64,000 nt of DNA, taken from an uncultured Candidatus Saccharibacteria bacterium. GTDB taxonomy: Bacteria; Patescibacteriota; WWE3; UBA101185; 2-01-FULL-41-18. The translations under genes and the position numbers were made by a program. Shown piece by piece: positions 1 through 64,000 of this stretch; positions within the stretch are counted from its first letter, which is position 1; each line of letters opens with the position of its first letter. Below the pieces are notes generated by a model. That model was not told the DNA's origin. It searched no databases and saw only the letters and a list, made by a program, of their open reading frames with translations. The DNA is taken from NCBI GenBank assembly GCA_964636285.1, contig CAZWQF010000003.1, positions 69,226 through 133,225 of the forward strand, given 5' to 3'.

Positions 1-39
1 ATCAGGGGAGCTCTCATCAGCTTAGCTGTTTGTACACCT

Positions 40-1869
40 ATGACAGAAAGAAAAGATATAAGGAACATTGCAATAATAGCTCACGTAGACCACGGCAAGA
101 CAACGCTCGTAGATGGTCTTTTAAAGCAAACAAACGTATTCAGAGATAACCAAGCAGAAATGAATCAGGAAGCCATTCTTGATAAAAATGAGCTTGAAAG
201 AGAAAGAGGAATTACAATTTTTGCAAAAAACGTAGCTGTTCACTACAAAGACATCAAAATTAACATTATTGACACACCCGGGCACGCAGACTTTGGAGGC
301 GAGGTTGAAAGAGTTTTGAACATGGCCGACGGTGCGCTTCTTATTGTAGACGCACAAGAAGGACCAATGGCACAAACAAACTTTGTTCTTAAAAAGGCGC
401 TTGAGCTTGATCTCAAAATGATTGTTGTAGTAAACAAGATTGATAAAAGAGACGCAAGACCAGAAGAAGTTTTAAAACTAACTGAGCATTTATTCCTTGA
501 AAGAGCAACAAAAGATGAGCACCTTCATTTCCCAATCGTTTATGCAATTGGAAGAGAAGGAAGAGCATTTAACACACTTGAGGACTGGAGAGAAAATAGG
601 TCCCAGAACCTTATTCCCTTACTAGATAAAATTATTGAATACATGCCAGGACCTAAAGTTGAAGAAGACAAACCATTTAGAATGCTTGTCACATCACTTG
701 ACTGGGATAATCATCTTGGGAAACACGCAATTGGAAAAATACTTTCTGGAAAAGTTTCTCAAGGAGACGAACTTAAGCTTTTCACAGAGCACTCAATAGA
801 AAATGTAAAAGCAGAAAAGATTTTGCTTTCAGATGGACTTGGAAAAATCGAAGCAAAAGAAGCTACAGCAGGGGACATAGTCACAATTGTTGGCGCAGGT
901 AACGCAAAAATAGGTGATACCTTAGCTGCCAAATCTGTCACAGAGCCAGAGAAAAGAATCACAATTTCTGAGCCTACACTTAAAGTGACTATGGGAGCAA
1001 ATACTTCGCCATTTAATGGGCAGGATGGAAAATACGCAACCTCAAGAGTTCTTGGCGAAAGACTTTTAAAAGAGATAGAAACAAATATTGGTCTTAAAGT
1101 GGAACAAAATCCAAACGGAAACAACTATTTTGTGGCAGGAAGAGGCGAGCTCCACCTTTCGGTTTTAATTGAAACACTCAGAAGAGAAGGTATTGAGGTT
1201 GAGGTTTCAAGACCAGAAGTTATTCTTAAAGAGGTAAACGGAAAGATGTGTGAGCCTATTGAAGAAGTTTTTATTGATATCAAAGAAGAATTTATTGGAA
1301 ATGTAACTTCCGAAATGGGAGCCAGAAAAGCAAAGCTCTCTGATATGGTAAACGATGGAAATGGAGAGGTTCACCTAACATACAAAATACCAACAAAGAA
1401 CTTACTTGGATTTAGAAGCCAGTTTTTAACTCTCACAAAGGGTACGGGTGTTGTTAACTCGGCATTTAGCGGTTACGAACAGAAAGAGGAGTTTGCTCCT
1501 AAACTTAGAAATGGTGTGCTTGTGGCATCAGATAGCGGAACTGCAACATTAAACGGCCTTCAAGTTGCACAGGGTAGGGGAGTGACATACGTTGACCCGG
1601 GCACAAAAGTATATGAAGGAATGGTTGTTGGATTAAATGCTAAAAACGAAGATATAGATATAAACGTGGCAAAAGAAAAAGTTTTGACTAACGTTAGAAG
1701 CGGAAACAGTGCATACGGAATTCAGCTAACCCCTTCAAAAATCATGAGCCTTGAAGAAAGCCTTACTTTTATTCAGGACGACGAGCTTCTTGAAGTTACA
1801 CCAAAATCTTTAAGAGTAAGAAAAAGAATCTTAAATAAAAACGAAAGATACAGATCCCACAAAAACTAA
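40..1869 (+). CDS. typA: Ribosome-associated translational GTPase TypA/BipA
   Basis: 609 aa ORF. N-terminus [16 protein letters not shown] (G1) and DTPGHADF (G3) are trGTPase motifs. The length and the C-terminal domain match BipA rather than EF-G or LepA. Confidence 0.88.
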
Positions 1870-1890
1870 AAGGGCCGTGAAAGCTGAAAT

Positions 1891-2490
1891 TTATTGCTTT
1901 GCACGACCCCATCTCCTCTTTGGAGCTTTGTACAGTGATTTATTGCCTACTTTTGCTCTAACAGAAGCTAGAGAACTGCTCACTTTACGTTGCTTACGCT
2001 TCTTTGGCTTTGGCTCAAAGTCAATGTGCATAACCATCTCATGAATCCAGTTTTCACGAGCGGTTTTATCCGAACTCTCCCACATCACAAAGTAATAACC
2101 CCTTTTAACAACTTCGTAATGAGTGACAGAGTTGAGCCTTAGCCAATTCTCACTTGCAAGGTAAAGTGTAGAAATGCCTCCCAGCTTCTTTTTAAGCGAA
2201 TCCAAGGGAATGGATTCGTGGACTACAACCACGGCCAAATTTGACACTGTTTTATCTGCGCGATCAACCTGGCGCAAAAAAGCAATGTAATCCTGTGTAG
2301 CAGTCACACAGATTCCATAGTCCTGAAAGAGCTTCACAAGCCCCACAAGCATTTTTCTTACACGAGCATATATAAAGATATGGGATACATGCTGATCCGT
2401 TCGAGCGTGGTCAAGACCAAGAAAAGGCATTCGACCATTCCTTTCGCATTGAGTTGAGTTGTGAAAATGATGAAATGAAGAGTACCACAT
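1891..2490 (-). CDS. hypothetical protein with a very basic K/R-rich C-terminal tail
   Basis: 199 aa ORF fills the gap between typA and thrS. I recognise no family motif; function unknown. Confidence 0.35.
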   Translation of the reverse strand: MWYSSFHHFHNSTQCERNGRMPFLGLDHARTDQHVSHIFIYARVRKMLVGLVKLFQDYGICVTATQDYIAFLRQVDRADKTVSNLAVVVVHESIPLDSLKKKLGGISTLYLASENWLRLNSVTHYEVVKRGYYFVMWESSDKTARENWIHEMVMHIDFEPKPKKRKQRKVSSSLASVRAKVGNKSLYKAPKRRWGRAKQ

Positions 2491-2659
2491 TTTCTGTTGA
2501 CCTCAAATAAGCTTTGAACTAGAATGCCTTTAATGGACGGTCAAAAACCACATTTTCTTACAACTTCAAAAGCCACAACTACAACCCCTTAGGGGTTAAT
2601 TAGCTTGTATTTAAAACATAATAGTATTAATTTAAGGACAGTAAGATTTAAAGGAATTT

Positions 2660-4465
2660 ATGAAGAAAAAAGTAAATAAAGGGCTAAGTCACGAACAAAA
2701 ACACGATGACCTTTATAAAATGAGGCACTCGTGCGAGCACCTATTACATCAAGCAGTAGTAGATTTATTCCCAAAAGCAAAAAGAGCTATGGGGCCAGCA
2801 ACCGAGGACGGTTTTTACTGCGATTTTGATTTTGATGGGGATCTCTCAGAAAAAGACTTTGAAAAACTAGAAAATCGAATGAGAGAGCTAGCAAAGCTTA
2901 ACCTTCCTATCACCCGGAAAGAAGTTTCCCCAGAGGAAGCAAGAAAGCTATTTGAAGGCAACGAATACAAAAATGAGTGGATCGACCAAGCTGTAGAGAA
3001 GAAAGAAAAGATTACGGTTTACTGGACTGGAGAAGAAGGACAGAAAAATTCGGATGTGGATCTTTGCGCAGGTCCTCATGTTGAGTCAACAGGAGAAGTA
3101 GGACCTTTTAAACTTCTAAGCGTGGCTGGAGCCTATTGGCATGGCAATGAGAAAAACAAAATGCTTAAAAGAATTTACGGGACTGCATTTTTCACGCAAG
3201 AGGAGCTTGATTCGCATTTAAGTATGCTTGAGGAAGCTAAAAAAAGAGATCACAGAAAAATTGGTATTGATCTTGGGCTGTTTTCATTTGCTGATCCTGT
3301 AGGTCCTGGGCTTCCATTGTGGTCACCAAAGGGAGCAATAATTAGAGAAGAGCTTGAAAACTGGGCAAAAGAGACTGAAAGAAGGCTTGGTTACCAGAGA
3401 GTTGTGACGCCTCACATTGCAAAACACACTCTGTTTGAGATTTCGGGGCATCTGCCGTACTACAAAGATGACATGTACGCACCAATGGACATTGATGGAG
3501 AGGAGTACTACTTAAAAGCAATGAACTGTCCTCATCACCACATGATATACAAGTCAAAACCAAGATCGTACAGGGAACTCCCTATGAGGTACGCAGAATA
3601 TGGAACTGTATATAGAAATGAGCAGTCGGGGTCATTATTTGGCCTTATGAGAGTTAGAAGTATCTGCCAAAACGATGCCCACATCTACTGCACTCTAGAA
3701 CAAGCAGAAGAGGAGTTTCTGAACGTTCTTAAATTACATGAATTCTATTACGATAGGCTTGGGATCAAAAGAGAGGACTACTACATAAAACTTGCCCTTC
3801 CAGATGAATCAAAAAGGGATAAGTACCATGGCGATAGAGAAATGTGGGATACAGCCGAGAAAATTATGAGAACTGCAGTAGTTAAGTCCGGTATCAGATA
3901 CGAAGAAGACCCAGGAGGAGCAGCATTCTACGGACCAAAGATAGACCTTAATATTAGGTCGGTTACAGGTAGAGAGTTTGGAGCTTCTACAAACCAGCTA
4001 GATCTATATATGCCAACAAGATTTGACCTGAAATACACTGACAAAGACGGCTCCGAAAAACTTTGCGCTGTCATTCACAGGGCACCGCTTGGATCACATG
4101 AGAGATTTATAGGATTTTTGATCGAACATTTTGCGGGAGCTTTTCCGGTTTGGCTTTCGCCCGTACAAGTTTCTATTATCCCAATATCTGAGAGTCAGGT
4201 AGAGTTTGCCCACAAGCTCAAAGATAAGATGTTTGAGCAGGGTTTAAGAGTTGAGGTTGACGACAGAGATGAGAAAATGCAAGCTAAGATCAGGGATGCC
4301 CAGATAAATAAGGTTCCATACATGTTTATAGTAGGTAAAAGAGAAGTTGAAGCGAATTCAGTAAGTATTAGGGTCAGAGACGGTAGAGACCTTGGGGCAG
4401 TAAGCGTGGAAAATGCTATAAAAATGGTAGAGGATAAATATAGCTCAAGATGCCTTGATTTATAG
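2660..4465 (+). CDS. thrS: Threonyl-tRNA synthetase (short form, no N-terminal TGS domain)
   Basis: 601 aa. HxxxH editing-domain motif (HSCEHLLH) and a class II core (motif 2 region YRNEQSGSLFGLMRVR). The C-terminal anticodon-binding domain is followed by the infC-rpmI-rplT operon, as in many bacteria. Confidence 0.88.
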   Translation: MKKKVNKGLSHEQKHDDLYKMRHSCEHLLHQAVVDLFPKAKRAMGPATEDGFYCDFDFDGDLSEKDFEKLENRMRELAKLNLPITRKEVSPEEARKLFEGNEYKNEWIDQAVEKKEKITVYWTGEEGQKNSDVDLCAGPHVESTGEVGPFKLLSVAGAYWHGNEKNKMLKRIYGTAFFTQEELDSHLSMLEEAKKRDHRKIGIDLGLFSFADPVGPGLPLWSPKGAIIREELENWAKETERRLGYQRVVTPHIAKHTLFEISGHLPYYKDDMYAPMDIDGEEYYLKAMNCPHHHMIYKSKPRSYRELPMRYAEYGTVYRNEQSGSLFGLMRVRSICQNDAHIYCTLEQAEEEFLNVLKLHEFYYDRLGIKREDYYIKLALPDESKRDKYHGDREMWDTAEKIMRTAVVKSGIRYEEDPGGAAFYGPKIDLNIRSVTGREFGASTNQLDLYMPTRFDLKYTDKDGSEKLCAVIHRAPLGSHERFIGFLIEHFAGAFPVWLSPVQVSIIPISESQVEFAHKLKDKMFEQGLRVEVDDRDEKMQAKIRDAQINKVPYMFIVGKREVEANSVSIRVRDGRDLGAVSVENAIKMVEDKYSSRCLDL

Positions 4466-4502
4466 GGCTTTGTGTGATAACTTAGCAAGGTAAGTTTTAC
4501 TG

Positions 4503-5018
4503 ATGGCAGACGATAGAAGGTACAAAATCAACGAACGAATATTCTCACAGCAACTTAGAGTTATTAACTCCAAGGGTGAAAATATTGGAGTCATTACAAA
4601 GCTTGAGGCTTTGCAAATGGCAAGAGCAGAAAAGCTTGATTTGGTTGAGATTTCGCCTAAAGCTGTTCCTCCGGTAGCAAAGATTCTTGATTTCAAGAAA
4701 TTCTTGTACGAAGAGAGAAAAAAGAACTCGGCTGCTAAAGCTAAGTCAAAGCAAGTAGAACTTAAAGAATTTAAGTTTGGCCCTAACATTGGAGAAAACG
4801 ATCTTACTATCAGAATTGATAGAGCAAGACAGTTTTTAACGGATAGAGACAAAGTTAAGTTCACCGTCAACTTTAAAGGAAGGGAAGCGGCATACCCACA
4901 GCTTGGATGGGAAAAGATCAACAGAGTTGTTGAGGTTTTGTCAGATATTGCAAAACCTGAAGAACCTGCGAGAATGATTAACCCAAAGACAATAGTGGTC
5001 ATGCTAATGCCAAGATAA
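4503..5018 (+). CDS. infC: Translation initiation factor IF-3
   Basis: 171 aa. INERIFSQQLRVINSKGENIGV and KLDLVEISPKAVPPV match IF-3 N- and C-domains. Conserved thrS-infC-rpmI-rplT synteny. The true start may be a non-AUG codon upstream. Confidence 0.85.
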   Translation: MADDRRYKINERIFSQQLRVINSKGENIGVITKLEALQMARAEKLDLVEISPKAVPPVAKILDFKKFLYEERKKNSAAKAKSKQVELKEFKFGPNIGENDLTIRIDRARQFLTDRDKVKFTVNFKGREAAYPQLGWEKINRVVEVLSDIAKPEEPARMINPKTIVVMLMPR

Positions 5019-5020
5019 TT

Positions 5021-5218
5021 ATGGGAAAGCTTAAAACAAAGAAAACATTAGTAAAAAGAATTAAAATTACCGGAAGCGGTAAAATAATGAGGAAAAAAAT
5101 AAGCAGAGGCCATTTAAAAGTTAAATGGAGCTCAAGTTTGAGGCATAAAAAGGGTAGGTCTCAGGAAGTGTCAAGCACACACACTAAGTCGCTCAGAGCT
5201 ATGCTTCCAAAGAGTTAA
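5021..5218 (+). CDS. rpmI: 50S ribosomal protein L35
   Basis: 65 aa, MGKLKTKKTLVKRIKITGSGK is the L35 signature. Lies between infC and rplT. Confidence 0.85.
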   Translation: MGKLKTKKTLVKRIKITGSGKIMRKKISRGHLKVKWSSSLRHKKGRSQEVSSTHTKSLRAMLPKS

Positions 5219-5233
5219 ATTTAAAGGAAATTT

Positions 5234-5581
5234 ATGACAAGAGTCAAAGGTGGAGTAAGAACAAGAAGGAGACATAATAAAATTAAAGCCCTTGCTAAGG
5301 GATATAGAGGATCTAGAAATAGGCTTTACAAAAAGGCCGCGGATTCCGTACTTAAAGCAGGAGAATACGCATTCGCAGGAAGAAGACAAAGAAGAAGAGA
5401 TATTAAAACACTTTGGATTGTCAGAATTAATGCTGCACTTAAACCATTCGAGATAAGCTACAGCAGATTTATAAAAATGCTCAAGGATAGAAATATTGAA
5501 CTTGATAGAAAGATCCTTGCAGACATGGCAACAACAAACCCTGAGGCATTTAAGACCATAGTTGAGAAAGCCAGGGGCTAA
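5234..5581 (+). CDS. rplT: 50S ribosomal protein L20
   Basis: 115 aa, MTRVKGGVRTRRRHNKIKALAKGYRGSRNRLYKKA is the L20 signature. Confidence 0.9.
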   Translation: MTRVKGGVRTRRRHNKIKALAKGYRGSRNRLYKKAADSVLKAGEYAFAGRRQRRRDIKTLWIVRINAALKPFEISYSRFIKMLKDRNIELDRKILADMATTNPEAFKTIVEKARG

Positions 5582-5601
5582 GTTATTAGCTTGACTTAAC
5601 T

Positions 5602-5630
5602 AAACCCTGGCACACAGCCAGGGTTTTTTG
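5602..5630 (+). terminator. Rho-independent terminator after rplT
   Basis: aaaCCCTGGCacacaGCCAGGGtttttt: a 7-bp GC stem with a 5-nt loop, followed by a run of six T. Confidence 0.6.
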
Positions 5631-5654
5631 GTTTAATGGTAGTGTCAGGAATTT

Positions 5655-6659
5655 ATGGACCATATTTTAGATAACTTAAATATTGAGCTGCAGTCTGCAA
5701 ACGACCTCAAAAGTATAAACGAGGTCTATCTCAAATTCTTGGGAGGAAAGAACAGTGAAATCAGCAAACTAACCCAGCTAATCTCTACAGCCACAAAAGA
5801 AGAAAAAGGCGAACTTGGTAAAAAGTTCAACCAGGTTAAAGGTAAAGTTGAAGCCCTCATCGAAGACAAGAAAAGAGCTATTTTGGCTAGTTCAGACTCG
5901 GCGGGAGACTGGTTTGATGTGACGATGCCCGTCAAATTACCCCTTGTAGGCCGTTTAAGCCCCGATACTGAGGTTATTAGGCAAATGAATGAGTACTTTA
6001 TTAGAAATGGGTTTTCAATTGCTGAGGGGCCAGATATAGAGCTTGATCTTTTTAATTTTGAAAAAACAAATCTTCCAAAGGATCACCCAGCAAGGGACCT
6101 TCAGGACACAATCTATATTGAAGGGCCTGAAATTCTCTTAAGAACTCACACATCAAGCGTAGAAACTAGAATTCTTTCAGGTGCAGAGCCTCCATACAGA
6201 TTTGTAGTCCCAGGAGTTTCTTTTAGAAACGAAATAGTCAGCCCAAGTAACCATGCTGTATTTCAGCAGTACCAAGGTGTTGTGGTTGATAAGGGAATTA
6301 GTATGGCAAACCTTAAAGCAACGCTTGAAGGCTTTGCAAAACACCTTTATGGGGATGACATACAAACAAGATTTAGAACCAAATTCTATCCCGAAGTAGA
6401 GCCCGGAGCTGGCCTTGATATTCTATGTACATTTTGCCATGGTGAAGGTTGTAGAGTATGCAAAGAAAGAGGCTGGATTGAAATACTTGGAAGCGGAATG
6501 ATTCATAGAAATCTCCTAGAAAAATGCGGAATTGACTACAACGAATGGTCAGGATTTGCATTTGGCATGGGACTAAGCAGAATTATCATGACTAAAGCAG
6601 GTATTAATGATATTAGAGAACTCCACGGAGGAAAACTTGTGTATGAAGATTCCATATAA
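5655..6659 (+). CDS. pheS: Phenylalanyl-tRNA synthetase alpha subunit
   Basis: 334 aa. Class II motifs (FRNE..., GxGxGxxR-like GMGLSRI at the C-terminus), followed by pheT. Confidence 0.9.
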   Translation: MDHILDNLNIELQSANDLKSINEVYLKFLGGKNSEISKLTQLISTATKEEKGELGKKFNQVKGKVEALIEDKKRAILASSDSAGDWFDVTMPVKLPLVGRLSPDTEVIRQMNEYFIRNGFSIAEGPDIELDLFNFEKTNLPKDHPARDLQDTIYIEGPEILLRTHTSSVETRILSGAEPPYRFVVPGVSFRNEIVSPSNHAVFQQYQGVVVDKGISMANLKATLEGFAKHLYGDDIQTRFRTKFYPEVEPGAGLDILCTFCHGEGCRVCKERGWIEILGSGMIHRNLLEKCGIDYNEWSGFAFGMGLSRIIMTKAGINDIRELHGGKLVYEDSI

Positions 6660-8655
6660 CTGGCTTAAAGAATACTTAAAACCTGAAGCTCTAAATAATA
6701 TTACTGCAAAAGAAGTTGCAGGAAGACTAACTATGATAGGGCATGCCCTTGATAAACCGATTTTTGAACAGGGCGGTGACGTTGTTATGGATCTTGAAGA
6801 CAGGGGGAATAGAGCAGATGTTACAGGCATTCTTGGCATTGCAAGAGACTTGTCTGCGGTACTTGAAGCAGAATGCAAGGAACCTGAAGAAGGTGTTTTA
6901 CCATCAACAAACAACCAGTCGTTTCCAATTAAAATTAGCGTAGAGTCAAAAAGGGTAATTAGATGGAGAGCAGTAAGTTATAAAAATATAGTAATAGGCG
7001 AGTCCCCTGAGTGGATTAAAAACAGACTTCTATCCTTTGGAATCGAACCAAAAAATAATGTTGTGGACATAACAAATTTTGTGATGGTTGAGACTGGGAT
7101 GCCATCACATGCGTTTGATGCTGACAAGTTTGATGAGATTGTTTTAAGGCAAGCAAAAAAAGGCGAAACACTAAAAACTTTTGACGGAGGAATTCTTGAA
7201 TTTGATGAAAATGATTTACTTGCTGCAAGTTCAACAAAGCCATTAACTCTTACAACTGCGGTTGGAGGAGAAGAAAGTGGCATTTCTTATTCGACAAAAA
7301 ACATTCTTATAGAGGCGGGGCTTTATGATCAGCCTACAGCCAGAAGATCTGCATTAAGATTAAATGTAAGAAACGAGACATCCGGAAGGCTTGGAAAATA
7401 CTTACATCCAGAGCTTTGTGAGCTAGCGATTAAAAGAATTGTTTACTTAATGAAAGAACTACTAGACGCAGAGCCTGAAAATGTAAGCTTTGATTATTAC
7501 CCAGTTCCATACAAACCTGTAAGCGTTAAATTAACTCAAAAAAGGCTTGATATGTTTGCTGGAAGCCACGTCTCATTAAATGAAGCGGAAAAGATACTTG
7601 AAAGACTTGGATTTTTAATCGAAGGGAACATAGATGGAGAACTCACCGCGCAGGTTCCATATTTTAGAACTGATGTAACTATGGAAGATGACGTGATTGA
7701 GGAGGTTTTGAGGATTAGAGGGTATGACAAAATCCCTTCGAATATGATAAGTAACCCTGCTCCAAAAAAACTTATTTTCAACGAAATGGAGCTTGAGGAT
7801 ACTATCAAAGATCTTGCAACAAGACTTGGATTTGTTGAGGTAATTAGCCTTCAAATGGTTGACGTTGACGAAGCCAAAATTATTAAGGCCGTGGATGAAA
7901 ATGGATTTGTTGAGAATAAATTTGATGGAAAGAGGGAAGTGGTTAGGCTTGAGAATTCGTGGAATAAGGAGCTTAACATTTTAAGGACCTCAATTTTTGA
8001 ATCGATGTATGGCTATGTTGTTTCGTATAAAAAGCATCATGTTGAAAAAATTAAGCTAATAGAGACAGGGAAAGTGTATTTTAAAAATTCGGAGAAAACT
8101 GGGTTTGAAAAATACGAAGAAGTCAGAAGAGTGGGACTTTTAAGTAGCCTCTCATTTTTGGAACTTAAGGCAGAAGTGGAAAGATTATTACTAGAGCTTG
8201 GGGTGCCTGATATAAAAATGAAAAGAGGGAATTACTACTTGTTTAAGGGAGCTCTAAACGCTGAAGTTTATTCAGGGGGCGAGTTCATTGGCATAATCGG
8301 CGAAGTTAAAGAGAGTATTGTTAACGATTTAAAAATTGGGACTAGAGTGAGTTATTGCGAGCTAAGCACAAGCCTGCTCTCAAAACTAAGAGATCAAAAA
8401 TACCAGCCTAAGCCTAAGACGCAACTAGAAAATGCAATACTTGAAGATTTTACATTTGAGTGTGCAAAAGAAAGTTTTGTAGGCGAAGTCATAGAAAACA
8501 TATCCCAGAAAATGCCAAAAGGGGTTAGTGTTAAATTTAAAGATTTGTTTATTCCGGAGAACATGGGAGCGAATAAAAAACTTACTATAACGGTTAAAAC
8601 ACCCGACGAACATCTTAAAACTGTGAGAGATGTACTAAATAATTATAGGATGTGA
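6643..8655 (+). CDS. pheT: Phenylalanyl-tRNA synthetase beta subunit (short form lacking the internal tRNA-binding/EMAP domain)
   Basis: The ORF track gives 6607..8655. The conserved N-terminus MKIPYNWLKEYL begins at 6643, 17 nt inside the pheS 3' end. B3/B4 and B5 regions are present. The tRNA_bind domain between the N-terminal helix and the B3/B4 region appears absent. Confidence 0.82.
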   Translation: MKIPYNWLKEYLKPEALNNITAKEVAGRLTMIGHALDKPIFEQGGDVVMDLEDRGNRADVTGILGIARDLSAVLEAECKEPEEGVLPSTNNQSFPIKISVESKRVIRWRAVSYKNIVIGESPEWIKNRLLSFGIEPKNNVVDITNFVMVETGMPSHAFDADKFDEIVLRQAKKGETLKTFDGGILEFDENDLLAASSTKPLTLTTAVGGEESGISYSTKNILIEAGLYDQPTARRSALRLNVRNETSGRLGKYLHPELCELAIKRIVYLMKELLDAEPENVSFDYYPVPYKPVSVKLTQKRLDMFAGSHVSLNEAEKILERLGFLIEGNIDGELTAQVPYFRTDVTMEDDVIEEVLRIRGYDKIPSNMISNPAPKKLIFNEMELEDTIKDLATRLGFVEVISLQMVDVDEAKIIKAVDENGFVENKFDGKREVVRLENSWNKELNILRTSIFESMYGYVVSYKKHHVEKIKLIETGKVYFKNSEKTGFEKYEEVRRVGLLSSLSFLELKAEVERLLLELGVPDIKMKRGNYYLFKGALNAEVYSGGEFIGIIGEVKESIVNDLKIGTRVSYCELSTSLLSKLRDQKYQPKPKTQLENAILEDFTFECAKESFVGEVIENISQKMPKGVSVKFKDLFIPENMGANKKLTITVKTPDEHLKTVRDVLNNYRM

Positions 8656-9551
8656 TCAAATTGTCCTCAAAAAGAATTTCTGCTAGCATAAAGCAATCCA
8701 CAAAATCACAAAGGAAAGGTAGAAGAAAAAGCATGGCTACGACGACGGGCACAACTGGCGCAGTGACGCCTAAAAACCAGGTGTCCGGGCGTTTTGCCTG
8801 GGTACGCTGGATGGTAGGGAGCGTTGTTTGGGATGCGATTGCCAGTGTCATACTGACCTGGTTCCCTGCTGTAGGGCCAGTAGTTAAACTGCTGATTTAC
8901 ACCCCAACAGGAGCATCGTTTCTGTGGGCTGTAGAAAACGGGCTAGGCGTTGGAACTGCCTACATCTTGTTTGGACTGCTCGTGACAGTGGCTAACGGAA
9001 TTGCAGGAATTCTGTTTCTGGGCCAAATCCCGCAAAACCCACTTCTGGCGATTGCTGGATCAGTTCTTGGGATTCTTGCGATTCTGCTCAGCTCAAAGAT
9101 CAGAGCGAGTGAGGATTCCAAACCTAATGCAACAGCACTAGGGGTTGTAGGGCTAGCCGTGCTAGTCGCCTGGGCATCCATGAAAATGGTTGCTGATGGG
9201 AGTATTACAGGAGCCTTGTTTGCTGCGGTAGCCACAGGACTCTGGGATATTTCAGCCACACCTATCTCACAGTTCCTTGAATCTGTTTTTCAGGCAAAAA
9301 ACAGCAACGCTCGCAAGTTGGTAATTCGATTTGCTAGCTTCATTCCAACGAGCTTTATGTATGCGTTGGTACTGGAGCAGAGTAAGGGGCTACTAGACAC
9401 AGCGATCATGGTTGGGGTAACAAGTGCGGCGCTTGCGCCAATCATGGAAGCTTTGATCTACGGAGGCAGAAAGTCAAAGGACTACATCACGTTGCCTCTG
9501 GTTGTGATGCTTGGTGCTGGTGCAGTTTGGCTAATGAAAATGGCTTTCTAG
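8652..9551 (+). CDS. polytopic membrane protein, compositionally atypical (GC-rich)
   Basis: 299 aa with a basic N-terminal tail and at least six hydrophobic helices. About 50-53% GC with ctg/gcc/ggg-type codons, against about 38% GC and tta/gca/gga codons in its neighbours. An alternative start is MATTTG at 8733. Confidence 0.5.
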   Translation: MIKLSSKRISASIKQSTKSQRKGRRKSMATTTGTTGAVTPKNQVSGRFAWVRWMVGSVVWDAIASVILTWFPAVGPVVKLLIYTPTGASFLWAVENGLGVGTAYILFGLLVTVANGIAGILFLGQIPQNPLLAIAGSVLGILAILLSSKIRASEDSKPNATALGVVGLAVLVAWASMKMVADGSITGALFAAVATGLWDISATPISQFLESVFQAKNSNARKLVIRFASFIPTSFMYALVLEQSKGLLDTAIMVGVTSAALAPIMEALIYGGRKSKDYITLPLVVMLGAGAVWLMKMAF

Positions 9552-9780
9552 CCATTCTTGCTGCCGGCCAAGAAATGACCAGGACAGGAAAGGAATTGCA
9601 TAAACCCAGGCCGGGTTGTTGAAAAATAACCCGGTCTATGATTATAATATTTTACTATGAATCTTGGACCATACGCTGGTTATTTTTATTTTGCTGTTCT
9701 AGGACTAGTCTTTATTTTCTTACTGTTATATTTAACTGGAGTAATAAAACTTTTCTAAAAAGCAGTAATTTTTTGGAGAA

Positions 9781-12123
9781 CTAATCGTCCTCACCATCGG
9801 GGTATTTTGACTTCTTTGTAGGCGGATCGTATTGATCGTCGTCTTTGTATTTTTCTTCAACCCATTTGTCCACAAAAGGTTGCCACTCATCCTTCTCTGC
9901 CAAAATCTTTATGTAAGTCTTAGTTTTGGTTTTTTTATCCTCTCTACAAGCATCATTTGCAATTCTTCCATCCTTTTTACAAATCTCAAGCCTTAAATAC
10001 CAAGGGCTTTTTGTTGTTGGCTCAGTTCCTTTGACAAACTTCTCTGATCTTTTTGGATCATCGTCGCTATTTGGAAGCATGCCAGTGAGTTTGTCTACTT
10101 CGAGAGAAATAATATTTGATGGTTTTTCAAAAGGCTCATTCTTTGAATCTTTTAGATACTCCTTCATGACCTTATTCCAAATTGGTGCAGCTCCCGTAAT
10201 ACCTGATGCCAACGCCGGGTTCATTGGGGAATTGTTATTGTTACCAACCCAAACTCCTACTGCAATTGAAGGTGTAAATCCATATGTGTGGTTGTCCCTC
10301 TTGTCATCAGTAGTTCCTGTCTTAACCGCAACAGTGTGGCCAGGTATGTTCAATAGACTTCCTGCGCCAAAGGCTTCACTTCTTGCGCCGTCATCAGACA
10401 AAATGTCTGACAAAATATAGGCAACGTCTTCCGGCAAAGCTCTTTTTCCACCAGTGTCTCTCCACTTTTCTAAAGTGTTTCCTTTTGCGTCTTTAACCTC
10501 CAAAATCACAACAGGGTCCTTGTGCATTCCTTTATTTGCAAACGAAGAAAAAACGGAGGTCATATCCATTACTTTTGTTTCGCCACCTCCAAGAGTTAAA
10601 GAAAGTCCAAATCTACTTGGATCGTTAAGTGTTGTAATTCCAAGGTTATGTGCAAGATCTAACATTGAAGGAATCCCAATTATCCCAAGCGCCTTAACTG
10701 CAGGGATGTTAAGTGAATTCGCCAACGATCTTCTCATTGAAACAGGACCTCTAAACGAACCATCATAGTTCACTGGTTTATATGGCGCTCTTCCTTCGCC
10801 ATTTGAAAATTCTGTTGGCACGTCAATAAAAGTATAAGAGGCTGTGTAACCTTTCATGAGCATTGCTGCATATGTAATTGGCTTAATTGAGGAGCCAGGC
10901 TGTCTTTCTGCAATTGCAACGTTTGGGCTTGGTTCAAACACACAGCTATTTTCACCAGTTGTACCTGGATTACAGCCTTCAGGAGCAGGATCTCCAAAAT
11001 AATCCTTTGAGCCAACCATAGCTAGAACTTGACCTGTTTTTGGATCCATTGCAACCAGGGCTGCGTTACCCACCCCCAGTGATTTTGACTTTTCAACCTC
11101 TTCTTTAACAATCTTTTCTGCTGTTTGCTGCTTGTCCAAGTCAAGGGTAGTTATAACTTGGAGCCCATTACCTTCGATCACATCTTGACCGTATTTTTTG
11201 GCAATCATGTCTCTTACATAAAAGACAAAGTGCGGAGCTTGAATATTATGGTCTGCTTTTTTAAACACCATCTGCTCCTCTACAGCCTTTTGATACTCTT
11301 CCTCTGAAATAAAATGCCTCTGACCATCCTTTCCTACCCAGCCTCTTTCCCTCATAAGTTTTAGAACTGTTTTTCTTCTGTTAAGGCCTGCTTCCGGATC
11401 TGAACTGAATGGCGAATAGTATGTAGGGCTCTGAGGAAGTCCAGCCAGATATGCTGCTTCACCAAGTGTTAAATCTTTTGGATTCTTGCCAAAATACGAA
11501 TCCGTAGCTGAAAACACACCGTAGTTTTGACCGCCATATGGGCTTTCGTTTAGATAGAGCTGAAGGATTTCTTCTTTTGAATACCTATTTTCAATCTGAA
11601 GAGAAAGAACAAACTCTTTAATTTTTCTAGAGAGTGTTCTTTCTTGGGATAAAAGAGTGTTTTTAACAACCTGTTGAGTAATTGTGGAACCTCCCTGTAG
11701 ACCTTGCCCTCTAACTCTGTTCACAACAGCTCTTAAAATACCTGCCAAATAAAAACCGTTGTGCTGATAAAATGTTGCGTCTTCGGTTGCAAGAGTGGCG
11801 TTTAATAGGTCAACATCAAGATCTTCATATTTGACTAGAGTCCTGTTTTTTTCAGCAAAAACCTCATATAAAACCTTGCCATTTCTGTCTGTGATCCTTG
11901 TTGAAAGGTCCTTTACCCTGTCTGTGAGCTTATTTGGATCTGGTAAAAATGGTGAAATAGCCGCAAAAACAAATATGCTTGCAATGATCCCCACAACCAG
12001 AAGCGTAAGAGTAGTGGTGGCAAGATATGTTGCTACTACAAGAAGTTTTCGCCTTGCTCCTTTTCGTCTTGAAAAGTCTTTATAGAAGTGAGAATCCATC
12101 ACGGACTTTAAGTGCTTTTTCAT
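9781..12123 (-). CDS. Class A penicillin-binding protein (glycosyltransferase GT51 + transpeptidase)
   Basis: 780 aa with an N-terminal TM. GT51 motifs EDATFYQHNGF and GGSTITQQVVKN; transpeptidase motifs SxxK (GSSIKP), SLN and KTGT. Confidence 0.85.
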   Translation of the reverse strand: MKKHLKSVMDSHFYKDFSRRKGARRKLLVVATYLATTTLTLLVVGIIASIFVFAAISPFLPDPNKLTDRVKDLSTRITDRNGKVLYEVFAEKNRTLVKYEDLDVDLLNATLATEDATFYQHNGFYLAGILRAVVNRVRGQGLQGGSTITQQVVKNTLLSQERTLSRKIKEFVLSLQIENRYSKEEILQLYLNESPYGGQNYGVFSATDSYFGKNPKDLTLGEAAYLAGLPQSPTYYSPFSSDPEAGLNRRKTVLKLMRERGWVGKDGQRHFISEEEYQKAVEEQMVFKKADHNIQAPHFVFYVRDMIAKKYGQDVIEGNGLQVITTLDLDKQQTAEKIVKEEVEKSKSLGVGNAALVAMDPKTGQVLAMVGSKDYFGDPAPEGCNPGTTGENSCVFEPSPNVAIAERQPGSSIKPITYAAMLMKGYTASYTFIDVPTEFSNGEGRAPYKPVNYDGSFRGPVSMRRSLANSLNIPAVKALGIIGIPSMLDLAHNLGITTLNDPSRFGLSLTLGGGETKVMDMTSVFSSFANKGMHKDPVVILEVKDAKGNTLEKWRDTGGKRALPEDVAYILSDILSDDGARSEAFGAGSLLNIPGHTVAVKTGTTDDKRDNHTYGFTPSIAVGVWVGNNNNSPMNPALASGITGAAPIWNKVMKEYLKDSKNEPFEKPSNIISLEVDKLTGMLPNSDDDPKRSEKFVKGTEPTTKSPWYLRLEICKKDGRIANDACREDKKTKTKTYIKILAEKDEWQPFVDKWVEEKYKDDDQYDPPTKKSKYPDGEDD

Positions 12124-12183
12124 AAATGCCAGGTAAATTATATCAGGAAAAAGTATCTAGTTCCTAACAAGCTGCATGCTATA

Positions 12184-13395
12184 ATGCCTATAGTTATGGC
12201 AACAGTAAATACGGATCAAAAAAGAATAGATGAAGTACTTTCACGAGGCGTTGAAGACGTCATTGTAAGAGAGCATTTAAGAAAAGAAATGTTATCTGGA
12301 AGACAGCTTTCTATATACCTTGGAACTGATCCAACAGGGTCAGATTTGCATTTAGGCCACGCAACTATTCACAGAAAACTTAGAGATTTTCAAGATCTTG
12401 GACACAAAGTAACGCTTTTGGTAGGCGACTTTACTGTTTTAGTTGGGGACCATTCTGACAAGGACGACCAAAGGCTAGAAATTACAAGAAACCAAATTTC
12501 AGAAAACATGGAAAAATATAAAGAACAGTTTGGAAGAACTGTAGACGTTTCAAAAGTTGAGATTGTTCATAATTCAAGCTGGCTCTCCAAAATGGATTTT
12601 AATGATGTCATAGCATTAGCCAAAGTTTTCACACTTCAGCAAATGTCTGAAAGGGACGCATTTCAAAAACGAATAAAAGAGGGGAGGCCTGTTGGCTATG
12701 ATGAGCTTTTATACCCGTTAATGCAAGGATACGACGCTTACGCTCTGAAAACAGATATTCAAATAGGAGGGACTGATCAGCTATTTAATCTTCAAGCTGG
12801 AAGAAAAATCATGGAACATTTTGGAGTAAAGCCCCAGTCGATAATTACATGTCCGCTACTGGTTGGAAACGATGGAAGAAAAATGGGGAAGAGCTTTAAA
12901 AATTTTATTTCCATAAATTCCTCCGCTAAAGAAAAGTTTTTTGGAATTATGGGAATTGTAGATGAGATATTAATTGATTACTTTGTGAGCTTAACAAGAG
13001 TGCCAATGGAAGAAATTGCCGTAATGAGAAAGGGGCTTCAAGAGAATTCGGTCAATCCAATGGAATTAAAATTAAAATTAGCTCATGAGGTTACAGCATT
13101 TTTCCATAACGAGAAAGAAGCCTTAGAAGCAAGGGAAGCCTTCAAAAACGAAGTTCAAGAAGGAAATGCACCAATTGATATTGTAGAATATAAAGGAGCA
13201 GGACTTGTTGATTTTCCACAACTACTTGTTGACCTTGGACATACTAAAAGCAAAGGAGAGGCAAGAAGATTAGTTGAACAAAAGGGCGTTAGGATTAACG
13301 ATATAACAATAACCTTAGATGAGATCAAAGGTAAAGTGGAGATTAAAGAAGGTTTTGTTATTAACACAGGTAAAAAATTTGCTAGAATCGTCTAA
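12184..13395 (+). CDS. tyrS: Tyrosyl-tRNA synthetase
   Basis: HIGH motif (LHLGH), KMSKS motif (KMGKS) and a C-terminal S4 domain (GEARRLVEQKGVRIND). I chose the start at MPIVMATV to avoid overlapping the PBP gene; the ORF track opens at 12112. Confidence 0.78.
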   Translation: MPIVMATVNTDQKRIDEVLSRGVEDVIVREHLRKEMLSGRQLSIYLGTDPTGSDLHLGHATIHRKLRDFQDLGHKVTLLVGDFTVLVGDHSDKDDQRLEITRNQISENMEKYKEQFGRTVDVSKVEIVHNSSWLSKMDFNDVIALAKVFTLQQMSERDAFQKRIKEGRPVGYDELLYPLMQGYDAYALKTDIQIGGTDQLFNLQAGRKIMEHFGVKPQSIITCPLLVGNDGRKMGKSFKNFISINSSAKEKFFGIMGIVDEILIDYFVSLTRVPMEEIAVMRKGLQENSVNPMELKLKLAHEVTAFFHNEKEALEAREAFKNEVQEGNAPIDIVEYKGAGLVDFPQLLVDLGHTKSKGEARRLVEQKGVRINDITITLDEIKGKVEIKEGFVINTGKKFARIV

Positions 13396-13547
13396 GTTAT
13401 GTCAAGAATTTTAAAAACATTAAGAAAAAAGAAGCACATATGGACGATTATTACCGTGGTGGCTTCGTTGGCTCTGGTTTTGTCCTCAATTGCTCCAGCC
13501 TTACTCACAAGATAATAAGGACTTAGCTTTTTTGTTTAAGGGTAATA

Positions 13548-15596
13548 ATGGCTATAAATCAAAACTCACCGGTATCAATTCTTCCAAAAATCGGTCCGGT
13601 ATATTCGGATTTGCTCAAAAAATTGGGAATTTTTACTATCAAAGATTTAATTCTTCATTATCCGTTTAGATATGACGATTATTCAAATATAGTAGAGGCA
13701 AAAGATCTTAAGGAAGGCGAGCCTGTAACGGTAATTGGAGAAGTAACCTCTATTTCAAACGCTCTCACAAAAAATAGGAAAAAACTCACTCAAGTGTCAG
13801 TTAACGACGGAAGCGGAAAAGTAGCACACGCGGTATGGTTTAATCAGTTTTACATTTCGCAGAGCATAAAAAAGGGAGACAGAATTGCCATCTCAGGCAA
13901 ACCCCAATTCTTTGGGAATAAACTTGTCATTTCAAGTCCTGATTATGAAATTACTCACCAGGGAAGAGAACTAAAGCACACTGGGAGGCTTGTTCCTGTT
14001 TACCCTGAAACGGAAGGGCTCTCGTCAAAGTGGCTCAGAGGCAAAATTGATTTTTTACTCAGACAAAGTCTAATCAAACTTGACGACCCTATTCCTACAG
14101 AATTAATTAATAAAAATAATCTTACAGAACTAAATAAAGCGCTGGAGTACATACACTTTCCAGAGAACCAGATTGAAGCAACTAAGGCTTTTGAGAGGTT
14201 TTCATATCAGGAAATGTTTGAGACTCTTCTTGATTCGATATCAAAAAGAAACGAATGGAAAAAAAGAAAAGTTAACAGGATTTTAAATATTTCAAAAAGC
14301 GAGAATGTGAAAGAAAAGGTAGAGAATCTAATTGAAAAACTACCTTTCAAACTAACAAATTCGCAGAAAAAATCTCTAGAGGAAATTCTGAAAGACTTGG
14401 AGGGAGAGACACCAATGAACAGACTTTTGCAGGGAGATGTAGGATCGGGGAAAACTGTAATTGCACTTGTGGCATGTTACGCAGGGTTTTTGAATGGGGG
14501 ATCAAGCTATATTATGGCCCCAACTGAAATACTAGCAAAACAGCATTATGAAACTTTTAAGAAAATTCTTGAGCCGCTTGGTGTTGGAATTTCTCTAATA
14601 ACAGGCTCTATAAAAGAAAAAATTTCAGATATAAATATTGGAACCCACGCTCTCATCTATGACAAAACAGTAGATAAAAATATGTGCCTTGCGGTAATAG
14701 ATGAGCAGCATAAATTTGGCGTGGAACAGAGAGCAGAAATTGCAAAGAAAATAAATCAACTAAATCCTCATGTATTAACAATGACTGCAACGCCTATTCC
14801 AAGAACACTGGCTCTTACCATTTTAGGGGACCTTGAGCTTAGCTACTTGTCAGAAAAGCCAGCAGGTAGAGAAGAGGTTGCAACATGGGTAATATCCGAA
14901 GAAAAACGAATAGATGCCTACAAATGGCTCTGTAGCAAAATAGTTGAATCTGAATTTGAAGAACAGGCATTTGTTGTGTGTCCATTAATTGAAGAGTCTG
15001 AAAGTGAAACTTTGGCTGATGTCAAAGCCGCAACAAAAGAATTTGAACTTTTGTCTCAAACTGTTTTAAAAGACTTGAAGCTGGGACTCCTTCACGGAAG
15101 AATGCCCTCAAAAGACAAAGAAAAGGTGATTACAGACTTTAGAGATAAAAAAATTAATGTATTGGTAGCAACTCCTGTAATTGAAGTAGGAATTGATATT
15201 CCTGCATCTACTATTGTAGTAATTGAGGCAGCAGAGAGATTTGGGCTTGCTTCGCTCCATCAAATTAGAGGTAGAGTAGGTAGGGCAAATAAAAAGTCCT
15301 TTTGCATACTGGCTTCCACATCCAAAAACCCACAGGCAGTCAGTAGATTAAAGCTTCTTGAAACATACCATGACGGATTAAGGTTGGCGGAGGAGGACTT
15401 AAAGTTAAGGGGTCCTGGAGAGATTATGGGCAAGCTTCAGCATGGAAAACTTAAATTTAGATTTGCAGATATTACGGACATTGAATTTGTTAAGAAGGTT
15501 AAAAGTGATGTGGAGCAAATTTTGTGCGAGGAAAAAACTACAAAAGAAAGTAGTAGGCCAAAAACCAAGACCAAAGGCACTATTGCCTCCAACTAA
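13548..15596 (+). CDS. recG: ATP-dependent DNA helicase RecG
   Basis: 682 aa. N-terminal wedge/OB region, helicase motif I GDVGSGKTVIA, motif II DEQHKFG, C-terminal helicase motifs QIRGRVGR. Confidence 0.88.
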   Translation: MAINQNSPVSILPKIGPVYSDLLKKLGIFTIKDLILHYPFRYDDYSNIVEAKDLKEGEPVTVIGEVTSISNALTKNRKKLTQVSVNDGSGKVAHAVWFNQFYISQSIKKGDRIAISGKPQFFGNKLVISSPDYEITHQGRELKHTGRLVPVYPETEGLSSKWLRGKIDFLLRQSLIKLDDPIPTELINKNNLTELNKALEYIHFPENQIEATKAFERFSYQEMFETLLDSISKRNEWKKRKVNRILNISKSENVKEKVENLIEKLPFKLTNSQKKSLEEILKDLEGETPMNRLLQGDVGSGKTVIALVACYAGFLNGGSSYIMAPTEILAKQHYETFKKILEPLGVGISLITGSIKEKISDINIGTHALIYDKTVDKNMCLAVIDEQHKFGVEQRAEIAKKINQLNPHVLTMTATPIPRTLALTILGDLELSYLSEKPAGREEVATWVISEEKRIDAYKWLCSKIVESEFEEQAFVVCPLIEESESETLADVKAATKEFELLSQTVLKDLKLGLLHGRMPSKDKEKVITDFRDKKINVLVATPVIEVGIDIPASTIVVIEAAERFGLASLHQIRGRVGRANKKSFCILASTSKNPQAVSRLKLLETYHDGLRLAEEDLKLRGPGEIMGKLQHGKLKFRFADITDIEFVKKVKSDVEQILCEEKTTKESSRPKTKTKGTIASN

Positions 15597-15617
15597 AAAG
15601 TAGTAGTATTTCACTGT

Positions 15618-16175
15618 ATGTTAAGAGTTTCCGGGGGCTCAGCAAAAGGAAGAAAACTAGTGGTACCCTCAGTTCCAGGTATTAGGATTACCCAGGAAGT
15701 TGCCAGGGAAGCACTTTTTGCGATCTTAGGTGAGGAGATAAAAAATGCAGCATGCCTGGACCTTTACGCTGGATCAGGAAGTGTGGGGATTGAGGCTCTC
15801 AGCAGAGGAGCTTCCTGGTGTGATTTTGTGGACAATAATGAAGAATCCTATAAATCAGTTCATGAAAGCTTAAAATACTGCGGGCTTGAGATTTTTGCTC
15901 ATTTTTCCAAAGATGACGCTACAAAATACTGTGCCAACTGCACTAGAAAGTACAAATATGTCTTTATGGACCCATATTACGATCAGGCAATCCATAAGCA
16001 TATCTTCAAATTAATACCTAATTTGCTCGAAAAAGACGGGATTTTGGCCTTTTTTCACAGCAAAGACCTGAATGCAAAGGAGCTAACTTCAACTTCAATC
16101 CTTGAGGTTTACGATGAAAGATCCTACGGCGCCACGGTCATATCCTTCCTCAAAGTCAGAAAGTCCATAATATAG
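15618..16175 (+). CDS. rsmD: 16S rRNA (guanine966-N2)-methyltransferase RsmD
   Basis: 185 aa. RISGGxxKGRKL-type N-terminus (LRVSGGSAKGRKL), the SAM motif LDLYAGSGSVGIEALSRGA, and DPPY (MDPYY). Confidence 0.78.
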   Translation: MLRVSGGSAKGRKLVVPSVPGIRITQEVAREALFAILGEEIKNAACLDLYAGSGSVGIEALSRGASWCDFVDNNEESYKSVHESLKYCGLEIFAHFSKDDATKYCANCTRKYKYVFMDPYYDQAIHKHIFKLIPNLLEKDGILAFFHSKDLNAKELTSTSILEVYDERSYGATVISFLKVRKSII

Positions 16176-16237
16176 GTTATTTACAAAGAGAAACTCGAAT
16201 TGACATAATGGTGGAAAGTATTTAATATCCATTCGTT

Positions 16238-16393
16238 ATGTCGCCGTTACCAAAAAGAAAATTCAGTAAAGGAAGAACAAGAAGAAAGAGAAATGGCCAC
16301 TACAAGTTAGAGGTCGTTAATACTGTAGTGTGTAAGAACTGCAAGGCAGAAAAGCTTTCACACAAGGCTTGCCCAAATTGTGGCAAGAAGTAA
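16238..16393 (+). CDS. rpmF: 50S ribosomal protein L32
   Basis: Not in the ORF track because it is under 60 aa. Manual translation gives MSPLPKRKFSKGRTRRKRNGHYKLEVVNTVVCKNCKAEKLSHKACPNCGKK, which has the L32 signature (PKRKxSKxRxxxRR plus a CxxC...CxxC zinc ribbon). Confidence 0.75.
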   Translation: MSPLPKRKFSKGRTRRKRNGHYKLEVVNTVVCKNCKAEKLSHKACPNCGKK

Positions 16394-16396
16394 ATT

Positions 16397-16819
16397 ATGC
16401 CAGTAAATCCTGACCCAAGACACCAAGCCAGGAGGGTTGCTCTTTCTACCATCTTTGGTTGGTCCTTCATGTCCTCAGCTAATGAGGACCCGATGGGACT
16501 TGCAAAAGAGGGGCTAGAAGTTGAGAAATACGATGAGGAGCTTGCACAGCTTCTGGTAAAAGGCGTTGAGGATAACATTGACAACATAGACAAGATTGTT
16601 TCGCAGGCGGCTCCTGAGTGGCCAATCGACAAAATCCCCAAGATTGACCTTGTGGCTTTAAGAATAGCTATATTCGAGCTTTTAATTGCAAAAAATACAC
16701 CACCAAAAGTGGCCATTGACGAGGCCATTGAGCTGGCAAAGGAGTTTGGAAACGATTCTTCGAGTAAATTCGTTAATGGAGTATTAGGTACAATTGCTAA
16801 GGAGTATAAAATATCATGA
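16397..16819 (+). CDS. nusB: Transcription antitermination factor NusB
   Basis: 140 aa. [12 protein letters not shown] and [27 protein letters not shown] match the NusB N- and C-terminal signatures. Confidence 0.72.
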
Positions 16820-17061
16820 GTGACATCAAAAAAACATTCGAACTAATTATCAATACTATTTCGGAAAAAACAGGGGTAGAGAAGAGGGAAATCAAGCCTG
16901 AATCCTTTTTTATGGATGATTTAAACATTGACGAAATGGAACTTGCAGAAATCGTAGCGGAGATTGAAGAAAAGCTAGAGATTGAGCTTGATTTGGATGA
17001 TGTAGATGAATTAAAGACTGTTGGAGACCTTTTACATACAGTTCAGGAAGCTACTGAATAA
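16816..17061 (+). CDS. Acyl carrier protein homologue lacking the phosphopantetheine-attachment serine (DSL replaced by DEM)
   Basis: 81 aa acidic four-helix pattern that aligns to ACP ([27 protein letters not shown] against F.[25 protein letters not shown]). It sits in the ancestral rpmF...acpP...rnc position. Confidence 0.6.
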
Positions 17062-17080
17062 GACGTTTGCTTGCTAATTT

Positions 17081-17770
17081 ATGGATTTTGAAAAACTTGA
17101 AAATTTGCTTGGACTTAAATTTACAAATCAAGAGCTTGTAAAAACCGCTTTCACACATAGATCCTACTTGAACGAACATCACGATTACAAAAATCCTTCA
17201 AACGAAAGGCTTGAGTTTTTAGGGGATGCTGTTTTGCAGTTTTTATCCTCTGAGCATTTATATCAAACATACACAACGCAGCCTGAGGGAACACTCACAA
17301 ATTACAGGGCGGCTCTTGTGTGCACCACTTCCTTAGCAGAAGAATCCAGAAAAATGGGCTTTGGAGAGTTTTTGCTACTATCGAATGGGGAAGAGGCTTC
17401 AGGGGGTAGGGGTAGAGAATATATCTTAGCAAATACATTTGAGGCAGTACTTGGGCTGATTTACCTTGAACTTGGGATTGATACGTGCAGAGAGTACCTA
17501 AAGAAAAATCTATTCTACAAGGTACAAGGGATTGTGGATGAGCATAAGTATAAGGACTTTAAATCAGGCTTTCAGGAAGCTGCCCAGGCTAAATATGGGG
17601 TGACCCCTTCTTACCGAGTAATTGAGGATTGGGGACCTGATCACAACAAGACTTTTAAGGTAGGGGTATTTGTAAACGACAAGCAGCTTGGAGTAGGGGA
17701 AGGATCAAGTAAACAGAGGGCAGAACAGTCAGCTGCAAAAAACGGCATGGATAACATAAGGAACAATTAA
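17081..17770 (+). CDS. rnc: Ribonuclease III
   Basis: 229 aa with the RNase III signature ERLEFLGDAVLQ and a C-terminal dsRBD. Confidence 0.9.
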   Translation: MDFEKLENLLGLKFTNQELVKTAFTHRSYLNEHHDYKNPSNERLEFLGDAVLQFLSSEHLYQTYTTQPEGTLTNYRAALVCTTSLAEESRKMGFGEFLLLSNGEEASGGRGREYILANTFEAVLGLIYLELGIDTCREYLKKNLFYKVQGIVDEHKYKDFKSGFQEAAQAKYGVTPSYRVIEDWGPDHNKTFKVGVFVNDKQLGVGEGSSKQRAEQSAAKNGMDNIRNN

Positions 17771-17789
17771 TTACCCTTCAAATAAACTG

Positions 17790-17818
17790 TTGAATATTAA
17801 CTCCGTTTAATCTTTAAT
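17790..17818 (+). promoter_or_regulatory. candidate sigma70-like promoter for the first pilus-associated cassette
   Basis: TTGAAT, a 17-nt spacer, then TTTAAT, ending about 7 nt before the ATG at 17826. This would give a leaderless or near-leaderless transcript. The -10 element is weak. Confidence 0.3.
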
Positions 17819-17825
17819 AGTAGGG

Positions 17826-18560
17826 ATGCCTAAGCTTAAGGTTCTTACTGTTTTAATTATTTTAATTACACTCATTTTTGGTGCATTTTTGTACTTTAAA
17901 AAAAATAAAACCCTTGAAATCAAAAAAGTCTTCTCAGAAAAGATAAATCTTTTGTCAAATAGTGATTTCATAAACATTGAAAACAAACTCACAAAAACCG
18001 CGTCTAGAAAATTATTGAATTGTGAAACAACAGAATACTGGGGTGAAATTGGAGAGGTTGCAAACATTGGAGACGTAACAAATGAATCTTTTGAATTTAT
18101 ACAAGATAACAAAGTATTGACCTTTTTGACTTCTATGTGTTCAATGCAAATAGATCAGAGTTCCAGCTCTGCAAAGTTTGAACCAAAGACTGGGGAAACA
18201 GTAGCTATCGAATTATATAAATGCAAAGATCCTGAATGGTACAATTCTTCATGTAACGTTATGAGAAAATTTAAGGTTGAAAAAGTAGAAGAACGTAGGT
18301 TATGGGTCTCTGAAAAAAATGTGAATCTTATTATCGATCTAGAACCTAATTTTTTATTAAAAGCGTATTCAATAAACAAGGGAGTAGCTGAAAATGAGGC
18401 TGTGATATCAGAATTAAGCATGTATTCTATGCAACTTGAAAAATGGGGAGCTTTATTTTTTAGATCCGAAGACTTAGAACCCACTAAATCAGCCACAAAC
18501 CTAGAGCATTTGAGAATTAGGAATAACTTTCCAAGGGTTTATCTTAAAACGATACTATGA
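17826..18560 (+). CDS. N-terminally membrane-anchored protein, first gene of cassette A
   Basis: 244 aa, MPK plus one TM helix followed by a roughly 210-aa extracytoplasmic domain. Its stop overlaps the start of the next gene (ATGA). Confidence 0.5.
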   Translation: MPKLKVLTVLIILITLIFGAFLYFKKNKTLEIKKVFSEKINLLSNSDFINIENKLTKTASRKLLNCETTEYWGEIGEVANIGDVTNESFEFIQDNKVLTFLTSMCSMQIDQSSSSAKFEPKTGETVAIELYKCKDPEWYNSSCNVMRKFKVEKVEERRLWVSEKNVNLIIDLEPNFLLKAYSINKGVAENEAVISELSMYSMQLEKWGALFFRSEDLEPTKSATNLEHLRIRNNFPRVYLKTIL

Positions 18561-21157
18561 AAAAGCTTATAATTTCATGCACAACTATAATTTTACTGCT
18601 TCTGACACTGATGGGCACGAGGGAGACTTTTGCTGCATACTGCACCAACGGAAACTTTAGTAGCTGCACTATGCCAGAGAATAATCCATGCACTTGCTGC
18701 GGTCCCAATTCTTCTTGCGGAGGGGGCTGGGCTTGTGAGAGCGGTACAAGTCAGAAATTTAACACATACGACGGATATACGGTCTGCCACTGCAGTTGCG
18801 GAAGTAGCGGAGGTCCTCAAATTACTGAAAATCCAAAGGGGTATCTTGATGGGGTAAACTGCTCTACGGGCAAAGCATATGGGTGGTCTTGCGACGCCAG
18901 TAATTATGATCACACGGTGCAAGTTGATATGTGGATAAATGGCTGGGCTCAGTATGTGGGGTTTGCAAGGGCAAATGTACCTGCAGAGACTGCTGTGGCA
19001 GACGCATGTGGAGGCAGGCCAAATAAAAGGTTTGAATTTATTCTTCCAACGTCTTTATATAATGGAGTGTTAACAGATCTACATGCTTGGGGAATTAACA
19101 CTGGAACTGGCTCAAATACCCAACTTGGGACAAGCCCTAGAGCTTTCATCTGCTCCGCCCCATTTCCAAACTGCAGAGACCTAACTGGACCGGAAATATC
19201 TGGGGGAATCTCAAAGGTAGTAATAGGAGCTCCTGCTAATTTCTCTGCTAACTACTTGAATAACAATGGAGTAGTAACAAGCCGAAATCTAACGGTTGTT
19301 AATAATACAGCAGCCTGTAGCAACATAACTGCTCCAATTATAAGCCCTGGAGGAGCTGGAAATGTTAATTTTAGCTGGACTGCACCAACAGCGGGACTGT
19401 TTACAGCCTATTGTAGTGCAAATAATGGAGGGACAGATTGCCGGGGGGCATGCGTAGGGGGACCTCCAAATAGTTTCCAATGCCCTGGAAGCAATGGAGC
19501 AGGGGCAACTACAACGCTTCAGGTATGCACCAAACCAAGGCATGTCCAGCTCATGTCAATAACTCCAAACAATGACTGCAATACAGGCAACGGATCTACC
19601 ACAATCAACTTTAGGTATAATATTCAGGATAACTATGGAGGACAATTAAGATTTGCTTTTTATATAAACAAGAATCCTGCAACTACACCGGTAGAATGGA
19701 CAGCTGCTTCGTGCGGCAATGGCTCAATGACTACTTTCCCTGGAGGGGATATCTGTGGACAGCTAATTGTTCCGGGCACGAATGGACTCACTTGTGATGC
19801 TGGGGGCAATTGTAGCTTGAGTTTTGCTTCCACTGTAGGCTCAGAATACGATGTCACGGTATCAGCTTGGAGCCCAACATGCTACTGGGCAAGCACAACA
19901 GGTGCAACAACTCAGAGGATCAATACTGGAACCTGTTCAAAAAACGTGACAGTCAACTTAAATCCAAATGATAACTGTAATTCAACTTCTGCAACAAACA
20001 TAAACCACAGTGGGTATGTTCAAAACACTAACCTCGGCCTACCTCAAGTTAATTTTAATGTGGTAAATGGCAGCGCCTTAGTTGCAGTACCATATGTCCC
20101 TTTGCCAACAGTCACTCTCTCAGATTTCTGCTTAAACGGAATGCCAGGAGCTACGCCTGGGTATAACTGGAGACTAGCATGTGCACGTGGAGGGTCAGCA
20201 ACAGACTATGCTGTGTCTGGATCCTGTGCAAGAAATGTGAATGTCAATGCGGAGTCATCAATAACTTATGGATTCAGAAGAATACCAATAAGCGGCTGGT
20301 TCCAATCACTTAACGGCGATGTATTCTCTGGCGCAGGGATTTCAAGGTATCTTCCATCAGTATCTGGCACATATGACACAAACCCATTTCTGATTGACGG
20401 AGTTAATCCTGCGGGTTCTGGTACTTCTGCGAGCGGGATCCTGATAGCAAGAAATAACATAGATATTAGAAACGAAGCTAGCACCATTGTAATATCAGGT
20501 TCAGGAGGATCGGCATCAGGACCAATCAATGTGAGAAGGTCAGCGCACGGTGCAGGAACATTTGCTTTTCCAGCAATTAACTTTGATGGGCCACAATCGG
20601 CTAATCAAGTATCGGGTGCAGCATGTAACACCTTTATGAGTACAGCTTTAATAGATAGGGTTTACAGGATGGATGCAGGGTGCCTAAATAGTGCTACTGC
20701 AGTAGCAACAACCTATAACTTTGCTGGAGGTACGGGTACTGTTGTTGTGTATGTAGATGGAGATATCAACATCAATAGAAGGCTTCAAAATGCTCCGGCA
20801 TCAAGTGACAGGCTAATCTTACTGGTGGACGGCAATGTAACAATAAATGAATCTATAGCAAATGTTGGACTAACACAGTCTAACCCTGGGGACATAGACG
20901 CCACAATTATTGCAAGAAACAACATTACCTTTAGATCAAACGGATCTCAAACTGACGAACCAATTAAGATAGACGGTTCAGTTATCAGCGGAGGAAGTAT
21001 CAGCTTTAGTAGAAATAGAGCAAACAGTGCAGACGGAAACACACTCCCAACCCAAGTGATCAACTACACCCAAGAGGATATACAAAACCTGAACAGGATT
21101 CAGTATTCTGTTGATACAGGCCTTTATACATCCGAGGTTACATGGGAGGTTAAATAG
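18557..21157 (+). CDS. Large secreted Cys/Gly/Asn/Thr-rich protein, candidate T4P-associated adhesin (paralog A)
   Basis: 866 aa with a signal peptide and an N-terminal Cys-rich knot (CTNGNFSSCTMPENNPCTCCGPNSSCGGGWACESG). About 40 Cys in total. C-terminal module VVVYVDGDININ...LILLVDGNVTI...IDGSVISGGSISF...EVTWEVK. It is paralogous to 22812..25589. Confidence 0.6.
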   Translation: MKKLIISCTTIILLLLTLMGTRETFAAYCTNGNFSSCTMPENNPCTCCGPNSSCGGGWACESGTSQKFNTYDGYTVCHCSCGSSGGPQITENPKGYLDGVNCSTGKAYGWSCDASNYDHTVQVDMWINGWAQYVGFARANVPAETAVADACGGRPNKRFEFILPTSLYNGVLTDLHAWGINTGTGSNTQLGTSPRAFICSAPFPNCRDLTGPEISGGISKVVIGAPANFSANYLNNNGVVTSRNLTVVNNTAACSNITAPIISPGGAGNVNFSWTAPTAGLFTAYCSANNGGTDCRGACVGGPPNSFQCPGSNGAGATTTLQVCTKPRHVQLMSITPNNDCNTGNGSTTINFRYNIQDNYGGQLRFAFYINKNPATTPVEWTAASCGNGSMTTFPGGDICGQLIVPGTNGLTCDAGGNCSLSFASTVGSEYDVTVSAWSPTCYWASTTGATTQRINTGTCSKNVTVNLNPNDNCNSTSATNINHSGYVQNTNLGLPQVNFNVVNGSALVAVPYVPLPTVTLSDFCLNGMPGATPGYNWRLACARGGSATDYAVSGSCARNVNVNAESSITYGFRRIPISGWFQSLNGDVFSGAGISRYLPSVSGTYDTNPFLIDGVNPAGSGTSASGILIARNNIDIRNEASTIVISGSGGSASGPINVRRSAHGAGTFAFPAINFDGPQSANQVSGAACNTFMSTALIDRVYRMDAGCLNSATAVATTYNFAGGTGTVVVYVDGDININRRLQNAPASSDRLILLVDGNVTINESIANVGLTQSNPGDIDATIIARNNITFRSNGSQTDEPIKIDGSVISGGSISFSRNRANSADGNTLPTQVINYTQEDIQNLNRIQYSVDTGLYTSEVTWEVK

Positions 21158-21160
21158 AGT

Positions 21161-22048
21161 ATGAGTCTTCTTAAAAAAATAACAGCCAACCAAAAAGGTC
21201 AAACTTTGGTATTTGTACTTCTAGTGATGACCGCAGCCCTTGCGGTTGGCATAGCGATATCCTCAAGAACAATATCCACTATCAGGAGAACTACAAATAT
21301 TGACACAGCATCAAGAGCTTTAGCCGCTGCGGAGGCTGCTGTAGAGTACCATCTTGCCAGAACTGCGTCAGAGCTAGACTCCCTAGCAGGTTACCCTCCA
21401 TCGGGTAACTCACCAAGTAATGTAACTCAATGCACTCAGGTAAGTAGCACTCCAATAAGATATCCAGGCACAGGAACTTTGGATAGTGATCTACAGACGT
21501 ATGCAGAAGTAATTGTTACTAGGATTGGTTGCATGTCTAATAACCAATCTTATGATGTAGAAGTAAGCCCGGATAAGGTCCTAGAACTCAGGCTTGATAA
21601 TGGAACCGATGGGGTAGCCTCTTTTGATATAACTGCTAGAAACCCAACTGCTCTAGGACTGCATATAATAGAGCTTTATCAACAGGGCACCCAGGTACAA
21701 TGGAGAAAAAGATCAGTGAATCTTGGAAGCTCAAACGCAATCAGCTCAGATACTAATATCACTACAGGGGCTAGCACTATAAATTATCAGACTGCAAATC
21801 CTGGTGGAAGCGTACGACCTCTTCTTGTTAGAATCCTGCCAATTAAATCAGCTCCAGGTAAAACATCCTTAACAATTAGAAATGTGTCTTCATACGCATT
21901 ACCATACCAAGGACATAAAATAACTGCCGTTGGGATAGTTGGCGGAAGCCAAAACTCAGTGAACAGAACTATAGTTGCTGCAAAATCTATCCCAGCACTT
22001 CCTGCAATCTTCAATTTTGGTGTATACGGAGAAAGTGGAATTAACTAG
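21161..22048 (+). CDS. PilX-like minor pilin (PilX_N-type prepilin leader, no Glu5)
   Basis: 295 aa. NQKGQTLVFVLLVMTAALAVGIAISSRTISTIRRTTNIDTASRALAAAEAA resembles the PilX N-terminal domain. Starts 4 nt after the preceding gene. Confidence 0.55.
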   Translation: MSLLKKITANQKGQTLVFVLLVMTAALAVGIAISSRTISTIRRTTNIDTASRALAAAEAAVEYHLARTASELDSLAGYPPSGNSPSNVTQCTQVSSTPIRYPGTGTLDSDLQTYAEVIVTRIGCMSNNQSYDVEVSPDKVLELRLDNGTDGVASFDITARNPTALGLHIIELYQQGTQVQWRKRSVNLGSSNAISSDTNITTGASTINYQTANPGGSVRPLLVRILPIKSAPGKTSLTIRNVSSYALPYQGHKITAVGIVGGSQNSVNRTIVAAKSIPALPAIFNFGVYGESGIN

Positions 22049-22114
22049 ATAAACCTACCAAATATTCTTCAGAATGTTATTGATTCACTAATCGGTCATT
22101 GTATACTTGACTTA

Positions 22115-22825
22115 ATGCCTAAAAGAGTACTCATTATCATTGTTGCCGTCCTAATATTTTTTATTGCGGGAATTTTTATATCAAAAAAGAATATAATCAA
22201 ATCAGTTCAGAGCAATATAAACAACGCAAAGGAACCATTATATGTTGAGACTTTAAAATCCCTGGTTGTTTCAGAACTAGCAAAAGAAAAAATGCAAGAA
22301 GGAGAGTGCGAAATCTCCGGCATTACAGGACAAGGTCATGCTTATGAGAATAACGTGGAAATTGAGCATAACGGTAGAAGATTAATAGTTTCCCAGAATA
22401 TATGTCTAGATAGAGTAGCACCACCCCAAACTACGAGTAGTGCTACCAGATTTGAAGGCGCTTCATACATACTAAACCAGATAAGTTGCCCAAATATTGA
22501 TAGTTATATAACATGCGCCAGGTTTGTTCAGGCCAAATTCGATTCCAAAAATGATAGGCTGATAAGCATGACTGAAAATAAGGGTAAACCCATCTATATC
22601 CTTCTTGAGAATAATGAGGTCACTATTAAAACTTTTGAGAATGCAAGATTAATCAGCTCGCAAAAAAGCAGACTTGAGGACCTAAAATTTGATCGAAGCA
22701 AAGAATATGGAATATTGTATGGCGACATTGCCTACCTATCAGATTTTAACTACAATAAAGAAAAGTTACCTATGGGGTGGATTCTATACTCAACCTTTAT
22801 AAAAGAATTTTATGTCATTAAATAG
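22115..22825 (+). CDS. N-terminally membrane-anchored protein, first gene of cassette B
   Basis: 236 aa with MPK plus a TM helix, the same architecture and position as 17826..18560. Overlaps the start of the next gene by 14 nt. Confidence 0.5.
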   Translation: MPKRVLIIIVAVLIFFIAGIFISKKNIIKSVQSNINNAKEPLYVETLKSLVVSELAKEKMQEGECEISGITGQGHAYENNVEIEHNGRRLIVSQNICLDRVAPPQTTSSATRFEGASYILNQISCPNIDSYITCARFVQAKFDSKNDRLISMTENKGKPIYILLENNEVTIKTFENARLISSQKSRLEDLKFDRSKEYGILYGDIAYLSDFNYNKEKLPMGWILYSTFIKEFYVIK

Positions 22826-25589
22826 ATTCCTAACATTATTACTATCTTTTTTTGTCTTACTATCTGGGCTAATAGTGCTTGCTAGACAGACCCATGCTAG
22901 TTGCTGCAGCAGTTGCTCAAATGGTAGTTGTACATCCAGAAGAGACACCGGAGTATGTGATGTGAATTTTGGCGCATGCAATAACTGCAATGCAGGTGGA
23001 GGAGTAAGTGCCTGTGCAGGAACCTGGAGTTCTACAAGCACAACTTGCGATGGGTTAGGTATGTGTCAATGGAACCAAAACGACGGGTGTTCTTGCCCAC
23101 CTGGGGGCGGCGGTGGGCCAAACAATAGCCCAAAAGGACACCACGACGGATCTACTTGTAACATATCAAACGGATGGTCGTGCGATGCAGATAACTATGC
23201 AGAAACGGTGAATGTCAAAATTTTTGTGGATGGCATTCATGTTGCAACTGTTCCTGCAAATGAACCGCCAAACAGCCCTTTAGATAGAACAGGTATTGAA
23301 GCCGAGTGCGGAGGGCAAGCAAATAAAAGATGGAGCTGGATAATGCCCGAATCGTTTAAAAATGGGCTTCCAAGAAATATAAGAGCCCAAGCCATTAATG
23401 TTGGATCCTCAGGCTCAGATAGAGACTTAACTAATACCCCTAAGAGCGTAACATGCGTCCCTGCCTTGATCCCTAACTGTAGAAATGTGTCGGGTCCAAA
23501 TATGACTAGTAGTTACGCAAGAACCACCCCAGGCATCTCCAGCAACTTCTCAGCTGAATACTTAAACTTTAACGGACCCGTTACATATAGAGGGATGTCT
23601 TTTGTAAATAATACTTCTCAATGCACTCTTCAAGGCGGTTCGCCCTTCACAAGCATAGGTGGCCAAGGAAATGTAACCTTTGGATGGGCAGCCCCAACAG
23701 CAGGATATTACACAGCATATTGTCAAGCATGGAACAACAACCCCGACCCAGATGTTGAATGTAGGGGTGCTTGCGTTAATGGGCTTCCAAATAGATATCA
23801 ATGCCCTGGAACTAATGGGCTTGGCGCCACTACTACGCTAAACATCTGTACACTACCAAAACCAGCAACTAACGTTGGTGCAACAGTTGCCCTTCAGCCT
23901 GGTTGCTCCACAAACTCAGCACCTCCAGGAAATGGACAGGCAGTTCTTAACTTTAAGTATGATCCAAATGATTACTCTTATCTGGGAAGCCCTGTATACC
24001 TTAACTTTTACATTAATGAGTTAACTGAAACCCCAACACTCAACTGCGCAGCCGCTGTTTTTCCAGATATTTGCCAAGAGGGACTTACGCCAGGATCTCC
24101 TGGATTAACATGTGATTCGAACGGGAATTGTAGCTACAGATTTAGCGTAATACCAGGAGGAAGGTATAGCGCAGTGATAAGTCAAAGAAGTACCTGTGGG
24201 TGGATGGAGCCAAGCTTAGCTTCCACAGTCACTTTCTCAGTTAATCAATGCCAAAGACCTGTAACAGTAAAAGTTGGGGAAACTTCTGATAGTAGCTGCA
24301 GTGCTTCAAACATAGATTCAACAGGATTTTCTGGCACAACAGTAAGTACAACTGTTTGGGGCGAAAATTTAGCAGGAATAAAGCTATATGATCCATACCC
24401 AACAGGCAAGGGTCTAAACCTGCTTGCAAGTCCTTCGAGCGGGGCTGTGAATGCGTTAGGTAATTTTATTACCAATGTTCAGTATTATGCCGGACCCACT
24501 TTTACAGGAGGTGGGTATACAACCTTTGCAAACTTCTGCGTTGACAATCTTCCAACAAGTTCGGCATATAGATACAGACTTAAATGCACAAGCAATTCTG
24601 TCTCATCAGGTAACTGCGCTTACAGAGTTACCGAATATCCGGTTGCCACACCAAATGTGAACATTGGTTTTGAAAGAATACCAGCGTCTGGTTGGTACCA
24701 AACTAACTATGGGGACGTATATAGTGGATCCGCAATAGATAAGAGTCTTCCTAACTCGATCACAGATGGTTCAATAGACTCTGACGGAATCCCTAATTTA
24801 GTTGATGGAGCAATAAACCTACCTAACAGCTCCAATGGATTAGTAGTTTCAGCAAATACAATTAATGTTAGGTCCTTTCAAGGAGCATCAAGAATATCAT
24901 CCGGATCCGCAGGCTATCAAAATTTAAAACTAAGTAATTTTGGTAAAGTGACTATTCCAGCGAGCATCACTTACTCACCACCCACAGGTGCAACCGCAAT
25001 ACAGGGTGGGGCATGCTCAAGCTTTTTAAATAATATAAACCCGACTAACAGGGTGTACAGCATGGATGCAAACTGCTTTAATCTGGCAGCGCAAGATGGT
25101 TCGGGTATAAAAAGGTATAGATTTACAGGAAACCCCTTGGGCATATCAGTTGTTTACGTGCAAGGATCAATAACTTTAAACAACAACCTACAGAATGCTA
25201 TAGGGAGTAATCAAAGGCTTGTCTTGGTAGTAAACGGAAGTATTACAATAGGAAACCAGGTCGGCTCTGGAAATCAAAGGCAACTTGTTGATGAAGGTGC
25301 TGTGGATGCCATTCTCTTTGCTAAGGAAGATCTTACTGTAAAACAAAGGGAAGGGGCAGAGCTTAACAACGATCTGCATATTGAGTTTAACGGATCAGTG
25401 ATTAGCAACGGAAATATACTATTACCAAGGAGTAGATCTGCATCACCAACGGACCCGAATATTGCCCCTGTAGAAGTTTTTGAGTACATGCCGCAAGATA
25501 TTGTGAGGCTTAACTTGCTTGAATATAGCCTAAATGGAAGCGATTCAACGGGACTCTACATAAGCGATATCAAGTGGGAGGTAAAATAA
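22812..25589 (+). CDS. Large secreted Cys-rich protein, candidate T4P-associated adhesin (paralog B)
   Basis: 925 aa with a signal peptide. It has the same Cys-rich N-terminal region (PKGHHDGSTCNISNGWSCDADNY against PKGYLDGVNCSTGKAYGWSCDASNY in paralog A) and the shared C-terminal module ending ...DIKWEVK. Confidence 0.6.
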   Translation: MSLNRFLTLLLSFFVLLSGLIVLARQTHASCCSSCSNGSCTSRRDTGVCDVNFGACNNCNAGGGVSACAGTWSSTSTTCDGLGMCQWNQNDGCSCPPGGGGGPNNSPKGHHDGSTCNISNGWSCDADNYAETVNVKIFVDGIHVATVPANEPPNSPLDRTGIEAECGGQANKRWSWIMPESFKNGLPRNIRAQAINVGSSGSDRDLTNTPKSVTCVPALIPNCRNVSGPNMTSSYARTTPGISSNFSAEYLNFNGPVTYRGMSFVNNTSQCTLQGGSPFTSIGGQGNVTFGWAAPTAGYYTAYCQAWNNNPDPDVECRGACVNGLPNRYQCPGTNGLGATTTLNICTLPKPATNVGATVALQPGCSTNSAPPGNGQAVLNFKYDPNDYSYLGSPVYLNFYINELTETPTLNCAAAVFPDICQEGLTPGSPGLTCDSNGNCSYRFSVIPGGRYSAVISQRSTCGWMEPSLASTVTFSVNQCQRPVTVKVGETSDSSCSASNIDSTGFSGTTVSTTVWGENLAGIKLYDPYPTGKGLNLLASPSSGAVNALGNFITNVQYYAGPTFTGGGYTTFANFCVDNLPTSSAYRYRLKCTSNSVSSGNCAYRVTEYPVATPNVNIGFERIPASGWYQTNYGDVYSGSAIDKSLPNSITDGSIDSDGIPNLVDGAINLPNSSNGLVVSANTINVRSFQGASRISSGSAGYQNLKLSNFGKVTIPASITYSPPTGATAIQGGACSSFLNNINPTNRVYSMDANCFNLAAQDGSGIKRYRFTGNPLGISVVYVQGSITLNNNLQNAIGSNQRLVLVVNGSITIGNQVGSGNQRQLVDEGAVDAILFAKEDLTVKQREGAELNNDLHIEFNGSVISNGNILLPRSRSASPTDPNIAPVEVFEYMPQDIVRLNLLEYSLNGSDSTGLYISDIKWEVK

Positions 25590-25590
25590 C

Positions 25591-26454
25591 ATGAGACAAA
25601 AAAACACTTTAAATCAAAAGGGCCAAACATTAGTCTTTATCCTCCTAATAATGACTGTAGCTCTAGCTATTGGAGTAGCGATATCAAGCAGAACAATCTC
25701 AACTATAAGAAGAACTACCAATATAGACACATCATCAAGAGCTCTAGCAGCGGCTGAAGCTGCAATTGAGTATTACCTTGCTAAACCAACAATTCTTCTA
25801 GATCAGGCTTCCGGTTTTACTGGACCAAATGATCGGCCAACAGAATGCAGTCTAGCAACACCGCCGGTTCCTAAAGTGTACCCAGATTCAGGAAATAGCA
25901 TTGGAAATGACATAAACACATCTGCAGAAATTGTGATTAAAAGAATTGGTTGTGTATCAGGCAGTCAAACCCATTCCTTTGATGTTGACGAAGGTAAAGT
26001 TTTTGAGCTAAGGCTAGATAAAACTCAAAACAACCGAGCAAACCTTAGATTTGACCTTGGGTCTACTAGGGCAGCTCTTTACATAATAGAGCTTTATGAT
26101 AGCACCGGGCTAGATGCTGTTGCTATGAGAAAAACTGGATATCTATTCAACTCGTTCTCGAGTTCAGAACTGAATGGATTCACAAACGCGTCAGGAGGGT
26201 CTTACCTAGACTATCAGACAAACACAAGACCTTATCTATTAAGAATCATCCCAATAGGTTCAAAAATCAGGATGACCTACTCAAGAACGGGCGGCTCGTT
26301 TAATATCCCATATCAAGCTCATGAGATCACAGCTACAGGAAAAATAGGAGGTTCCCAAAACTCAGTAACCCGTACCGTAGTAGCTACCAAAACCCTCCCT
26401 CACTTGCCTGCGGCTTTCAATTTTGCCCTGTTTTCAAAAACAGGAATAAACTAG
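25591..26454 (+). CDS. PilX-like minor pilin, paralog of 21161..22048
   Basis: 287 aa. NQKGQTLVFILLIMTVALAIGVAISSRTISTIRRTTNIDTSSRALAAAEAA is near-identical at the N-terminus to the cassette A PilX-like protein. Confidence 0.55.
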   Translation: MRQKNTLNQKGQTLVFILLIMTVALAIGVAISSRTISTIRRTTNIDTSSRALAAAEAAIEYYLAKPTILLDQASGFTGPNDRPTECSLATPPVPKVYPDSGNSIGNDINTSAEIVIKRIGCVSGSQTHSFDVDEGKVFELRLDKTQNNRANLRFDLGSTRAALYIIELYDSTGLDAVAMRKTGYLFNSFSSSELNGFTNASGGSYLDYQTNTRPYLLRIIPIGSKIRMTYSRTGGSFNIPYQAHEITATGKIGGSQNSVTRTVVATKTLPHLPAAFNFALFSKTGIN

Positions 26455-26506
26455 CCAACTCGGCTAGACAAAGGGTCAGTTATCTGGTAACCTACCAAAG
26501 GAAAAT

Positions 26507-26794
26507 ATGTCAGTAGCAATAAGACTATCAAAAGTAGGAAAAAAGAACCAACACTCATTTAGAGTTGTTGTTGTTCCAAAGAGATCTAAAAGAGATGGCG
26601 AAAATCTTGCCGTTCTTGGTTTTTTTGATCCCTCACATAACCCAGCTAGATTTGAGGTTGACAAAGCTAAACTTGAAAAATGGGTTAAAAGCGGTGCTTT
26701 GGTGTCACCAGCAGTAACTGAACTACTTGCAGGAAATTATAAATTCAAAAAATATGACCCTAAAGCAGAGAAAGCTGCTAAGGAACAAGCCTAA
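26507..26794 (+). CDS. rpsP: 30S ribosomal protein S16
   Basis: 95 aa, MSVAIRLSKVGKKNQHSFRVVVVPKRSKRDG is the S16 signature. Confidence 0.9.
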   Translation: MSVAIRLSKVGKKNQHSFRVVVVPKRSKRDGENLAVLGFFDPSHNPARFEVDKAKLEKWVKSGALVSPAVTELLAGNYKFKKYDPKAEKAAKEQA

Positions 26795-27036
26795 TGAAAG
26801 ACTTTTTAGAATATCTTGCCAAATCAATAGTTAAATTTCCAGAAGATGTAAAAGTTGAACACTCTACAGATACTGCTGGGCAGGACATACTGATTCTCTC
26901 AGTTCATAAAGATGATATGGCTTTAGTTATAGGAAAAGAGGGCAAAACAATCAAAAGCCTTAGAACTCTAGTCAAGGCAAAAGCTGCAAAGGAAGACAGA
27001 AGAGTAAATGTAGAACTTTCAGAACCAGCTCAATAG
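26794..27036 (+). CDS. KH-domain RNA-binding protein (YlqC/UPF0109 family)
   Basis: 80 aa with a KH motif VIGKEGKTIKSLRTLV. The conserved rpsP-ylqC pairing supports the call. Confidence 0.72.
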   Translation: MKDFLEYLAKSIVKFPEDVKVEHSTDTAGQDILILSVHKDDMALVIGKEGKTIKSLRTLVKAKAAKEDRRVNVELSEPAQ

Positions 27037-27101
27037 ATATTTGGCAACTAACCCTACAATTCTCATTCAAAGTTCATTATAATTAATTCACTAAGCGGAC
27101 T

Positions 27102-29039
27102 ATGGTAAAAACTGCCTACACCTTAAAACTATTAATTACAGCTATATTTTTCTTGTTCTCAGTGTTTGTGCTCAAATACACATATCCTGTTTTACAAAAA
27201 GCATTTGATCAAACAACTAGAGCATCGGGAGATACTACAGCTCCAACAAGCACTCTGTCCATAAACCCTTCGTCACCAGACGGGCAAAATGGGTGGTATG
27301 TGAACCCTGTTGACGTAACAATCGCTGCAGATGATTTAGAGTCAGGAGTACAGTCTATAAATTGGACCTTAGATGGTACATCCGACAGTCAAACTTTTTC
27401 TAACACCCTTAATCTTGCACCGAACCCTAGTTTTGAAGACGCGGGTCTTCCAGTAAACATGTGGGACAAAGTAAATGATGACGGTGGAGCATCATATACC
27501 CAAGACCCATCAGCAGCACCAAGCCTTGGAGCATCGTCTGTTAGTATTGTTTCCACAACTTCCGACTGGCATGGTATCAACCATAAAAATAACTTTTCAG
27601 TGGCGTCTAACCTCCAAAACATGACCTCAAGCCTCTGGATTAGAACAGAAAATGTTACTGGGAGTGCGCAGTATAAAGTGTATCTAGTGTATGACGATGG
27701 GGTAGGGAATAGCGGAACATCGCTTCTGGCCACATCAGCCTCTGTTACAGGAACTCAGCCTTGGCAAAAAATTAGTCTAAATTTTATCCCTAATAATGCT
27801 AATACTGTAGGGATTTATATAGAGGCGGGACTCACAGGCACGGGAAGCGTATGGTTTGACGGTGCAAATATATCGTCTTCAATTACTACTACCCAAACCA
27901 ACTTTGCTGTCTCAGCTAGTGGAAACCATAGCCTCTCTTACCATAGTGCCGATTTTTCTGGAAATGTAGAAACTCCAAGAAACACAACCTTTAAAATTGA
28001 TACTAAAGCTCCGTCAAAATGGGTAAATTTTTCGTTAACGCAATCGGGAAATACCCACACATTTATTGTGAGCATTAGAGCTTCTGATGCTATATCCGGC
28101 ATAGATGTCTCAACCGCTCAGTTCCAATATTCAGTTGATGAAGGGGCAACATGGGGATATTACTCAACCCTAACTGGCTGTAATACCACTTTTAATTCTG
28201 GATGGGCTAACGCGTCAACATCTCCTAATTCAGACGGAAGTACTACAGTTACAGTAAGCACCCCAGCCATAGACTTTTGTAACAGCAACTGGGCAACAAG
28301 CAAGAAAATCAGATTTAGGGTGTCCGATATGGCAGGTAATTTAAGCCAGAGCTCAGACTTTACTATCAATGGGGCTTGGGTTCAAGTGGGGTCAGGTGAA
28401 ATTGGATCTAATTTTGATATTGGAATGCAAACAGGATCGCAAACTGCACACCTTGTAACATCAAAGGGATCCCTCTCAGGAATCACGTCCTCTAGTGGCT
28501 GGTATCTTGAGGATTATGATCACACACTTCCGTTTCAAACTTACAGCACCTGGTACTCCAAATACCCCACTACAACATCGTTACCTTCAGGGAGGTTACC
28601 TACAGCCAGTGGAAGATACAGAGTAAACTCAGACTTCACAATTGCATCAAGCACCCTTCCAAGTAACTTATCAACAAGACAAAACATTAGTGCTGTAATA
28701 TTCATCAACGGGGACTTAAACGTAAACACAAATTACTCACTTCATGCTACAACAGGTTATATTTTTATAGTAAACGGGGATGTGACTGTGGGTAATTCCG
28801 TATCTTCTGTTGATGGGTACTTTATTTCAGACGGAGAATTTGATGTTGGATCAGGAAGTACTGCTTTAACAATAACAGGAGGGGTTCAAGCTGATTCATT
28901 TAATCTAAAAAGAAGTTTGAGCGGTAATCAAAACACATCAAATCCAGCTGAAACTTTCAATTTTCACACAAAATATTTTATTACAGGTAGAAATCAGCTC
29001 ACCGATAACTATTCAGTTACTTGGCTAAGCAGTAACTAA
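27102..29039 (+). CDS. Membrane-anchored surface protein with a CBM4/9-like sugar-binding motif and the cassette-type C-terminal module (paralog C)
   Basis: 645 aa with an N-terminal TM. NPSFEDAGLP...W starts at residue 108, as CBM4_9 galactose-binding-like domains do. The C-terminus VIFINGDLNVN...IFIVNGDVTVGNSV... is homologous to the C-termini of the 866- and 925-aa proteins. Confidence 0.55.
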   Translation: MVKTAYTLKLLITAIFFLFSVFVLKYTYPVLQKAFDQTTRASGDTTAPTSTLSINPSSPDGQNGWYVNPVDVTIAADDLESGVQSINWTLDGTSDSQTFSNTLNLAPNPSFEDAGLPVNMWDKVNDDGGASYTQDPSAAPSLGASSVSIVSTTSDWHGINHKNNFSVASNLQNMTSSLWIRTENVTGSAQYKVYLVYDDGVGNSGTSLLATSASVTGTQPWQKISLNFIPNNANTVGIYIEAGLTGTGSVWFDGANISSSITTTQTNFAVSASGNHSLSYHSADFSGNVETPRNTTFKIDTKAPSKWVNFSLTQSGNTHTFIVSIRASDAISGIDVSTAQFQYSVDEGATWGYYSTLTGCNTTFNSGWANASTSPNSDGSTTVTVSTPAIDFCNSNWATSKKIRFRVSDMAGNLSQSSDFTINGAWVQVGSGEIGSNFDIGMQTGSQTAHLVTSKGSLSGITSSSGWYLEDYDHTLPFQTYSTWYSKYPTTTSLPSGRLPTASGRYRVNSDFTIASSTLPSNLSTRQNISAVIFINGDLNVNTNYSLHATTGYIFIVNGDVTVGNSVSSVDGYFISDGEFDVGSGSTALTITGGVQADSFNLKRSLSGNQNTSNPAETFNFHTKYFITGRNQLTDNYSVTWLSSN

Positions 29040-29065
29040 CCTGTTAAAATGTTGAATAACTGCCT

Positions 29066-30097
29066 ATGAATATTGTTGGACTCGAAATGGGAGGGCACTC
29101 CTTCAAAGCTGTTGAGCTTAAAAAAGAAAAAGACAAAATTGAGCTGGTGAGATATGGGCTAAGCGAAAGGCATAATCTTACACTTAATTCAGACTCAGAA
29201 GAAGACCTTGAAAAGTATGCTCACGGGTTAGCTGACTTCTTTGACGATAACCACTTTTCCACACCAAATGTAGTAGCCGCACTTCCCGAAACTAGCGTTT
29301 TTACAAGAATTATTAAAGTACCAAAAATGAGCGATAAGGAGCTTAAAAGTGCTATCACTTATGAGGCAGAGCAGTATATACCCTTACCCCTAAAAGACGT
29401 AAGCTTTGATTTTCAAATCTTTGAAGATGACCCAAATGACAAGAGCAATATGAATGTGCTCCTGGTTGCTGCAACCAAAATATTAATTGATAAATATGTA
29501 AAAATTCTCAAAAAAGCAAAGCTCATACCTGTAGGGCTTGAGCCAGAGACATTGGCAATTGCAAGAGTTGCAGGAGATAAGCTAGACCAACCTAACCCCT
29601 CTATAATAGTATGCATTGCGTCCAACGAAACAAATGTAATTATTACCTACAAGGGTGTTGTTAGATTCACAAGAAATATATCAACGGGTGGAGATACCTT
29701 AACTAGAGCTATAGCACAAAATCTGGGTTTTGATTTCTCGCAAGCAGAAGAATACAAAAAGACTTACGGAATAGACCCAAAACAGGTTGATGGAAAAGTC
29801 TATAATTCGGTTAAACCAGTATTTGATATCATTTTAAATGAAATTAAAAGAGCATATTTCTTCTATACAACACATAACCCCAGTGTTAACATAAGAAGAG
29901 TAGTAGTTTGCGGTGGAACTGCCCTGATGCCGGGACTTTTATACTACTTAACAACTAACCTTGACCTCGAGGTTGAGTTAGCAAACCCATGGGAACGAGT
30001 AGTTTTTCCGCAAAAACTTGAAAAAGATAAACAAAGACTACTGGATATTGGACCTTATTTTGTTTCATCAGTAGGATTGGCTATCAAGGAGATGTAA
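29066..30097 (+). CDS. pilM: Type IV pilus assembly protein PilM (actin-like ATPase fold)
   Basis: 343 aa with a PilM-like N-terminus and an FtsA/actin-like fold pattern. Followed by pilN and pilO with overlapping stop and start codons. Confidence 0.62.
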   Translation: MNIVGLEMGGHSFKAVELKKEKDKIELVRYGLSERHNLTLNSDSEEDLEKYAHGLADFFDDNHFSTPNVVAALPETSVFTRIIKVPKMSDKELKSAITYEAEQYIPLPLKDVSFDFQIFEDDPNDKSNMNVLLVAATKILIDKYVKILKKAKLIPVGLEPETLAIARVAGDKLDQPNPSIIVCIASNETNVIITYKGVVRFTRNISTGGDTLTRAIAQNLGFDFSQAEEYKKTYGIDPKQVDGKVYNSVKPVFDIILNEIKRAYFFYTTHNPSVNIRRVVVCGGTALMPGLLYYLTTNLDLEVELANPWERVVFPQKLEKDKQRLLDIGPYFVSSVGLAIKEM

Positions 30098-30681
30098 TGT
30101 CAGATATTGACCTAATTCCAGCGGAAGAACGCTTACAAAGATCAAAAGAGAAAGCAAAGAAATTTGCGCTGATTTTTACGTTAATATTGTTTGGTATCAC
30201 CTTAATTGCTTCTGGCTTTTTGTTCTACTACATAGGAACTTTAGACAAAAAAATTATGGATACTACTGCCTCGATTGAAGAGGTTAAGAAAAAGATTCAG
30301 GATAAGTCAGAGATTGAAGTATCAGCTAGAAACTTAGATGCTAAATATAAAATTCTAAGTAGTATATTATCCGGAAGAACATACTACTCCGTGCTTCTAG
30401 ATGAATTAACGTACCGAAGCCCTACAAACGTTACTATCAACAGCGTAGAGTCTGCAACTCCAGATAAAGCAACACTATCAGGAACAGCTACGGATTATGT
30501 ATCCCTTGCCAAATTTCTTAATGCATTAAGCGATCAAAAACTTGCTTCACAATCAGCTACGCCAAAAGATAAGAACCTGTTTAAAGAAGTATCTATAACT
30601 ACTGTATCCCTAGATTCACTTAACTTAAGTATTAAGTTTAATTTAGGATTGCAGCTTGATGAAAGCTTATTAAAAAGATGA
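30097..30681 (+). CDS. pilN: Type IV pilus assembly protein PilN
   Basis: 194 aa with a short cytoplasmic N-terminus (where PilM binds), one TM helix and a periplasmic domain. Position supports the call. Confidence 0.5.
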   Translation: MSDIDLIPAEERLQRSKEKAKKFALIFTLILFGITLIASGFLFYYIGTLDKKIMDTTASIEEVKKKIQDKSEIEVSARNLDAKYKILSSILSGRTYYSVLLDELTYRSPTNVTINSVESATPDKATLSGTATDYVSLAKFLNALSDQKLASQSATPKDKNLFKEVSITTVSLDSLNLSIKFNLGLQLDESLLKR

Positions 30682-31412
30682 ACTTAGAATTAAACCCAAG
30701 AACAAATAAAATAAGCAAAGAAATGATGGTTGGTACGGTCCTTCCTTTGCTTTTTATCTCTGCTACTGCTGGATTGTTCTTTTTAGTAACATATCCAAAG
30801 TATAATCAGATTCAACCAAAAAACGATGAGCTTAAACAGCTTGAGGATAAAAAGGGACACCTAAGCTCAAAACTTCAAAAATTAAACGACCTTGTGGACT
30901 TTAAGGAAGTTGTAGACCAAAACTCTGCCCTAATAAACACAGCGCTTCCCTCCGAAGCTAATGTTCCAATACTACTTACTCAAATTCAAACAATAGCAAA
31001 AGAAAACGACCTTGAAATCCAAAATCTTTCGTACTCTTCATCAGGTGCAGCAAGTCAAAGTGAGGCAAATAAAGTAAACGTCCAGATGAGCGCGAAAGGA
31101 AACTTTGAGCAAGTAAGAAACTTCTTTTATGCCGTTGAAAAAGCTTCAAGAGTACTTGAATTTAGTACTATTAGATTCTCCACGGAATCTACTGGTATTG
31201 AAACAGATGCGCAAAGTGCAGGGCTAGAAATAAGTATTTCATTACGATCACCTTATCTTTTTGTTGAGTCCAAAGCAACAACAGAGGACCCTATCACAAT
31301 AGATATCAGGGATCAGGCATTTTTAAATTTTGTTAATAGGCTTAAAGAGCTTAGACTTTATACAACCGTAGTAGGAACAGAGAACATAGGTAAAGAAAAC
31401 CCATTCAAATAA
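30678..31412 (+). CDS. pilO: Type IV pilus assembly protein PilO-like
   Basis: 244 aa with an N-terminal TM, a coiled-coil region and a C-terminal domain. Position after pilN supports the call. Confidence 0.45.
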   Translation: MNLELNPRTNKISKEMMVGTVLPLLFISATAGLFFLVTYPKYNQIQPKNDELKQLEDKKGHLSSKLQKLNDLVDFKEVVDQNSALINTALPSEANVPILLTQIQTIAKENDLEIQNLSYSSSGAASQSEANKVNVQMSAKGNFEQVRNFFYAVEKASRVLEFSTIRFSTESTGIETDAQSAGLEISISLRSPYLFVESKATTEDPITIDIRDQAFLNFVNRLKELRLYTTVVGTENIGKENPFK

Positions 31413-31414
31413 TC

Positions 31415-32254
31415 TCAGTTAGTTAAAATAGTTGAGTCAGAAGTACTAAATAAAACATAATCAAAAGAGGAAGGTACAAAAGACCTACTTTTAAGTGCTG
31501 TTACAGTTTTTGTCACGGATCCTAATCTACCTACAGAAGTCAAAAGATACCCTTGGACCGGAAGCGTACCTCCACTTTTTGGTATAACATACAGATTCAG
31601 ATCTTGGTATATTGCTCTAATTCGCACAAACCTTGGGTTATCCTGACCAGATATTGTGAAACAGTTAGAGTATGATAGGTCTGGTGCCGCTGCTGTGAAG
31701 CCGTTGGATGAGTGAGTGGTACTTGTAGAGTTATAAGCATACCTCTGAGACGAGTAGGGAGTAGAAGATCCGTATACAAACAGGGCAGAAACCGAAGGGG
31801 TGCTCCCTGAACTCCCATCCCAGCAAAGTTCTAAAGGCCTGTTACCGTACCCGGTAAGGTCAACCTCCGTTACATCGTCTCTTGAAACTTTTGTATTAAA
31901 TAGACTGGTAGAGTTACCTGCGTATGAAAGTGAGACGGTTGCAGTTGCAGCTACGCCATCCGCTCCAGTTATTGTAACTTGGCAATTAGTACCACAGGAA
32001 TTGTTATTGATATATGTATCCAAGGTACCTGGTGCTGTAGGTAACATTTTTTCAATCGCGGCCTCCGCCACGGCATACGCCCTTGAGGAGGTATCCAGTG
32101 TTGTGGAGTTCCCAGACCCTTTTATAATTCTTTGCGATATAGCAAGCCCAATTGACAGTGAGATGATCATCAGCATCATTACCACAATCAATGTCTGCCC
32201 TTTTTGATTGCCACTTGAACAAACCCTGCAAAAAAACTTCATAGTATGTATCAA
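31415..32254 (-). CDS. PilX-like minor pilin, third paralog
   Basis: 279 aa. NQKGQTLIVVMMLMIISLSIGLAISQRII...DTSSRAYAVAEAAIE has the same N-terminal domain as the two cassette PilX-like proteins. It is the last gene of the minus-strand fimT-pilV-pilW-pilX-like block. Confidence 0.5.
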   Translation of the reverse strand: MIHTMKFFCRVCSSGNQKGQTLIVVMMLMIISLSIGLAISQRIIKGSGNSTTLDTSSRAYAVAEAAIEKMLPTAPGTLDTYINNNSCGTNCQVTITGADGVAATATVSLSYAGNSTSLFNTKVSRDDVTEVDLTGYGNRPLELCWDGSSGSTPSVSALFVYGSSTPYSSQRYAYNSTSTTHSSNGFTAAAPDLSYSNCFTISGQDNPRFVRIRAIYQDLNLYVIPKSGGTLPVQGYLLTSVGRLGSVTKTVTALKSRSFVPSSFDYVLFSTSDSTILTN

Positions 32255-32805
32255 TTACCTGACCTTAACACAACTACACTTGAGAACGTCTGTGAAGCTG
32301 TAAACGGACTATTAGAGGTGTATGAGCCAGATTGGATCATTGGGATGGTGATTGAAACGCTTGTAACACCATTTGCTGTGGTCTGAACAGTAAAGACGGC
32401 ATCAGAACTTAAAGTAACACCATCTTTACATGCATCATTTGTCATTTTTAGAGCTGTCGAACCATTAACACTTCTTGTTATAGTTCTGGTATTACCACCC
32501 CCAGAACACGACGTGTTTTGAAACTGAGCAGTATATACAACAGTTCCATACGGGGTAGTCAGCTGAAGATTTGACCCTGTTGAAGAAGAAGCCAACGTTG
32601 CATTTTTTATATCGTAAATTATTTTGGCTAGAAGATAATTTCCGTTTTGCTCTATCTCATTCAATACTCTAGTCTTGGTGTAACTTCTTGTTACAGACAC
32701 AATCAAATCCCCGGCAATCCCCACTGATATCAAAATTATTGAAACAACCACAAGTATCTCAACAAGCGTGAACCCCCTTTGAAGTTTTATTGCTTTAAGT
32801 TGCAT
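32251..32805 (-). CDS. PilW-like minor pilin
   Basis: 184 aa with a class III prepilin leader, RG|FTLVEILVVV, and Glu at +5. Confidence 0.5.
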   Translation of the reverse strand: MQLKAIKLQRGFTLVEILVVVSIILISVGIAGDLIVSVTRSYTKTRVLNEIEQNGNYLLAKIIYDIKNATLASSSTGSNLQLTTPYGTVVYTAQFQNTSCSGGGNTRTITRSVNGSTALKMTNDACKDGVTLSSDAVFTVQTTANGVTSVSITIPMIQSGSYTSNSPFTASQTFSSVVVLRSGN

Positions 32806-33309
32806 TTATTTACCTCTCCAGTTTGTGAAATCTGTGTAGTTATAAACACACTGACTTTTTCCACCAATACTCCAATGGACTACAACTCCGGCACGATAAA
32901 CCCCAGAAACAGATGTAAGATTCATTGTGTAAGTAAAGGGAGTTGATTGCTTTTGACCCGCAGTTGGAGCAGAACCAACTGGATTAGTGATAGGGTAAGA
33001 GCACCCTCCTGTTGGCGCCTGACAGGCTGAAAGAAATGTATAGTTACAAGGAGAGGTAGCTAAATTAGTAAAAGTCGCCCATGACACATTAGAGCTATCC
33101 CTATATGATCTTAATAATTCAAGTTGGTTTTGAGCTAATTGTGTTGCTTGAGCTGTATATGAGGACTGCCTGGAGTTTCTTAACGCAAAAACAGCTAAAG
33201 AGACTAGAGAGGTTACAACTATAACTGCAAGCGAAACAGCAATCAAAGTCTCAACAAGCCCTATGCCACTTTCTGACTTTAAATATTTTTTATACATTAA
33301 CATCATCAT
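32806..33309 (-). CDS. PilV-like minor pilin
   Basis: Prepilin motif SG|IGLVETLIAVSL. The ORF track begins at 33366; an internal Met (MMMLMYKK) at 33309 avoids overlap with the upstream gene. Confidence 0.48.
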   Translation of the reverse strand: MMMLMYKKYLKSESGIGLVETLIAVSLAVIVVTSLVSLAVFALRNSRQSSYTAQATQLAQNQLELLRSYRDSSNVSWATFTNLATSPCNYTFLSACQAPTGGCSYPITNPVGSAPTAGQKQSTPFTYTMNLTSVSGVYRAGVVVHWSIGGKSQCVYNYTDFTNWRGK

Positions 33310-33316
33310 ACTAGCT

Positions 33317-33910
33317 TTAATTAGAACAGCTACCTTGCCCCGAAACACTACCAACCATCCCTGCAAGATTTAAAGAAGTTTGCATCCAAGCATTATTTCC
33401 AGGGGTAATGCAGGACCTCACAGTGTTATCTCCACCTGAAAGAAGGTTTATAAAAGTAACATCTGCTGAAATCATTCTAAAAAATACACAGGATCTTGAG
33501 TTTGAAGGTGTCTGAAAAGTTGCTCCGGCCTGCAGCATGTCGGACTCTACATGCGCCTGATTTAGAGCATTGCAGGACGCTGCGTCAGGAGAGGGGGTGG
33601 AAACATAAGTTCTTGATATTCTGTATCTTGAATCTCCATCGTTATACCAAAAAACCCAGTAATTACAAAGATTTGGGCTTGAGCAGACAGTATTAGAATC
33701 AACGCCTGATATTGCCCTGTTTTGTGCATCTCTAACGCCGTTTTTAACAGCCTCCTGAGCTTGCCTCAGATTTTGATCATTAATAAAACCATTAAAATTA
33801 GGGACCGTAATTGCAGAAACAGCACCCAAGATACTTACTGCAATGAGAACCTCCACCAATGTAAAGCCGCTGTGTTTAATTGTTTGTAGATGATGGGCAG
33901 ACTTAAGCAT
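33317..33910 (-). CDS. FimT/GspH-like minor pilin
   Basis: 197 aa with prepilin motif SG|FTLVEVLIAVSILG. Position ahead of the pilV-like, pilW-like and pilX-like genes supports the call. Confidence 0.5.
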   Translation of the reverse strand: MLKSAHHLQTIKHSGFTLVEVLIAVSILGAVSAITVPNFNGFINDQNLRQAQEAVKNGVRDAQNRAISGVDSNTVCSSPNLCNYWVFWYNDGDSRYRISRTYVSTPSPDAASCNALNQAHVESDMLQAGATFQTPSNSRSCVFFRMISADVTFINLLSGGDNTVRSCITPGNNAWMQTSLNLAGMVGSVSGQGSCSN

Positions 33911-33943
33911 TTATATAAATGCTAAAGTAATAGGGGAGAGTAG

Positions 33944-34444
33944 TCAATTCATGAGTGTTAAACTAGTGCCCACTTCATACTTACTATTACTATTTCCACC
34001 GTCAGAGGTCATACTAATTTCAGTGGCTTCTAGAACTGCGTTAAGCTCATAATTAGAACCACTTTTCCTGTAGGTATAGACATAAATACCAGTGTTCTTT
34101 GGGTCAACTGGTATTTTTTGAATATAGCTTGAGAACGAAGAGTCTATCCAGCCCTGTGTAACACTTTCATAGGGACCTCCATTTCCGGTAGGAAGGACAT
34201 TACTTGTTCGTGTAGTATTATCCGAATCAGGATACGAACCTGTGTTTATTCTATACTCCTCAATAGCTCTTGATAACGAACGAAGGTCAGCAACTCTCTT
34301 AACATCTCTTGCTCTCCTTTTTTGTGCAGCTGGGTATAAGTACATGAATGCAATGGAGGATATTGTCACCAAAATAAAAAGCGAAACAGTTAGCTCAATA
34401 ATACTGAAGCCTTTGATATGTAAACTATTTGTTTTCGACTGCAT
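33944..34444 (-). CDS. PilA-like type IV pilin (array member)
   Basis: KG|FSIIELTVSLFIL...RARDVKRVADLRSLSRAIEEY is a major-pilin N-terminal helix. The start was chosen at MQSKTN; the ORF track extends to 34519. Confidence 0.55.
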   Translation of the reverse strand: MQSKTNSLHIKGFSIIELTVSLFILVTISSIAFMYLYPAAQKRRARDVKRVADLRSLSRAIEEYRINTGSYPDSDNTTRTSNVLPTGNGGPYESVTQGWIDSSFSSYIQKIPVDPKNTGIYVYTYRKSGSNYELNAVLEATEISMTSDGGNSNSKYEVGTSLTLMN

Positions 34445-35051
34445 AACAGCTTGCCTGGTCCCCACAAAGACCCCAAGTTGACCAGTTTCTTGAACCAGTA
34501 CTGCATCTATTCCCTCCAACAGCTGATGCTAGCTCCATTGTTGCAGTAACAACATACCCATCAGCAAGTTGCGTAGATCCTGATCTGTATGGCGCAATAT
34601 AGAAGTATGCCTGTGTTGGAGATCCGTTACACGGACTATTAGTACCAGTACTGGCAGTAGGATCTGAGGGTACTGAATTTGTTACGGCAGAAAATCCTGT
34701 TAGAGAATTACAACTGCCTGTACCTAATAAGCACTGACTAAGCCTATCTGAACTACCTGTAATCTTGATAAAACAAGTTGACGCAACACCTGAGCTTACC
34801 TGACAACCTGATGTTGCACTAGAAGGGTAACCTCTATGCTTTAAGTAAAATTGCTCAAGAGCTATCTGTATAGTTTTAAGGTCGGATATTCTCTGAGAAT
34901 CTCTTCCTCTTGCCCTTATTGTAGCCGGATTAATTATCACAATAATTGCCGAAGTAAGCACACCAATCAATAGGGCTACTACAAGTAGCTCAACAAGACT
35001 AAATCCCTTCTGCGTAGATTCATTTTTTTTAGCAATCTCAAAAATATACAT
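34425..35051 (-). CDS. PilA-like type IV pilin (array member)
   Basis: 208 aa. KG|FSLVELLVVALLIGVLTSAIIVIINP...RARGRDSQRISDLKTIQIALEQF. Confidence 0.58.
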   Translation of the reverse strand: MYIFEIAKKNESTQKGFSLVELLVVALLIGVLTSAIIVIINPATIRARGRDSQRISDLKTIQIALEQFYLKHRGYPSSATSGCQVSSGVASTCFIKITGSSDRLSQCLLGTGSCNSLTGFSAVTNSVPSDPTASTGTNSPCNGSPTQAYFYIAPYRSGSTQLADGYVVTATMELASAVGGNRCSTGSRNWSTWGLCGDQASCYAVENK

Positions 35052-35063
35052 GCTATCTTTTAA

Positions 35064-35591
35064 CTATAACGGGTTTTGAACACCAATACAGCCTGCAAGA
35101 GGCGTACCCCCACAACTTGCTGAAAAGCTTGACCAGTTAGTTAAGAATGAACAAGGCGTAGCATTTGTGGGAATAGAGGTCTCCAGCACTGCAGTAAGTA
35201 TGTAAGTGCTTCCTGAAGAAACAAAGTTATATCTATTTGCTTGCCCGCCAGCTGTACATGCTGAATTACCAGTTCCTTTGGCTAGAGTTAATGGGTCTCT
35301 TGGGAATGTTCCAATAAAGTCGCTTAGAGCCGTGCTAAGACAATCCTCTGCCAACCCCCATGTCCCTGCAACACATCCTCCAGCGGGAAAGATAGGATAT
35401 ACTGTATTTCCACCACTAGATATATACTGCTCAAGCCCAGATTGAATAAGTTTTAAGTCATTGATTCTTCTTCCATCCCTGGCTTTGGCTCTAAGCTGAT
35501 TTGGGTTCATAACCATCAGTACAACCCCAACAAGAATTCCAAGGACAGATACTGAAACAATAAGTTCTATAAACGAAAAACCTTTTTTCAT
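35064..35591 (-). CDS. PilA-like type IV pilin (array member)
   Basis: 175 aa. KG|FSFIELIVSVSVLGILVGVVLMVMNP...AKARDGRRINDLKLIQSGLEQY. Confidence 0.58.
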   Translation of the reverse strand: MKKGFSFIELIVSVSVLGILVGVVLMVMNPNQLRAKARDGRRINDLKLIQSGLEQYISSGGNTVYPIFPAGGCVAGTWGLAEDCLSTALSDFIGTFPRDPLTLAKGTGNSACTAGGQANRYNFVSSGSTYILTAVLETSIPTNATPCSFLTNWSSFSASCGGTPLAGCIGVQNPL

Positions 35592-36139
35592 TAGTTACCC
35601 CTGCTTTCCAAACCATAACAGTGAGTGTTATCACAGGTACCTGCATATGAATTCCAATTGGAAAGTGAGATGCACTTACCCCCTGATGTTGATGAAACCG
35701 ATTCCATCTGTGCAGTTAGCACAAAGTAACTTCCATTCGAGTTATAACTAAATCTGTAGTGAGGATTTGCGCCATTAGTGTAATTGCATGGGCTGTTTGC
35801 AGAAGAGCTACTATACGAAGGGTCCTGCGGCATGTACTGAAGATACTTCAACCCTGAGGCTGGTGATAGGGCAGTGCTTAACGAATCTGAACCAGTCACG
35901 GTTATCCAGCTCCCTCCTGATGATGGAAAAGAACCAGAATTATTTGTTCTATATAGCTCAAGCGCTGTTTGAATTGATTTTAACGAAGAAGCCCTCTTAG
36001 CATCCCTAGCTTTTCCCTGAAGCTGACTTGGGTTGATTACCGTAAGCAAAACACCGGCCAAAATTCCCATAATAGACACAGCTAAAAGTATTTCAATTAA
36101 GGTAAATCCTTTTATCGAATGGGAAAGCTTGACGGGCAT
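35591..36139 (-). CDS. PilA-like type IV pilin (array member)
   Basis: 182 aa. KG|FTLIEILLAVSIMGILAGVLLTVINP...GKARDAKRASSLKSIQTALELY. Confidence 0.58.
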   Translation of the reverse strand: MPVKLSHSIKGFTLIEILLAVSIMGILAGVLLTVINPSQLQGKARDAKRASSLKSIQTALELYRTNNSGSFPSSGGSWITVTGSDSLSTALSPASGLKYLQYMPQDPSYSSSSANSPCNYTNGANPHYRFSYNSNGSYFVLTAQMESVSSTSGGKCISLSNWNSYAGTCDNTHCYGLESRGN

Positions 36140-36247
36140 AGTTAAATGTTATGTGTTTTAGTGATTCTAGTCAATGTAAGCAAATTCTATAAAACCGAAA
36201 AGGGCCGGTTTCCCAGCCCCTTTGTATATTAGGTAGATCAAGCTAGG

Positions 36248-36778
36248 TTAAAAGCACGATGTCGCTCTTCTATTTGGTGTATTGAGTCCGTTAGCAGGAT
36301 CATAAACTATGTAGTTCATAACATTACCACCGGCATCCCTCTGGCTTGTATCGTTTGCTCCTGACGCAACACAGAAGTTGGTACCATTGGTTCTATACTG
36401 AAAACCTGGAAGCGTCGCACCAGTAGTAACACCTCTAATGGTAAAGTGAACGGAGTTCTGAGCTGCACCAGTGCACGGACACGTAGCTACATTTTGAAGT
36501 GAACCTCCATCTGTTGCACCTGTGCAAGTATTTTGTCCTGCAAGCTGAGTACATGTAGGTAAGTTACCAGCTCCAGTTATATCTGCAGCTGACTGAGCCC
36601 TAATATCAGCAACTATTTTGTTAATTGTTGCTACAACAACTCCATCTCTGGCTCTATTTTGTTGTCTTACTGGATCAAGAATTGAGATAACTATACCGGC
36701 AAGAATACCGATAATTACAATTACTATAAGAAGTTCTACGAGTGTAAAACCTTTTTGATTTTGGGCAGAATTATACAT
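36248..36778 (-). CDS. pilA: PilA-like type IV pilin with its own strong promoter and RBS, candidate major pilin
   Basis: KG|FTLVELLIVIVIIGILAGIV...NRARDG. The start is at MYNSAQNQ (36778), preceded by AAAGGAGGTG, a near-consensus promoter and a downstream hairpin. Confidence 0.62.
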   Translation of the reverse strand: MYNSAQNQKGFTLVELLIVIVIIGILAGIVISILDPVRQQNRARDGVVVATINKIVADIRAQSAADITGAGNLPTCTQLAGQNTCTGATDGGSLQNVATCPCTGAAQNSVHFTIRGVTTGATLPGFQYRTNGTNFCVASGANDTSQRDAGGNVMNYIVYDPANGLNTPNRRATSCF

Positions 36779-36797
36779 TTGACACCTCCTTTCATCT

Positions 36798-36827
36798 ATT
36801 CTAAACAACATGCAAATCAATTAGCAA
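36798..36827 (-). promoter_or_regulatory. sigma70-like promoter for pilin 36248..36778
   Basis: Minus strand reads TTGCTA, an 18-nt spacer, then TAGAAT. About 15 nt downstream is the RBS AAAGGAGGTG, 5 nt before the ATG. Confidence 0.45.
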
Positions 36828-36835
36828 TAGGCAAT

Positions 36836-37303
36836 TTAGCAACCTTCATTTGCCCTTATAATATCTTTCTCAATAGGGTAGTTAATTCTGAAAAATTTTC
36901 CTTTTTTTGGCGAATTGGCAACAGCAGAAAGACAAAACCCACCTGGAGTTTTTACATACTTAAAGCCGGGGTAAGGGAATATGCCCGTTTCAAGACCCTT
37001 AAGCTCAAAGAACGGGCAGTTACAACTTCTAACACCTCCAAAAACAATTCCTGTGCAGAATGGCGCTTTCCCTAACATCTCGGAGCAACTTGGATATTCA
37101 CCGCTTAAATTAAACTGAATGAGTTCATCTGAAACAGCTTTTGCTTTGTAGTACAGCTGATAGTCATATACTACGGCAGTAACATTTCTTAAATCTGCAA
37201 AATTGATAACAAGCGCAACAAGAACAAATAGAAAAACGACTCCAAGAGTCAATTCCGAAAGGGCAAAACCTTTTGAGAATGGGGATGGGGCAGTTTTTTG
37301 CAT
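36836..37303 (-). CDS. Cys-rich prepilin-like protein
   Basis: 155 aa. SKG|FALSELTLGVVFLFVLVAL leader with Glu at +5. The mature part carries at least 6 Cys. Lies between pilD and the pilin array. Confidence 0.45.
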   Translation of the reverse strand: MQKTAPSPFSKGFALSELTLGVVFLFVLVALVINFADLRNVTAVVYDYQLYYKAKAVSDELIQFNLSGEYPSCSEMLGKAPFCTGIVFGGVRSCNCPFFELKGLETGIFPYPGFKYVKTPGGFCLSAVANSPKKGKFFRINYPIEKDIIRANEGC

Positions 37304-37314
37304 CTTAATCTATT

Positions 37315-38226
37315 CTACAGCATAGATAGGTATCTATTAACAAGGTATTCGCCAAAAAAGAGAGCAACATAGCACCCAAGTATCAAAAACGGTCCAAAAG
37401 GTATGGCTTCCTTCATTCCTTTTTTTCTTAATAAGACTAGTACAATGCTATAAAGTGCTCCAGCCAAAAACGAAGCAAAAAGCATTACTGCAAAGTTTGG
37501 AAAACCGTTTATTAGTCCAAGTAAAAACCCAAGCTTAACATCACCACCACCCATTCCTCTTCCTTTTGTTATAAAGATAAGGAACAGAAAGAAAAGTGAC
37601 ACAAATAATGCCCCACCAATTACCCAAACAAGGTTTACTGCTTCAAATTTAATATGGTTAGTCAAAAATCCCGCTTTTAGCAAGTACTTACCGAATGGGT
37701 CGGAGACAAGACTCTGGTACATCTTATACAGTGCCCAAGTCACAGCGCAAATCCTTGCTACAAGGACAAAAATTATTGCAGGAAACACAATCTTATCTGG
37801 CAAAATCATATCTTTAAGATCTGTTAAAAGTAGTGCTACCAAAAACGAGGCAATAACCAAGTGAAACGCATACGCAATGTAGATAGAAGTATCAGCTGTA
37901 CTGAAAACCCCAAGCCAAACTGCCAAAGCAACAAATAAAGATCCTGTGAGTATCTCAGAAATAGGGTAGTAAGCACTTAGCTTTACGCCACAAGAACTAC
38001 ACTTACCTTTTTGAAGCAAATAGGAGACAACTGGGACCAGTTCCTTGGCTGAAAGCTCCTTATGACAACTTTCACACTCAGATCTCCCCATCACAATAGA
38101 TTTACCTTTGAGCAGCCTATCGGATACAACATTTAAAAACGAGCCTACCAGAGTACCTCCAATGAATATTAAAACGTAATACAACGAATTTGAAGTAACT
38201 ATATAAAGCAAAATATTATTTAGCAC
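37315..38226 (-). CDS. pilD: Prepilin peptidase PilD (A24 family) with an N-terminal Zn-binding CxxC...CxxC domain
   Basis: 303 aa. CESCHKEL...CSSCGVKL tetracysteine motif followed by a polytopic membrane domain with catalytic Asp-containing loops. Confidence 0.82.
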   Translation of the reverse strand: MLNNILLYIVTSNSLYYVLIFIGGTLVGSFLNVVSDRLLKGKSIVMGRSECESCHKELSAKELVPVVSYLLQKGKCSSCGVKLSAYYPISEILTGSLFVALAVWLGVFSTADTSIYIAYAFHLVIASFLVALLLTDLKDMILPDKIVFPAIIFVLVARICAVTWALYKMYQSLVSDPFGKYLLKAGFLTNHIKFEAVNLVWVIGGALFVSLFFLFLIFITKGRGMGGGDVKLGFLLGLINGFPNFAVMLFASFLAGALYSIVLVLLRKKGMKEAIPFGPFLILGCYVALFFGEYLVNRYLSML

Positions 38227-38270
38227 CTAAAGATAATAACAGCAGAAACTGGCAGGATAAAGAAGAAAGC

Positions 38271-38307
38271 CTAAAAAAAGATCCCGCCCCAAAAAATGGG
38301 GCGGAAT
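38271..38307 (-). terminator. Rho-independent terminator downstream of pilA 38338..38844
   Basis: Minus strand: GGATTCCGCCCCattttttGGGGCGGGATC followed by TTTTTTT. Confidence 0.65.
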
Positions 38308-38337
38308 CCGATACTTAATTAACTTTCACCCATCAAA

Positions 38338-38844
38338 TTAGTTGATGAGGGTAAGTGAGGTACCAAGCTCAAAAGCGTTGGCATTGTCTCCTCCGTCTGT
38401 AGACATCTTTGAAGCGTTATCTACATTTTCAAGTGCAGTATTAAGCTCAAAGCTTGTTCCGTCAGATGCAAAGGTATAAACAAGTGTTCCTGTGTTCGTT
38501 GGATCCCTTGGAAGTGTGGCAAGGTACTTTGAAAGACCTGTCTTTCCTGTCGGGACTGTGAACTTAATGTACCCTGCTGTTCCGTTTACTGCTTGAGTAC
38601 CGGAAAGACTGGTACATGTGGTACAACCTGTTGTTGCTGACAAGATTACTTCTCCATCAGCAAGTGCTAACGAGATAGCTTTGTTCAAGTTATCAACGTC
38701 CTGAAGTCTGGCCGAATCCCTGCTTTTTGCAAGAAGTGCGGTTGGGTTGATAGCAACTAGAACTACTCCTGCCAAAATTGCGATAATAGCAATTACGACC
38801 AAAAGCTCTACGAGCGTAAAACCCTTCTGTTTTAATCCATCCAT
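38338..38844 (-). CDS. pilA: Type IV major pilin PilA-like
   Basis: 168 aa. KG|FTLVELLVVIAIIAILAGVVLVAINP...SRDSARLQDV. Strong RBS (AAAGGGGGTGAA) and a strong terminator. Sits directly after pilC. Confidence 0.7.
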   Translation of the reverse strand: MDGLKQKGFTLVELLVVIAIIAILAGVVLVAINPTALLAKSRDSARLQDVDNLNKAISLALADGEVILSATTGCTTCTSLSGTQAVNGTAGYIKFTVPTGKTGLSKYLATLPRDPTNTGTLVYTFASDGTSFELNTALENVDNASKMSTDGGDNANAFELGTSLTLIN

Positions 38845-38863
38845 TACAATTCACCCCCTTTCG

Positions 38864-40069
38864 TTACAAAGAACTTGTAAGCTTATAAATTGGCGTAATA
38901 ATCGAAAGTATCAAAAATAGAACCATAACTCCAAGCATTATTAAAATAATAGGCTCCATAGCCGTAGATAAAGCTTTAATTGATGTCTCGGCGTTGTTCT
39001 TAAAATACTTGGAAAGCCTTTCCATAATTGCATCAAGGGACCCGGTCTCCTCTCCCACAGCAACCATCTGACCTACAACAGGAGGAAAGATTGGTTCCGC
39101 TCTTAAAAACTTTGAGAGGGAAAAACCTTTAGTCACGTTTTTTGCGCCTTGCTCAATTGCAGACCTCATCAGCACGTTATCAACAGCATCCGCAACAATC
39201 TGCAGTGCATCAACAATTGGAATACCTGATGAGATAAGTAAGCTAAAAGTAGAGGTAAACTCAGTTAAATCCTTTTCTTTATAAATTGACCCAAAGACAG
39301 GCAGTGCATAAGAAATTTTAGATAGGTAAATACTACCAATTTCGGTTTTCTTAAAATAATTAAAGGCACTCATTGCACCAAAAATACCAATAAGCATTAA
39401 CCACCAATAGTTAATCATAAACCCAGAAATACCAATTAAGATCTTGGTTGGAAGGGGAAGCTCAGCCCCCAAACTGTTGTACATATTTGAAAGCTTTGGG
39501 ACAACAAAAAGCATCATAACGGCCATAACTCCTACCATTGCTATCATAACGATTGCGGGGTAGATCAAAGCCCCAACAAACTTGGCCTTAAACTCTTGCT
39601 GCTCCTCCATGGTATCTGCAAGCTTCAAAAGAATTTCTTGCATCTTTCCTGACGCCTCTCCAGCTCGCAAAAGTGCTTTATACGTTGGAGAAAAAATTTT
39701 AGGAAATTTACCAATACTGACCGAAAGGGGAGAGCCTCCTTCAACATCCCTAAGGCACTCGGTAATTACCTGCTTCATCTGAACATTTGTAGTCTGCTCG
39801 GAAAGTACTTGCAAAGAGTTTGGAAGAGGAAGACCCGCAGCAACCATGGTAGCTAACTGCCTTGTAAAATTAACCCTCTCTTTTGAAGACACGCCCCTAA
39901 TTGTATTAAGCCTATTTTCAAGACTATTTACATCCTTTTTTGTAATAGAGACAACAAAATAACCTTTTGTTTTAATTAACGAGGCTGCTGCTTGGTCGCT
40001 TGCTGCCTCTACAACCCCATTGATTTGCTTTCCATCTATAGTTTTTGCAATATAGTTAAATACTGGCAT
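38864..40069 (-). CDS. pilC: Type IV pilus platform protein PilC
   Basis: 401 aa with two T2SS_F/GspF repeats and three TM segments. Lies between pilT and pilA. Confidence 0.85.
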   Translation of the reverse strand: MPVFNYIAKTIDGKQINGVVEAASDQAAASLIKTKGYFVVSITKKDVNSLENRLNTIRGVSSKERVNFTRQLATMVAAGLPLPNSLQVLSEQTTNVQMKQVITECLRDVEGGSPLSVSIGKFPKIFSPTYKALLRAGEASGKMQEILLKLADTMEEQQEFKAKFVGALIYPAIVMIAMVGVMAVMMLFVVPKLSNMYNSLGAELPLPTKILIGISGFMINYWWLMLIGIFGAMSAFNYFKKTEIGSIYLSKISYALPVFGSIYKEKDLTEFTSTFSLLISSGIPIVDALQIVADAVDNVLMRSAIEQGAKNVTKGFSLSKFLRAEPIFPPVVGQMVAVGEETGSLDAIMERLSKYFKNNAETSIKALSTAMEPIILIMLGVMVLFLILSIITPIYKLTSSL

Positions 40070-40072
40070 ATT

Positions 40073-41140
40073 CTAGTTTGCTCTCTTTGTTAACCTCGTA
40101 AGCTCTTCTGGCTTTGTGGTATATCTCATGGCTTCGTCTAAAGAAACTCTGTTCTGAGCTACAAGTGAGGCTAGATTTCTCTCCAAAGAAATCATCCCTA
40201 GATCAAAACTTGTAGAAACAACATTATCTATTTGGTGAGATTTTCCTTCTCTAATAAGGTTTCTAACTGCAGGGCTTGAAAGCAGAACCTCAACAGCAGG
40301 CGTTAAACTACCGTCAACCGTAGGAACAAGCCTCTGAGAAACTATCCCCTCAAGAATGGAAGCAAGCTGAATTCTAACCTGTTGTTGCTGAACTTCTGGG
40401 AACACATCAATAATTCTGTCTATTGTTTGTGCCGCAGAGTTTGTGTGAAGCGTTGCAAGAACTAGATGGCCTGTTTCAGCAATTGTTATAGCAGCAGAAA
40501 TTGTCTCAAAATCTCTCATCTCACCAACAACCACAACGTTAGGGTCTTGCCTCAGCACAGATCTTAATGCCACCTCCCACGAGTGCGTATCAAGAAACAT
40601 TTCTCTTTGTTCTATAAGAGATTTGTTATTAGTAAAGACGTACTCTATAGGGTCTTCAATGGTGACGATATGAGCGTCTCTCGTCTTGTTTATTTCGTTT
40701 ATCATTGCTGCAATTGTGGTTGATTTACCATGACCTGTTGGGCCTACAATAAGCACCAGACCTTGATTTAATGTGGATAGAGTCTGGACTATATCCGGAA
40801 CATTTAATTCCGATAGGTCAGGGATCCTAAAAGGAATGACTCTTAACGCTACGCTAGGGTAACCCCTTTGATAAAAAGCGTTAACTCTAAATCTTGATGC
40901 CTTTCCAAGTGAAAACGAAAAGTCTAGGTCCTTGTTCACACTGTAGATTTCTTTTTGCTCTTGGCTCATGAGCTGGTCCAAAAAGTATTCAACGTCCTCA
41001 GCGGAAAGAATGGGGTAGTCCTGCATTGCAATAAGCTTTGAGTTAACCCTCATGATTGGATAATTCCCAGTAACCACGTGCAAATCCGAAGCTCTGTTGT
41101 TTACAACTTTTTCTAAAATTTCATTGGCAGCAAATTTCAT
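40073..41140 (-). CDS. pilT: Twitching-motility retraction ATPase PilT
   Basis: 355 aa. PilT N-terminus (SDLHV..G.P...R.NG), Walker A GPTGHGKSTT, Asp box, Walker B, and His box HLVLATLHTNSAAQT. Confidence 0.85.
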   Translation of the reverse strand: MKFAANEILEKVVNNRASDLHVVTGNYPIMRVNSKLIAMQDYPILSAEDVEYFLDQLMSQEQKEIYSVNKDLDFSFSLGKASRFRVNAFYQRGYPSVALRVIPFRIPDLSELNVPDIVQTLSTLNQGLVLIVGPTGHGKSTTIAAMINEINKTRDAHIVTIEDPIEYVFTNNKSLIEQREMFLDTHSWEVALRSVLRQDPNVVVVGEMRDFETISAAITIAETGHLVLATLHTNSAAQTIDRIIDVFPEVQQQQVRIQLASILEGIVSQRLVPTVDGSLTPAVEVLLSSPAVRNLIREGKSHQIDNVVSTSFDLGMISLERNLASLVAQNRVSLDEAMRYTTKPEELTRLTKRAN

Positions 41141-41152
41141 ATATGTCCTAAA

Positions 41153-42940
41153 TTAATCCTTAGCAACTCTCAATACTTCTTCCATTGTTGTTCCACCCTC
41201 AAGTGCCTTTAGGTAGCCATCTTGAACTAGAGTGACCATACCTTCGGAAACGGCAGTTGTCTCAATATCTGAAGCGGGTTTGTGCTCAAGGATTAATCTT
41301 GAGATTTTGTCGGTCATTGTAAGAACTTCATAAATACCAATTCTTCCAAGGTATCCTGTATTCCCACATTTTTCACAGCCTTTGCCTTTATACAAGACAA
41401 CTTTGTCTTTTTTGAGGAGCTTAATGTCATCTGCAACCATCTGGTCTTCTTTTGGATCTTTTGCAATTGCAGGATTAAGGTATCTTTCAGCTAGAGGGCC
41501 AAGTATTCTCTTAATTTCCTTGACTACTTCTTCGTTTGCCTCATAAGCCTCCTTACAATCCGTACAAATTTTTCTTACAAGTCTTTGCGCAAGAACAGCA
41601 TTAACAGTGGAGGAAAGAAGGAAGTTTTCAACACCCATATCCAAAAGCCTTGGAGGAGCGCCTGCTGCCGAGTTTGTGTGAAGTGTTGCAAGCACTAAGT
41701 GACCTGTAAGAGCGGCCTGAATGGCAAGCGCGGCTGTTTCACCGTCTCTAATCTCTCCCACCATTACTACATTAGGATCTTGCCTAAGAATTGACCTTAA
41801 TCCTGATGCGAATGTTAACCCAGCTTGAGGATTTATCTGAACCTGATTTACCCCAGGAACTCTAATTTCAACAGGGTCCTCAAGTGTAATTATGTTTACC
41901 TTGACCGTATTTAACTTGTATAAAGCTGTTGCAAGCGTGACCGTCTTTCCTGAACCTGTAGGACCGGTAACCAAAATAATTCCGTTTGGTTTAAGTAAAT
42001 TGTCTTCAAACTTTTTTAATGCGTTTCCCCTTAAGCCTAAGTCTTTAAAGCTAAGAACTGTTGACTCGTCCTTCAAAAGCCTAATTACCACTTTTTCACC
42101 TACAACAGTCGGTAGGGTAGAGACTCTTAAATCCGTTTTTGAAGCACCAACTTGGATCTTGAACCTACCATCTTGAGGGATTCTTTTTTCGTCAATTTTA
42201 AGCTGAGAGAGAACTTTGATTCTTGCAACAACTGAGTCGTGAACTTTTTTTGGTAATGAAATTCTTTCCTGCAAAATACCATCGACTCTATATCTGACTC
42301 TTGTTCGATCTTCACCTGGTTCAATATGAATATCTGAAGACTTTAGCTTTACAGCGTACTCCAAAATAGTTCCCACAATTCTTGAAACAGGGGCGTCTCT
42401 TAAAACTTCTCCTGCCTGATCAACATCATTAAGTCTTTCTTCGATTTTTAAAGTCTCCGCAGAAACTTCCTCTAAAGCTGCCTCAACGTGCTCACCAACA
42501 GATCTTCCATACTGTTCATCAATGACTGCGAGTATGTCTTTTTCGGTTGCTATGTAGGTTTTAACCGCAAGGCCAGTTCTCCTTTCAATAAATTCAACGG
42601 CCTGGAGGTCCAGAGGATCAGCCATGGCAACACTGAGCATGCCATCAACCTCTTCAAAAGGTATGAACTTATATTTCTTAGCTACTGTCTGAGGAAAATA
42701 ATCCAAAAATTTAACGTCAAACTGCTTTCCATTTAAATCCACATACGCAAATCCAAAAGCTTCGCCATAAGATCTTGCGTAGTCTTCAGATGAAATATAA
42801 TTTCTTTCTTTTAATATCTGAGTAACTGGTTTACCAGTATTTACATGTTCGAATTTGAGTGCGGAAAGCTGGTCTGAATTAATCAGCTTTTTTTCATAAA
42901 GTATGTCTTCTATTCCGCGCTGTGTATCAAGCTTTTGCAT
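41153..42940 (-). CDS. pilB: Type IV pilus extension ATPase PilB (GspE family)
   Basis: 595 aa. N-terminal GSPII_E_N domain, Walker A GPTGSGKT, and the tetracysteine Zn motif CTDCKEAY...CEKCGNTGY. Confidence 0.88.
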   Translation of the reverse strand: MQKLDTQRGIEDILYEKKLINSDQLSALKFEHVNTGKPVTQILKERNYISSEDYARSYGEAFGFAYVDLNGKQFDVKFLDYFPQTVAKKYKFIPFEEVDGMLSVAMADPLDLQAVEFIERRTGLAVKTYIATEKDILAVIDEQYGRSVGEHVEAALEEVSAETLKIEERLNDVDQAGEVLRDAPVSRIVGTILEYAVKLKSSDIHIEPGEDRTRVRYRVDGILQERISLPKKVHDSVVARIKVLSQLKIDEKRIPQDGRFKIQVGASKTDLRVSTLPTVVGEKVVIRLLKDESTVLSFKDLGLRGNALKKFEDNLLKPNGIILVTGPTGSGKTVTLATALYKLNTVKVNIITLEDPVEIRVPGVNQVQINPQAGLTFASGLRSILRQDPNVVMVGEIRDGETAALAIQAALTGHLVLATLHTNSAAGAPPRLLDMGVENFLLSSTVNAVLAQRLVRKICTDCKEAYEANEEVVKEIKRILGPLAERYLNPAIAKDPKEDQMVADDIKLLKKDKVVLYKGKGCEKCGNTGYLGRIGIYEVLTMTDKISRLILEHKPASDIETTAVSEGMVTLVQDGYLKALEGGTTMEEVLRVAKD

Positions 42941-43040
42941 GGGCAGTCCTTTTAAGTATCTTAATTAGTATTTCACATGCATATGGTGGTGTCAACGAAT
43001 GGCAAACGAATAGATGCAGGGCTATTTGTTGCTTTGACGC

Positions 43041-43046
43041 TATAAT
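43041..43046 (+). promoter_or_regulatory. candidate -10 element (TATAAT) in the pilB/holB divergent region
   Basis: TATAAT sits 19-37 nt upstream of the candidate holB starts. There is no good -35 at canonical spacing (TTGACG is only 1 nt away). Confidence 0.25.
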
Positions 43047-43064
43047 ATAGTCAATAAAAGCCCT

Positions 43065-43730
43065 GTGTGTTATACAAGACGTATGTACGGAACAGCAACA
43101 TTAATTGTAGGAACAAACCCTGAAAAAGTCAGAATTAAAATAGAAGAGATAATGAAAAGCTGTGGCATAGACAGTTTAAAGTCGCCCGATGTTTTTGAGA
43201 TGGCCGGTGAGGCTAAGAGTATAGGTATTGGCGATGTTAAAAACCTCAAGGATTTTCTAATTAAAAAACCATTAACTAGTAAAAATAAGCTTCTAATTGT
43301 GAATAACGCAGAAAAGTTGACTTTAGACGCGCAAAACGCAATGCTGAAAACTCTTGAAGAGCCAAGCTCAACTTCGCATATTGTCTTAATTACGCAACAT
43401 GAAGACAAACTTCTTCCAACAGTTCTGTCTAGGTGCAAAAAGATTCTTTTACCAGAAGAATTTACACCTGACTCTGATACTTTAAAATTAGCTGAAAAGT
43501 TTGTGGGTTCAAAAACCGGGGAAAGATTGTCTTTAATAGAGGAACATAAATCTCAGCTAACGGATAGGGTTGAGGCAATCAAGTTTTTAGATACAGTAAA
43601 TTTTGTTCTTAGGAAAGATCTGAGGGGAGAAAATGCAAAACTAGCCTCCAAGATCTTGCGAGTTCAGGGGGACTTAGCGTCAACGAATGTAAATGTGAGG
43701 CTTGCTCTTGAGTATTTGTCCATGCTATAG
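43065..43730 (+). CDS. holB: DNA polymerase III delta-prime subunit-like (clamp-loader AAA+; start uncertain, alternative 43083)
   Basis: NAMLKTLEEP and SRC (TVLSRC) clamp-loader motifs. There is no intact Walker A, as in delta-prime. Lies upstream of gyrB. Confidence 0.58.
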   Translation: MCYTRRMYGTATLIVGTNPEKVRIKIEEIMKSCGIDSLKSPDVFEMAGEAKSIGIGDVKNLKDFLIKKPLTSKNKLLIVNNAEKLTLDAQNAMLKTLEEPSSTSHIVLITQHEDKLLPTVLSRCKKILLPEEFTPDSDTLKLAEKFVGSKTGERLSLIEEHKSQLTDRVEAIKFLDTVNFVLRKDLRGENAKLASKILRVQGDLASTNVNVRLALEYLSML

Positions 43731-43786
43731 GGCTTAATTTCTTTGAAAAGGCCAATATCTTGGCAAATCGCACCGGTTTCATGTAA

Positions 43787-45769
<1,983 letters not shown>

Positions 45770-45812
45770 TATTCCTTATTTCAGCTATTAAAACTGGGTT
45801 AATGAAGTAGAG

Positions 45813-46310
45813 CTAAAGTACTGTGCAATCTTGCACATTGTCAGAAATATAACCTGCTGAACATGCTGAACTACAATTTACATGTATCTTTCCAGAACCC
45901 ATACTTCCGGTGCCTGTAGATTGATATCTAATATATCTATTTGTGGCTGTCGCCATTGGGACAGACAGACAGTAATCTGTAGGAGTGCCTGGGTTATTAG
46001 GAAAGTAAACATATGAACTTGCATCCGATGGCCAGTTTTGAACGTACTTTGTGTCTGTAGCTGTTAGCTTAGTTTGAGCGTCAGGGTAAACACCTTCCCC
46101 AGCCCTGTAAGCTTCAACTGACTGAACAAGCTTTGAGATATTCCCAACCCTAACGCCGTCCTGAGCTCTTGCTCTTTGTTTTTGAGGGTCTATAACAACA
46201 AGCAAAACGCCAGACATAATTCCAATGATTGTGACAACAATTAAAAGCTCAATAAGAGTAAAACCTGAAGATTTGGAAAAAAGCTTTTTAAGCTTGGCAG
46301 TTGAAAACAT
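45813..46310 (-). CDS. PilA-like type IV pilin, unlinked copy
   Basis: SSG|FTLIELLIVVTIIGIMSGVLLVVIDP...ARAQDG, the same family as the 34-38 kb array. Start at MFSTAKLKK; the ORF track extends to 46337. Confidence 0.58.
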   Translation of the reverse strand: MFSTAKLKKLFSKSSGFTLIELLIVVTIIGIMSGVLLVVIDPQKQRARAQDGVRVGNISKLVQSVEAYRAGEGVYPDAQTKLTATDTKYVQNWPSDASSYVYFPNNPGTPTDYCLSVPMATATNRYIRYQSTGTGSMGSGKIHVNCSSACSAGYISDNVQDCTVL

Positions 46311-46449
46311 TACTTCTAATAATAGATAACATACCAAGCTAAATCAACAACAAGATTCCTCTTGAGCATGGCACTAATTTGTGCCAGAATACTCAGTCTT
46401 ACTTTATTGATTTGGTAAGACAGGAAGAGTAAAGTATTACTCACTGCCT

Positions 46450-47394
46450 ATGAGGATTTATGTTGTAGGGCATAAGTCACCGGACCTTGATGCTACATCA
46501 GCGCCGGTTGCATATGTCGAGTACCTTACAAAAGTCAAAAGATACAAAGACGCGGAAATAATTCCAGCGGTTGTTGATGACACAAATAAAGAGACTGCTT
46601 TTGTTTTTCAAAAGTACAACCTTCTAAGACCAAGACTTCTAGCAATAGAGGAGATTAAGCCTGAAGATAAAATCATTCTAGTTGATCATAACGAAGAAGA
46701 TCAGCGAATGGACGATTTAAACAACGAGCAGGTAATAGAAATTGTTGACCATCACAAGGTAAAACTTGATTTTGGACACCCAATTAGACTTGATATAAGG
46801 CCATTTGGTTCGGTGTGCTCAGTTATTTATGAAAACTTTGTTAAAGACGAGCTTAAACCATCAAGAGAAGTGATGGGGCTAATTCTTTGTTCGATACTCT
46901 CTGATACACAAGGCCTGAAGTCATCAACCACCACAAAATGGGATGCAAAAGCAGCACACGATCTGGCTTACGAACTTGATGAGGACCTAGATCAACTTAC
47001 TTTTGATATATTCAAGGCAAAATCAGATATGACTGGCCTTTCGCCTGAACAAATTGTTAAGAAAGACTACAAGATTTTTGATTTCTCTAGAATTAAAGTG
47101 TTCATAGGGCAAGTTGAGACTGTAGAGCCTGAGAATATATTCGCAGTGAAAGATCAGGTCATAGAAGCCATGATCAAAGTTAAGGCAACCGAAGGGGTTG
47201 ACCACATTTTCTTAACAGTTACAGACATTCTTAAAGTAAACTCTGTAGTTTTTTACAACACTGATGAAGATAAAGCAGTGCTTGAAGAAGCGTTTAAGAG
47301 CATTGGAAACGACCATGTTATAAATATTGGTCCAAAGATGTCTAGAAAGAAGGATATTGCCCCTCCTATAGAAGATGCACTCAGATACAAATAA
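46450..47394 (+). CDS. ppaC: Mn-dependent (family II) inorganic pyrophosphatase-like DHH/DHHA2 phosphoesterase
   Basis: 314 aa. VVGHKSPDLDATSAPVAY, LVDHNE, VDHHK and a C-terminal DHHA2 domain match the PpaC architecture. Confidence 0.65.
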   Translation: MRIYVVGHKSPDLDATSAPVAYVEYLTKVKRYKDAEIIPAVVDDTNKETAFVFQKYNLLRPRLLAIEEIKPEDKIILVDHNEEDQRMDDLNNEQVIEIVDHHKVKLDFGHPIRLDIRPFGSVCSVIYENFVKDELKPSREVMGLILCSILSDTQGLKSSTTTKWDAKAAHDLAYELDEDLDQLTFDIFKAKSDMTGLSPEQIVKKDYKIFDFSRIKVFIGQVETVEPENIFAVKDQVIEAMIKVKATEGVDHIFLTVTDILKVNSVVFYNTDEDKAVLEEAFKSIGNDHVINIGPKMSRKKDIAPPIEDALRYK

Positions 47395-47758
47395 CCAAAC
47401 AACATCAGAGAACACAAAGGCGGAAGAAAAGGTTGTATGTACAATTGATGACCTTGCAAAACTGGATATTAGAATTGGAACGATTGAGCTAGCAGAGAGG
47501 GCAGAGGGAGCAGACAAGCTCCTTAAACTTATCATCAACTTTGGAAGTGAAAAAAGACAAATCATGAGCGCAATAGCTGAGTATTACCCAAACCCACAAG
47601 TGCTTGTAGGAAAGCAGATTCCTGCTCTATTAAACATAGAATTCAGAAAATTTAGGGGGCATGAAAGCCAGGGAATGATTATAGCTACGGATGCTGATGG
47701 CAAAGTAGTGTTTTTGACCCCGGAAAACATAATTCCTAACGGATCTTCGTTAAAATAG
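47375..47758 (+). CDS. Stand-alone tRNA-binding domain protein (Trbp111/CsaA-like, OB-fold)
   Basis: KLDIRIGTIELAERAEGADKLLKLIINFG...VGKQIPALLNIEFRKFRGHESQGMIIA matches the tRNA_bind domain. Overlaps the ppaC 3' end by 20 nt. Confidence 0.62.
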   Translation: MHSDTNNQTTSENTKAEEKVVCTIDDLAKLDIRIGTIELAERAEGADKLLKLIINFGSEKRQIMSAIAEYYPNPQVLVGKQIPALLNIEFRKFRGHESQGMIIATDADGKVVFLTPENIIPNGSSLK

Positions 47759-47806
47759 GGTTTACCTTGATACCACGCAATAGACCTGCTAAAATCTTCT
47801 AGTCTT

Positions 47807-50383
47807 ATGGCTAAGAAAACTTCAGAAGAAAAAGAACATTTAGATGAATCCTCAACTGGACAAGTTGTTCAGGCAAATATAGTTAACGAAATGCAATCTG
47901 CATATCTTGACTACGCGATGAGCGTTATTGTTGCAAGAGCGCTTCCTGATGTTAACGACGGACTTAAACCGGTTCATAGAAGAGTTCTTTACGCCATGTA
48001 TGACCAAGGAATGGGACCTGGATCAAGGTACCAAAAGTGTGCTTCCGTAGTTGGAGAAGTAATGAAAAAGTACCATCCACACGGAGATTCATCAATTTAT
48101 GATGCACTTGCAAGAATGGCTCAGGATTTTTCGCTTAGATATCCACTTATTGACGGTCAAGGAAACTTTGGATCAGTGGATGGCGACCCTCCAGCAGCAA
48201 TGAGGTACACAGAGTGTAGGCTTGCACCAATCTCCACCAAACTTTATGAAGATATTGATAAAGACACAATCGACTTTAGCTTAAACTATTCGGGAGATTA
48301 TAAAGAGCCAACAGTACTCCCAGCTGTTCTTCCAAATCTACTTTTAAATGGAACATCAGGAATTGCGGTAGGAATGGCAACTCAAGTACCTCCACATAAC
48401 CTTGGCGAGGTAGTTGACGGTATCAGCCATATGATTGAAACCGCTGATAACATTGGAAGTGCGCCAAAAAAAGGCGATGAAGATCAAACAATGGTCCCAG
48501 ATTTCTCAAGCACAGCAAATGTTGAAGATCTTGTTAAATTCATAAAAGGTCCTGATTTTCCAACGGGCGGAATCATCTACGATCAATCAGAAATCATAAA
48601 AATGTACGCCACAGGTAGAGGAAGAATTGTAACAAGAGCTAGAACATCAATAGAGGAGGACAAGGCAGGAAAATTTAAAATTGTTATTACTGAAATCCCA
48701 TACCAGGTAAATAAAGCCACTCTTCAAGAAAAAGTAGCAATGCTTGTAAAGGATAAGAAGATTGACGGGATTTCAGACATTAGGGATGAGTCTGACAGAA
48801 GGGGAATGAGGGTTGTTATTGAACTTAAAAGAGATGCAAGACCACAACAAGTCTTAAACCTCCTTTACAAACACACTGACCTTCAAACTGCATTTAATGC
48901 AAACGTTGTAGCAATTCTTCATGGAGAGCCAAAAGTGTTCACTCTTAAAACAATGCTTGAAGAGTTTGTTAAGCATAGACAAAGAGTGGTTTTAAGAAGA
49001 ACCAAATACCTTTTAAATAAAGCTAGAGAAAGAGAACACATACTTCTTGGACTTAAAAAAGCTCTTGATCATTTGGACGAAGTCATAGCCCTTATCAGAA
49101 AAAGCAAAGATGCAGATGAGGCAAAACAGGGACTTATTAAGAAGTTTGATTTTTCTGAAATTCAGGCACAAGCAATTTTAGACATGCAGCTTAGAAGACT
49201 TGCTGCACTAGAGAGAAAGAAGATTGAGGACGAATTAAAAGAGGTCCAGGCTATGATTAAGGATCTCGAGGGCCTTCTTGCCTCGCCAAAGAGAGTTATA
49301 GATACAATCAAAAGTGAACTTGCAGAGCTTAAAACAAAGTATGGTGATGAAAGAAAGACAAAAATTATTAAAGGAAAGATTGGAGAATTCAGTGAAGAAG
49401 ACCTTATTAAGAACGAACAGGTAGTTATTTCTATAACCAAGACCGGATACATTAAAAGACTTACTGTTGATACATATAAGAGACAGGCTAGAGGAGGAAA
49501 AGGTGTGGTAGGACAAACCCTTAAAGAAGAGGACGAGGTCTATGATATAAAAGTTTGTAACAGCCTTGATTACGCACTTTTCTTTACTAATAAAGGTAAG
49601 GTTTACAAAGTCAAAATCTGGGAAATTCCTGAGGCTAGCAGAACTGCAAAGGGAACAGCAATTGTAAACTTAATTAACATTGAACAATCAGAAAAAATAG
49701 AAGAGTTTTTGACAGTTGATAAGTCGGTTTTTGATAGTAAACAGGGGCACATCATTCTTGGAACAACAAAAGGAAATATCAAAAAAACACTTCTTTCCGA
49801 ATTTGAAAACATCAGGCAATCTGGAATACTTGCAATCAAGCTTGATAATGGGGATTCCTTGGCCTGGGGAAGAATGTCTTCCGGAAGAGATGAGATCCTT
49901 TTGGTTACTGCAGAAGGCCAGTCCATTCGATTCAAAGAATCTGACGTAAGACCTATGGGAAGGCAAGCAGCTGGAGTAATTGGTATAAAACTTTCAGGTA
50001 GCGACTATGTAATTGGAATGGACATCATAAACAAAGAGAACAAGACACTTAATCTCTTGATAGTTACAGACAAAGGTTATGGCAAGAAGACTCATATAGA
50101 CGAGTACAAGACGCAAAACAGAGGAGGATCAGGTGTTTTAACATACCGAGTAACTGATAAAACTGGAAATGTATGTGCAACAAAGATTGTAGACTCAAGC
50201 ATAAAAAATGACGTTCTTATTGTTTCAAACGAAGGAAAGGTCATCAGACTTCCTGAAAAGCAGGTACCTTCGCTTGGAAGAGCCACACAGGGCGTTAGAC
50301 TTATTAACTTATCAGGTGGGGATACAGTAGCCTCCGTAGCTTACTTGGCCGAAAAAGTAGAAGACGAAGAAGAAACCGCCTAA
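47807..50383 (+). CDS. gyrA: DNA gyrase subunit A
   Basis: 858 aa. Active-site region AAMRYTE with the catalytic Tyr, the QRDR region, and a C-terminal beta-pinwheel with GyrA-box-like repeats. Confidence 0.95.
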   Translation: MAKKTSEEKEHLDESSTGQVVQANIVNEMQSAYLDYAMSVIVARALPDVNDGLKPVHRRVLYAMYDQGMGPGSRYQKCASVVGEVMKKYHPHGDSSIYDALARMAQDFSLRYPLIDGQGNFGSVDGDPPAAMRYTECRLAPISTKLYEDIDKDTIDFSLNYSGDYKEPTVLPAVLPNLLLNGTSGIAVGMATQVPPHNLGEVVDGISHMIETADNIGSAPKKGDEDQTMVPDFSSTANVEDLVKFIKGPDFPTGGIIYDQSEIIKMYATGRGRIVTRARTSIEEDKAGKFKIVITEIPYQVNKATLQEKVAMLVKDKKIDGISDIRDESDRRGMRVVIELKRDARPQQVLNLLYKHTDLQTAFNANVVAILHGEPKVFTLKTMLEEFVKHRQRVVLRRTKYLLNKAREREHILLGLKKALDHLDEVIALIRKSKDADEAKQGLIKKFDFSEIQAQAILDMQLRRLAALERKKIEDELKEVQAMIKDLEGLLASPKRVIDTIKSELAELKTKYGDERKTKIIKGKIGEFSEEDLIKNEQVVISITKTGYIKRLTVDTYKRQARGGKGVVGQTLKEEDEVYDIKVCNSLDYALFFTNKGKVYKVKIWEIPEASRTAKGTAIVNLINIEQSEKIEEFLTVDKSVFDSKQGHIILGTTKGNIKKTLLSEFENIRQSGILAIKLDNGDSLAWGRMSSGRDEILLVTAEGQSIRFKESDVRPMGRQAAGVIGIKLSGSDYVIGMDIINKENKTLNLLIVTDKGYGKKTHIDEYKTQNRGGSGVLTYRVTDKTGNVCATKIVDSSIKNDVLIVSNEGKVIRLPEKQVPSLGRATQGVRLINLSGGDTVASVAYLAEKVEDEEETA

Positions 50384-50385
50384 CA

Positions 50386-51192
50386 ATGGACAATAATATC
50401 GATCAACAACCACTAATTCCAAAAGGAGCAATAATAGGATTGATTGTTGCAATTGTAGTTGGAGTCTTTTTGTACATGAATCAAACGGCAGCACTCAATG
50501 CAGGCCAAAATACAAAAGATAAACCTGCTGTTTCTGAAGCGGATGTTCAAAGTAACATGATCGGGTCAGATGCACCAGCCGGTGTTGCTGGAGCACAAGC
50601 CGAAGATAAACCTCAAAACACCGATCCATTGTTACAGGGAGTTGTGAATCCAAGCACTGAGGGTATAAATTTTGGCAAGCCAGCAGCTACACCAGTACCA
50701 AAACAACAAGTGCAGCAACAAACCCAACAAGCTCCAAAACAACCCCTTTCAAGTAACGAAGGGGTAAAGCAGTTAAAGCAACTCCAAACAAAAAAAGTGG
50801 ATATTGTCACCTACAGCGCATATGAGATTGAAGGGCCTTCTGGATCTTTTGTAGTTAAGTCAAAAGTAGGAGACCAGGAGAGCCACGAAAATGTAATCTC
50901 AAGGGCACCGTCCTGGACAAAAATGAATGAGGTTTTTGATTTTGTAGAGGGGAAAATATATGTGGTGAACGGCTACAAGGATATTGTTGAGATATACACA
51001 ACTACAAATGCTGGATTTGAGTATAAAGATGCAATAAAACTTCCGTCCAGAGAAGATATAGGCATAGCCTTTGGTATAACATGCGCAAATAATCCCGAGT
51101 GCATTGTTAGAACCTCAAAGGCGTCCGGGAGTGAATGTTCTGTAAAAGTTAACATCAAGAGCAAAAAGTCTTACGAACCTGACTGCGATTAA
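50386..51192 (+). CDS. membrane-anchored or secreted hypothetical protein with a Q/P-rich linker and C-terminal Cys pairs
   Basis: 268 aa with an N-terminal TM and low complexity between roughly residues 60 and 140. Starts immediately after the gyrA stop. Confidence 0.45.
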   Translation: MDNNIDQQPLIPKGAIIGLIVAIVVGVFLYMNQTAALNAGQNTKDKPAVSEADVQSNMIGSDAPAGVAGAQAEDKPQNTDPLLQGVVNPSTEGINFGKPAATPVPKQQVQQQTQQAPKQPLSSNEGVKQLKQLQTKKVDIVTYSAYEIEGPSGSFVVKSKVGDQESHENVISRAPSWTKMNEVFDFVEGKIYVVNGYKDIVEIYTTTNAGFEYKDAIKLPSREDIGIAFGITCANNPECIVRTSKASGSECSVKVNIKSKKSYEPDCD

Positions 51193-51867
51193 ATGGCAAA
51201 AAATAGCCCAAAACCAACATTAGAATATGAAAAAGCTCTATGGGATCAAGGCGTATTTGATGTCATTGGTATAGATGAGGTAGGAAGGGGTTCGTGGGCT
51301 GGGCCAGTAGTTGCTGCAGCAGTGATTTTTGACGAGGATGTTGCAACCAAACTTATTCAAGAGGAACTAAGTGATGTTAAAGATTCCAAGCTCCTTTCGC
51401 AAGCAAAAAGAGAGGCTTTAAGCAAAATTATTCTTAGTACATGCAAAAGATGCTACATATCTGAGGTGTCAGTTGAGGATATAAATCAGAGTGGGGTAGG
51501 GGAGAGTGCACAAAAAGCTTTCATAATAGCCCTTGAAAAAGTGCTTGGAAATAAAAGGGCTCATGTGTTGATAGATGCTTTTTATATTAAGGAGGTCCCA
51601 AAAAACGTCCAGACACCAATAATAAAGGGAGACCAAAAGTCGTTTTCAATTGCGGCAGCTTCAATAATTGCAAAGGTGTATAGAGATAATTTGATGGTCA
51701 AACTAGGGGAGGGCTACAGACAGTACGGCTTTGAGATCAACAAAGGTTATGGAACCAAATCCCATCAACTTGCAATCTCAAAGCACGGACTTTGTAAAAT
51801 TCACAGAACCAGCTTTAACCTCTCCTCCTTACTCAATAAAGAACTAAGTCAAATTGCTCCAAAATAA
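51193..51867 (+). CDS. rnhB: Ribonuclease HII
   Basis: 224 aa with the IGIDEVGRGSWAGPVVAAAV catalytic DE motif of RNase HII. Confidence 0.85.
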   Translation: MAKNSPKPTLEYEKALWDQGVFDVIGIDEVGRGSWAGPVVAAAVIFDEDVATKLIQEELSDVKDSKLLSQAKREALSKIILSTCKRCYISEVSVEDINQSGVGESAQKAFIIALEKVLGNKRAHVLIDAFYIKEVPKNVQTPIIKGDQKSFSIAAASIIAKVYRDNLMVKLGEGYRQYGFEINKGYGTKSHQLAISKHGLCKIHRTSFNLSSLLNKELSQIAPK

Positions 51868-51941
51868 AATCCTTAATTCTTGACTTGTTAGGCTTAAAAG
51901 AACTATTATTCTAATTGCCCAGTATTTTTTTGAAAGGAAAA

Positions 51942-52673
51942 ATGAAAGATTTTGCAATTAAATTAGTCATGGTTGTTTTGTCTGTAATTCTTGTTGTGAA
52001 AGTTCTAGGTACTTTACCACTTTCAATGAATACAAAAGCTCTTGATAAAGATAATAACTTCTTTGTATCAGCTGATGCCACAACTTACGTTAAACCTGAT
52101 ATAGCATATGTAAATCTTGCAGTTGAAACAACAGGAAATACCGCAGCACTCGCTCAGACTGGCCTTAATGGGGTAATAAATAAAGTAACATCTGAAGTTA
52201 AAAAGTTAGGACTTACTGATGAGGATGTTAAAACAACAAACTATAACATTTACCCAACATATTCTGCTGATGGTAAAAAAATTGACTCGTACAGAGCAAG
52301 CGCATCTATAAGAGTAAAAGAGAGAAAACTAGATAGGCTCAACAATGTAATTGATGCAGGAACCGCAGCTGGAGCTAACAGTGTCTCCGGAGTATCCTTT
52401 GAAGTCGAAAACAAAGAAGAAGCAATCAACAACGCTAGAGCTGAAGCAATCAAAAAAGCAAAAGAAAAGGCAAAGAAGATTGCCACAGAATCTGGAATTT
52501 CACTTGGAAGAATAGTCAATGTATCTGAAGCTTACCCATCCAACTTTATGCCTTACGCAGCATCTGATATGTCTTTTGGAAAAGGAGCCGGTGGGGCAGG
52601 GGAGCAAACAAATATTCAGCCTGGACAAACAGAGGTTAAGGTTGAAGTTACTCTCAGCTACGAAACGCTTTAG
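51942..52673 (+). CDS. SIMPL/DUF541-domain periplasmic or surface protein
   Basis: N-terminal TM, then the SIMPL-like pattern (YVNLAVETTG...VKERKLDRLNNVIDAGTAAGANSVSGVSFEVEN...). Start chosen at MKDFAIK; the ORF track starts at 51915. Confidence 0.55.
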   Translation: MKDFAIKLVMVVLSVILVVKVLGTLPLSMNTKALDKDNNFFVSADATTYVKPDIAYVNLAVETTGNTAALAQTGLNGVINKVTSEVKKLGLTDEDVKTTNYNIYPTYSADGKKIDSYRASASIRVKERKLDRLNNVIDAGTAAGANSVSGVSFEVENKEEAINNARAEAIKKAKEKAKKIATESGISLGRIVNVSEAYPSNFMPYAASDMSFGKGAGGAGEQTNIQPGQTEVKVEVTLSYETL

Positions 52674-52716
52674 TTAGCAAGTTTGGTGGAATTAACTGCC
52701 TTAGTTCCATAATAAA

Positions 52717-53901
52717 TTGGACCAGGAAAATCAGCAGAAAAAGCTGAAGATTTCTCAAATCGATTCACATAGAGAGCACGCTGAAAAGCTTTTCCTTTCG
52801 CTTAGCTATGATGATGTGCTCCTTGTACCTACACTCTCAGATATAAATTCAAGAGACGATGTTGTAACTGAAACTCAAATTACCCCTAAAATTAAGCTTT
52901 CAATACCGATCATTAGCTCTAACATGGACACAGTTACAGGTGTAGAGATGGCACTAGAAATTGCAAAGCTTGGAGGACTTGGAATTCTTCCAAGGTTTGA
53001 TGACATAGAAACTCAAGCAGTAAAAGTTGAACAAGTTAAAAGGTATGGCGGGCTAGTTGGTGCTGCAGTGGGAGTTAAAGAAGGGTTTATTGATAGGGCA
53101 TCAAGACTAGTGAAGGCTGGAGTGGATGTTTTGGTGCTGGATGTAGCGCATGGGCACATGACCAAAGTACTGGAAGCAACAAGCTTACTTAAGCATGCGT
53201 TTAACGACGTTGAATTAATTTGCGGAAATGTGGCAACTTACGAAGGGGCAATGGATTTATTTAACGCAGGTGCGGATAGCGTAAAGGTTGGTGTTGGTCC
53301 TGGAAGTATCTGCACAACACGAATTATGAGCGGATCGGGAGTGCCACAAATCAGCGCAGTATTACATGCAGCAAAGGCTGCCAGAGAAGTAGGTAAAACC
53401 ATCATCTGCGACGGAGGAACAAAAACACCTGGGGACGTGGCCAAAGGACTTGCTGCGGGAGCTTCAGCAGTTATGATTGGGAGCATGCTTGCAGGTACAA
53501 ACGAAGCACCTGGCGAGATTATAAGTGTTCAAAAAAAGCACACAAAGGAAGCGTATTTATTTGGGATAAAGTTTTTTGAACTGGAGATAAGGGAGGGCTT
53601 ACCTCAAAAATTTAAGAGATACAACGGGTCCACATCCAAAGCAGAAAAACACAGTCAAGTTAAAAAAGATGCTTCGGATAAGTCTGGCTCGTATACCGAA
53701 TATGTTGAAGGGGTTGAGGCAATGGTTCCATACAAAGGCCCAGTTGAAAGCGTAGTAAAGCGAATTATGGCGGGAGTAAGATCTGGAATGAGCTACAGCG
53801 GGTCCAGAACAATTGAGGAATTTTGGGAAAATGCAGAGTTTGTACGAATAACTGCGCAGGGCGTAAAAGAAAGCAACGCTCACGATGTACACACTTTATA
53901 A
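52717..53901 (+). CDS. guaB: IMP dehydrogenase/GMP reductase family enzyme lacking CBS domains
   Basis: 394 aa. [10 protein letters not shown], active-site [11 protein letters not shown], and a flap region; no CBS pair. Confidence 0.65.
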
Positions 53902-53988
53902 GCTGAATAGTCGTTTTTGACCTCCACTAAAGCAAATAATCGGCCCATACTATATACCTTAGCAAAAGCAAATAGAGCAAGCATCAAG

Positions 53989-54018
53989 TTTGATCAAAAC
54001 ATAGAAGGCTGTTAAGAT
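53989..54018 (+). promoter_or_regulatory. candidate sigma70 promoter for the small GC-rich membrane-peptide gene
   Basis: TTGATC, an 18-nt spacer, then TAAGAT. A strong RBS (AGGAAAGAGGA, 54041-54051) follows, then the ATG at 54059. Confidence 0.35.
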
Positions 54019-54058
54019 TTCAAGCACCAATAATCCTTAAAGGAAAGAGGATCCGATT

Positions 54059-54256
54059 ATGCACCTAGGATGGCAGCTGTATCTTGGGGCTATGCTGTTA
54101 ATTCTGAGCATAGTGCTCGACCAACCAACTTCCAGACTTCATATGCTGGGCAAACGAGGTCTTGGAAGAATGTTTGCGGTTGCAACACCACCTGCTGTGT
54201 TTACGCTCGGCGGGGCCCTATTGCTTGTAATCGCTGCAAAAGCAATTTTCGGCTGA
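54059..54256 (+). CDS. small two-helix membrane protein (65 aa), GC-rich
   Basis: MHLGWQLYLGAMLLILSIVL...AVFTLGGALLLVIAAKAIFG: two hydrophobic helices joined by a basic loop. A strong SD lies 8 nt upstream and a hairpin downstream. GC is about 52% in a roughly 38% GC genome. Confidence 0.42.
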   Translation: MHLGWQLYLGAMLLILSIVLDQPTSRLHMLGKRGLGRMFAVATPPAVFTLGGALLLVIAAKAIFG

Positions 54257-54279
54257 GACCACCCCTGGCTTGTTCCCCA

Positions 54280-54348
54280 CCTGACGCGATGAAACCACGA
54301 ACGCACAAGCGCTCGCACCGGTTGATTCGCGTCAGGATACTTTTTATT
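54280..54348. terminator. Large hairpin (10-bp perfect stem, 37-nt loop) plus T-run between convergent genes
   Basis: CCTGACGCGA...(37 nt)...TCGCGTCAGG followed by ATACTTTTTATT. It abuts the stop codon of the recombinase gene on the other strand. Confidence 0.45.
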
Positions 54349-55291
54349 ATTTCCTTAAAAACTTATCGTGGACTTCTTTTAATCGCCTGTTGGTTACATG
54401 CGTGTATATTTGCGTTGTTGAAACATTCGAGTGCCCTAAAAGCTCCTGAACAGACCTTAAATCCGCACCGTTCATTAAAAGCGTAGTTGCCATAGAATGT
54501 CTTAACGAATGCGGCGTAGCATCAACCCCAACACCAGATCTCCCAACATACTTCTTAACCAAGCGCTGAACGCTTCTGACTGTTAGCCTTAAAGATTCTC
54601 CGTCAGCATCATCTATTGTCATTTTCTTACCTGAATACCTTAAAAACAGTGGTAAGAATTTGTCCGATCTTGTGGAAAGGTATCTTTCAAGCCAGTTCAA
54701 AGCTTCATCCGAAAGATAAACTGTCCTCAGCTTTCTTCCTTTACCTACAACACTAAACTCTCTTGTTTCATAATTTATGCTATCTCTATCAAGTTTAACA
54801 AGCTCGCTAACTCTGAGGCCTGTGCTAAACAAAACCTCAAGAATTGCACGGTCCCTGACACCTGACCTCTTGTCTAGGTTCTGAACGCTCATAATGCGCT
54901 CCAGCTGTTCGTTATTTAAAAACTTGGGAACTCTAGCTTCAGATTTTCCCAGGTCAATCTGCTCAGGTGCAACAGTCTGTAGATTTTTCTTGACAATGAG
55001 GTATCTGAGAAAAGCCCTAAGCGAAACCATAAAAGTCTTTTGGGTGTTCTTTTTATACGCTTCATTAGATTTGTAACTAATTCTTCTATTTAAATTTATT
55101 CTGTATTTTTGAATATTATCCAAATTTATATCATCGCTGGTAGGGGATTCGGAATTTAAATGCGATTTTAAAAACTCCAAGAAATCTCTCAGGTAAAAAT
55201 CGTACATTTTGATTGTGGATTGGGAGAGGTTTTTGTCTATTTCGCAAAACTCAAGGTAGTCAGTAATAAGAGCCGAAAGAGCAGTTGTCAT
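54347..55291 (-). CDS. Tyrosine site-specific recombinase, XerC/XerD family
   Basis: 314 aa. N-terminal SAM-like core-binding domain, catalytic R...HxxR...Y (HSLRHSMATTLL, LLGHSNVSTTQIYTHV). The size fits XerD/XerC. Confidence 0.8.
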   Translation of the reverse strand: MTTALSALITDYLEFCEIDKNLSQSTIKMYDFYLRDFLEFLKSHLNSESPTSDDINLDNIQKYRINLNRRISYKSNEAYKKNTQKTFMVSLRAFLRYLIVKKNLQTVAPEQIDLGKSEARVPKFLNNEQLERIMSVQNLDKRSGVRDRAILEVLFSTGLRVSELVKLDRDSINYETREFSVVGKGRKLRTVYLSDEALNWLERYLSTRSDKFLPLFLRYSGKKMTIDDADGESLRLTVRSVQRLVKKYVGRSGVGVDATPHSLRHSMATTLLMNGADLRSVQELLGHSNVSTTQIYTHVTNRRLKEVHDKFLRK

Positions 55292-56767
55292 CTATCCATG
55301 GTACAGAAAAGTACATCAAATGTAAACATTTAACGACGTCTGATCAACAAGGATCAATTGAAAATAGTTTTAAGCTTTACCGGCGCGATAAAATGCAATT
55401 TTGGAGGCATGGCAATTATTTATTGTAATTATAAGTTTTTATAATCGAAATCACTCACCCTACCTAGTCTGCTAACTACTTAATGTATGAGAAGTATAGT
55501 CTTATAGTCACTGTTTTAGAATTCGCTTTTTGTATTAAACTTAGACCTATATTTAAACTAAAATTTAAACTTAAAATGCCAATCATGCCCCAGATTTCAT
55601 ACCGGTGGCGCAAAGATAAATTTGACTTCCAATGTATTTATCTTTCAGAATGGCTCACTGTTTTACTTCACCAGCAGCTACCTACATTTGGAATGCAATT
55701 CATACGCGACACAGAAAATTTAGCTGAAAGATCTGTATTAAGTTGAATCATTTATCATCTGAATTTCAAAAATTGATCCTAGGGCATTCTAGAGCGTTAC
55801 CTTTTGTTTTTGTTGTAGGTACGGCATTAATCGAATATGGCCTCATAAAACATGTTCAAATTTAAGGGTTAAATCGCTCAAACAACCTACTGGCAAAGCT
55901 TGCACAGGACAAGCTAGTGATAAGACCCAAAGAGCGATAATCACTGACAACTAAAAAGCACTAAGAGAGGCATGAGTGCGGAGAAGAATCAGAAAAAGTG
56001 AGGGAATTAAAATTTAATTCAAATTAGAAAAATAAAAAGAGAATAAAAAAATTTATTATTTTTAAATTGTAGGGAAGTACATAATAAAAAAATTAAAGAG
56101 GGCAAAAAAATGACGAGGTTTGAGGACAAAGGGAAGTGGTAGATTGACACAGATGCAACGTCGTAATATGTATCTTTAACGACGTCTTAGGCCGAAAAAT
56201 CTGGGCCAAGGCCTAAGGGGTCAAAAACAGGTACAAATACATGCAAGAGGAAATAGACCAGAAATAAATAAAATAAATGATTTTAAAACTTTTTAAAAAT
56301 ACGCCTCAGGAGAATAATTAATTTTTTAAGATTTTAAAACTTTTTATGGCTTAAGGCCAATTTAACCTTTGTCTAGGCCTGATTTCCAAGCTCCTGATCT
56401 TACCTCTCTTGTAGGCATCCTCAACCAACAAATAGACGAGTATTTGGCTTCATGACAACAAATACTATTAATTTTTAACTTAACAATAACAGAATTTTGC
56501 AACAAAATAGAGCGCTTTTTGGCCTCAATTCGCCAAGTTATCCACACCATCTACACTCTACTGACACTCCGTCATCAGTGAATAATTATACCCTATAGCA
56601 AAACTATGACAAACATACATGACACACCCTATAGTATTATTAGCACTCTCCTCTACCCTGCGCTAACCTACCCTACTCTCTGAGGCCAAAACTGCCTAAA
56701 ATTAGCCAGAAATTTTATGCCTCAAATTTACTTAATTATTCCCGAATTTGGCGTAATGACAACAAAA

Positions 56768-57547
56768 CTAAGGTATAAATAATAGACCCATTAAAAGAAA
56801 CAGAACTGTAATGACAACATGCTCTAAAATGATCCTTCGGGTCAAAGTATGCTTAAGATAGTTTTGGATGAAACCAAGGCCAAAAAGTACCACAGAGGAT
56901 AAAAATAAGCCTCTAAAGAGAGCTTCAAACGGTATAAATAGCATGGTGAAAGCAAAAAGTGACACCCAGAAGGTCCCAACAAGCACCAAACTTGCATCAT
57001 ACACCTCTACCTCTAGCTTTAGCACCCTAGACCAAAAATCCAGAAGTAAATATGCTGAAACTACCACTACCCCAGCCTGAATCAATGGGTGGGCTGGTAT
57101 CTTAAACACTGCTGAATAGAACAATATGGATGCAACCACAATCAGAATCTGAGCCCAGGTGGAGGCCGCCCTGTACAAAGGTATCATCTTTCCCCTACTC
57201 TCAATGACCGTAAAAATGTTAATCACCAGAAGACAGATATAGAACAATACTGCAATTCCAACCAAAAATATGGCCTTAAAATAAAACGAGAGATTTGGAT
57301 ACTGAAATAACGAAAGAGCTCCACCTACAGCCAAATGAAGAGGTAGAACTAAAGCAAAAAGCCAAAGCCTCTTATAGGGAAATAGCTCCAAGGACCAAAT
57401 CAAAAGACCAGCACAAATTCCGGACAATACAGCGGTGTATATGTACATGCTTGCCACACCCAAGTATGCAGACACAAAGAGCAAAGTTGCAACGCCAATA
57501 GAAACAAGAATAAAGTTAATTTTTTTAGATGTTACATTTGGCTGCAT
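56768..57547 (-). CDS. polytopic integral membrane protein, unknown function
   Basis: 259 aa, predicted 7-8 TM helices throughout. Confidence 0.5.
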   Translation of the reverse strand: MQPNVTSKKINFILVSIGVATLLFVSAYLGVASMYIYTAVLSGICAGLLIWSLELFPYKRLWLFALVLPLHLAVGGALSLFQYPNLSFYFKAIFLVGIAVLFYICLLVINIFTVIESRGKMIPLYRAASTWAQILIVVASILFYSAVFKIPAHPLIQAGVVVVSAYLLLDFWSRVLKLEVEVYDASLVLVGTFWVSLFAFTMLFIPFEALFRGLFLSSVVLFGLGFIQNYLKHTLTRRIILEHVVITVLFLLMGLLFIP

Positions 57548-57553
57548 AAAGCC

Positions 57554-58081
57554 TTAAGCCTGCGAGGTGAAGTTTGAATAAACATCCTGAACATCGTCAT
57601 GATCATCCAAAGCTTCAAGCAAGGCTAGAATCTTTTCCGGGTTTTCAAGTGGTACCTCAAAAAGCGGGTTTTCAGGGTCTTGAAAGATATATGCAGCGCT
57701 TCCTGATTCGCCTAGAGAACCGCCATGCCTGTTAAAAAGATTTCTAATTTCTGAAACCGTTCTGTTTTTGTTATCAGTAAGCACTTTTACTACAATAGCA
57801 ACGCCATCAGGTCCATAACCTTCATATGTGATTTCTTCCAAACTCCCTTCGCCACCTCCTATTGCCTTCTGAATTGCCCTGTCTATGTTTTCTTTTGGCA
57901 TTCGTGCCTCCTTGGCTTTTTCAATGGCAAGTCTTAAGGATGGATTCATATCAGGATCTCCCCCACCCTTCTTTGCAGCCAAAGTTATCAGTCTTGAAAC
58001 TTTTGTGAAGACTTGGCTTCTTTTTGAATCATTTACTGCCTTATCTCGTTTGATTGTTGCCCATTTTGAATGTCCACTCAT
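57554..58081 (-). CDS. YebC/PmpR-family protein, compact form
   Basis: 175 aa. MSGHSKWATIKRDKA...GGGDPDMNPSLRLAIEKAKEARMPKENIDRAIQK matches YebC/TACO1. It appears about 70 aa shorter than canonical YebC. Confidence 0.7.
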   Translation of the reverse strand: MSGHSKWATIKRDKAVNDSKRSQVFTKVSRLITLAAKKGGGDPDMNPSLRLAIEKAKEARMPKENIDRAIQKAIGGGEGSLEEITYEGYGPDGVAIVVKVLTDNKNRTVSEIRNLFNRHGGSLGESGSAAYIFQDPENPLFEVPLENPEKILALLEALDDHDDVQDVYSNFTSQA

Positions 58082-58170
58082 GCTAGTTATTCTAACAAAT
58101 TAAAAGATAAAGACAATTTTGTGAAAGCATAACCTTGACAAAAGGCACTCTATAATTTAGTTTCTTACTC

Positions 58171-58863
58171 ATGCCAAACACGGTAGAAAAACTGGAAGCA
58201 GAAGCTATACAGGCGGCACTAAGTAAAGACTGGAAAAAAGCAGTAAAGCTTAACTCCGAAATTGCAGATTTTGATTCTGAAAACATACCCGCATTAAACA
58301 GACTCGCAAAGGCACATATTGAGCTTGAGGCCTTTGAAGAGGCAAAGAAGATACTTAAAAAAGTACTTAAGCTTGACCCTATTAACCTTACAGCTAAAAG
58401 AAATATGGATCTTGCCGTTGAGCATAAGAAAGTGCTTGGTAATGTTTCTTCTGATGAAATCAAAAACTTCATTAAGGAGCCAGGGACTTCAAAGGAATTC
58501 ACTTTTCAGATCATGACCAAAGGCATAACAGCAAAAAAGTTCTATCTGGGTGAGCCCCTTGAAATTGTTGTTGAAGGGCATAGGGTGTCAGTTCACAAGG
58601 TTTCAGGTGAGCTTATTAGTATCTTTGATCCTGTTACAGCTGAAAAAATAATTGCCTGTAAAAAAAGAGGCGGAGGTATTAAATCAACTTTCCTTTACGG
58701 TGACGAAAAAGAAGTTACTGTCATGGTTAAGGCTTCAATACCGCTCTTTAAAACCGAAAAGCAGGAACTTAAACCATATCTTAAAAGAGAAAATATTGAA
58801 GAGCAGGACAATGAAAACCAGCAAGCTGAAGCCGAAGAAACCGAAGGACCATCACCCTACTAA
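58171..58863 (+). CDS. TPR-like repeat protein with an acidic C-terminal tail
   Basis: 230 aa with TPR-like helices in the N-terminal 90 aa (AVKLNSEIADFDSENIPALNRLAKAHIELEAFEEAKKILKKVLKLDP). Confidence 0.45.
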   Translation: MPNTVEKLEAEAIQAALSKDWKKAVKLNSEIADFDSENIPALNRLAKAHIELEAFEEAKKILKKVLKLDPINLTAKRNMDLAVEHKKVLGNVSSDEIKNFIKEPGTSKEFTFQIMTKGITAKKFYLGEPLEIVVEGHRVSVHKVSGELISIFDPVTAEKIIACKKRGGGIKSTFLYGDEKEVTVMVKASIPLFKTEKQELKPYLKRENIEEQDNENQQAEAEETEGPSPY

Positions 58864-58867
58864 AATG

Positions 58868-59887
58868 CTATCTTAAATCTTCATCCGTTAACACTCTTGA
58901 TGTATCAGCTACTGGGCTGGGTGCTTGCACTTTTGGCTGAGTCAAATTTGCTGGCACTGCTTGCGGTTTAACCTGTGGTGCTGGAGCAACAGGTCTTGGC
59001 TGTGCAGGTCTTGGAGCACTTGCAACTGCCGAATGCCCAGTGTTATTAAACTGATGTGGTGCTTTTTGGACTGAGGTTTGCCTCTGTCCTGTATTTGGCT
59101 TATGCCCTGCCGCATACTTATTTGCGTGTGCTGATTGCGCAGACTTTTGAGCTGGCTTTGACGCCTGAATTGGTTTTGGTTTTGGCTGATCTATGACTTG
59201 AGAAACTTCAACAACTACTGGCGCTTCTGCCAAAACATCAGGCTTTGGCTCTGATGCAGATGCTAAGGAAGGCTCAACTTGCTGATTTAAAACCGATGCC
59301 ACAGCAATACTACTTACTGGCTTAATCTCTTTAGTTTGCATAGGCTCAATCGTCAAACTGTTTACAGCCTCATGTGTTTTTTTTGCGCCCATTTCTTTTC
59401 CGTCTAAAATTTCAATAGTTGCAAAAGGTGCATATTTTTCTTCAAGAGGTATTTGAACAGTAACAACACTCCCATCCTTACCCTCAAAGTATTCCATTGC
59501 AGCATCCGATACTCTGTAAGATGCATCTGCGGTTACGGCATGCCACTTTCCTTCTTTTTTGGCGATGATCCCCTCTGTTCTGTATCTTTTAACCCTTTCA
59601 ATTTGCTTAAACTTTTTGTCTCCGTTCTCCTCAACCATTTTAATTGTGTCGCCATAAACAAGCATTGATTTTGCTGAGTAGTTAGCCGGTATTTCAATCT
59701 TGACTCCTTCGGTCGTCACCATTGAGTCCCCAATAAATTTTCCGACTGTACCTGGTGTTGAGCTCTCGGCTTTTGTGTCTTTAACTTGAAGCTCAAGATC
59801 TTTGAGCATTGTCCTTGCAAGGTTTATCGATGCAGCGGCGCTGGCCAGTGCATTATTAATTTGATGAAATTTGGTATTTAGATCCAT
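58868..59887 (-). CDS. hypothetical protein with a Pro/Ala/Gln-rich low-complexity C-terminal half
   Basis: 339 aa. Globular N-terminal 190 aa, then a P/A/Q/K-rich tail. Confidence 0.42.
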   Translation of the reverse strand: MDLNTKFHQINNALASAAASINLARTMLKDLELQVKDTKAESSTPGTVGKFIGDSMVTTEGVKIEIPANYSAKSMLVYGDTIKMVEENGDKKFKQIERVKRYRTEGIIAKKEGKWHAVTADASYRVSDAAMEYFEGKDGSVVTVQIPLEEKYAPFATIEILDGKEMGAKKTHEAVNSLTIEPMQTKEIKPVSSIAVASVLNQQVEPSLASASEPKPDVLAEAPVVVEVSQVIDQPKPKPIQASKPAQKSAQSAHANKYAAGHKPNTGQRQTSVQKAPHQFNNTGHSAVASAPRPAQPRPVAPAPQVKPQAVPANLTQPKVQAPSPVADTSRVLTDEDLR

Positions 59888-59903
59888 TTGATCTTTCCTT
59901 TCT

Positions 59904-62513
59904 TTAAACTACTTGGTTACCACTTTCGGGTTGATCCACTACATTGGCTTCATGGCCTTGATCAACAGGCACTGAAGGCTGCGACGGCTGGGAAGCATTA
60001 ACTGCTTCTGCAGCAAGCTTGGCATCTTCAAGGGCTTTTTTTCTTCGGTTTTCTTCGGCTATTGCCATCCCTAGATCAAATTTTCTTTCAACCCAAGCTC
60101 TAATCTTTTCCTCAACATATTCCCTCTCCTGTCCATATTTTTCTCTGCTGAGCTCAATTGCCCTAGGTCCGTTTCCTGTATTTCCTGTAATTCTTGTTAA
60201 CGAAAAAGCCGAAAACGGCGAAGATGTCATTCCATCTATCATGAGCTTTAAGTACATATGCTGTCTTTCCTGATTAATTAAATCGTTTGGAGTAAACACA
60301 GGCTCGTATTCTCTTCCTATGACCTCTGCATCAGGCGCACCTATTGCAAGGGCAATCATTGTCCCTACATTACCAAAAACTGCACCTAGGACCTCCTCAG
60401 GAACCTGAGAGGTATACTGGTGGGTCACATGAAGCGCAAGTTTATATTTTCTAGCTTCGGATAAAATTGACTCAAAACTTCCAGACGCAAAATTCTGAAA
60501 CTCGTCAACAAACAAATAGAATGGAATTCTTTGAGCTTCAGGAACTTTTGCCCTTTGCATTGCACCAAACTGCATTCTTGAAACCAAAAGCGATCCAAGA
60601 AGATTTGCGTTGTCATCTCCAATTTTTCCTTTTGAAAGGTTGATGAAGAAAATCTTGTTTGTGTTCATGATATCGTCAATTCTGATTGTGGACTTTGGCC
60701 TACCCAAAATGTTTCTAATTGTTGATGATGAAAGGAATCTACCAATCTTGTTCTGAATTGGTGCAACCGCTTCTGTAACAAGCTTGGAATTGCCTTTCAT
60801 ATCCATAAATTCTTTTGCCCAGAATTCTTTTATGACCGGATCTTTAACGTAATGCAAAATAAATTTTCGGTAGTTATCGTCAGTTAAAAGCCTTGTGATG
60901 CCTAAAAGCGTTGTCCCTTCGACTTCCAAAAGTGTTAAGACTGAAATATTCAAAAGGTACTCTAGCCTTGGACCCCAGGACATAGTTCCAAAGTGCTGCT
61001 TTATTGCGGACACAATTCCTGATGCCATAAGATTCTTTTGACCAGAATCAAGTACCTCAAGCATATTGAGAGCTACTGGCCGCTCTTCATCCGAGGGGTC
61101 AAAAATAACTACATCATCAAGCCTATGATCAGGAACCATCTCTAAAAGCTCATCTATAAGCGTTCCGTGAGGATCCATGACGCCTACTCCCTTTCCGTTT
61201 CTCATATCCTGAATGATCATATTTCTAAAAAGCTGAGACTTTCCAGAACCGGTCTTTCCAATAAGATACATGTGCCTAAGCCTATCCTCGTCTTTAATTC
61301 CAAACTCAGTCTGCTTGTTTCTAAAGTTAGTGACTCCTAAAATTGTGCTTCCTTCTTGAGGAAGATTAAGCGGTGGCTCCCCTTTCTTTGCAGCAGACCA
61401 AGCAATTGTTGGCGTTTCAACTGCTGAAGTTGGCAAATGGAAAACCGAAGCAAGCTCTTCTACATTCAAAACATATGTTCCAGGCCCGTATACTCTTTTT
61501 TGGTACATATCAATAAATTCTTCATTGGAATCGTATGCGCTGACTGACACAAATCCGTTTAAATTAGCGGTCGAAAACTGTTTTAACGAAGCGATAATGG
61601 ATCGCAACCTCATCTCCGCCATGTCTTTTGAACCTGCAACTGCAACAACTCTAATTGTGGTTTCAAAACCCATCTTGGTTAGTTTGTTTTCAATTGCTTT
61701 GATCTCAAGCTCTTGCCCAGGTGAAAGTCTAACCATTGGCGTTGCGGACCCTCCTGGCTTGGCATTTTGTGGCGAAGTAGGATCGGCATAAGCCGGAGTG
61801 CCTATTCGTTTAAAAGTTAGCATTATTACCTCAACAATTTCTTTCAGGAACGGTTCAAAAATGTTTCCATAACTCTTAACCAGAGTTCCCTCTCTTAATT
61901 TTTTGACATACTCGTGACCTTCCTCCTGCCATGTGTCAGGGACTGGTCTTACAAGTACCTGAAACCAAAGCTCCTCTTTGCTTCTTATTTCAGAAAGTGC
62001 AGAAGTAATTGCAGAAATGGGGTCTACTTCAAAGTCTTTAAATGTTTTTATTGGGAAAAACTGAGGTCTTGAAAGAGTTATCTCTGCACCCATGAAGACC
62101 TGATCACTTCTATCTCTCTTTGTGACATAGTCCTCACATTCTTTAATAGTTGCATCGGGATACTGAGCATAAATTTGGCTTTCAATGAAAGACCTGATTA
62201 CTGGGGGAACTGCAACATAAAATCTAATTCCCTCCGGTGAGGACTCAATCTCAAATGAAAACTGCTCTTGATCTTCTGGAGTCATTTTTAAAAGTCCGTG
62301 TAGAGAAGCGAACATGTTTTCAGATGCTATAGGAGCTGTTTTTAACTCTTCAGAAGTTTTTATTTCATCGGATTTTCTTGGAACTTTTATCTCCAAAATC
62401 ACGTTTTCGTATGCTTTATTTGAGAATGTTCCAGTTTTATTGCGCAAAGATCTATAGGCTAATACAGCAGACACTAGAATAACAACAGCGGGTATAAGAA
62501 TTGTTAACGGCAT
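59904..62513 (-). CDS. Membrane-anchored P-loop ATPase of the VirD4/TraG/TraD coupling-protein (FtsK/HerA) superfamily
   Basis: 869 aa with an N-terminal TM. Walker A GKTGSGKS at about residue 420 is followed by a DPHG (DPKG-like) motif; Walker B is FYLFVDEFQNF. A roughly 400-aa N-terminal extension precedes the ATPase core. Confidence 0.5.
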   Translation of the reverse strand: MPLTILIPAVVILVSAVLAYRSLRNKTGTFSNKAYENVILEIKVPRKSDEIKTSEELKTAPIASENMFASLHGLLKMTPEDQEQFSFEIESSPEGIRFYVAVPPVIRSFIESQIYAQYPDATIKECEDYVTKRDRSDQVFMGAEITLSRPQFFPIKTFKDFEVDPISAITSALSEIRSKEELWFQVLVRPVPDTWQEEGHEYVKKLREGTLVKSYGNIFEPFLKEIVEVIMLTFKRIGTPAYADPTSPQNAKPGGSATPMVRLSPGQELEIKAIENKLTKMGFETTIRVVAVAGSKDMAEMRLRSIIASLKQFSTANLNGFVSVSAYDSNEEFIDMYQKRVYGPGTYVLNVEELASVFHLPTSAVETPTIAWSAAKKGEPPLNLPQEGSTILGVTNFRNKQTEFGIKDEDRLRHMYLIGKTGSGKSQLFRNMIIQDMRNGKGVGVMDPHGTLIDELLEMVPDHRLDDVVIFDPSDEERPVALNMLEVLDSGQKNLMASGIVSAIKQHFGTMSWGPRLEYLLNISVLTLLEVEGTTLLGITRLLTDDNYRKFILHYVKDPVIKEFWAKEFMDMKGNSKLVTEAVAPIQNKIGRFLSSSTIRNILGRPKSTIRIDDIMNTNKIFFINLSKGKIGDDNANLLGSLLVSRMQFGAMQRAKVPEAQRIPFYLFVDEFQNFASGSFESILSEARKYKLALHVTHQYTSQVPEEVLGAVFGNVGTMIALAIGAPDAEVIGREYEPVFTPNDLINQERQHMYLKLMIDGMTSSPFSAFSLTRITGNTGNGPRAIELSREKYGQEREYVEEKIRAWVERKFDLGMAIAEENRRKKALEDAKLAAEAVNASQPSQPSVPVDQGHEANVVDQPESGNQVV

Positions 62514-62616
62514 TTCCTCTCCTGCTCAGCTCCAATTCTTGCTTTCAAAAAGCTTTTAACAGCCCCACCCTAATTTGGGGTGGGGCAAAGAAAGGAGAGA
62601 GACCAAGCTTTTTATA

Positions 62617-63720
62617 TCATAGCGATGAGGCGTAGTCAATTCCCAGAATGACAACAATATCGGCCCCTACTATGTTTTCGTTGACCATTTTTTTACCTGC
62701 TTCACTGCTCACAACATTCTTGATTCCAAGCTGTGAGGACACCAGTTTTGCGGTTTTTGAATCGAGATTATCAACTACTATAAGACTCTTTTGATAGGTG
62801 TTTGAGGCATTGTCTATGCCTACTACAGAGCCCCCAAACCCTTCGATAAATCTTGACGCGTAAATCCCTAGTTTTGGAATGTCCGCACCATTCAAAATTA
62901 TGATTCTTTTGTCTTCATTTATTACGTCAGGGTCAACAAAAATGCTCTCCATCTTTTTATCAAGATCCAAAGTTTTATCAAGATCCGCTTGTTCAAGCAC
63001 CTGTGTTTTTATTTGCGAAGGGGTTGTCAGCGAAAAAAATCTTGCAACATCAAAAAACTCTCTTGGAGTTAAGTTGCTTTCAAAATTTGAGGAAATTAGG
63101 TTCAAGGATTCTTTAGCTTTGGGTAAATTCTTAAGTGCAAAAATAGAAACAAAGTCTTTTGGCTCCTCTACCCCGTAGATTTTTGAAAAGCCTTCTATGC
63201 CATCTTGATCCGTGAGAACGTACCTATCTGCTTTTCTTGCAAAAATCTTTGATAAGGTTTTATTAACTAAATCTATCCCTTTATTTTTCTCCACAAGCTC
63301 ACCAAGCGCATATGCTTTTGAGATAGTACCTCGGCCAAACCTTTCAGGAAGGTCAAGCTCAAGATCTGGTGGGACATTGTATATTAATACTTTTTTCTCA
63401 AGCGTATTAACTACTAGGTACGAAAGGCTCTTAATTTTTGAAGCGTCTTCCTCTTTATCCTCCACTTCAATGACGCTAATTGTATAGATGTTGTCTAACT
63501 TTCCGTCTGTCTTAAAAGAGGCGGCTAAAGGAGTTTTAATGATTTTATAGAAAGAAGCGCCAGCTAAAACGCCTATGGAAACAACGATTGCAAAAATAGC
63601 AAAAACAACAAGCTTCAAAAAGCTTTGGGCTTTTTTTAATATCTTAAAGCTTTTCCAAGACCTATTTTTGGATCTCTGGGTAGAGACCCTCCTGGACTTT
63701 CGGGCAGAAAGTTTTGACAT
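62617..63720 (-). CDS. LytR-CpsA-Psr (LCP) family cell-envelope polymer transferase-like protein
   Basis: 367 aa. Basic cytoplasmic tail, one TM, then an LCP-like core (NVPPDLELDLPERFG...ISKAYALGEL...GIDLVNKTLSKIF). Confidence 0.5.
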   Translation of the reverse strand: MSKLSARKSRRVSTQRSKNRSWKSFKILKKAQSFLKLVVFAIFAIVVSIGVLAGASFYKIIKTPLAASFKTDGKLDNIYTISVIEVEDKEEDASKIKSLSYLVVNTLEKKVLIYNVPPDLELDLPERFGRGTISKAYALGELVEKNKGIDLVNKTLSKIFARKADRYVLTDQDGIEGFSKIYGVEEPKDFVSIFALKNLPKAKESLNLISSNFESNLTPREFFDVARFFSLTTPSQIKTQVLEQADLDKTLDLDKKMESIFVDPDVINEDKRIIILNGADIPKLGIYASRFIEGFGGSVVGIDNASNTYQKSLIVVDNLDSKTAKLVSSQLGIKNVVSSEAGKKMVNENIVGADIVVILGIDYASSL

Positions 63721-63749
63721 AACCGGTATTATACTAATTTATTCTGAAC

Positions 63750-64000
63750 TTACAGTAAATAGTTTTGGAATTCTTGTGGCAACGGCGCGTCAAAATCCAT
63801 GGCCATTCCCGTTACGGGATGTGTAAATCTAATATTCTTTGCATGAAGCATTAATCGACCAAAAATATGTATGTCCCTTTCAAAGTTATTTACACCCGAA
63901 TAAAGATTATCTGCGGCAACGGGGTGCCCGTATGCAGCCAAATGAACTCTAATCTGGTGTGTTCTACCTGTTAATGGGTGTGCGATCAGGTATGTGTACT
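63750..64000 (-). CDS. RluA-family pseudouridine synthase, C-terminal part (gene runs off the window end)
   Basis: RLMLHAKNIRFTHPVTGMAMDFDAPLP matches the RluA/RluD C-terminal signature (RQxLHA..L.F.HP.TGE). The ORF continues to the window edge. Confidence 0.5.
   Translation of the reverse strand, partial: YTYLIAHPLTGRTHQIRVHLAAYGHPVAADNLYSGVNNFERDIHIFGRLMLHAKNIRFTHPVTGMAMDFDAPLPQEFQNYLL

Follow-up and report, generated by a model that had tools for sequence, protein, structure and literature searches.

A probably secreted WWE3 protein with a carbohydrate-binding-module-like fold and a widespread C-terminal module is encoded beside type IV pilus genes

The window, by which we mean the whole 64 000 nt stretch of DNA that was analysed, carries type IV pilus genes and, next to them, an ORF with an ATG start that encodes a protein of 645 aa (Table 1). 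The gene lies directly upstream of pilMNO, as the initial annotation had proposed, with 26 nt between its stop codon and the start of pilM. No terminator-like site was found in this gap, and the gene and pilMNO are probably co-transcribed. It should be noted that a scan for promoters and terminators gave counts no higher than in shuffled sequences, and what it supports is limited to the lack of a terminator ahead of pilM. Further upstream are genes for two giant proteins of 866 aa (18557-21157) and 925 aa (22812-25589), each followed by a gene for a PilX/GspK-like minor pilin. The N-termini of these two pilins (QKGQTLVFVLL in paralog a, QKGQTLVFILL in paralog b) and of a third, paralog c (NQKGQTLIVVMML), lack Glu5. 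In total, the window holds three proteins that end in the C-terminal module described below and three PilX-like genes, and none of the window ORFs scanned was identified as a secretin.

Table 1. Features of the 645 aa protein gene and of its surroundings in the window
Feature	Position	Strand	Description
Whole gene	27102..29039	+	645 aa modular surface protein, probably secreted; WWE3-specific family
Probable Sec-type signal peptide, residues 1-41	27102..27224	+	h-region ~residues 9-25; probable cleavage TRA↓SG
OmpL47-type Ig-like β-barrel, first half, residues 44-101	27231..27404	+	NCBIfam NF047446
CBM-like β-sandwich, residues 102-260	27405..27881	+	AF2 fold, Foldseek, profile vs PDB; starts at NPSFE motif
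OmpL47-type Ig-like domain, second half, residues 261-303	27882..28010	+	NF047446; sub-threshold Big_13 at residues 260-301
Second Ig-like β-sandwich, residues 304-423	28011..28370	+	Weak OmpL47-type, DUF7743 and Reelin subrepeat-B matches
C-terminal predicted β-solenoid module, residues 424-645	28371..29036	+	AF2 pLDDT 90.3; short repeated strands
pilM	29066-30097	+	Pfam PilM_2, 1.4e-47
pilN	30097-30681	+	Pfam PilN, 2.5e-5
pilO	30678-31412	+	Pfam PilO, 2.5e-12
Giant protein 1, C-terminal module, aa ~580-845 of ORF 18557-21157	20294..21091	+	Module profile E 4.2e-18, HMM positions 3-220
PilX/GspK-like minor pilin, paralog a	21161..22048	+	Directly after giant 1; NCBIfam GspK N-terminus, E 7e-4
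Giant protein 2, C-terminal module, aa ~626-901 of ORF 22812-25589	24687..25514	+	Module profile E 1.2e-13, HMM positions 2-221
PilX/GspK-like minor pilin, paralog b	25591..26454	+	Directly after giant 2; NCBIfam GspK N-terminus, E 4e-5
PilX/GspK-like minor pilin, paralog c	31415..32254	-	Last gene of inverted minor-pilin block
Minor and major pilin gene block	32251..36820	-	Prepilin N-methylation motifs (Pfam N_methyl)

Homologs of the 645 aa protein (n=53) have 33-74 % identity to it and belong to WWE3/Patescibacteria wherever the source names the organism. The protein is probably a Sec-exported, extracellular protein of WWE3 (Patescibacteria) built of four parts, and our analysis demonstrates their order: a signal peptide; an OmpL47-type Ig-like domain into which a CBM-like β-sandwich is inserted; another Ig-like domain; and a β-solenoid of ~220 residues at the C-terminus (the tail). 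The prepilin (class III) signal, G↓F-x-x-x-E followed by a hydrophobic helix, is absent and there was no N_methyl match; the possibility that the protein is itself a pilin was ruled out by the absence of the prepilin motif. Chance accounts for none of the ORF, the N-terminal hydrophobic segment, the NPSFE motif, the tail similarity or the adjacency to pilM.

The N-terminus had been described as a transmembrane anchor. A hydrophobic segment is indeed present, and it is the single one of the protein, as Kyte-Doolittle 19-mers scoring >1.6 start only at residues 1-13. Nearly all of 49 homologs have a small-x-small site 0-3 residues ahead of a mature start that reads DTT(A/P)P, and the window protein reads TRA↓SGDTTAP at the equivalent place. 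Because this conserved site precedes DTT(A/P)P, the segment is probably a cleavable Sec signal peptide rather than a permanent anchor.

Profile matches place the CBM-like domain inside an OmpL47-type Ig-like domain. The NF047446 model matched the whole protein in two stretches (52.4 bits, cutoff 40), and once the CBM-like domain had been spliced out it matched in one stretch covering positions 1-68 of 68 (49.5 bits, again above the cutoff). The match above the NF047446 cutoff is a likeness to the Leptospira OmpL47-type multi-β-barrel surface proteins (NF047446/NF047441), but the domain type alone is common to them, and the OmpL47 equivalog model scored 19.6 bits against a cutoff of 250. The second Ig-like domain matched the OmpL47-type model weakly (21.9 bits) and contains a cysteine pair, C360 and C393, that is invariant across the family.

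The proposal that a CBM4/9-like module starts at the motif NPSFEDAGLP...W (residues 108-121) was confirmed at the level of fold and family. The AF2 model shows a confident β-sandwich at residues 102-260 (pLDDT 93.8, pTM 0.88), and this predicted fold is of the CBM type (CBM4/9/16/22/70) and superimposable on solved CBMs. A Foldseek search of the PDB with the domain gave 166 matches at E ≤1e-3, of which the best were nearly all CBMs. CBM70 (4d0q) came first with E 7.3e-10 and TM 0.69, followed by CBM16, CBM22, CBM61, CBM4 and phage tailspike glycan-binding domains; the leading CBM matches had TM 0.6-0.7, and E ranged from 1e-8 to 1e-5 for CBM16, CBM22 and CBM4. A profile search of PDB sequences also matched 4d0q, across the full domain (E 0.0026), and identity to solved CBMs is only 10-21 %.

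Pfam CBM models matched neither the 645 aa protein, even at E ≤1, nor the family consensus sequence, and for this reason the CBM assignment rests on the fold search, the CBM70 profile match and four of 49 homologs in which Pfam CBM_4_9 (PF02018) was found. Among these four, only P0032 was seen to exceed the gathering score (27.1 bits against 25.9), and its match begins exactly at the NPSFE position, at profile position 2. The domain has the same predicted β-sandwich fold as CBM4/9, CBM16, CBM22 and CBM70, at high confidence; unlike them it falls below Pfam thresholds, is not joined to an enzyme and is nested in an Ig-like domain. Residues N104, N108, S110 and W121 are invariant in the family, which has 13 conserved aromatic positions. 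A CBM-like fold is not proof that a protein binds sugar; glycan binding by the 645 aa protein is putative, as is binding to the cell wall of a partner organism. Mean pairwise identity is 42 % in the CBM-like domain, compared with 36-53 % in the other domains of the protein. The CBM-like domain thus does not stand out as variable, which argues against strain-specific host recognition.

The initial annotation had presented the protein as a third paralog of the two giants. The giants are themselves paralogs (36 % identity, E 2e-136). Pairwise BLASTP of the 645 aa protein against them was marginal (E 0.002 and 0.001 over 41-43 aa), the family profile matched them at E 1.1e-9 and 5e-4, and hhalign aligned the tail to the giant tails with 95 % probability over 105 columns, at an E of 3.1e-8 that lies well below 1e-3. 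A module profile built independently from 55 distant sequences, none from the window, spanned the whole ~220-position module in the 645 aa protein (E 4.7e-49) and in both giants (Table 1); among 233 window ORFs, nothing beyond these three proteins scored below E 0.6. By these alignments, both giants have tails homologous to the last ~220 residues of the 645 aa protein, as had been claimed. Full-length paralogy was rejected, as the heads are unrelated, and the term paralog overstates the relationship because the tail alone is common. We also rejected the classification of giant 1 as an orphan, which a word-based search that returned only the protein and its paralog had suggested; a syntenic 897 aa protein in locus L001 matched it with E 1e-27.

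The tail is modelled as a β-solenoid without a solved relative. No match at E ≤1e-3 was found among PDB structures, and the module profile matched no PDB sequence. The three best fold matches were DUF3494 ice-binding solenoids (E 0.015-0.04, TM 0.38-0.46, rmsd 7.6-7.8 Å), a type of β-solenoid that did not superpose significantly on the tail and was similarly weak in BFVD. Weaker still were ComZ (E 1.2) and tapirin (E 0.5-1.9), with TM 0.22-0.37. Both are β-helix/β-solenoid proteins tied to type IV pilus loci, a likeness to the tail: tapirins of Caldicellulosiruptor act as cellulose adhesins, and ComZ of Thermus thermophilus is a competence pilin located at the tip. We claim no homology because the structural matches were not significant. 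Pfam DUF7305 (PF23981, gathering score 27 bits) did not match the 645 aa protein, and it matched weakly in relatives, in 4/49 and 2/45 proteins (best E 1.1e-4; 16.8 bits at residues 495-570 of P0035), so that by sequence the tail is at most distantly related to it. A literature search found no paper mentioning DUF7305.

The module proved not to be specific to the three window proteins. At E ≤1e-3 it was present in at least 4,626 cluster representatives, and in all but one (internal) of the 150 matches listed it ends ≤~20 residues from the C-terminus. Among 147 module-bearing proteins inspected, the full-length examples have Sec-type N-termini, and none of the 147 has a prepilin motif. The heads found in 45 module proteins scanned were CARDB (9), VWA (7), dockerin (3), DUF11, fn3, PKD and CBM_4_9. 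Judged from these matches, the tail is a widespread, uncharacterised module that ends thousands of apparently secreted, adhesin-like proteins. A narrower subfamily of the module was recovered from eight loci, nearly all of them in Curtissbacteria. In the six full Curtissbacteria loci, the module-bearing giants adjoin mreB and are preceded by a gene for a small TM protein, and no pilin genes were detectable in the flanks (≤8 kb on each side).

Related operons usually run in the order minor pilins, PilX-like gene, pilMNO, and orthologs of paralog c lie directly upstream of pilM in 23/26 related loci. The family of the 645 aa gene adjoins pilMNO in five of nine family loci (the window, L001, L006, L007 and L009), an adjacency that holds down to 34 % identity in otherwise rearranged surroundings. 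The protein belongs to an adhesin-like group of surface proteins with a genetic link to type IV pilus genes, and this part of the initial annotation is supported. The gene stands alone among housekeeping genes at the other four (L003, L004, L005 and L008). Two of 26 pilM-centred loci (L021/L022) have the family next to pilM, in the order pilin, pilin, PilX-like gene, 645 aa gene family, pilM, pilN, pilO, all on one strand. Besides L021/L022, a family gene lies beside minor pilins and a PilX-like gene in L009, and not in four of the nine family loci nor in the Curtissbacteria loci. A PilX-like gene comes directly after the gene for a giant module protein in the window, L001 and L006, and L025 also has a module protein with a PilX-like gene behind it.

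The gene order marks the family as a lineage-restricted insertion at the PilX-pilM junction, which in classical operons is occupied by pilY1. Because the adjacency to pilMNO is lineage-restricted, the link to the pilus is suggestive and not universal. The family is absent from 23/26 related pilMNO operons, so the gene is not needed for pilus assembly in general, and a role as a core component of the pilus machine was rejected.

PilY1 carries a type I signal peptide; its N-terminal region is poorly conserved, and its C-terminal domain, which is conserved, makes contact with PilX at the pilus tip (PMC7541494). PilX and GspK lack Glu5, and three clusters have been proposed to give different tips (PMC7541494). 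Like the PilY1/PilC tip adhesins of type IVa systems (P. aeruginosa, Neisseria and M. xanthus), the 645 aa protein is a non-pilin with a probable Sec-type signal peptide, a variable N-terminal region and a conserved C-terminal domain. At some loci the family gene likewise lies at the end of a minor-pilin block beside a PilX/GspK-like pilin without Glu5. Several paralogous adhesin/PilX pairs occur in one genome, and VWA heads occur here on other proteins with the same tail. In contrast to PilY1, in which the conserved C-terminal domain is a β-propeller, the tail is a predicted β-solenoid; the gene is dispensable in most related operons, and the pilus location of its product is putative. No Pfam or NCBIfam PilY1/PilC model matched the protein.

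The place of the gene among type IV pilus genes suggests that the protein rides on the pilus as a sugar-binding adhesin. We tentatively favour a PilY1-like role as a non-pilin, pilus-associated glycan adhesin, and would put its chances at slightly short of even. After export, the conserved tail would dock on a PilX/GspK-like pilin that caps the type IV pilus, and the variable head, here a CBM-like domain on Ig-like spacers, would bind glycan on a surface or another cell. Retraction of the pilus would then draw the cell onto the bound target. The two giants, whose genes each have a PilX-like gene directly behind them, would supply other heads for this docking system, and the genome would thereby gain three interchangeable tip adhesins. 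The points in favour are the domain architecture with its CBM-type fold, the tail homology, the conserved tail with variable adhesive heads, the PilX-pilM position, the giant/PilX-like pairs, the three module proteins and three PilX-like genes of the window, the missing Glu5 and, from the literature, the design of PilY1 and the part that glycans and lectin-like pilus components play in Saccharibacteria. Against it stand the four of nine loci without pil genes nearby, the Curtissbacteria giants, the 23/26 operons without the gene and a tail that is not a β-propeller. The absence of a Pfam CBM match in the protein itself and a CBM-like domain that is not specially variable also count against it.

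We speculate, with less confidence, on a broader proposal: the β-solenoid tail may be the Patescibacteria counterpart of the PilY1 C-terminal domain, a universal adaptor that would load interchangeable heads (CBM, VWA, CARDB, dockerin and Cys-rich giants) onto pilus tips via a cognate PilX/GspK-like pilin. Three alternative tips would then be encoded here, one of them sugar-binding. Lectin-like components of the pilus and glycans of the host cell wall are important when Saccharibacteria bind to their hosts (PMC11623550). The lectin-like minor pilins PilX1 and PilX2 of TM7x (PMC11623550) resemble the system proposed here in being Patescibacteria type IV pilus components with a glycan-binding-type fold and a proposed role in attachment via cell-wall glycans. 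However, their lectin-like domains (a β-jelly roll and a β-propeller) are fused to the pilin (PMC11623550), whereas the CBM-like domain studied here belongs to a separate, probably Sec-exported protein that ends in a conserved tail of its own, and the PilX-like pilins are encoded separately. A literature search that combined WWE3, pili and adhesin found nothing relevant.

The main rival, suggested by the many family and module genes located at a distance from pil genes (at four of the nine family loci, for instance), is a surface adhesin that acts independently of pili. The tail would be a general cell-surface retention domain, for cell wall or S-layer, in many Patescibacteria, and the pil adjacency would reflect clustering of envelope genes in some WWE3 lineages. 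The very diverse heads on the module in at least 4,626 clusters fit such a function, as do the Curtissbacteria giants, which lie by mreB with no pilin genes nearby and whose preceding small TM protein could be an anchor partner. However, the gene recurs exactly at the PilX-pilM junction in rearranged contexts and at low identity, giant-then-PilX-like pairs recur in four loci (the window, L001, L006 and L025), and, as type IV pilus genes are frequently dispersed, not finding them within flanks of ≤8 kb says little. We therefore regard a pilus-independent adhesin as possible and, on balance, doubtful.

It is improbable that the protein is a structural accessory of the pilus machine, co-expressed with PilMNO, whose CBM-like domain would bind the cell's own wall glycan and anchor or guide the machine through an envelope without a secretin. 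The 26 nt spacing to pilM without a terminator-like site, the lack of an identified secretin among the ORFs scanned and a CBM-like domain conserved to the same degree as the other domains, as would suit a constant ligand, are consistent with this role. Yet absence from 23/26 operons together with four of nine loci away from pil genes indicates that the protein is not a core machine part, and the tail is common to VWA-, CARDB- and dockerin-headed proteins that resemble adhesins, not machine parts. Equally improbable is a secreted polysaccharide-binding protein for nutrient capture, with the CBM-like domain targeting an environmental polymer and the tail assembling a cellulosome-like surface complex: CBMs of glycoside hydrolases and of a lyase head the fold matches, some proteins with the same tail carry dockerin domains and the gene of homolog P0012 has GH18 and GH26 genes nearby, but neither Pfam nor NCBIfam gave a catalytic domain in the 645 aa protein and linkage to glycoside hydrolases occurs in 1/9 loci against 5/9 for pil genes.

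Patescibacteria are ultra-small and mostly uncultured, and type IV pili are the main candidates for how they recognize and attach to surfaces or partner cells. In WWE3, the tail module has a genetic link to pilMNO and to the tip-cap minor pilin. If it serves to dock proteins on the pilus, sequence alone would suffice to list candidates for attachment together with the classes of ligand they probably bind, and the PilY1 design of a conserved dock and a variable head would have evolved with a different fold. Should the tail be a universal adaptor, thousands of unannotated Patescibacteria proteins would become candidate determinants of host and surface recognition. Even if docking is false, the CBM-like protein still offers a concrete target that could be expressed and tested for glycan binding.

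The 645 aa protein is encoded within a complete T4P locus, immediately upstream of pilMNO, as the initial annotation had placed it. Because the gap to pilM is 26 nt long and contains no terminator-like site, the gene is probably co-transcribed with pilMNO. Upstream lie rpsP and a KH-domain gene, named from syntenic genes in L001, a related metagenome locus, and the opposite strand carries a PilX/GspK-like gene, successive pilin genes that have N-methylation motifs, and genes for the prepilin peptidase PilD and for PilC, PilT and PilB. A perfect TATAAT hexamer is positioned 18 nt 5′ of the ATG, in the 65 nt gap behind the KH-domain gene; no recognizable −35 element accompanies this hexamer, and a consensus scan left it unflagged. 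Two adjacent pilin ORFs overlap by ~95 nt as listed, and since the N_methyl motif of the downstream ORF starts only at residue 36, translation of this ORF probably begins beyond the TTG given for it.

Coordinates of the features discussed, in the window and in related metagenome loci
Feature	Sequence	Coordinates	Strand	Remarks
Two tandem three-gene cassettes	Window	17826-26454		Between RNase III and rpsP
Giant 1	Window	18557-21157		866 aa; Cys-rich N-terminal region
Giant 2	Window	22812-25589		925 aa; Cys-rich N-terminal region
TATAAT hexamer	Window	27078-27083		
Target ORF	Window	27102-29039	+	645 aa
pilM, pilN, pilO	Window	29066-31412	+	Directly downstream of target, same strand
Pilin block	Window	31415-36820	-	
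PilX/GspK-like gene	Window	31415-32254	-	Opposite strand to target
Pilin ORF	Window	33944-34519	-	Overlaps next row
Pilin ORF	Window	34425-35051	-	Overlaps previous row
Syntenic 897 aa protein	L001	6361-9054		
Two adjacent ORFs	L006	3551-7092		576 and 608 aa
P0010	L007	8001-10352		783 aa

A search of 5.8 billion proteins identified 53 full or partial homologs (33-74% identity), and all those named by any source belong to candidate division WWE3 or the Patescibacteria group. Alignment of 49 family sequences revealed invariant residues throughout, including N104, N108, S110 and W121 of the NPSFE motif and the Cys pair C360 and C393. The N-terminal TM anchor of the initial annotation was borne out as a single hydrophobic segment (residues ~4-31), but probably not as a permanent anchor. 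Nearly all homologs carry a short Sec-type leader with a small-x-small site 0-3 residues ahead of the mature 'DTT(A/P)P'. The equivalent position in the target reads 'TRA|SGDTTAP', behind an unusually long spacer following the hydrophobic core, and we infer from these sequences a cleaved signal peptide.

The C-terminal module (~220 residues, 424-645) is shared with both giants, confirming the homology that had been proposed. In pairwise BLASTP the alignments were marginal and spanned 41-43 residues, placed equivalently in the proteins (E 0.002 and 0.001). Searched against 233 window ORFs, a family profile of residues 425-645 detected giant 1 (E 1.1e-9) and giant 2 (E 5e-4), and no further ORF below E 1. 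Comparison of the family tail with the aligned giant pair by hhalign gave 95.1% probability (E 3.1e-8, 105 columns), and an independent profile, built from 55 distant module sequences all from other organisms, covered the whole module in the target (E 4.7e-49), giant 1 (E 4.2e-18, aa ~580-845) and giant 2 (E 1.2e-13, aa ~626-901). The tail alone is common to the three proteins, whose heads share no alignable sequence, and the view of the target as a full-length paralog of the giants is ruled out.

The giants are true paralogs of one another (36% identity, E 2e-136). Each cassette comprises a small TM protein (244 or 236 aa), a giant and a PilX/GspK-like protein (295 or 287 aa). Loci L001 and L006 carry one cassette each, located behind the KH gene instead, which implies duplication and relocation of the cassette in the window genome. 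The Cys-rich N-terminal regions of the giants had no Pfam match, and a word-based search for relatives with a giant returned nothing beyond its paralog. As the syntenic 897 aa protein of L001 matches a giant at E 1e-27, this orphan appearance is an artefact of search sensitivity, and the heads evolve fast. In L006, two adjacent ORFs occupy the position where relatives have a single giant gene; both match the module profile (E 1e-11 and 3e-17), and the pair could represent separate module proteins of reduced length, or could derive from a giant gene by rearrangement or frameshift.

The AlphaFold2 model of the tail alignment (pLDDT 90.3, pTM 0.88) has the numerous short strands that are usual in beta-solenoids. 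Foldseek of this model against the PDB returned nothing at E <= 1e-3: the best matches were DUF3494 ice-binding solenoids (E 0.015-0.04, TM 0.38-0.46), and those to ComZ, a Thermus pilin with a beta-solenoid (E 1.2), and to tapirin adhesins (E 0.5-1.9) were non-significant. A BFVD fold search gave similarly weak matches, and the module profile matched no PDB sequence. Pfam DUF7305, which went unmentioned in the literature searched, is matched weakly by a few relatives.

When 1.84 billion cluster representatives were searched exhaustively with its profile, the tail was detected in 4626 proteins at E <= 1e-3 and in 1754 at E <= 1e-10. In the 150 matches listed, ~20 residues at most separate the end of the module from the C-terminus, except in P0173, where the module is internal. 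Module proteins range from ~100 to 1417 aa, the shortest being evident fragments. None of the best 147 has a prepilin motif, and the full-length members of that set have Sec-type signal peptides. Pfam matches in the heads of 45 diverse module proteins were to domains of adhesion or surface type, namely CARDB (nine), VWA (seven), dockerin (three), DUF11 (three), fn3 (two), CBM_4_9 (two) and PKD (one); in these proteins the tail is conserved and the adhesive heads vary. The homolog P0010 is one of the few proteins seen to continue past the module, with ~145 extra residues beyond its end at residue 638 and a weak PKD_4-like match at 705-772.

The initial annotation had placed a CBM4/9-like module at the NPSFE motif, and had named the lack of a significant CBM or lectin domain match among the outcomes that would refute it. 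Taken literally, that is the outcome in Pfam, which gave no CBM match on the target, even at E <= 1, or on the family consensus; fold, profile and homolog matches nevertheless support the module. CBM_4_9 was matched by four of the 49 homologs and CBM_4_9_1 by two. P0032 exceeds the CBM_4_9 gathering score (27.1 versus 25.9 bits), its match beginning at profile position 2 and at the residue equivalent to the NPSFE motif, and UniRef labels another homolog 'CBM-cenC domain-containing'. A profile of residues 100-262 matched 4d0q end to end among PDB sequences (E 0.0026). The all-beta AlphaFold2 model of this region (pLDDT 93.8, pTM 0.88) had 166 Foldseek matches in the PDB at E <= 1e-3. With few exceptions, the 50 listed matches are to carbohydrate-binding modules or phage tailspike glycan-binding domains. 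The best was again 4d0q (E 7.3e-10, TM 0.69), the hyaluronan-binding module of Streptococcus pneumoniae hyaluronate lyase, which we take to be CBM family 70, followed by CBM16, CBM22, CBM61 and CBM4-2. The modelling establishes a CBM-type fold for residues 102-260, and because of this fold the domain would be expected to bind sugar.

Over the whole target, the OmpL47-type beta-barrel domain model of NCBIfam gave two matching stretches (52.4 bits, cutoff 40). Because splicing out residues 102-260 joins these into one stretch (positions 1-68 of 68, 49.5 bits), an Ig-like domain holds the CBM-like domain as an insertion in one of its loops; another Ig-like domain is weakly indicated at residues 304-423. 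Mean pairwise identity is 42% for the CBM-like domain, 53% for Ig1a, 42% for Ig1b, 49% for Ig2 and 36-41% for the tail. This conservation suggests that the ligand is a common one and argues against recognition that is strain-specific and changes quickly.

The pil linkage of the family is recurrent but patchy. The gene lies directly upstream of pilMNO in five of the nine loci sampled: the window, L001 (56% identity), L006 (62%), L007 (43%) and L009 (34%), the last two with otherwise rearranged surroundings. All five have a PilX-like gene nearby, and all except L009 have a second module-bearing giant. In L003, L005 and L008 the gene stands alone beside cysS. In L004 (the P0012 locus) it is remote from pil genes and is surrounded by unrelated ones, with GH18, GH26 and a mannosyltransferase among them, the sole context that hints at polysaccharide metabolism.

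From the pilM side, 80 metagenome loci were retrieved with an alignment of five PilM proteins, and 26 of them matched PilM strongly and extended 2.5 kb or more upstream of it. A PilX-like gene ending a co-directional minor-pilin run lies directly upstream of pilM in 23 of these; two (L021 and L022) have the order pilin, pilin, PilX-like, target, pilM, pilN, pilO. On this tally, the standard operon is minor pilins, PilX-like gene and pilMNO; insertion of the target family at the junction of the PilX-like gene and pilM is lineage-restricted. Outside the tally, L025 has a module protein, a PilX-like gene, a 394 aa gene and pilM. In most related genomes (L018, L020, L021 and L036 were compared with the window), pilMNO is directly preceded by the minor-pilin block and PilX-like gene in the same orientation; in the window clade the pilin block is inverted, past pilO and convergent, with the target kept in front of pilM.

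Eight module loci outside WWE3 were sampled, seven from Candidatus Curtissbacteria, and six hold module-bearing giants (811-1378 aa). The Curtissbacteria giants (L011-L017) are mostly preceded by a ~225-256 aa protein with a single TM segment, a pairing that resembles the first two genes of the window cassettes, although no sequence similarity was detected between the small TM proteins. An mreB-like gene, named from N-terminal sequence alone, lies within ~1 kb downstream of five of the six giants. No pilin or PilX-like gene was detectable in flanks of up to 8 kb on each side of the six, so linkage of the tail to pil genes is not universal, at least at the search sensitivity used. These loci, like the stand-alone WWE3 loci, favour the main rival explanation, a pilus-independent surface adhesin with the tail as a general retention domain, which we consider rather unlikely.

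We infer that the tail may dock on PilX-like pilins and that the protein may function in attachment. This arrangement resembles that of PilY1: the window has three PilX-like genes and codes for three Sec-exported proteins that share a conserved tail but differ completely in their heads, and the target family occupies the slot after the PilX-like gene, presumably the pilY1 position in fimU-pilVWXY1. In Myxococcus xanthus, PilY1 has a type I signal peptide, an N-terminal region of low conservation and a conserved C-terminal domain; this domain sits on PilX at the pilus tip, PilX, like GspK, lacks Glu5, and three PilY1/minor-pilin clusters have been proposed to give tips of differing properties (PMC7541494). 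The three PilX-like genes of the window also lack Glu5 ('QKG|QTLVF'). However, the C-terminal domain of PilY1 is a beta-propeller, whereas the target tail is a predicted solenoid; because of this difference the target is not a member of the PilY1 family, and by analogy would at best work like PilY1.

The minor pilins PilX1 and PilX2 of Saccharibacteria TM7x carry fused lectin-like domains, and binding is influenced by glycans (rhamnose) of the host wall (PMC11623550); that Patescibacteria pili adhere to glycans is therefore already a known idea. Our literature search found no account of a CBM-like domain on a separate, Sec-exported protein bearing this tail. Overall, what the initial annotation observed is confirmed, and its interpretation is supported in part. 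The locus combines PilY1-like logic, a CBM-type fold and an uncharacterized, very widespread tail module, and its value lies more in that module and its pairing with PilX-like pilins than in the target protein.
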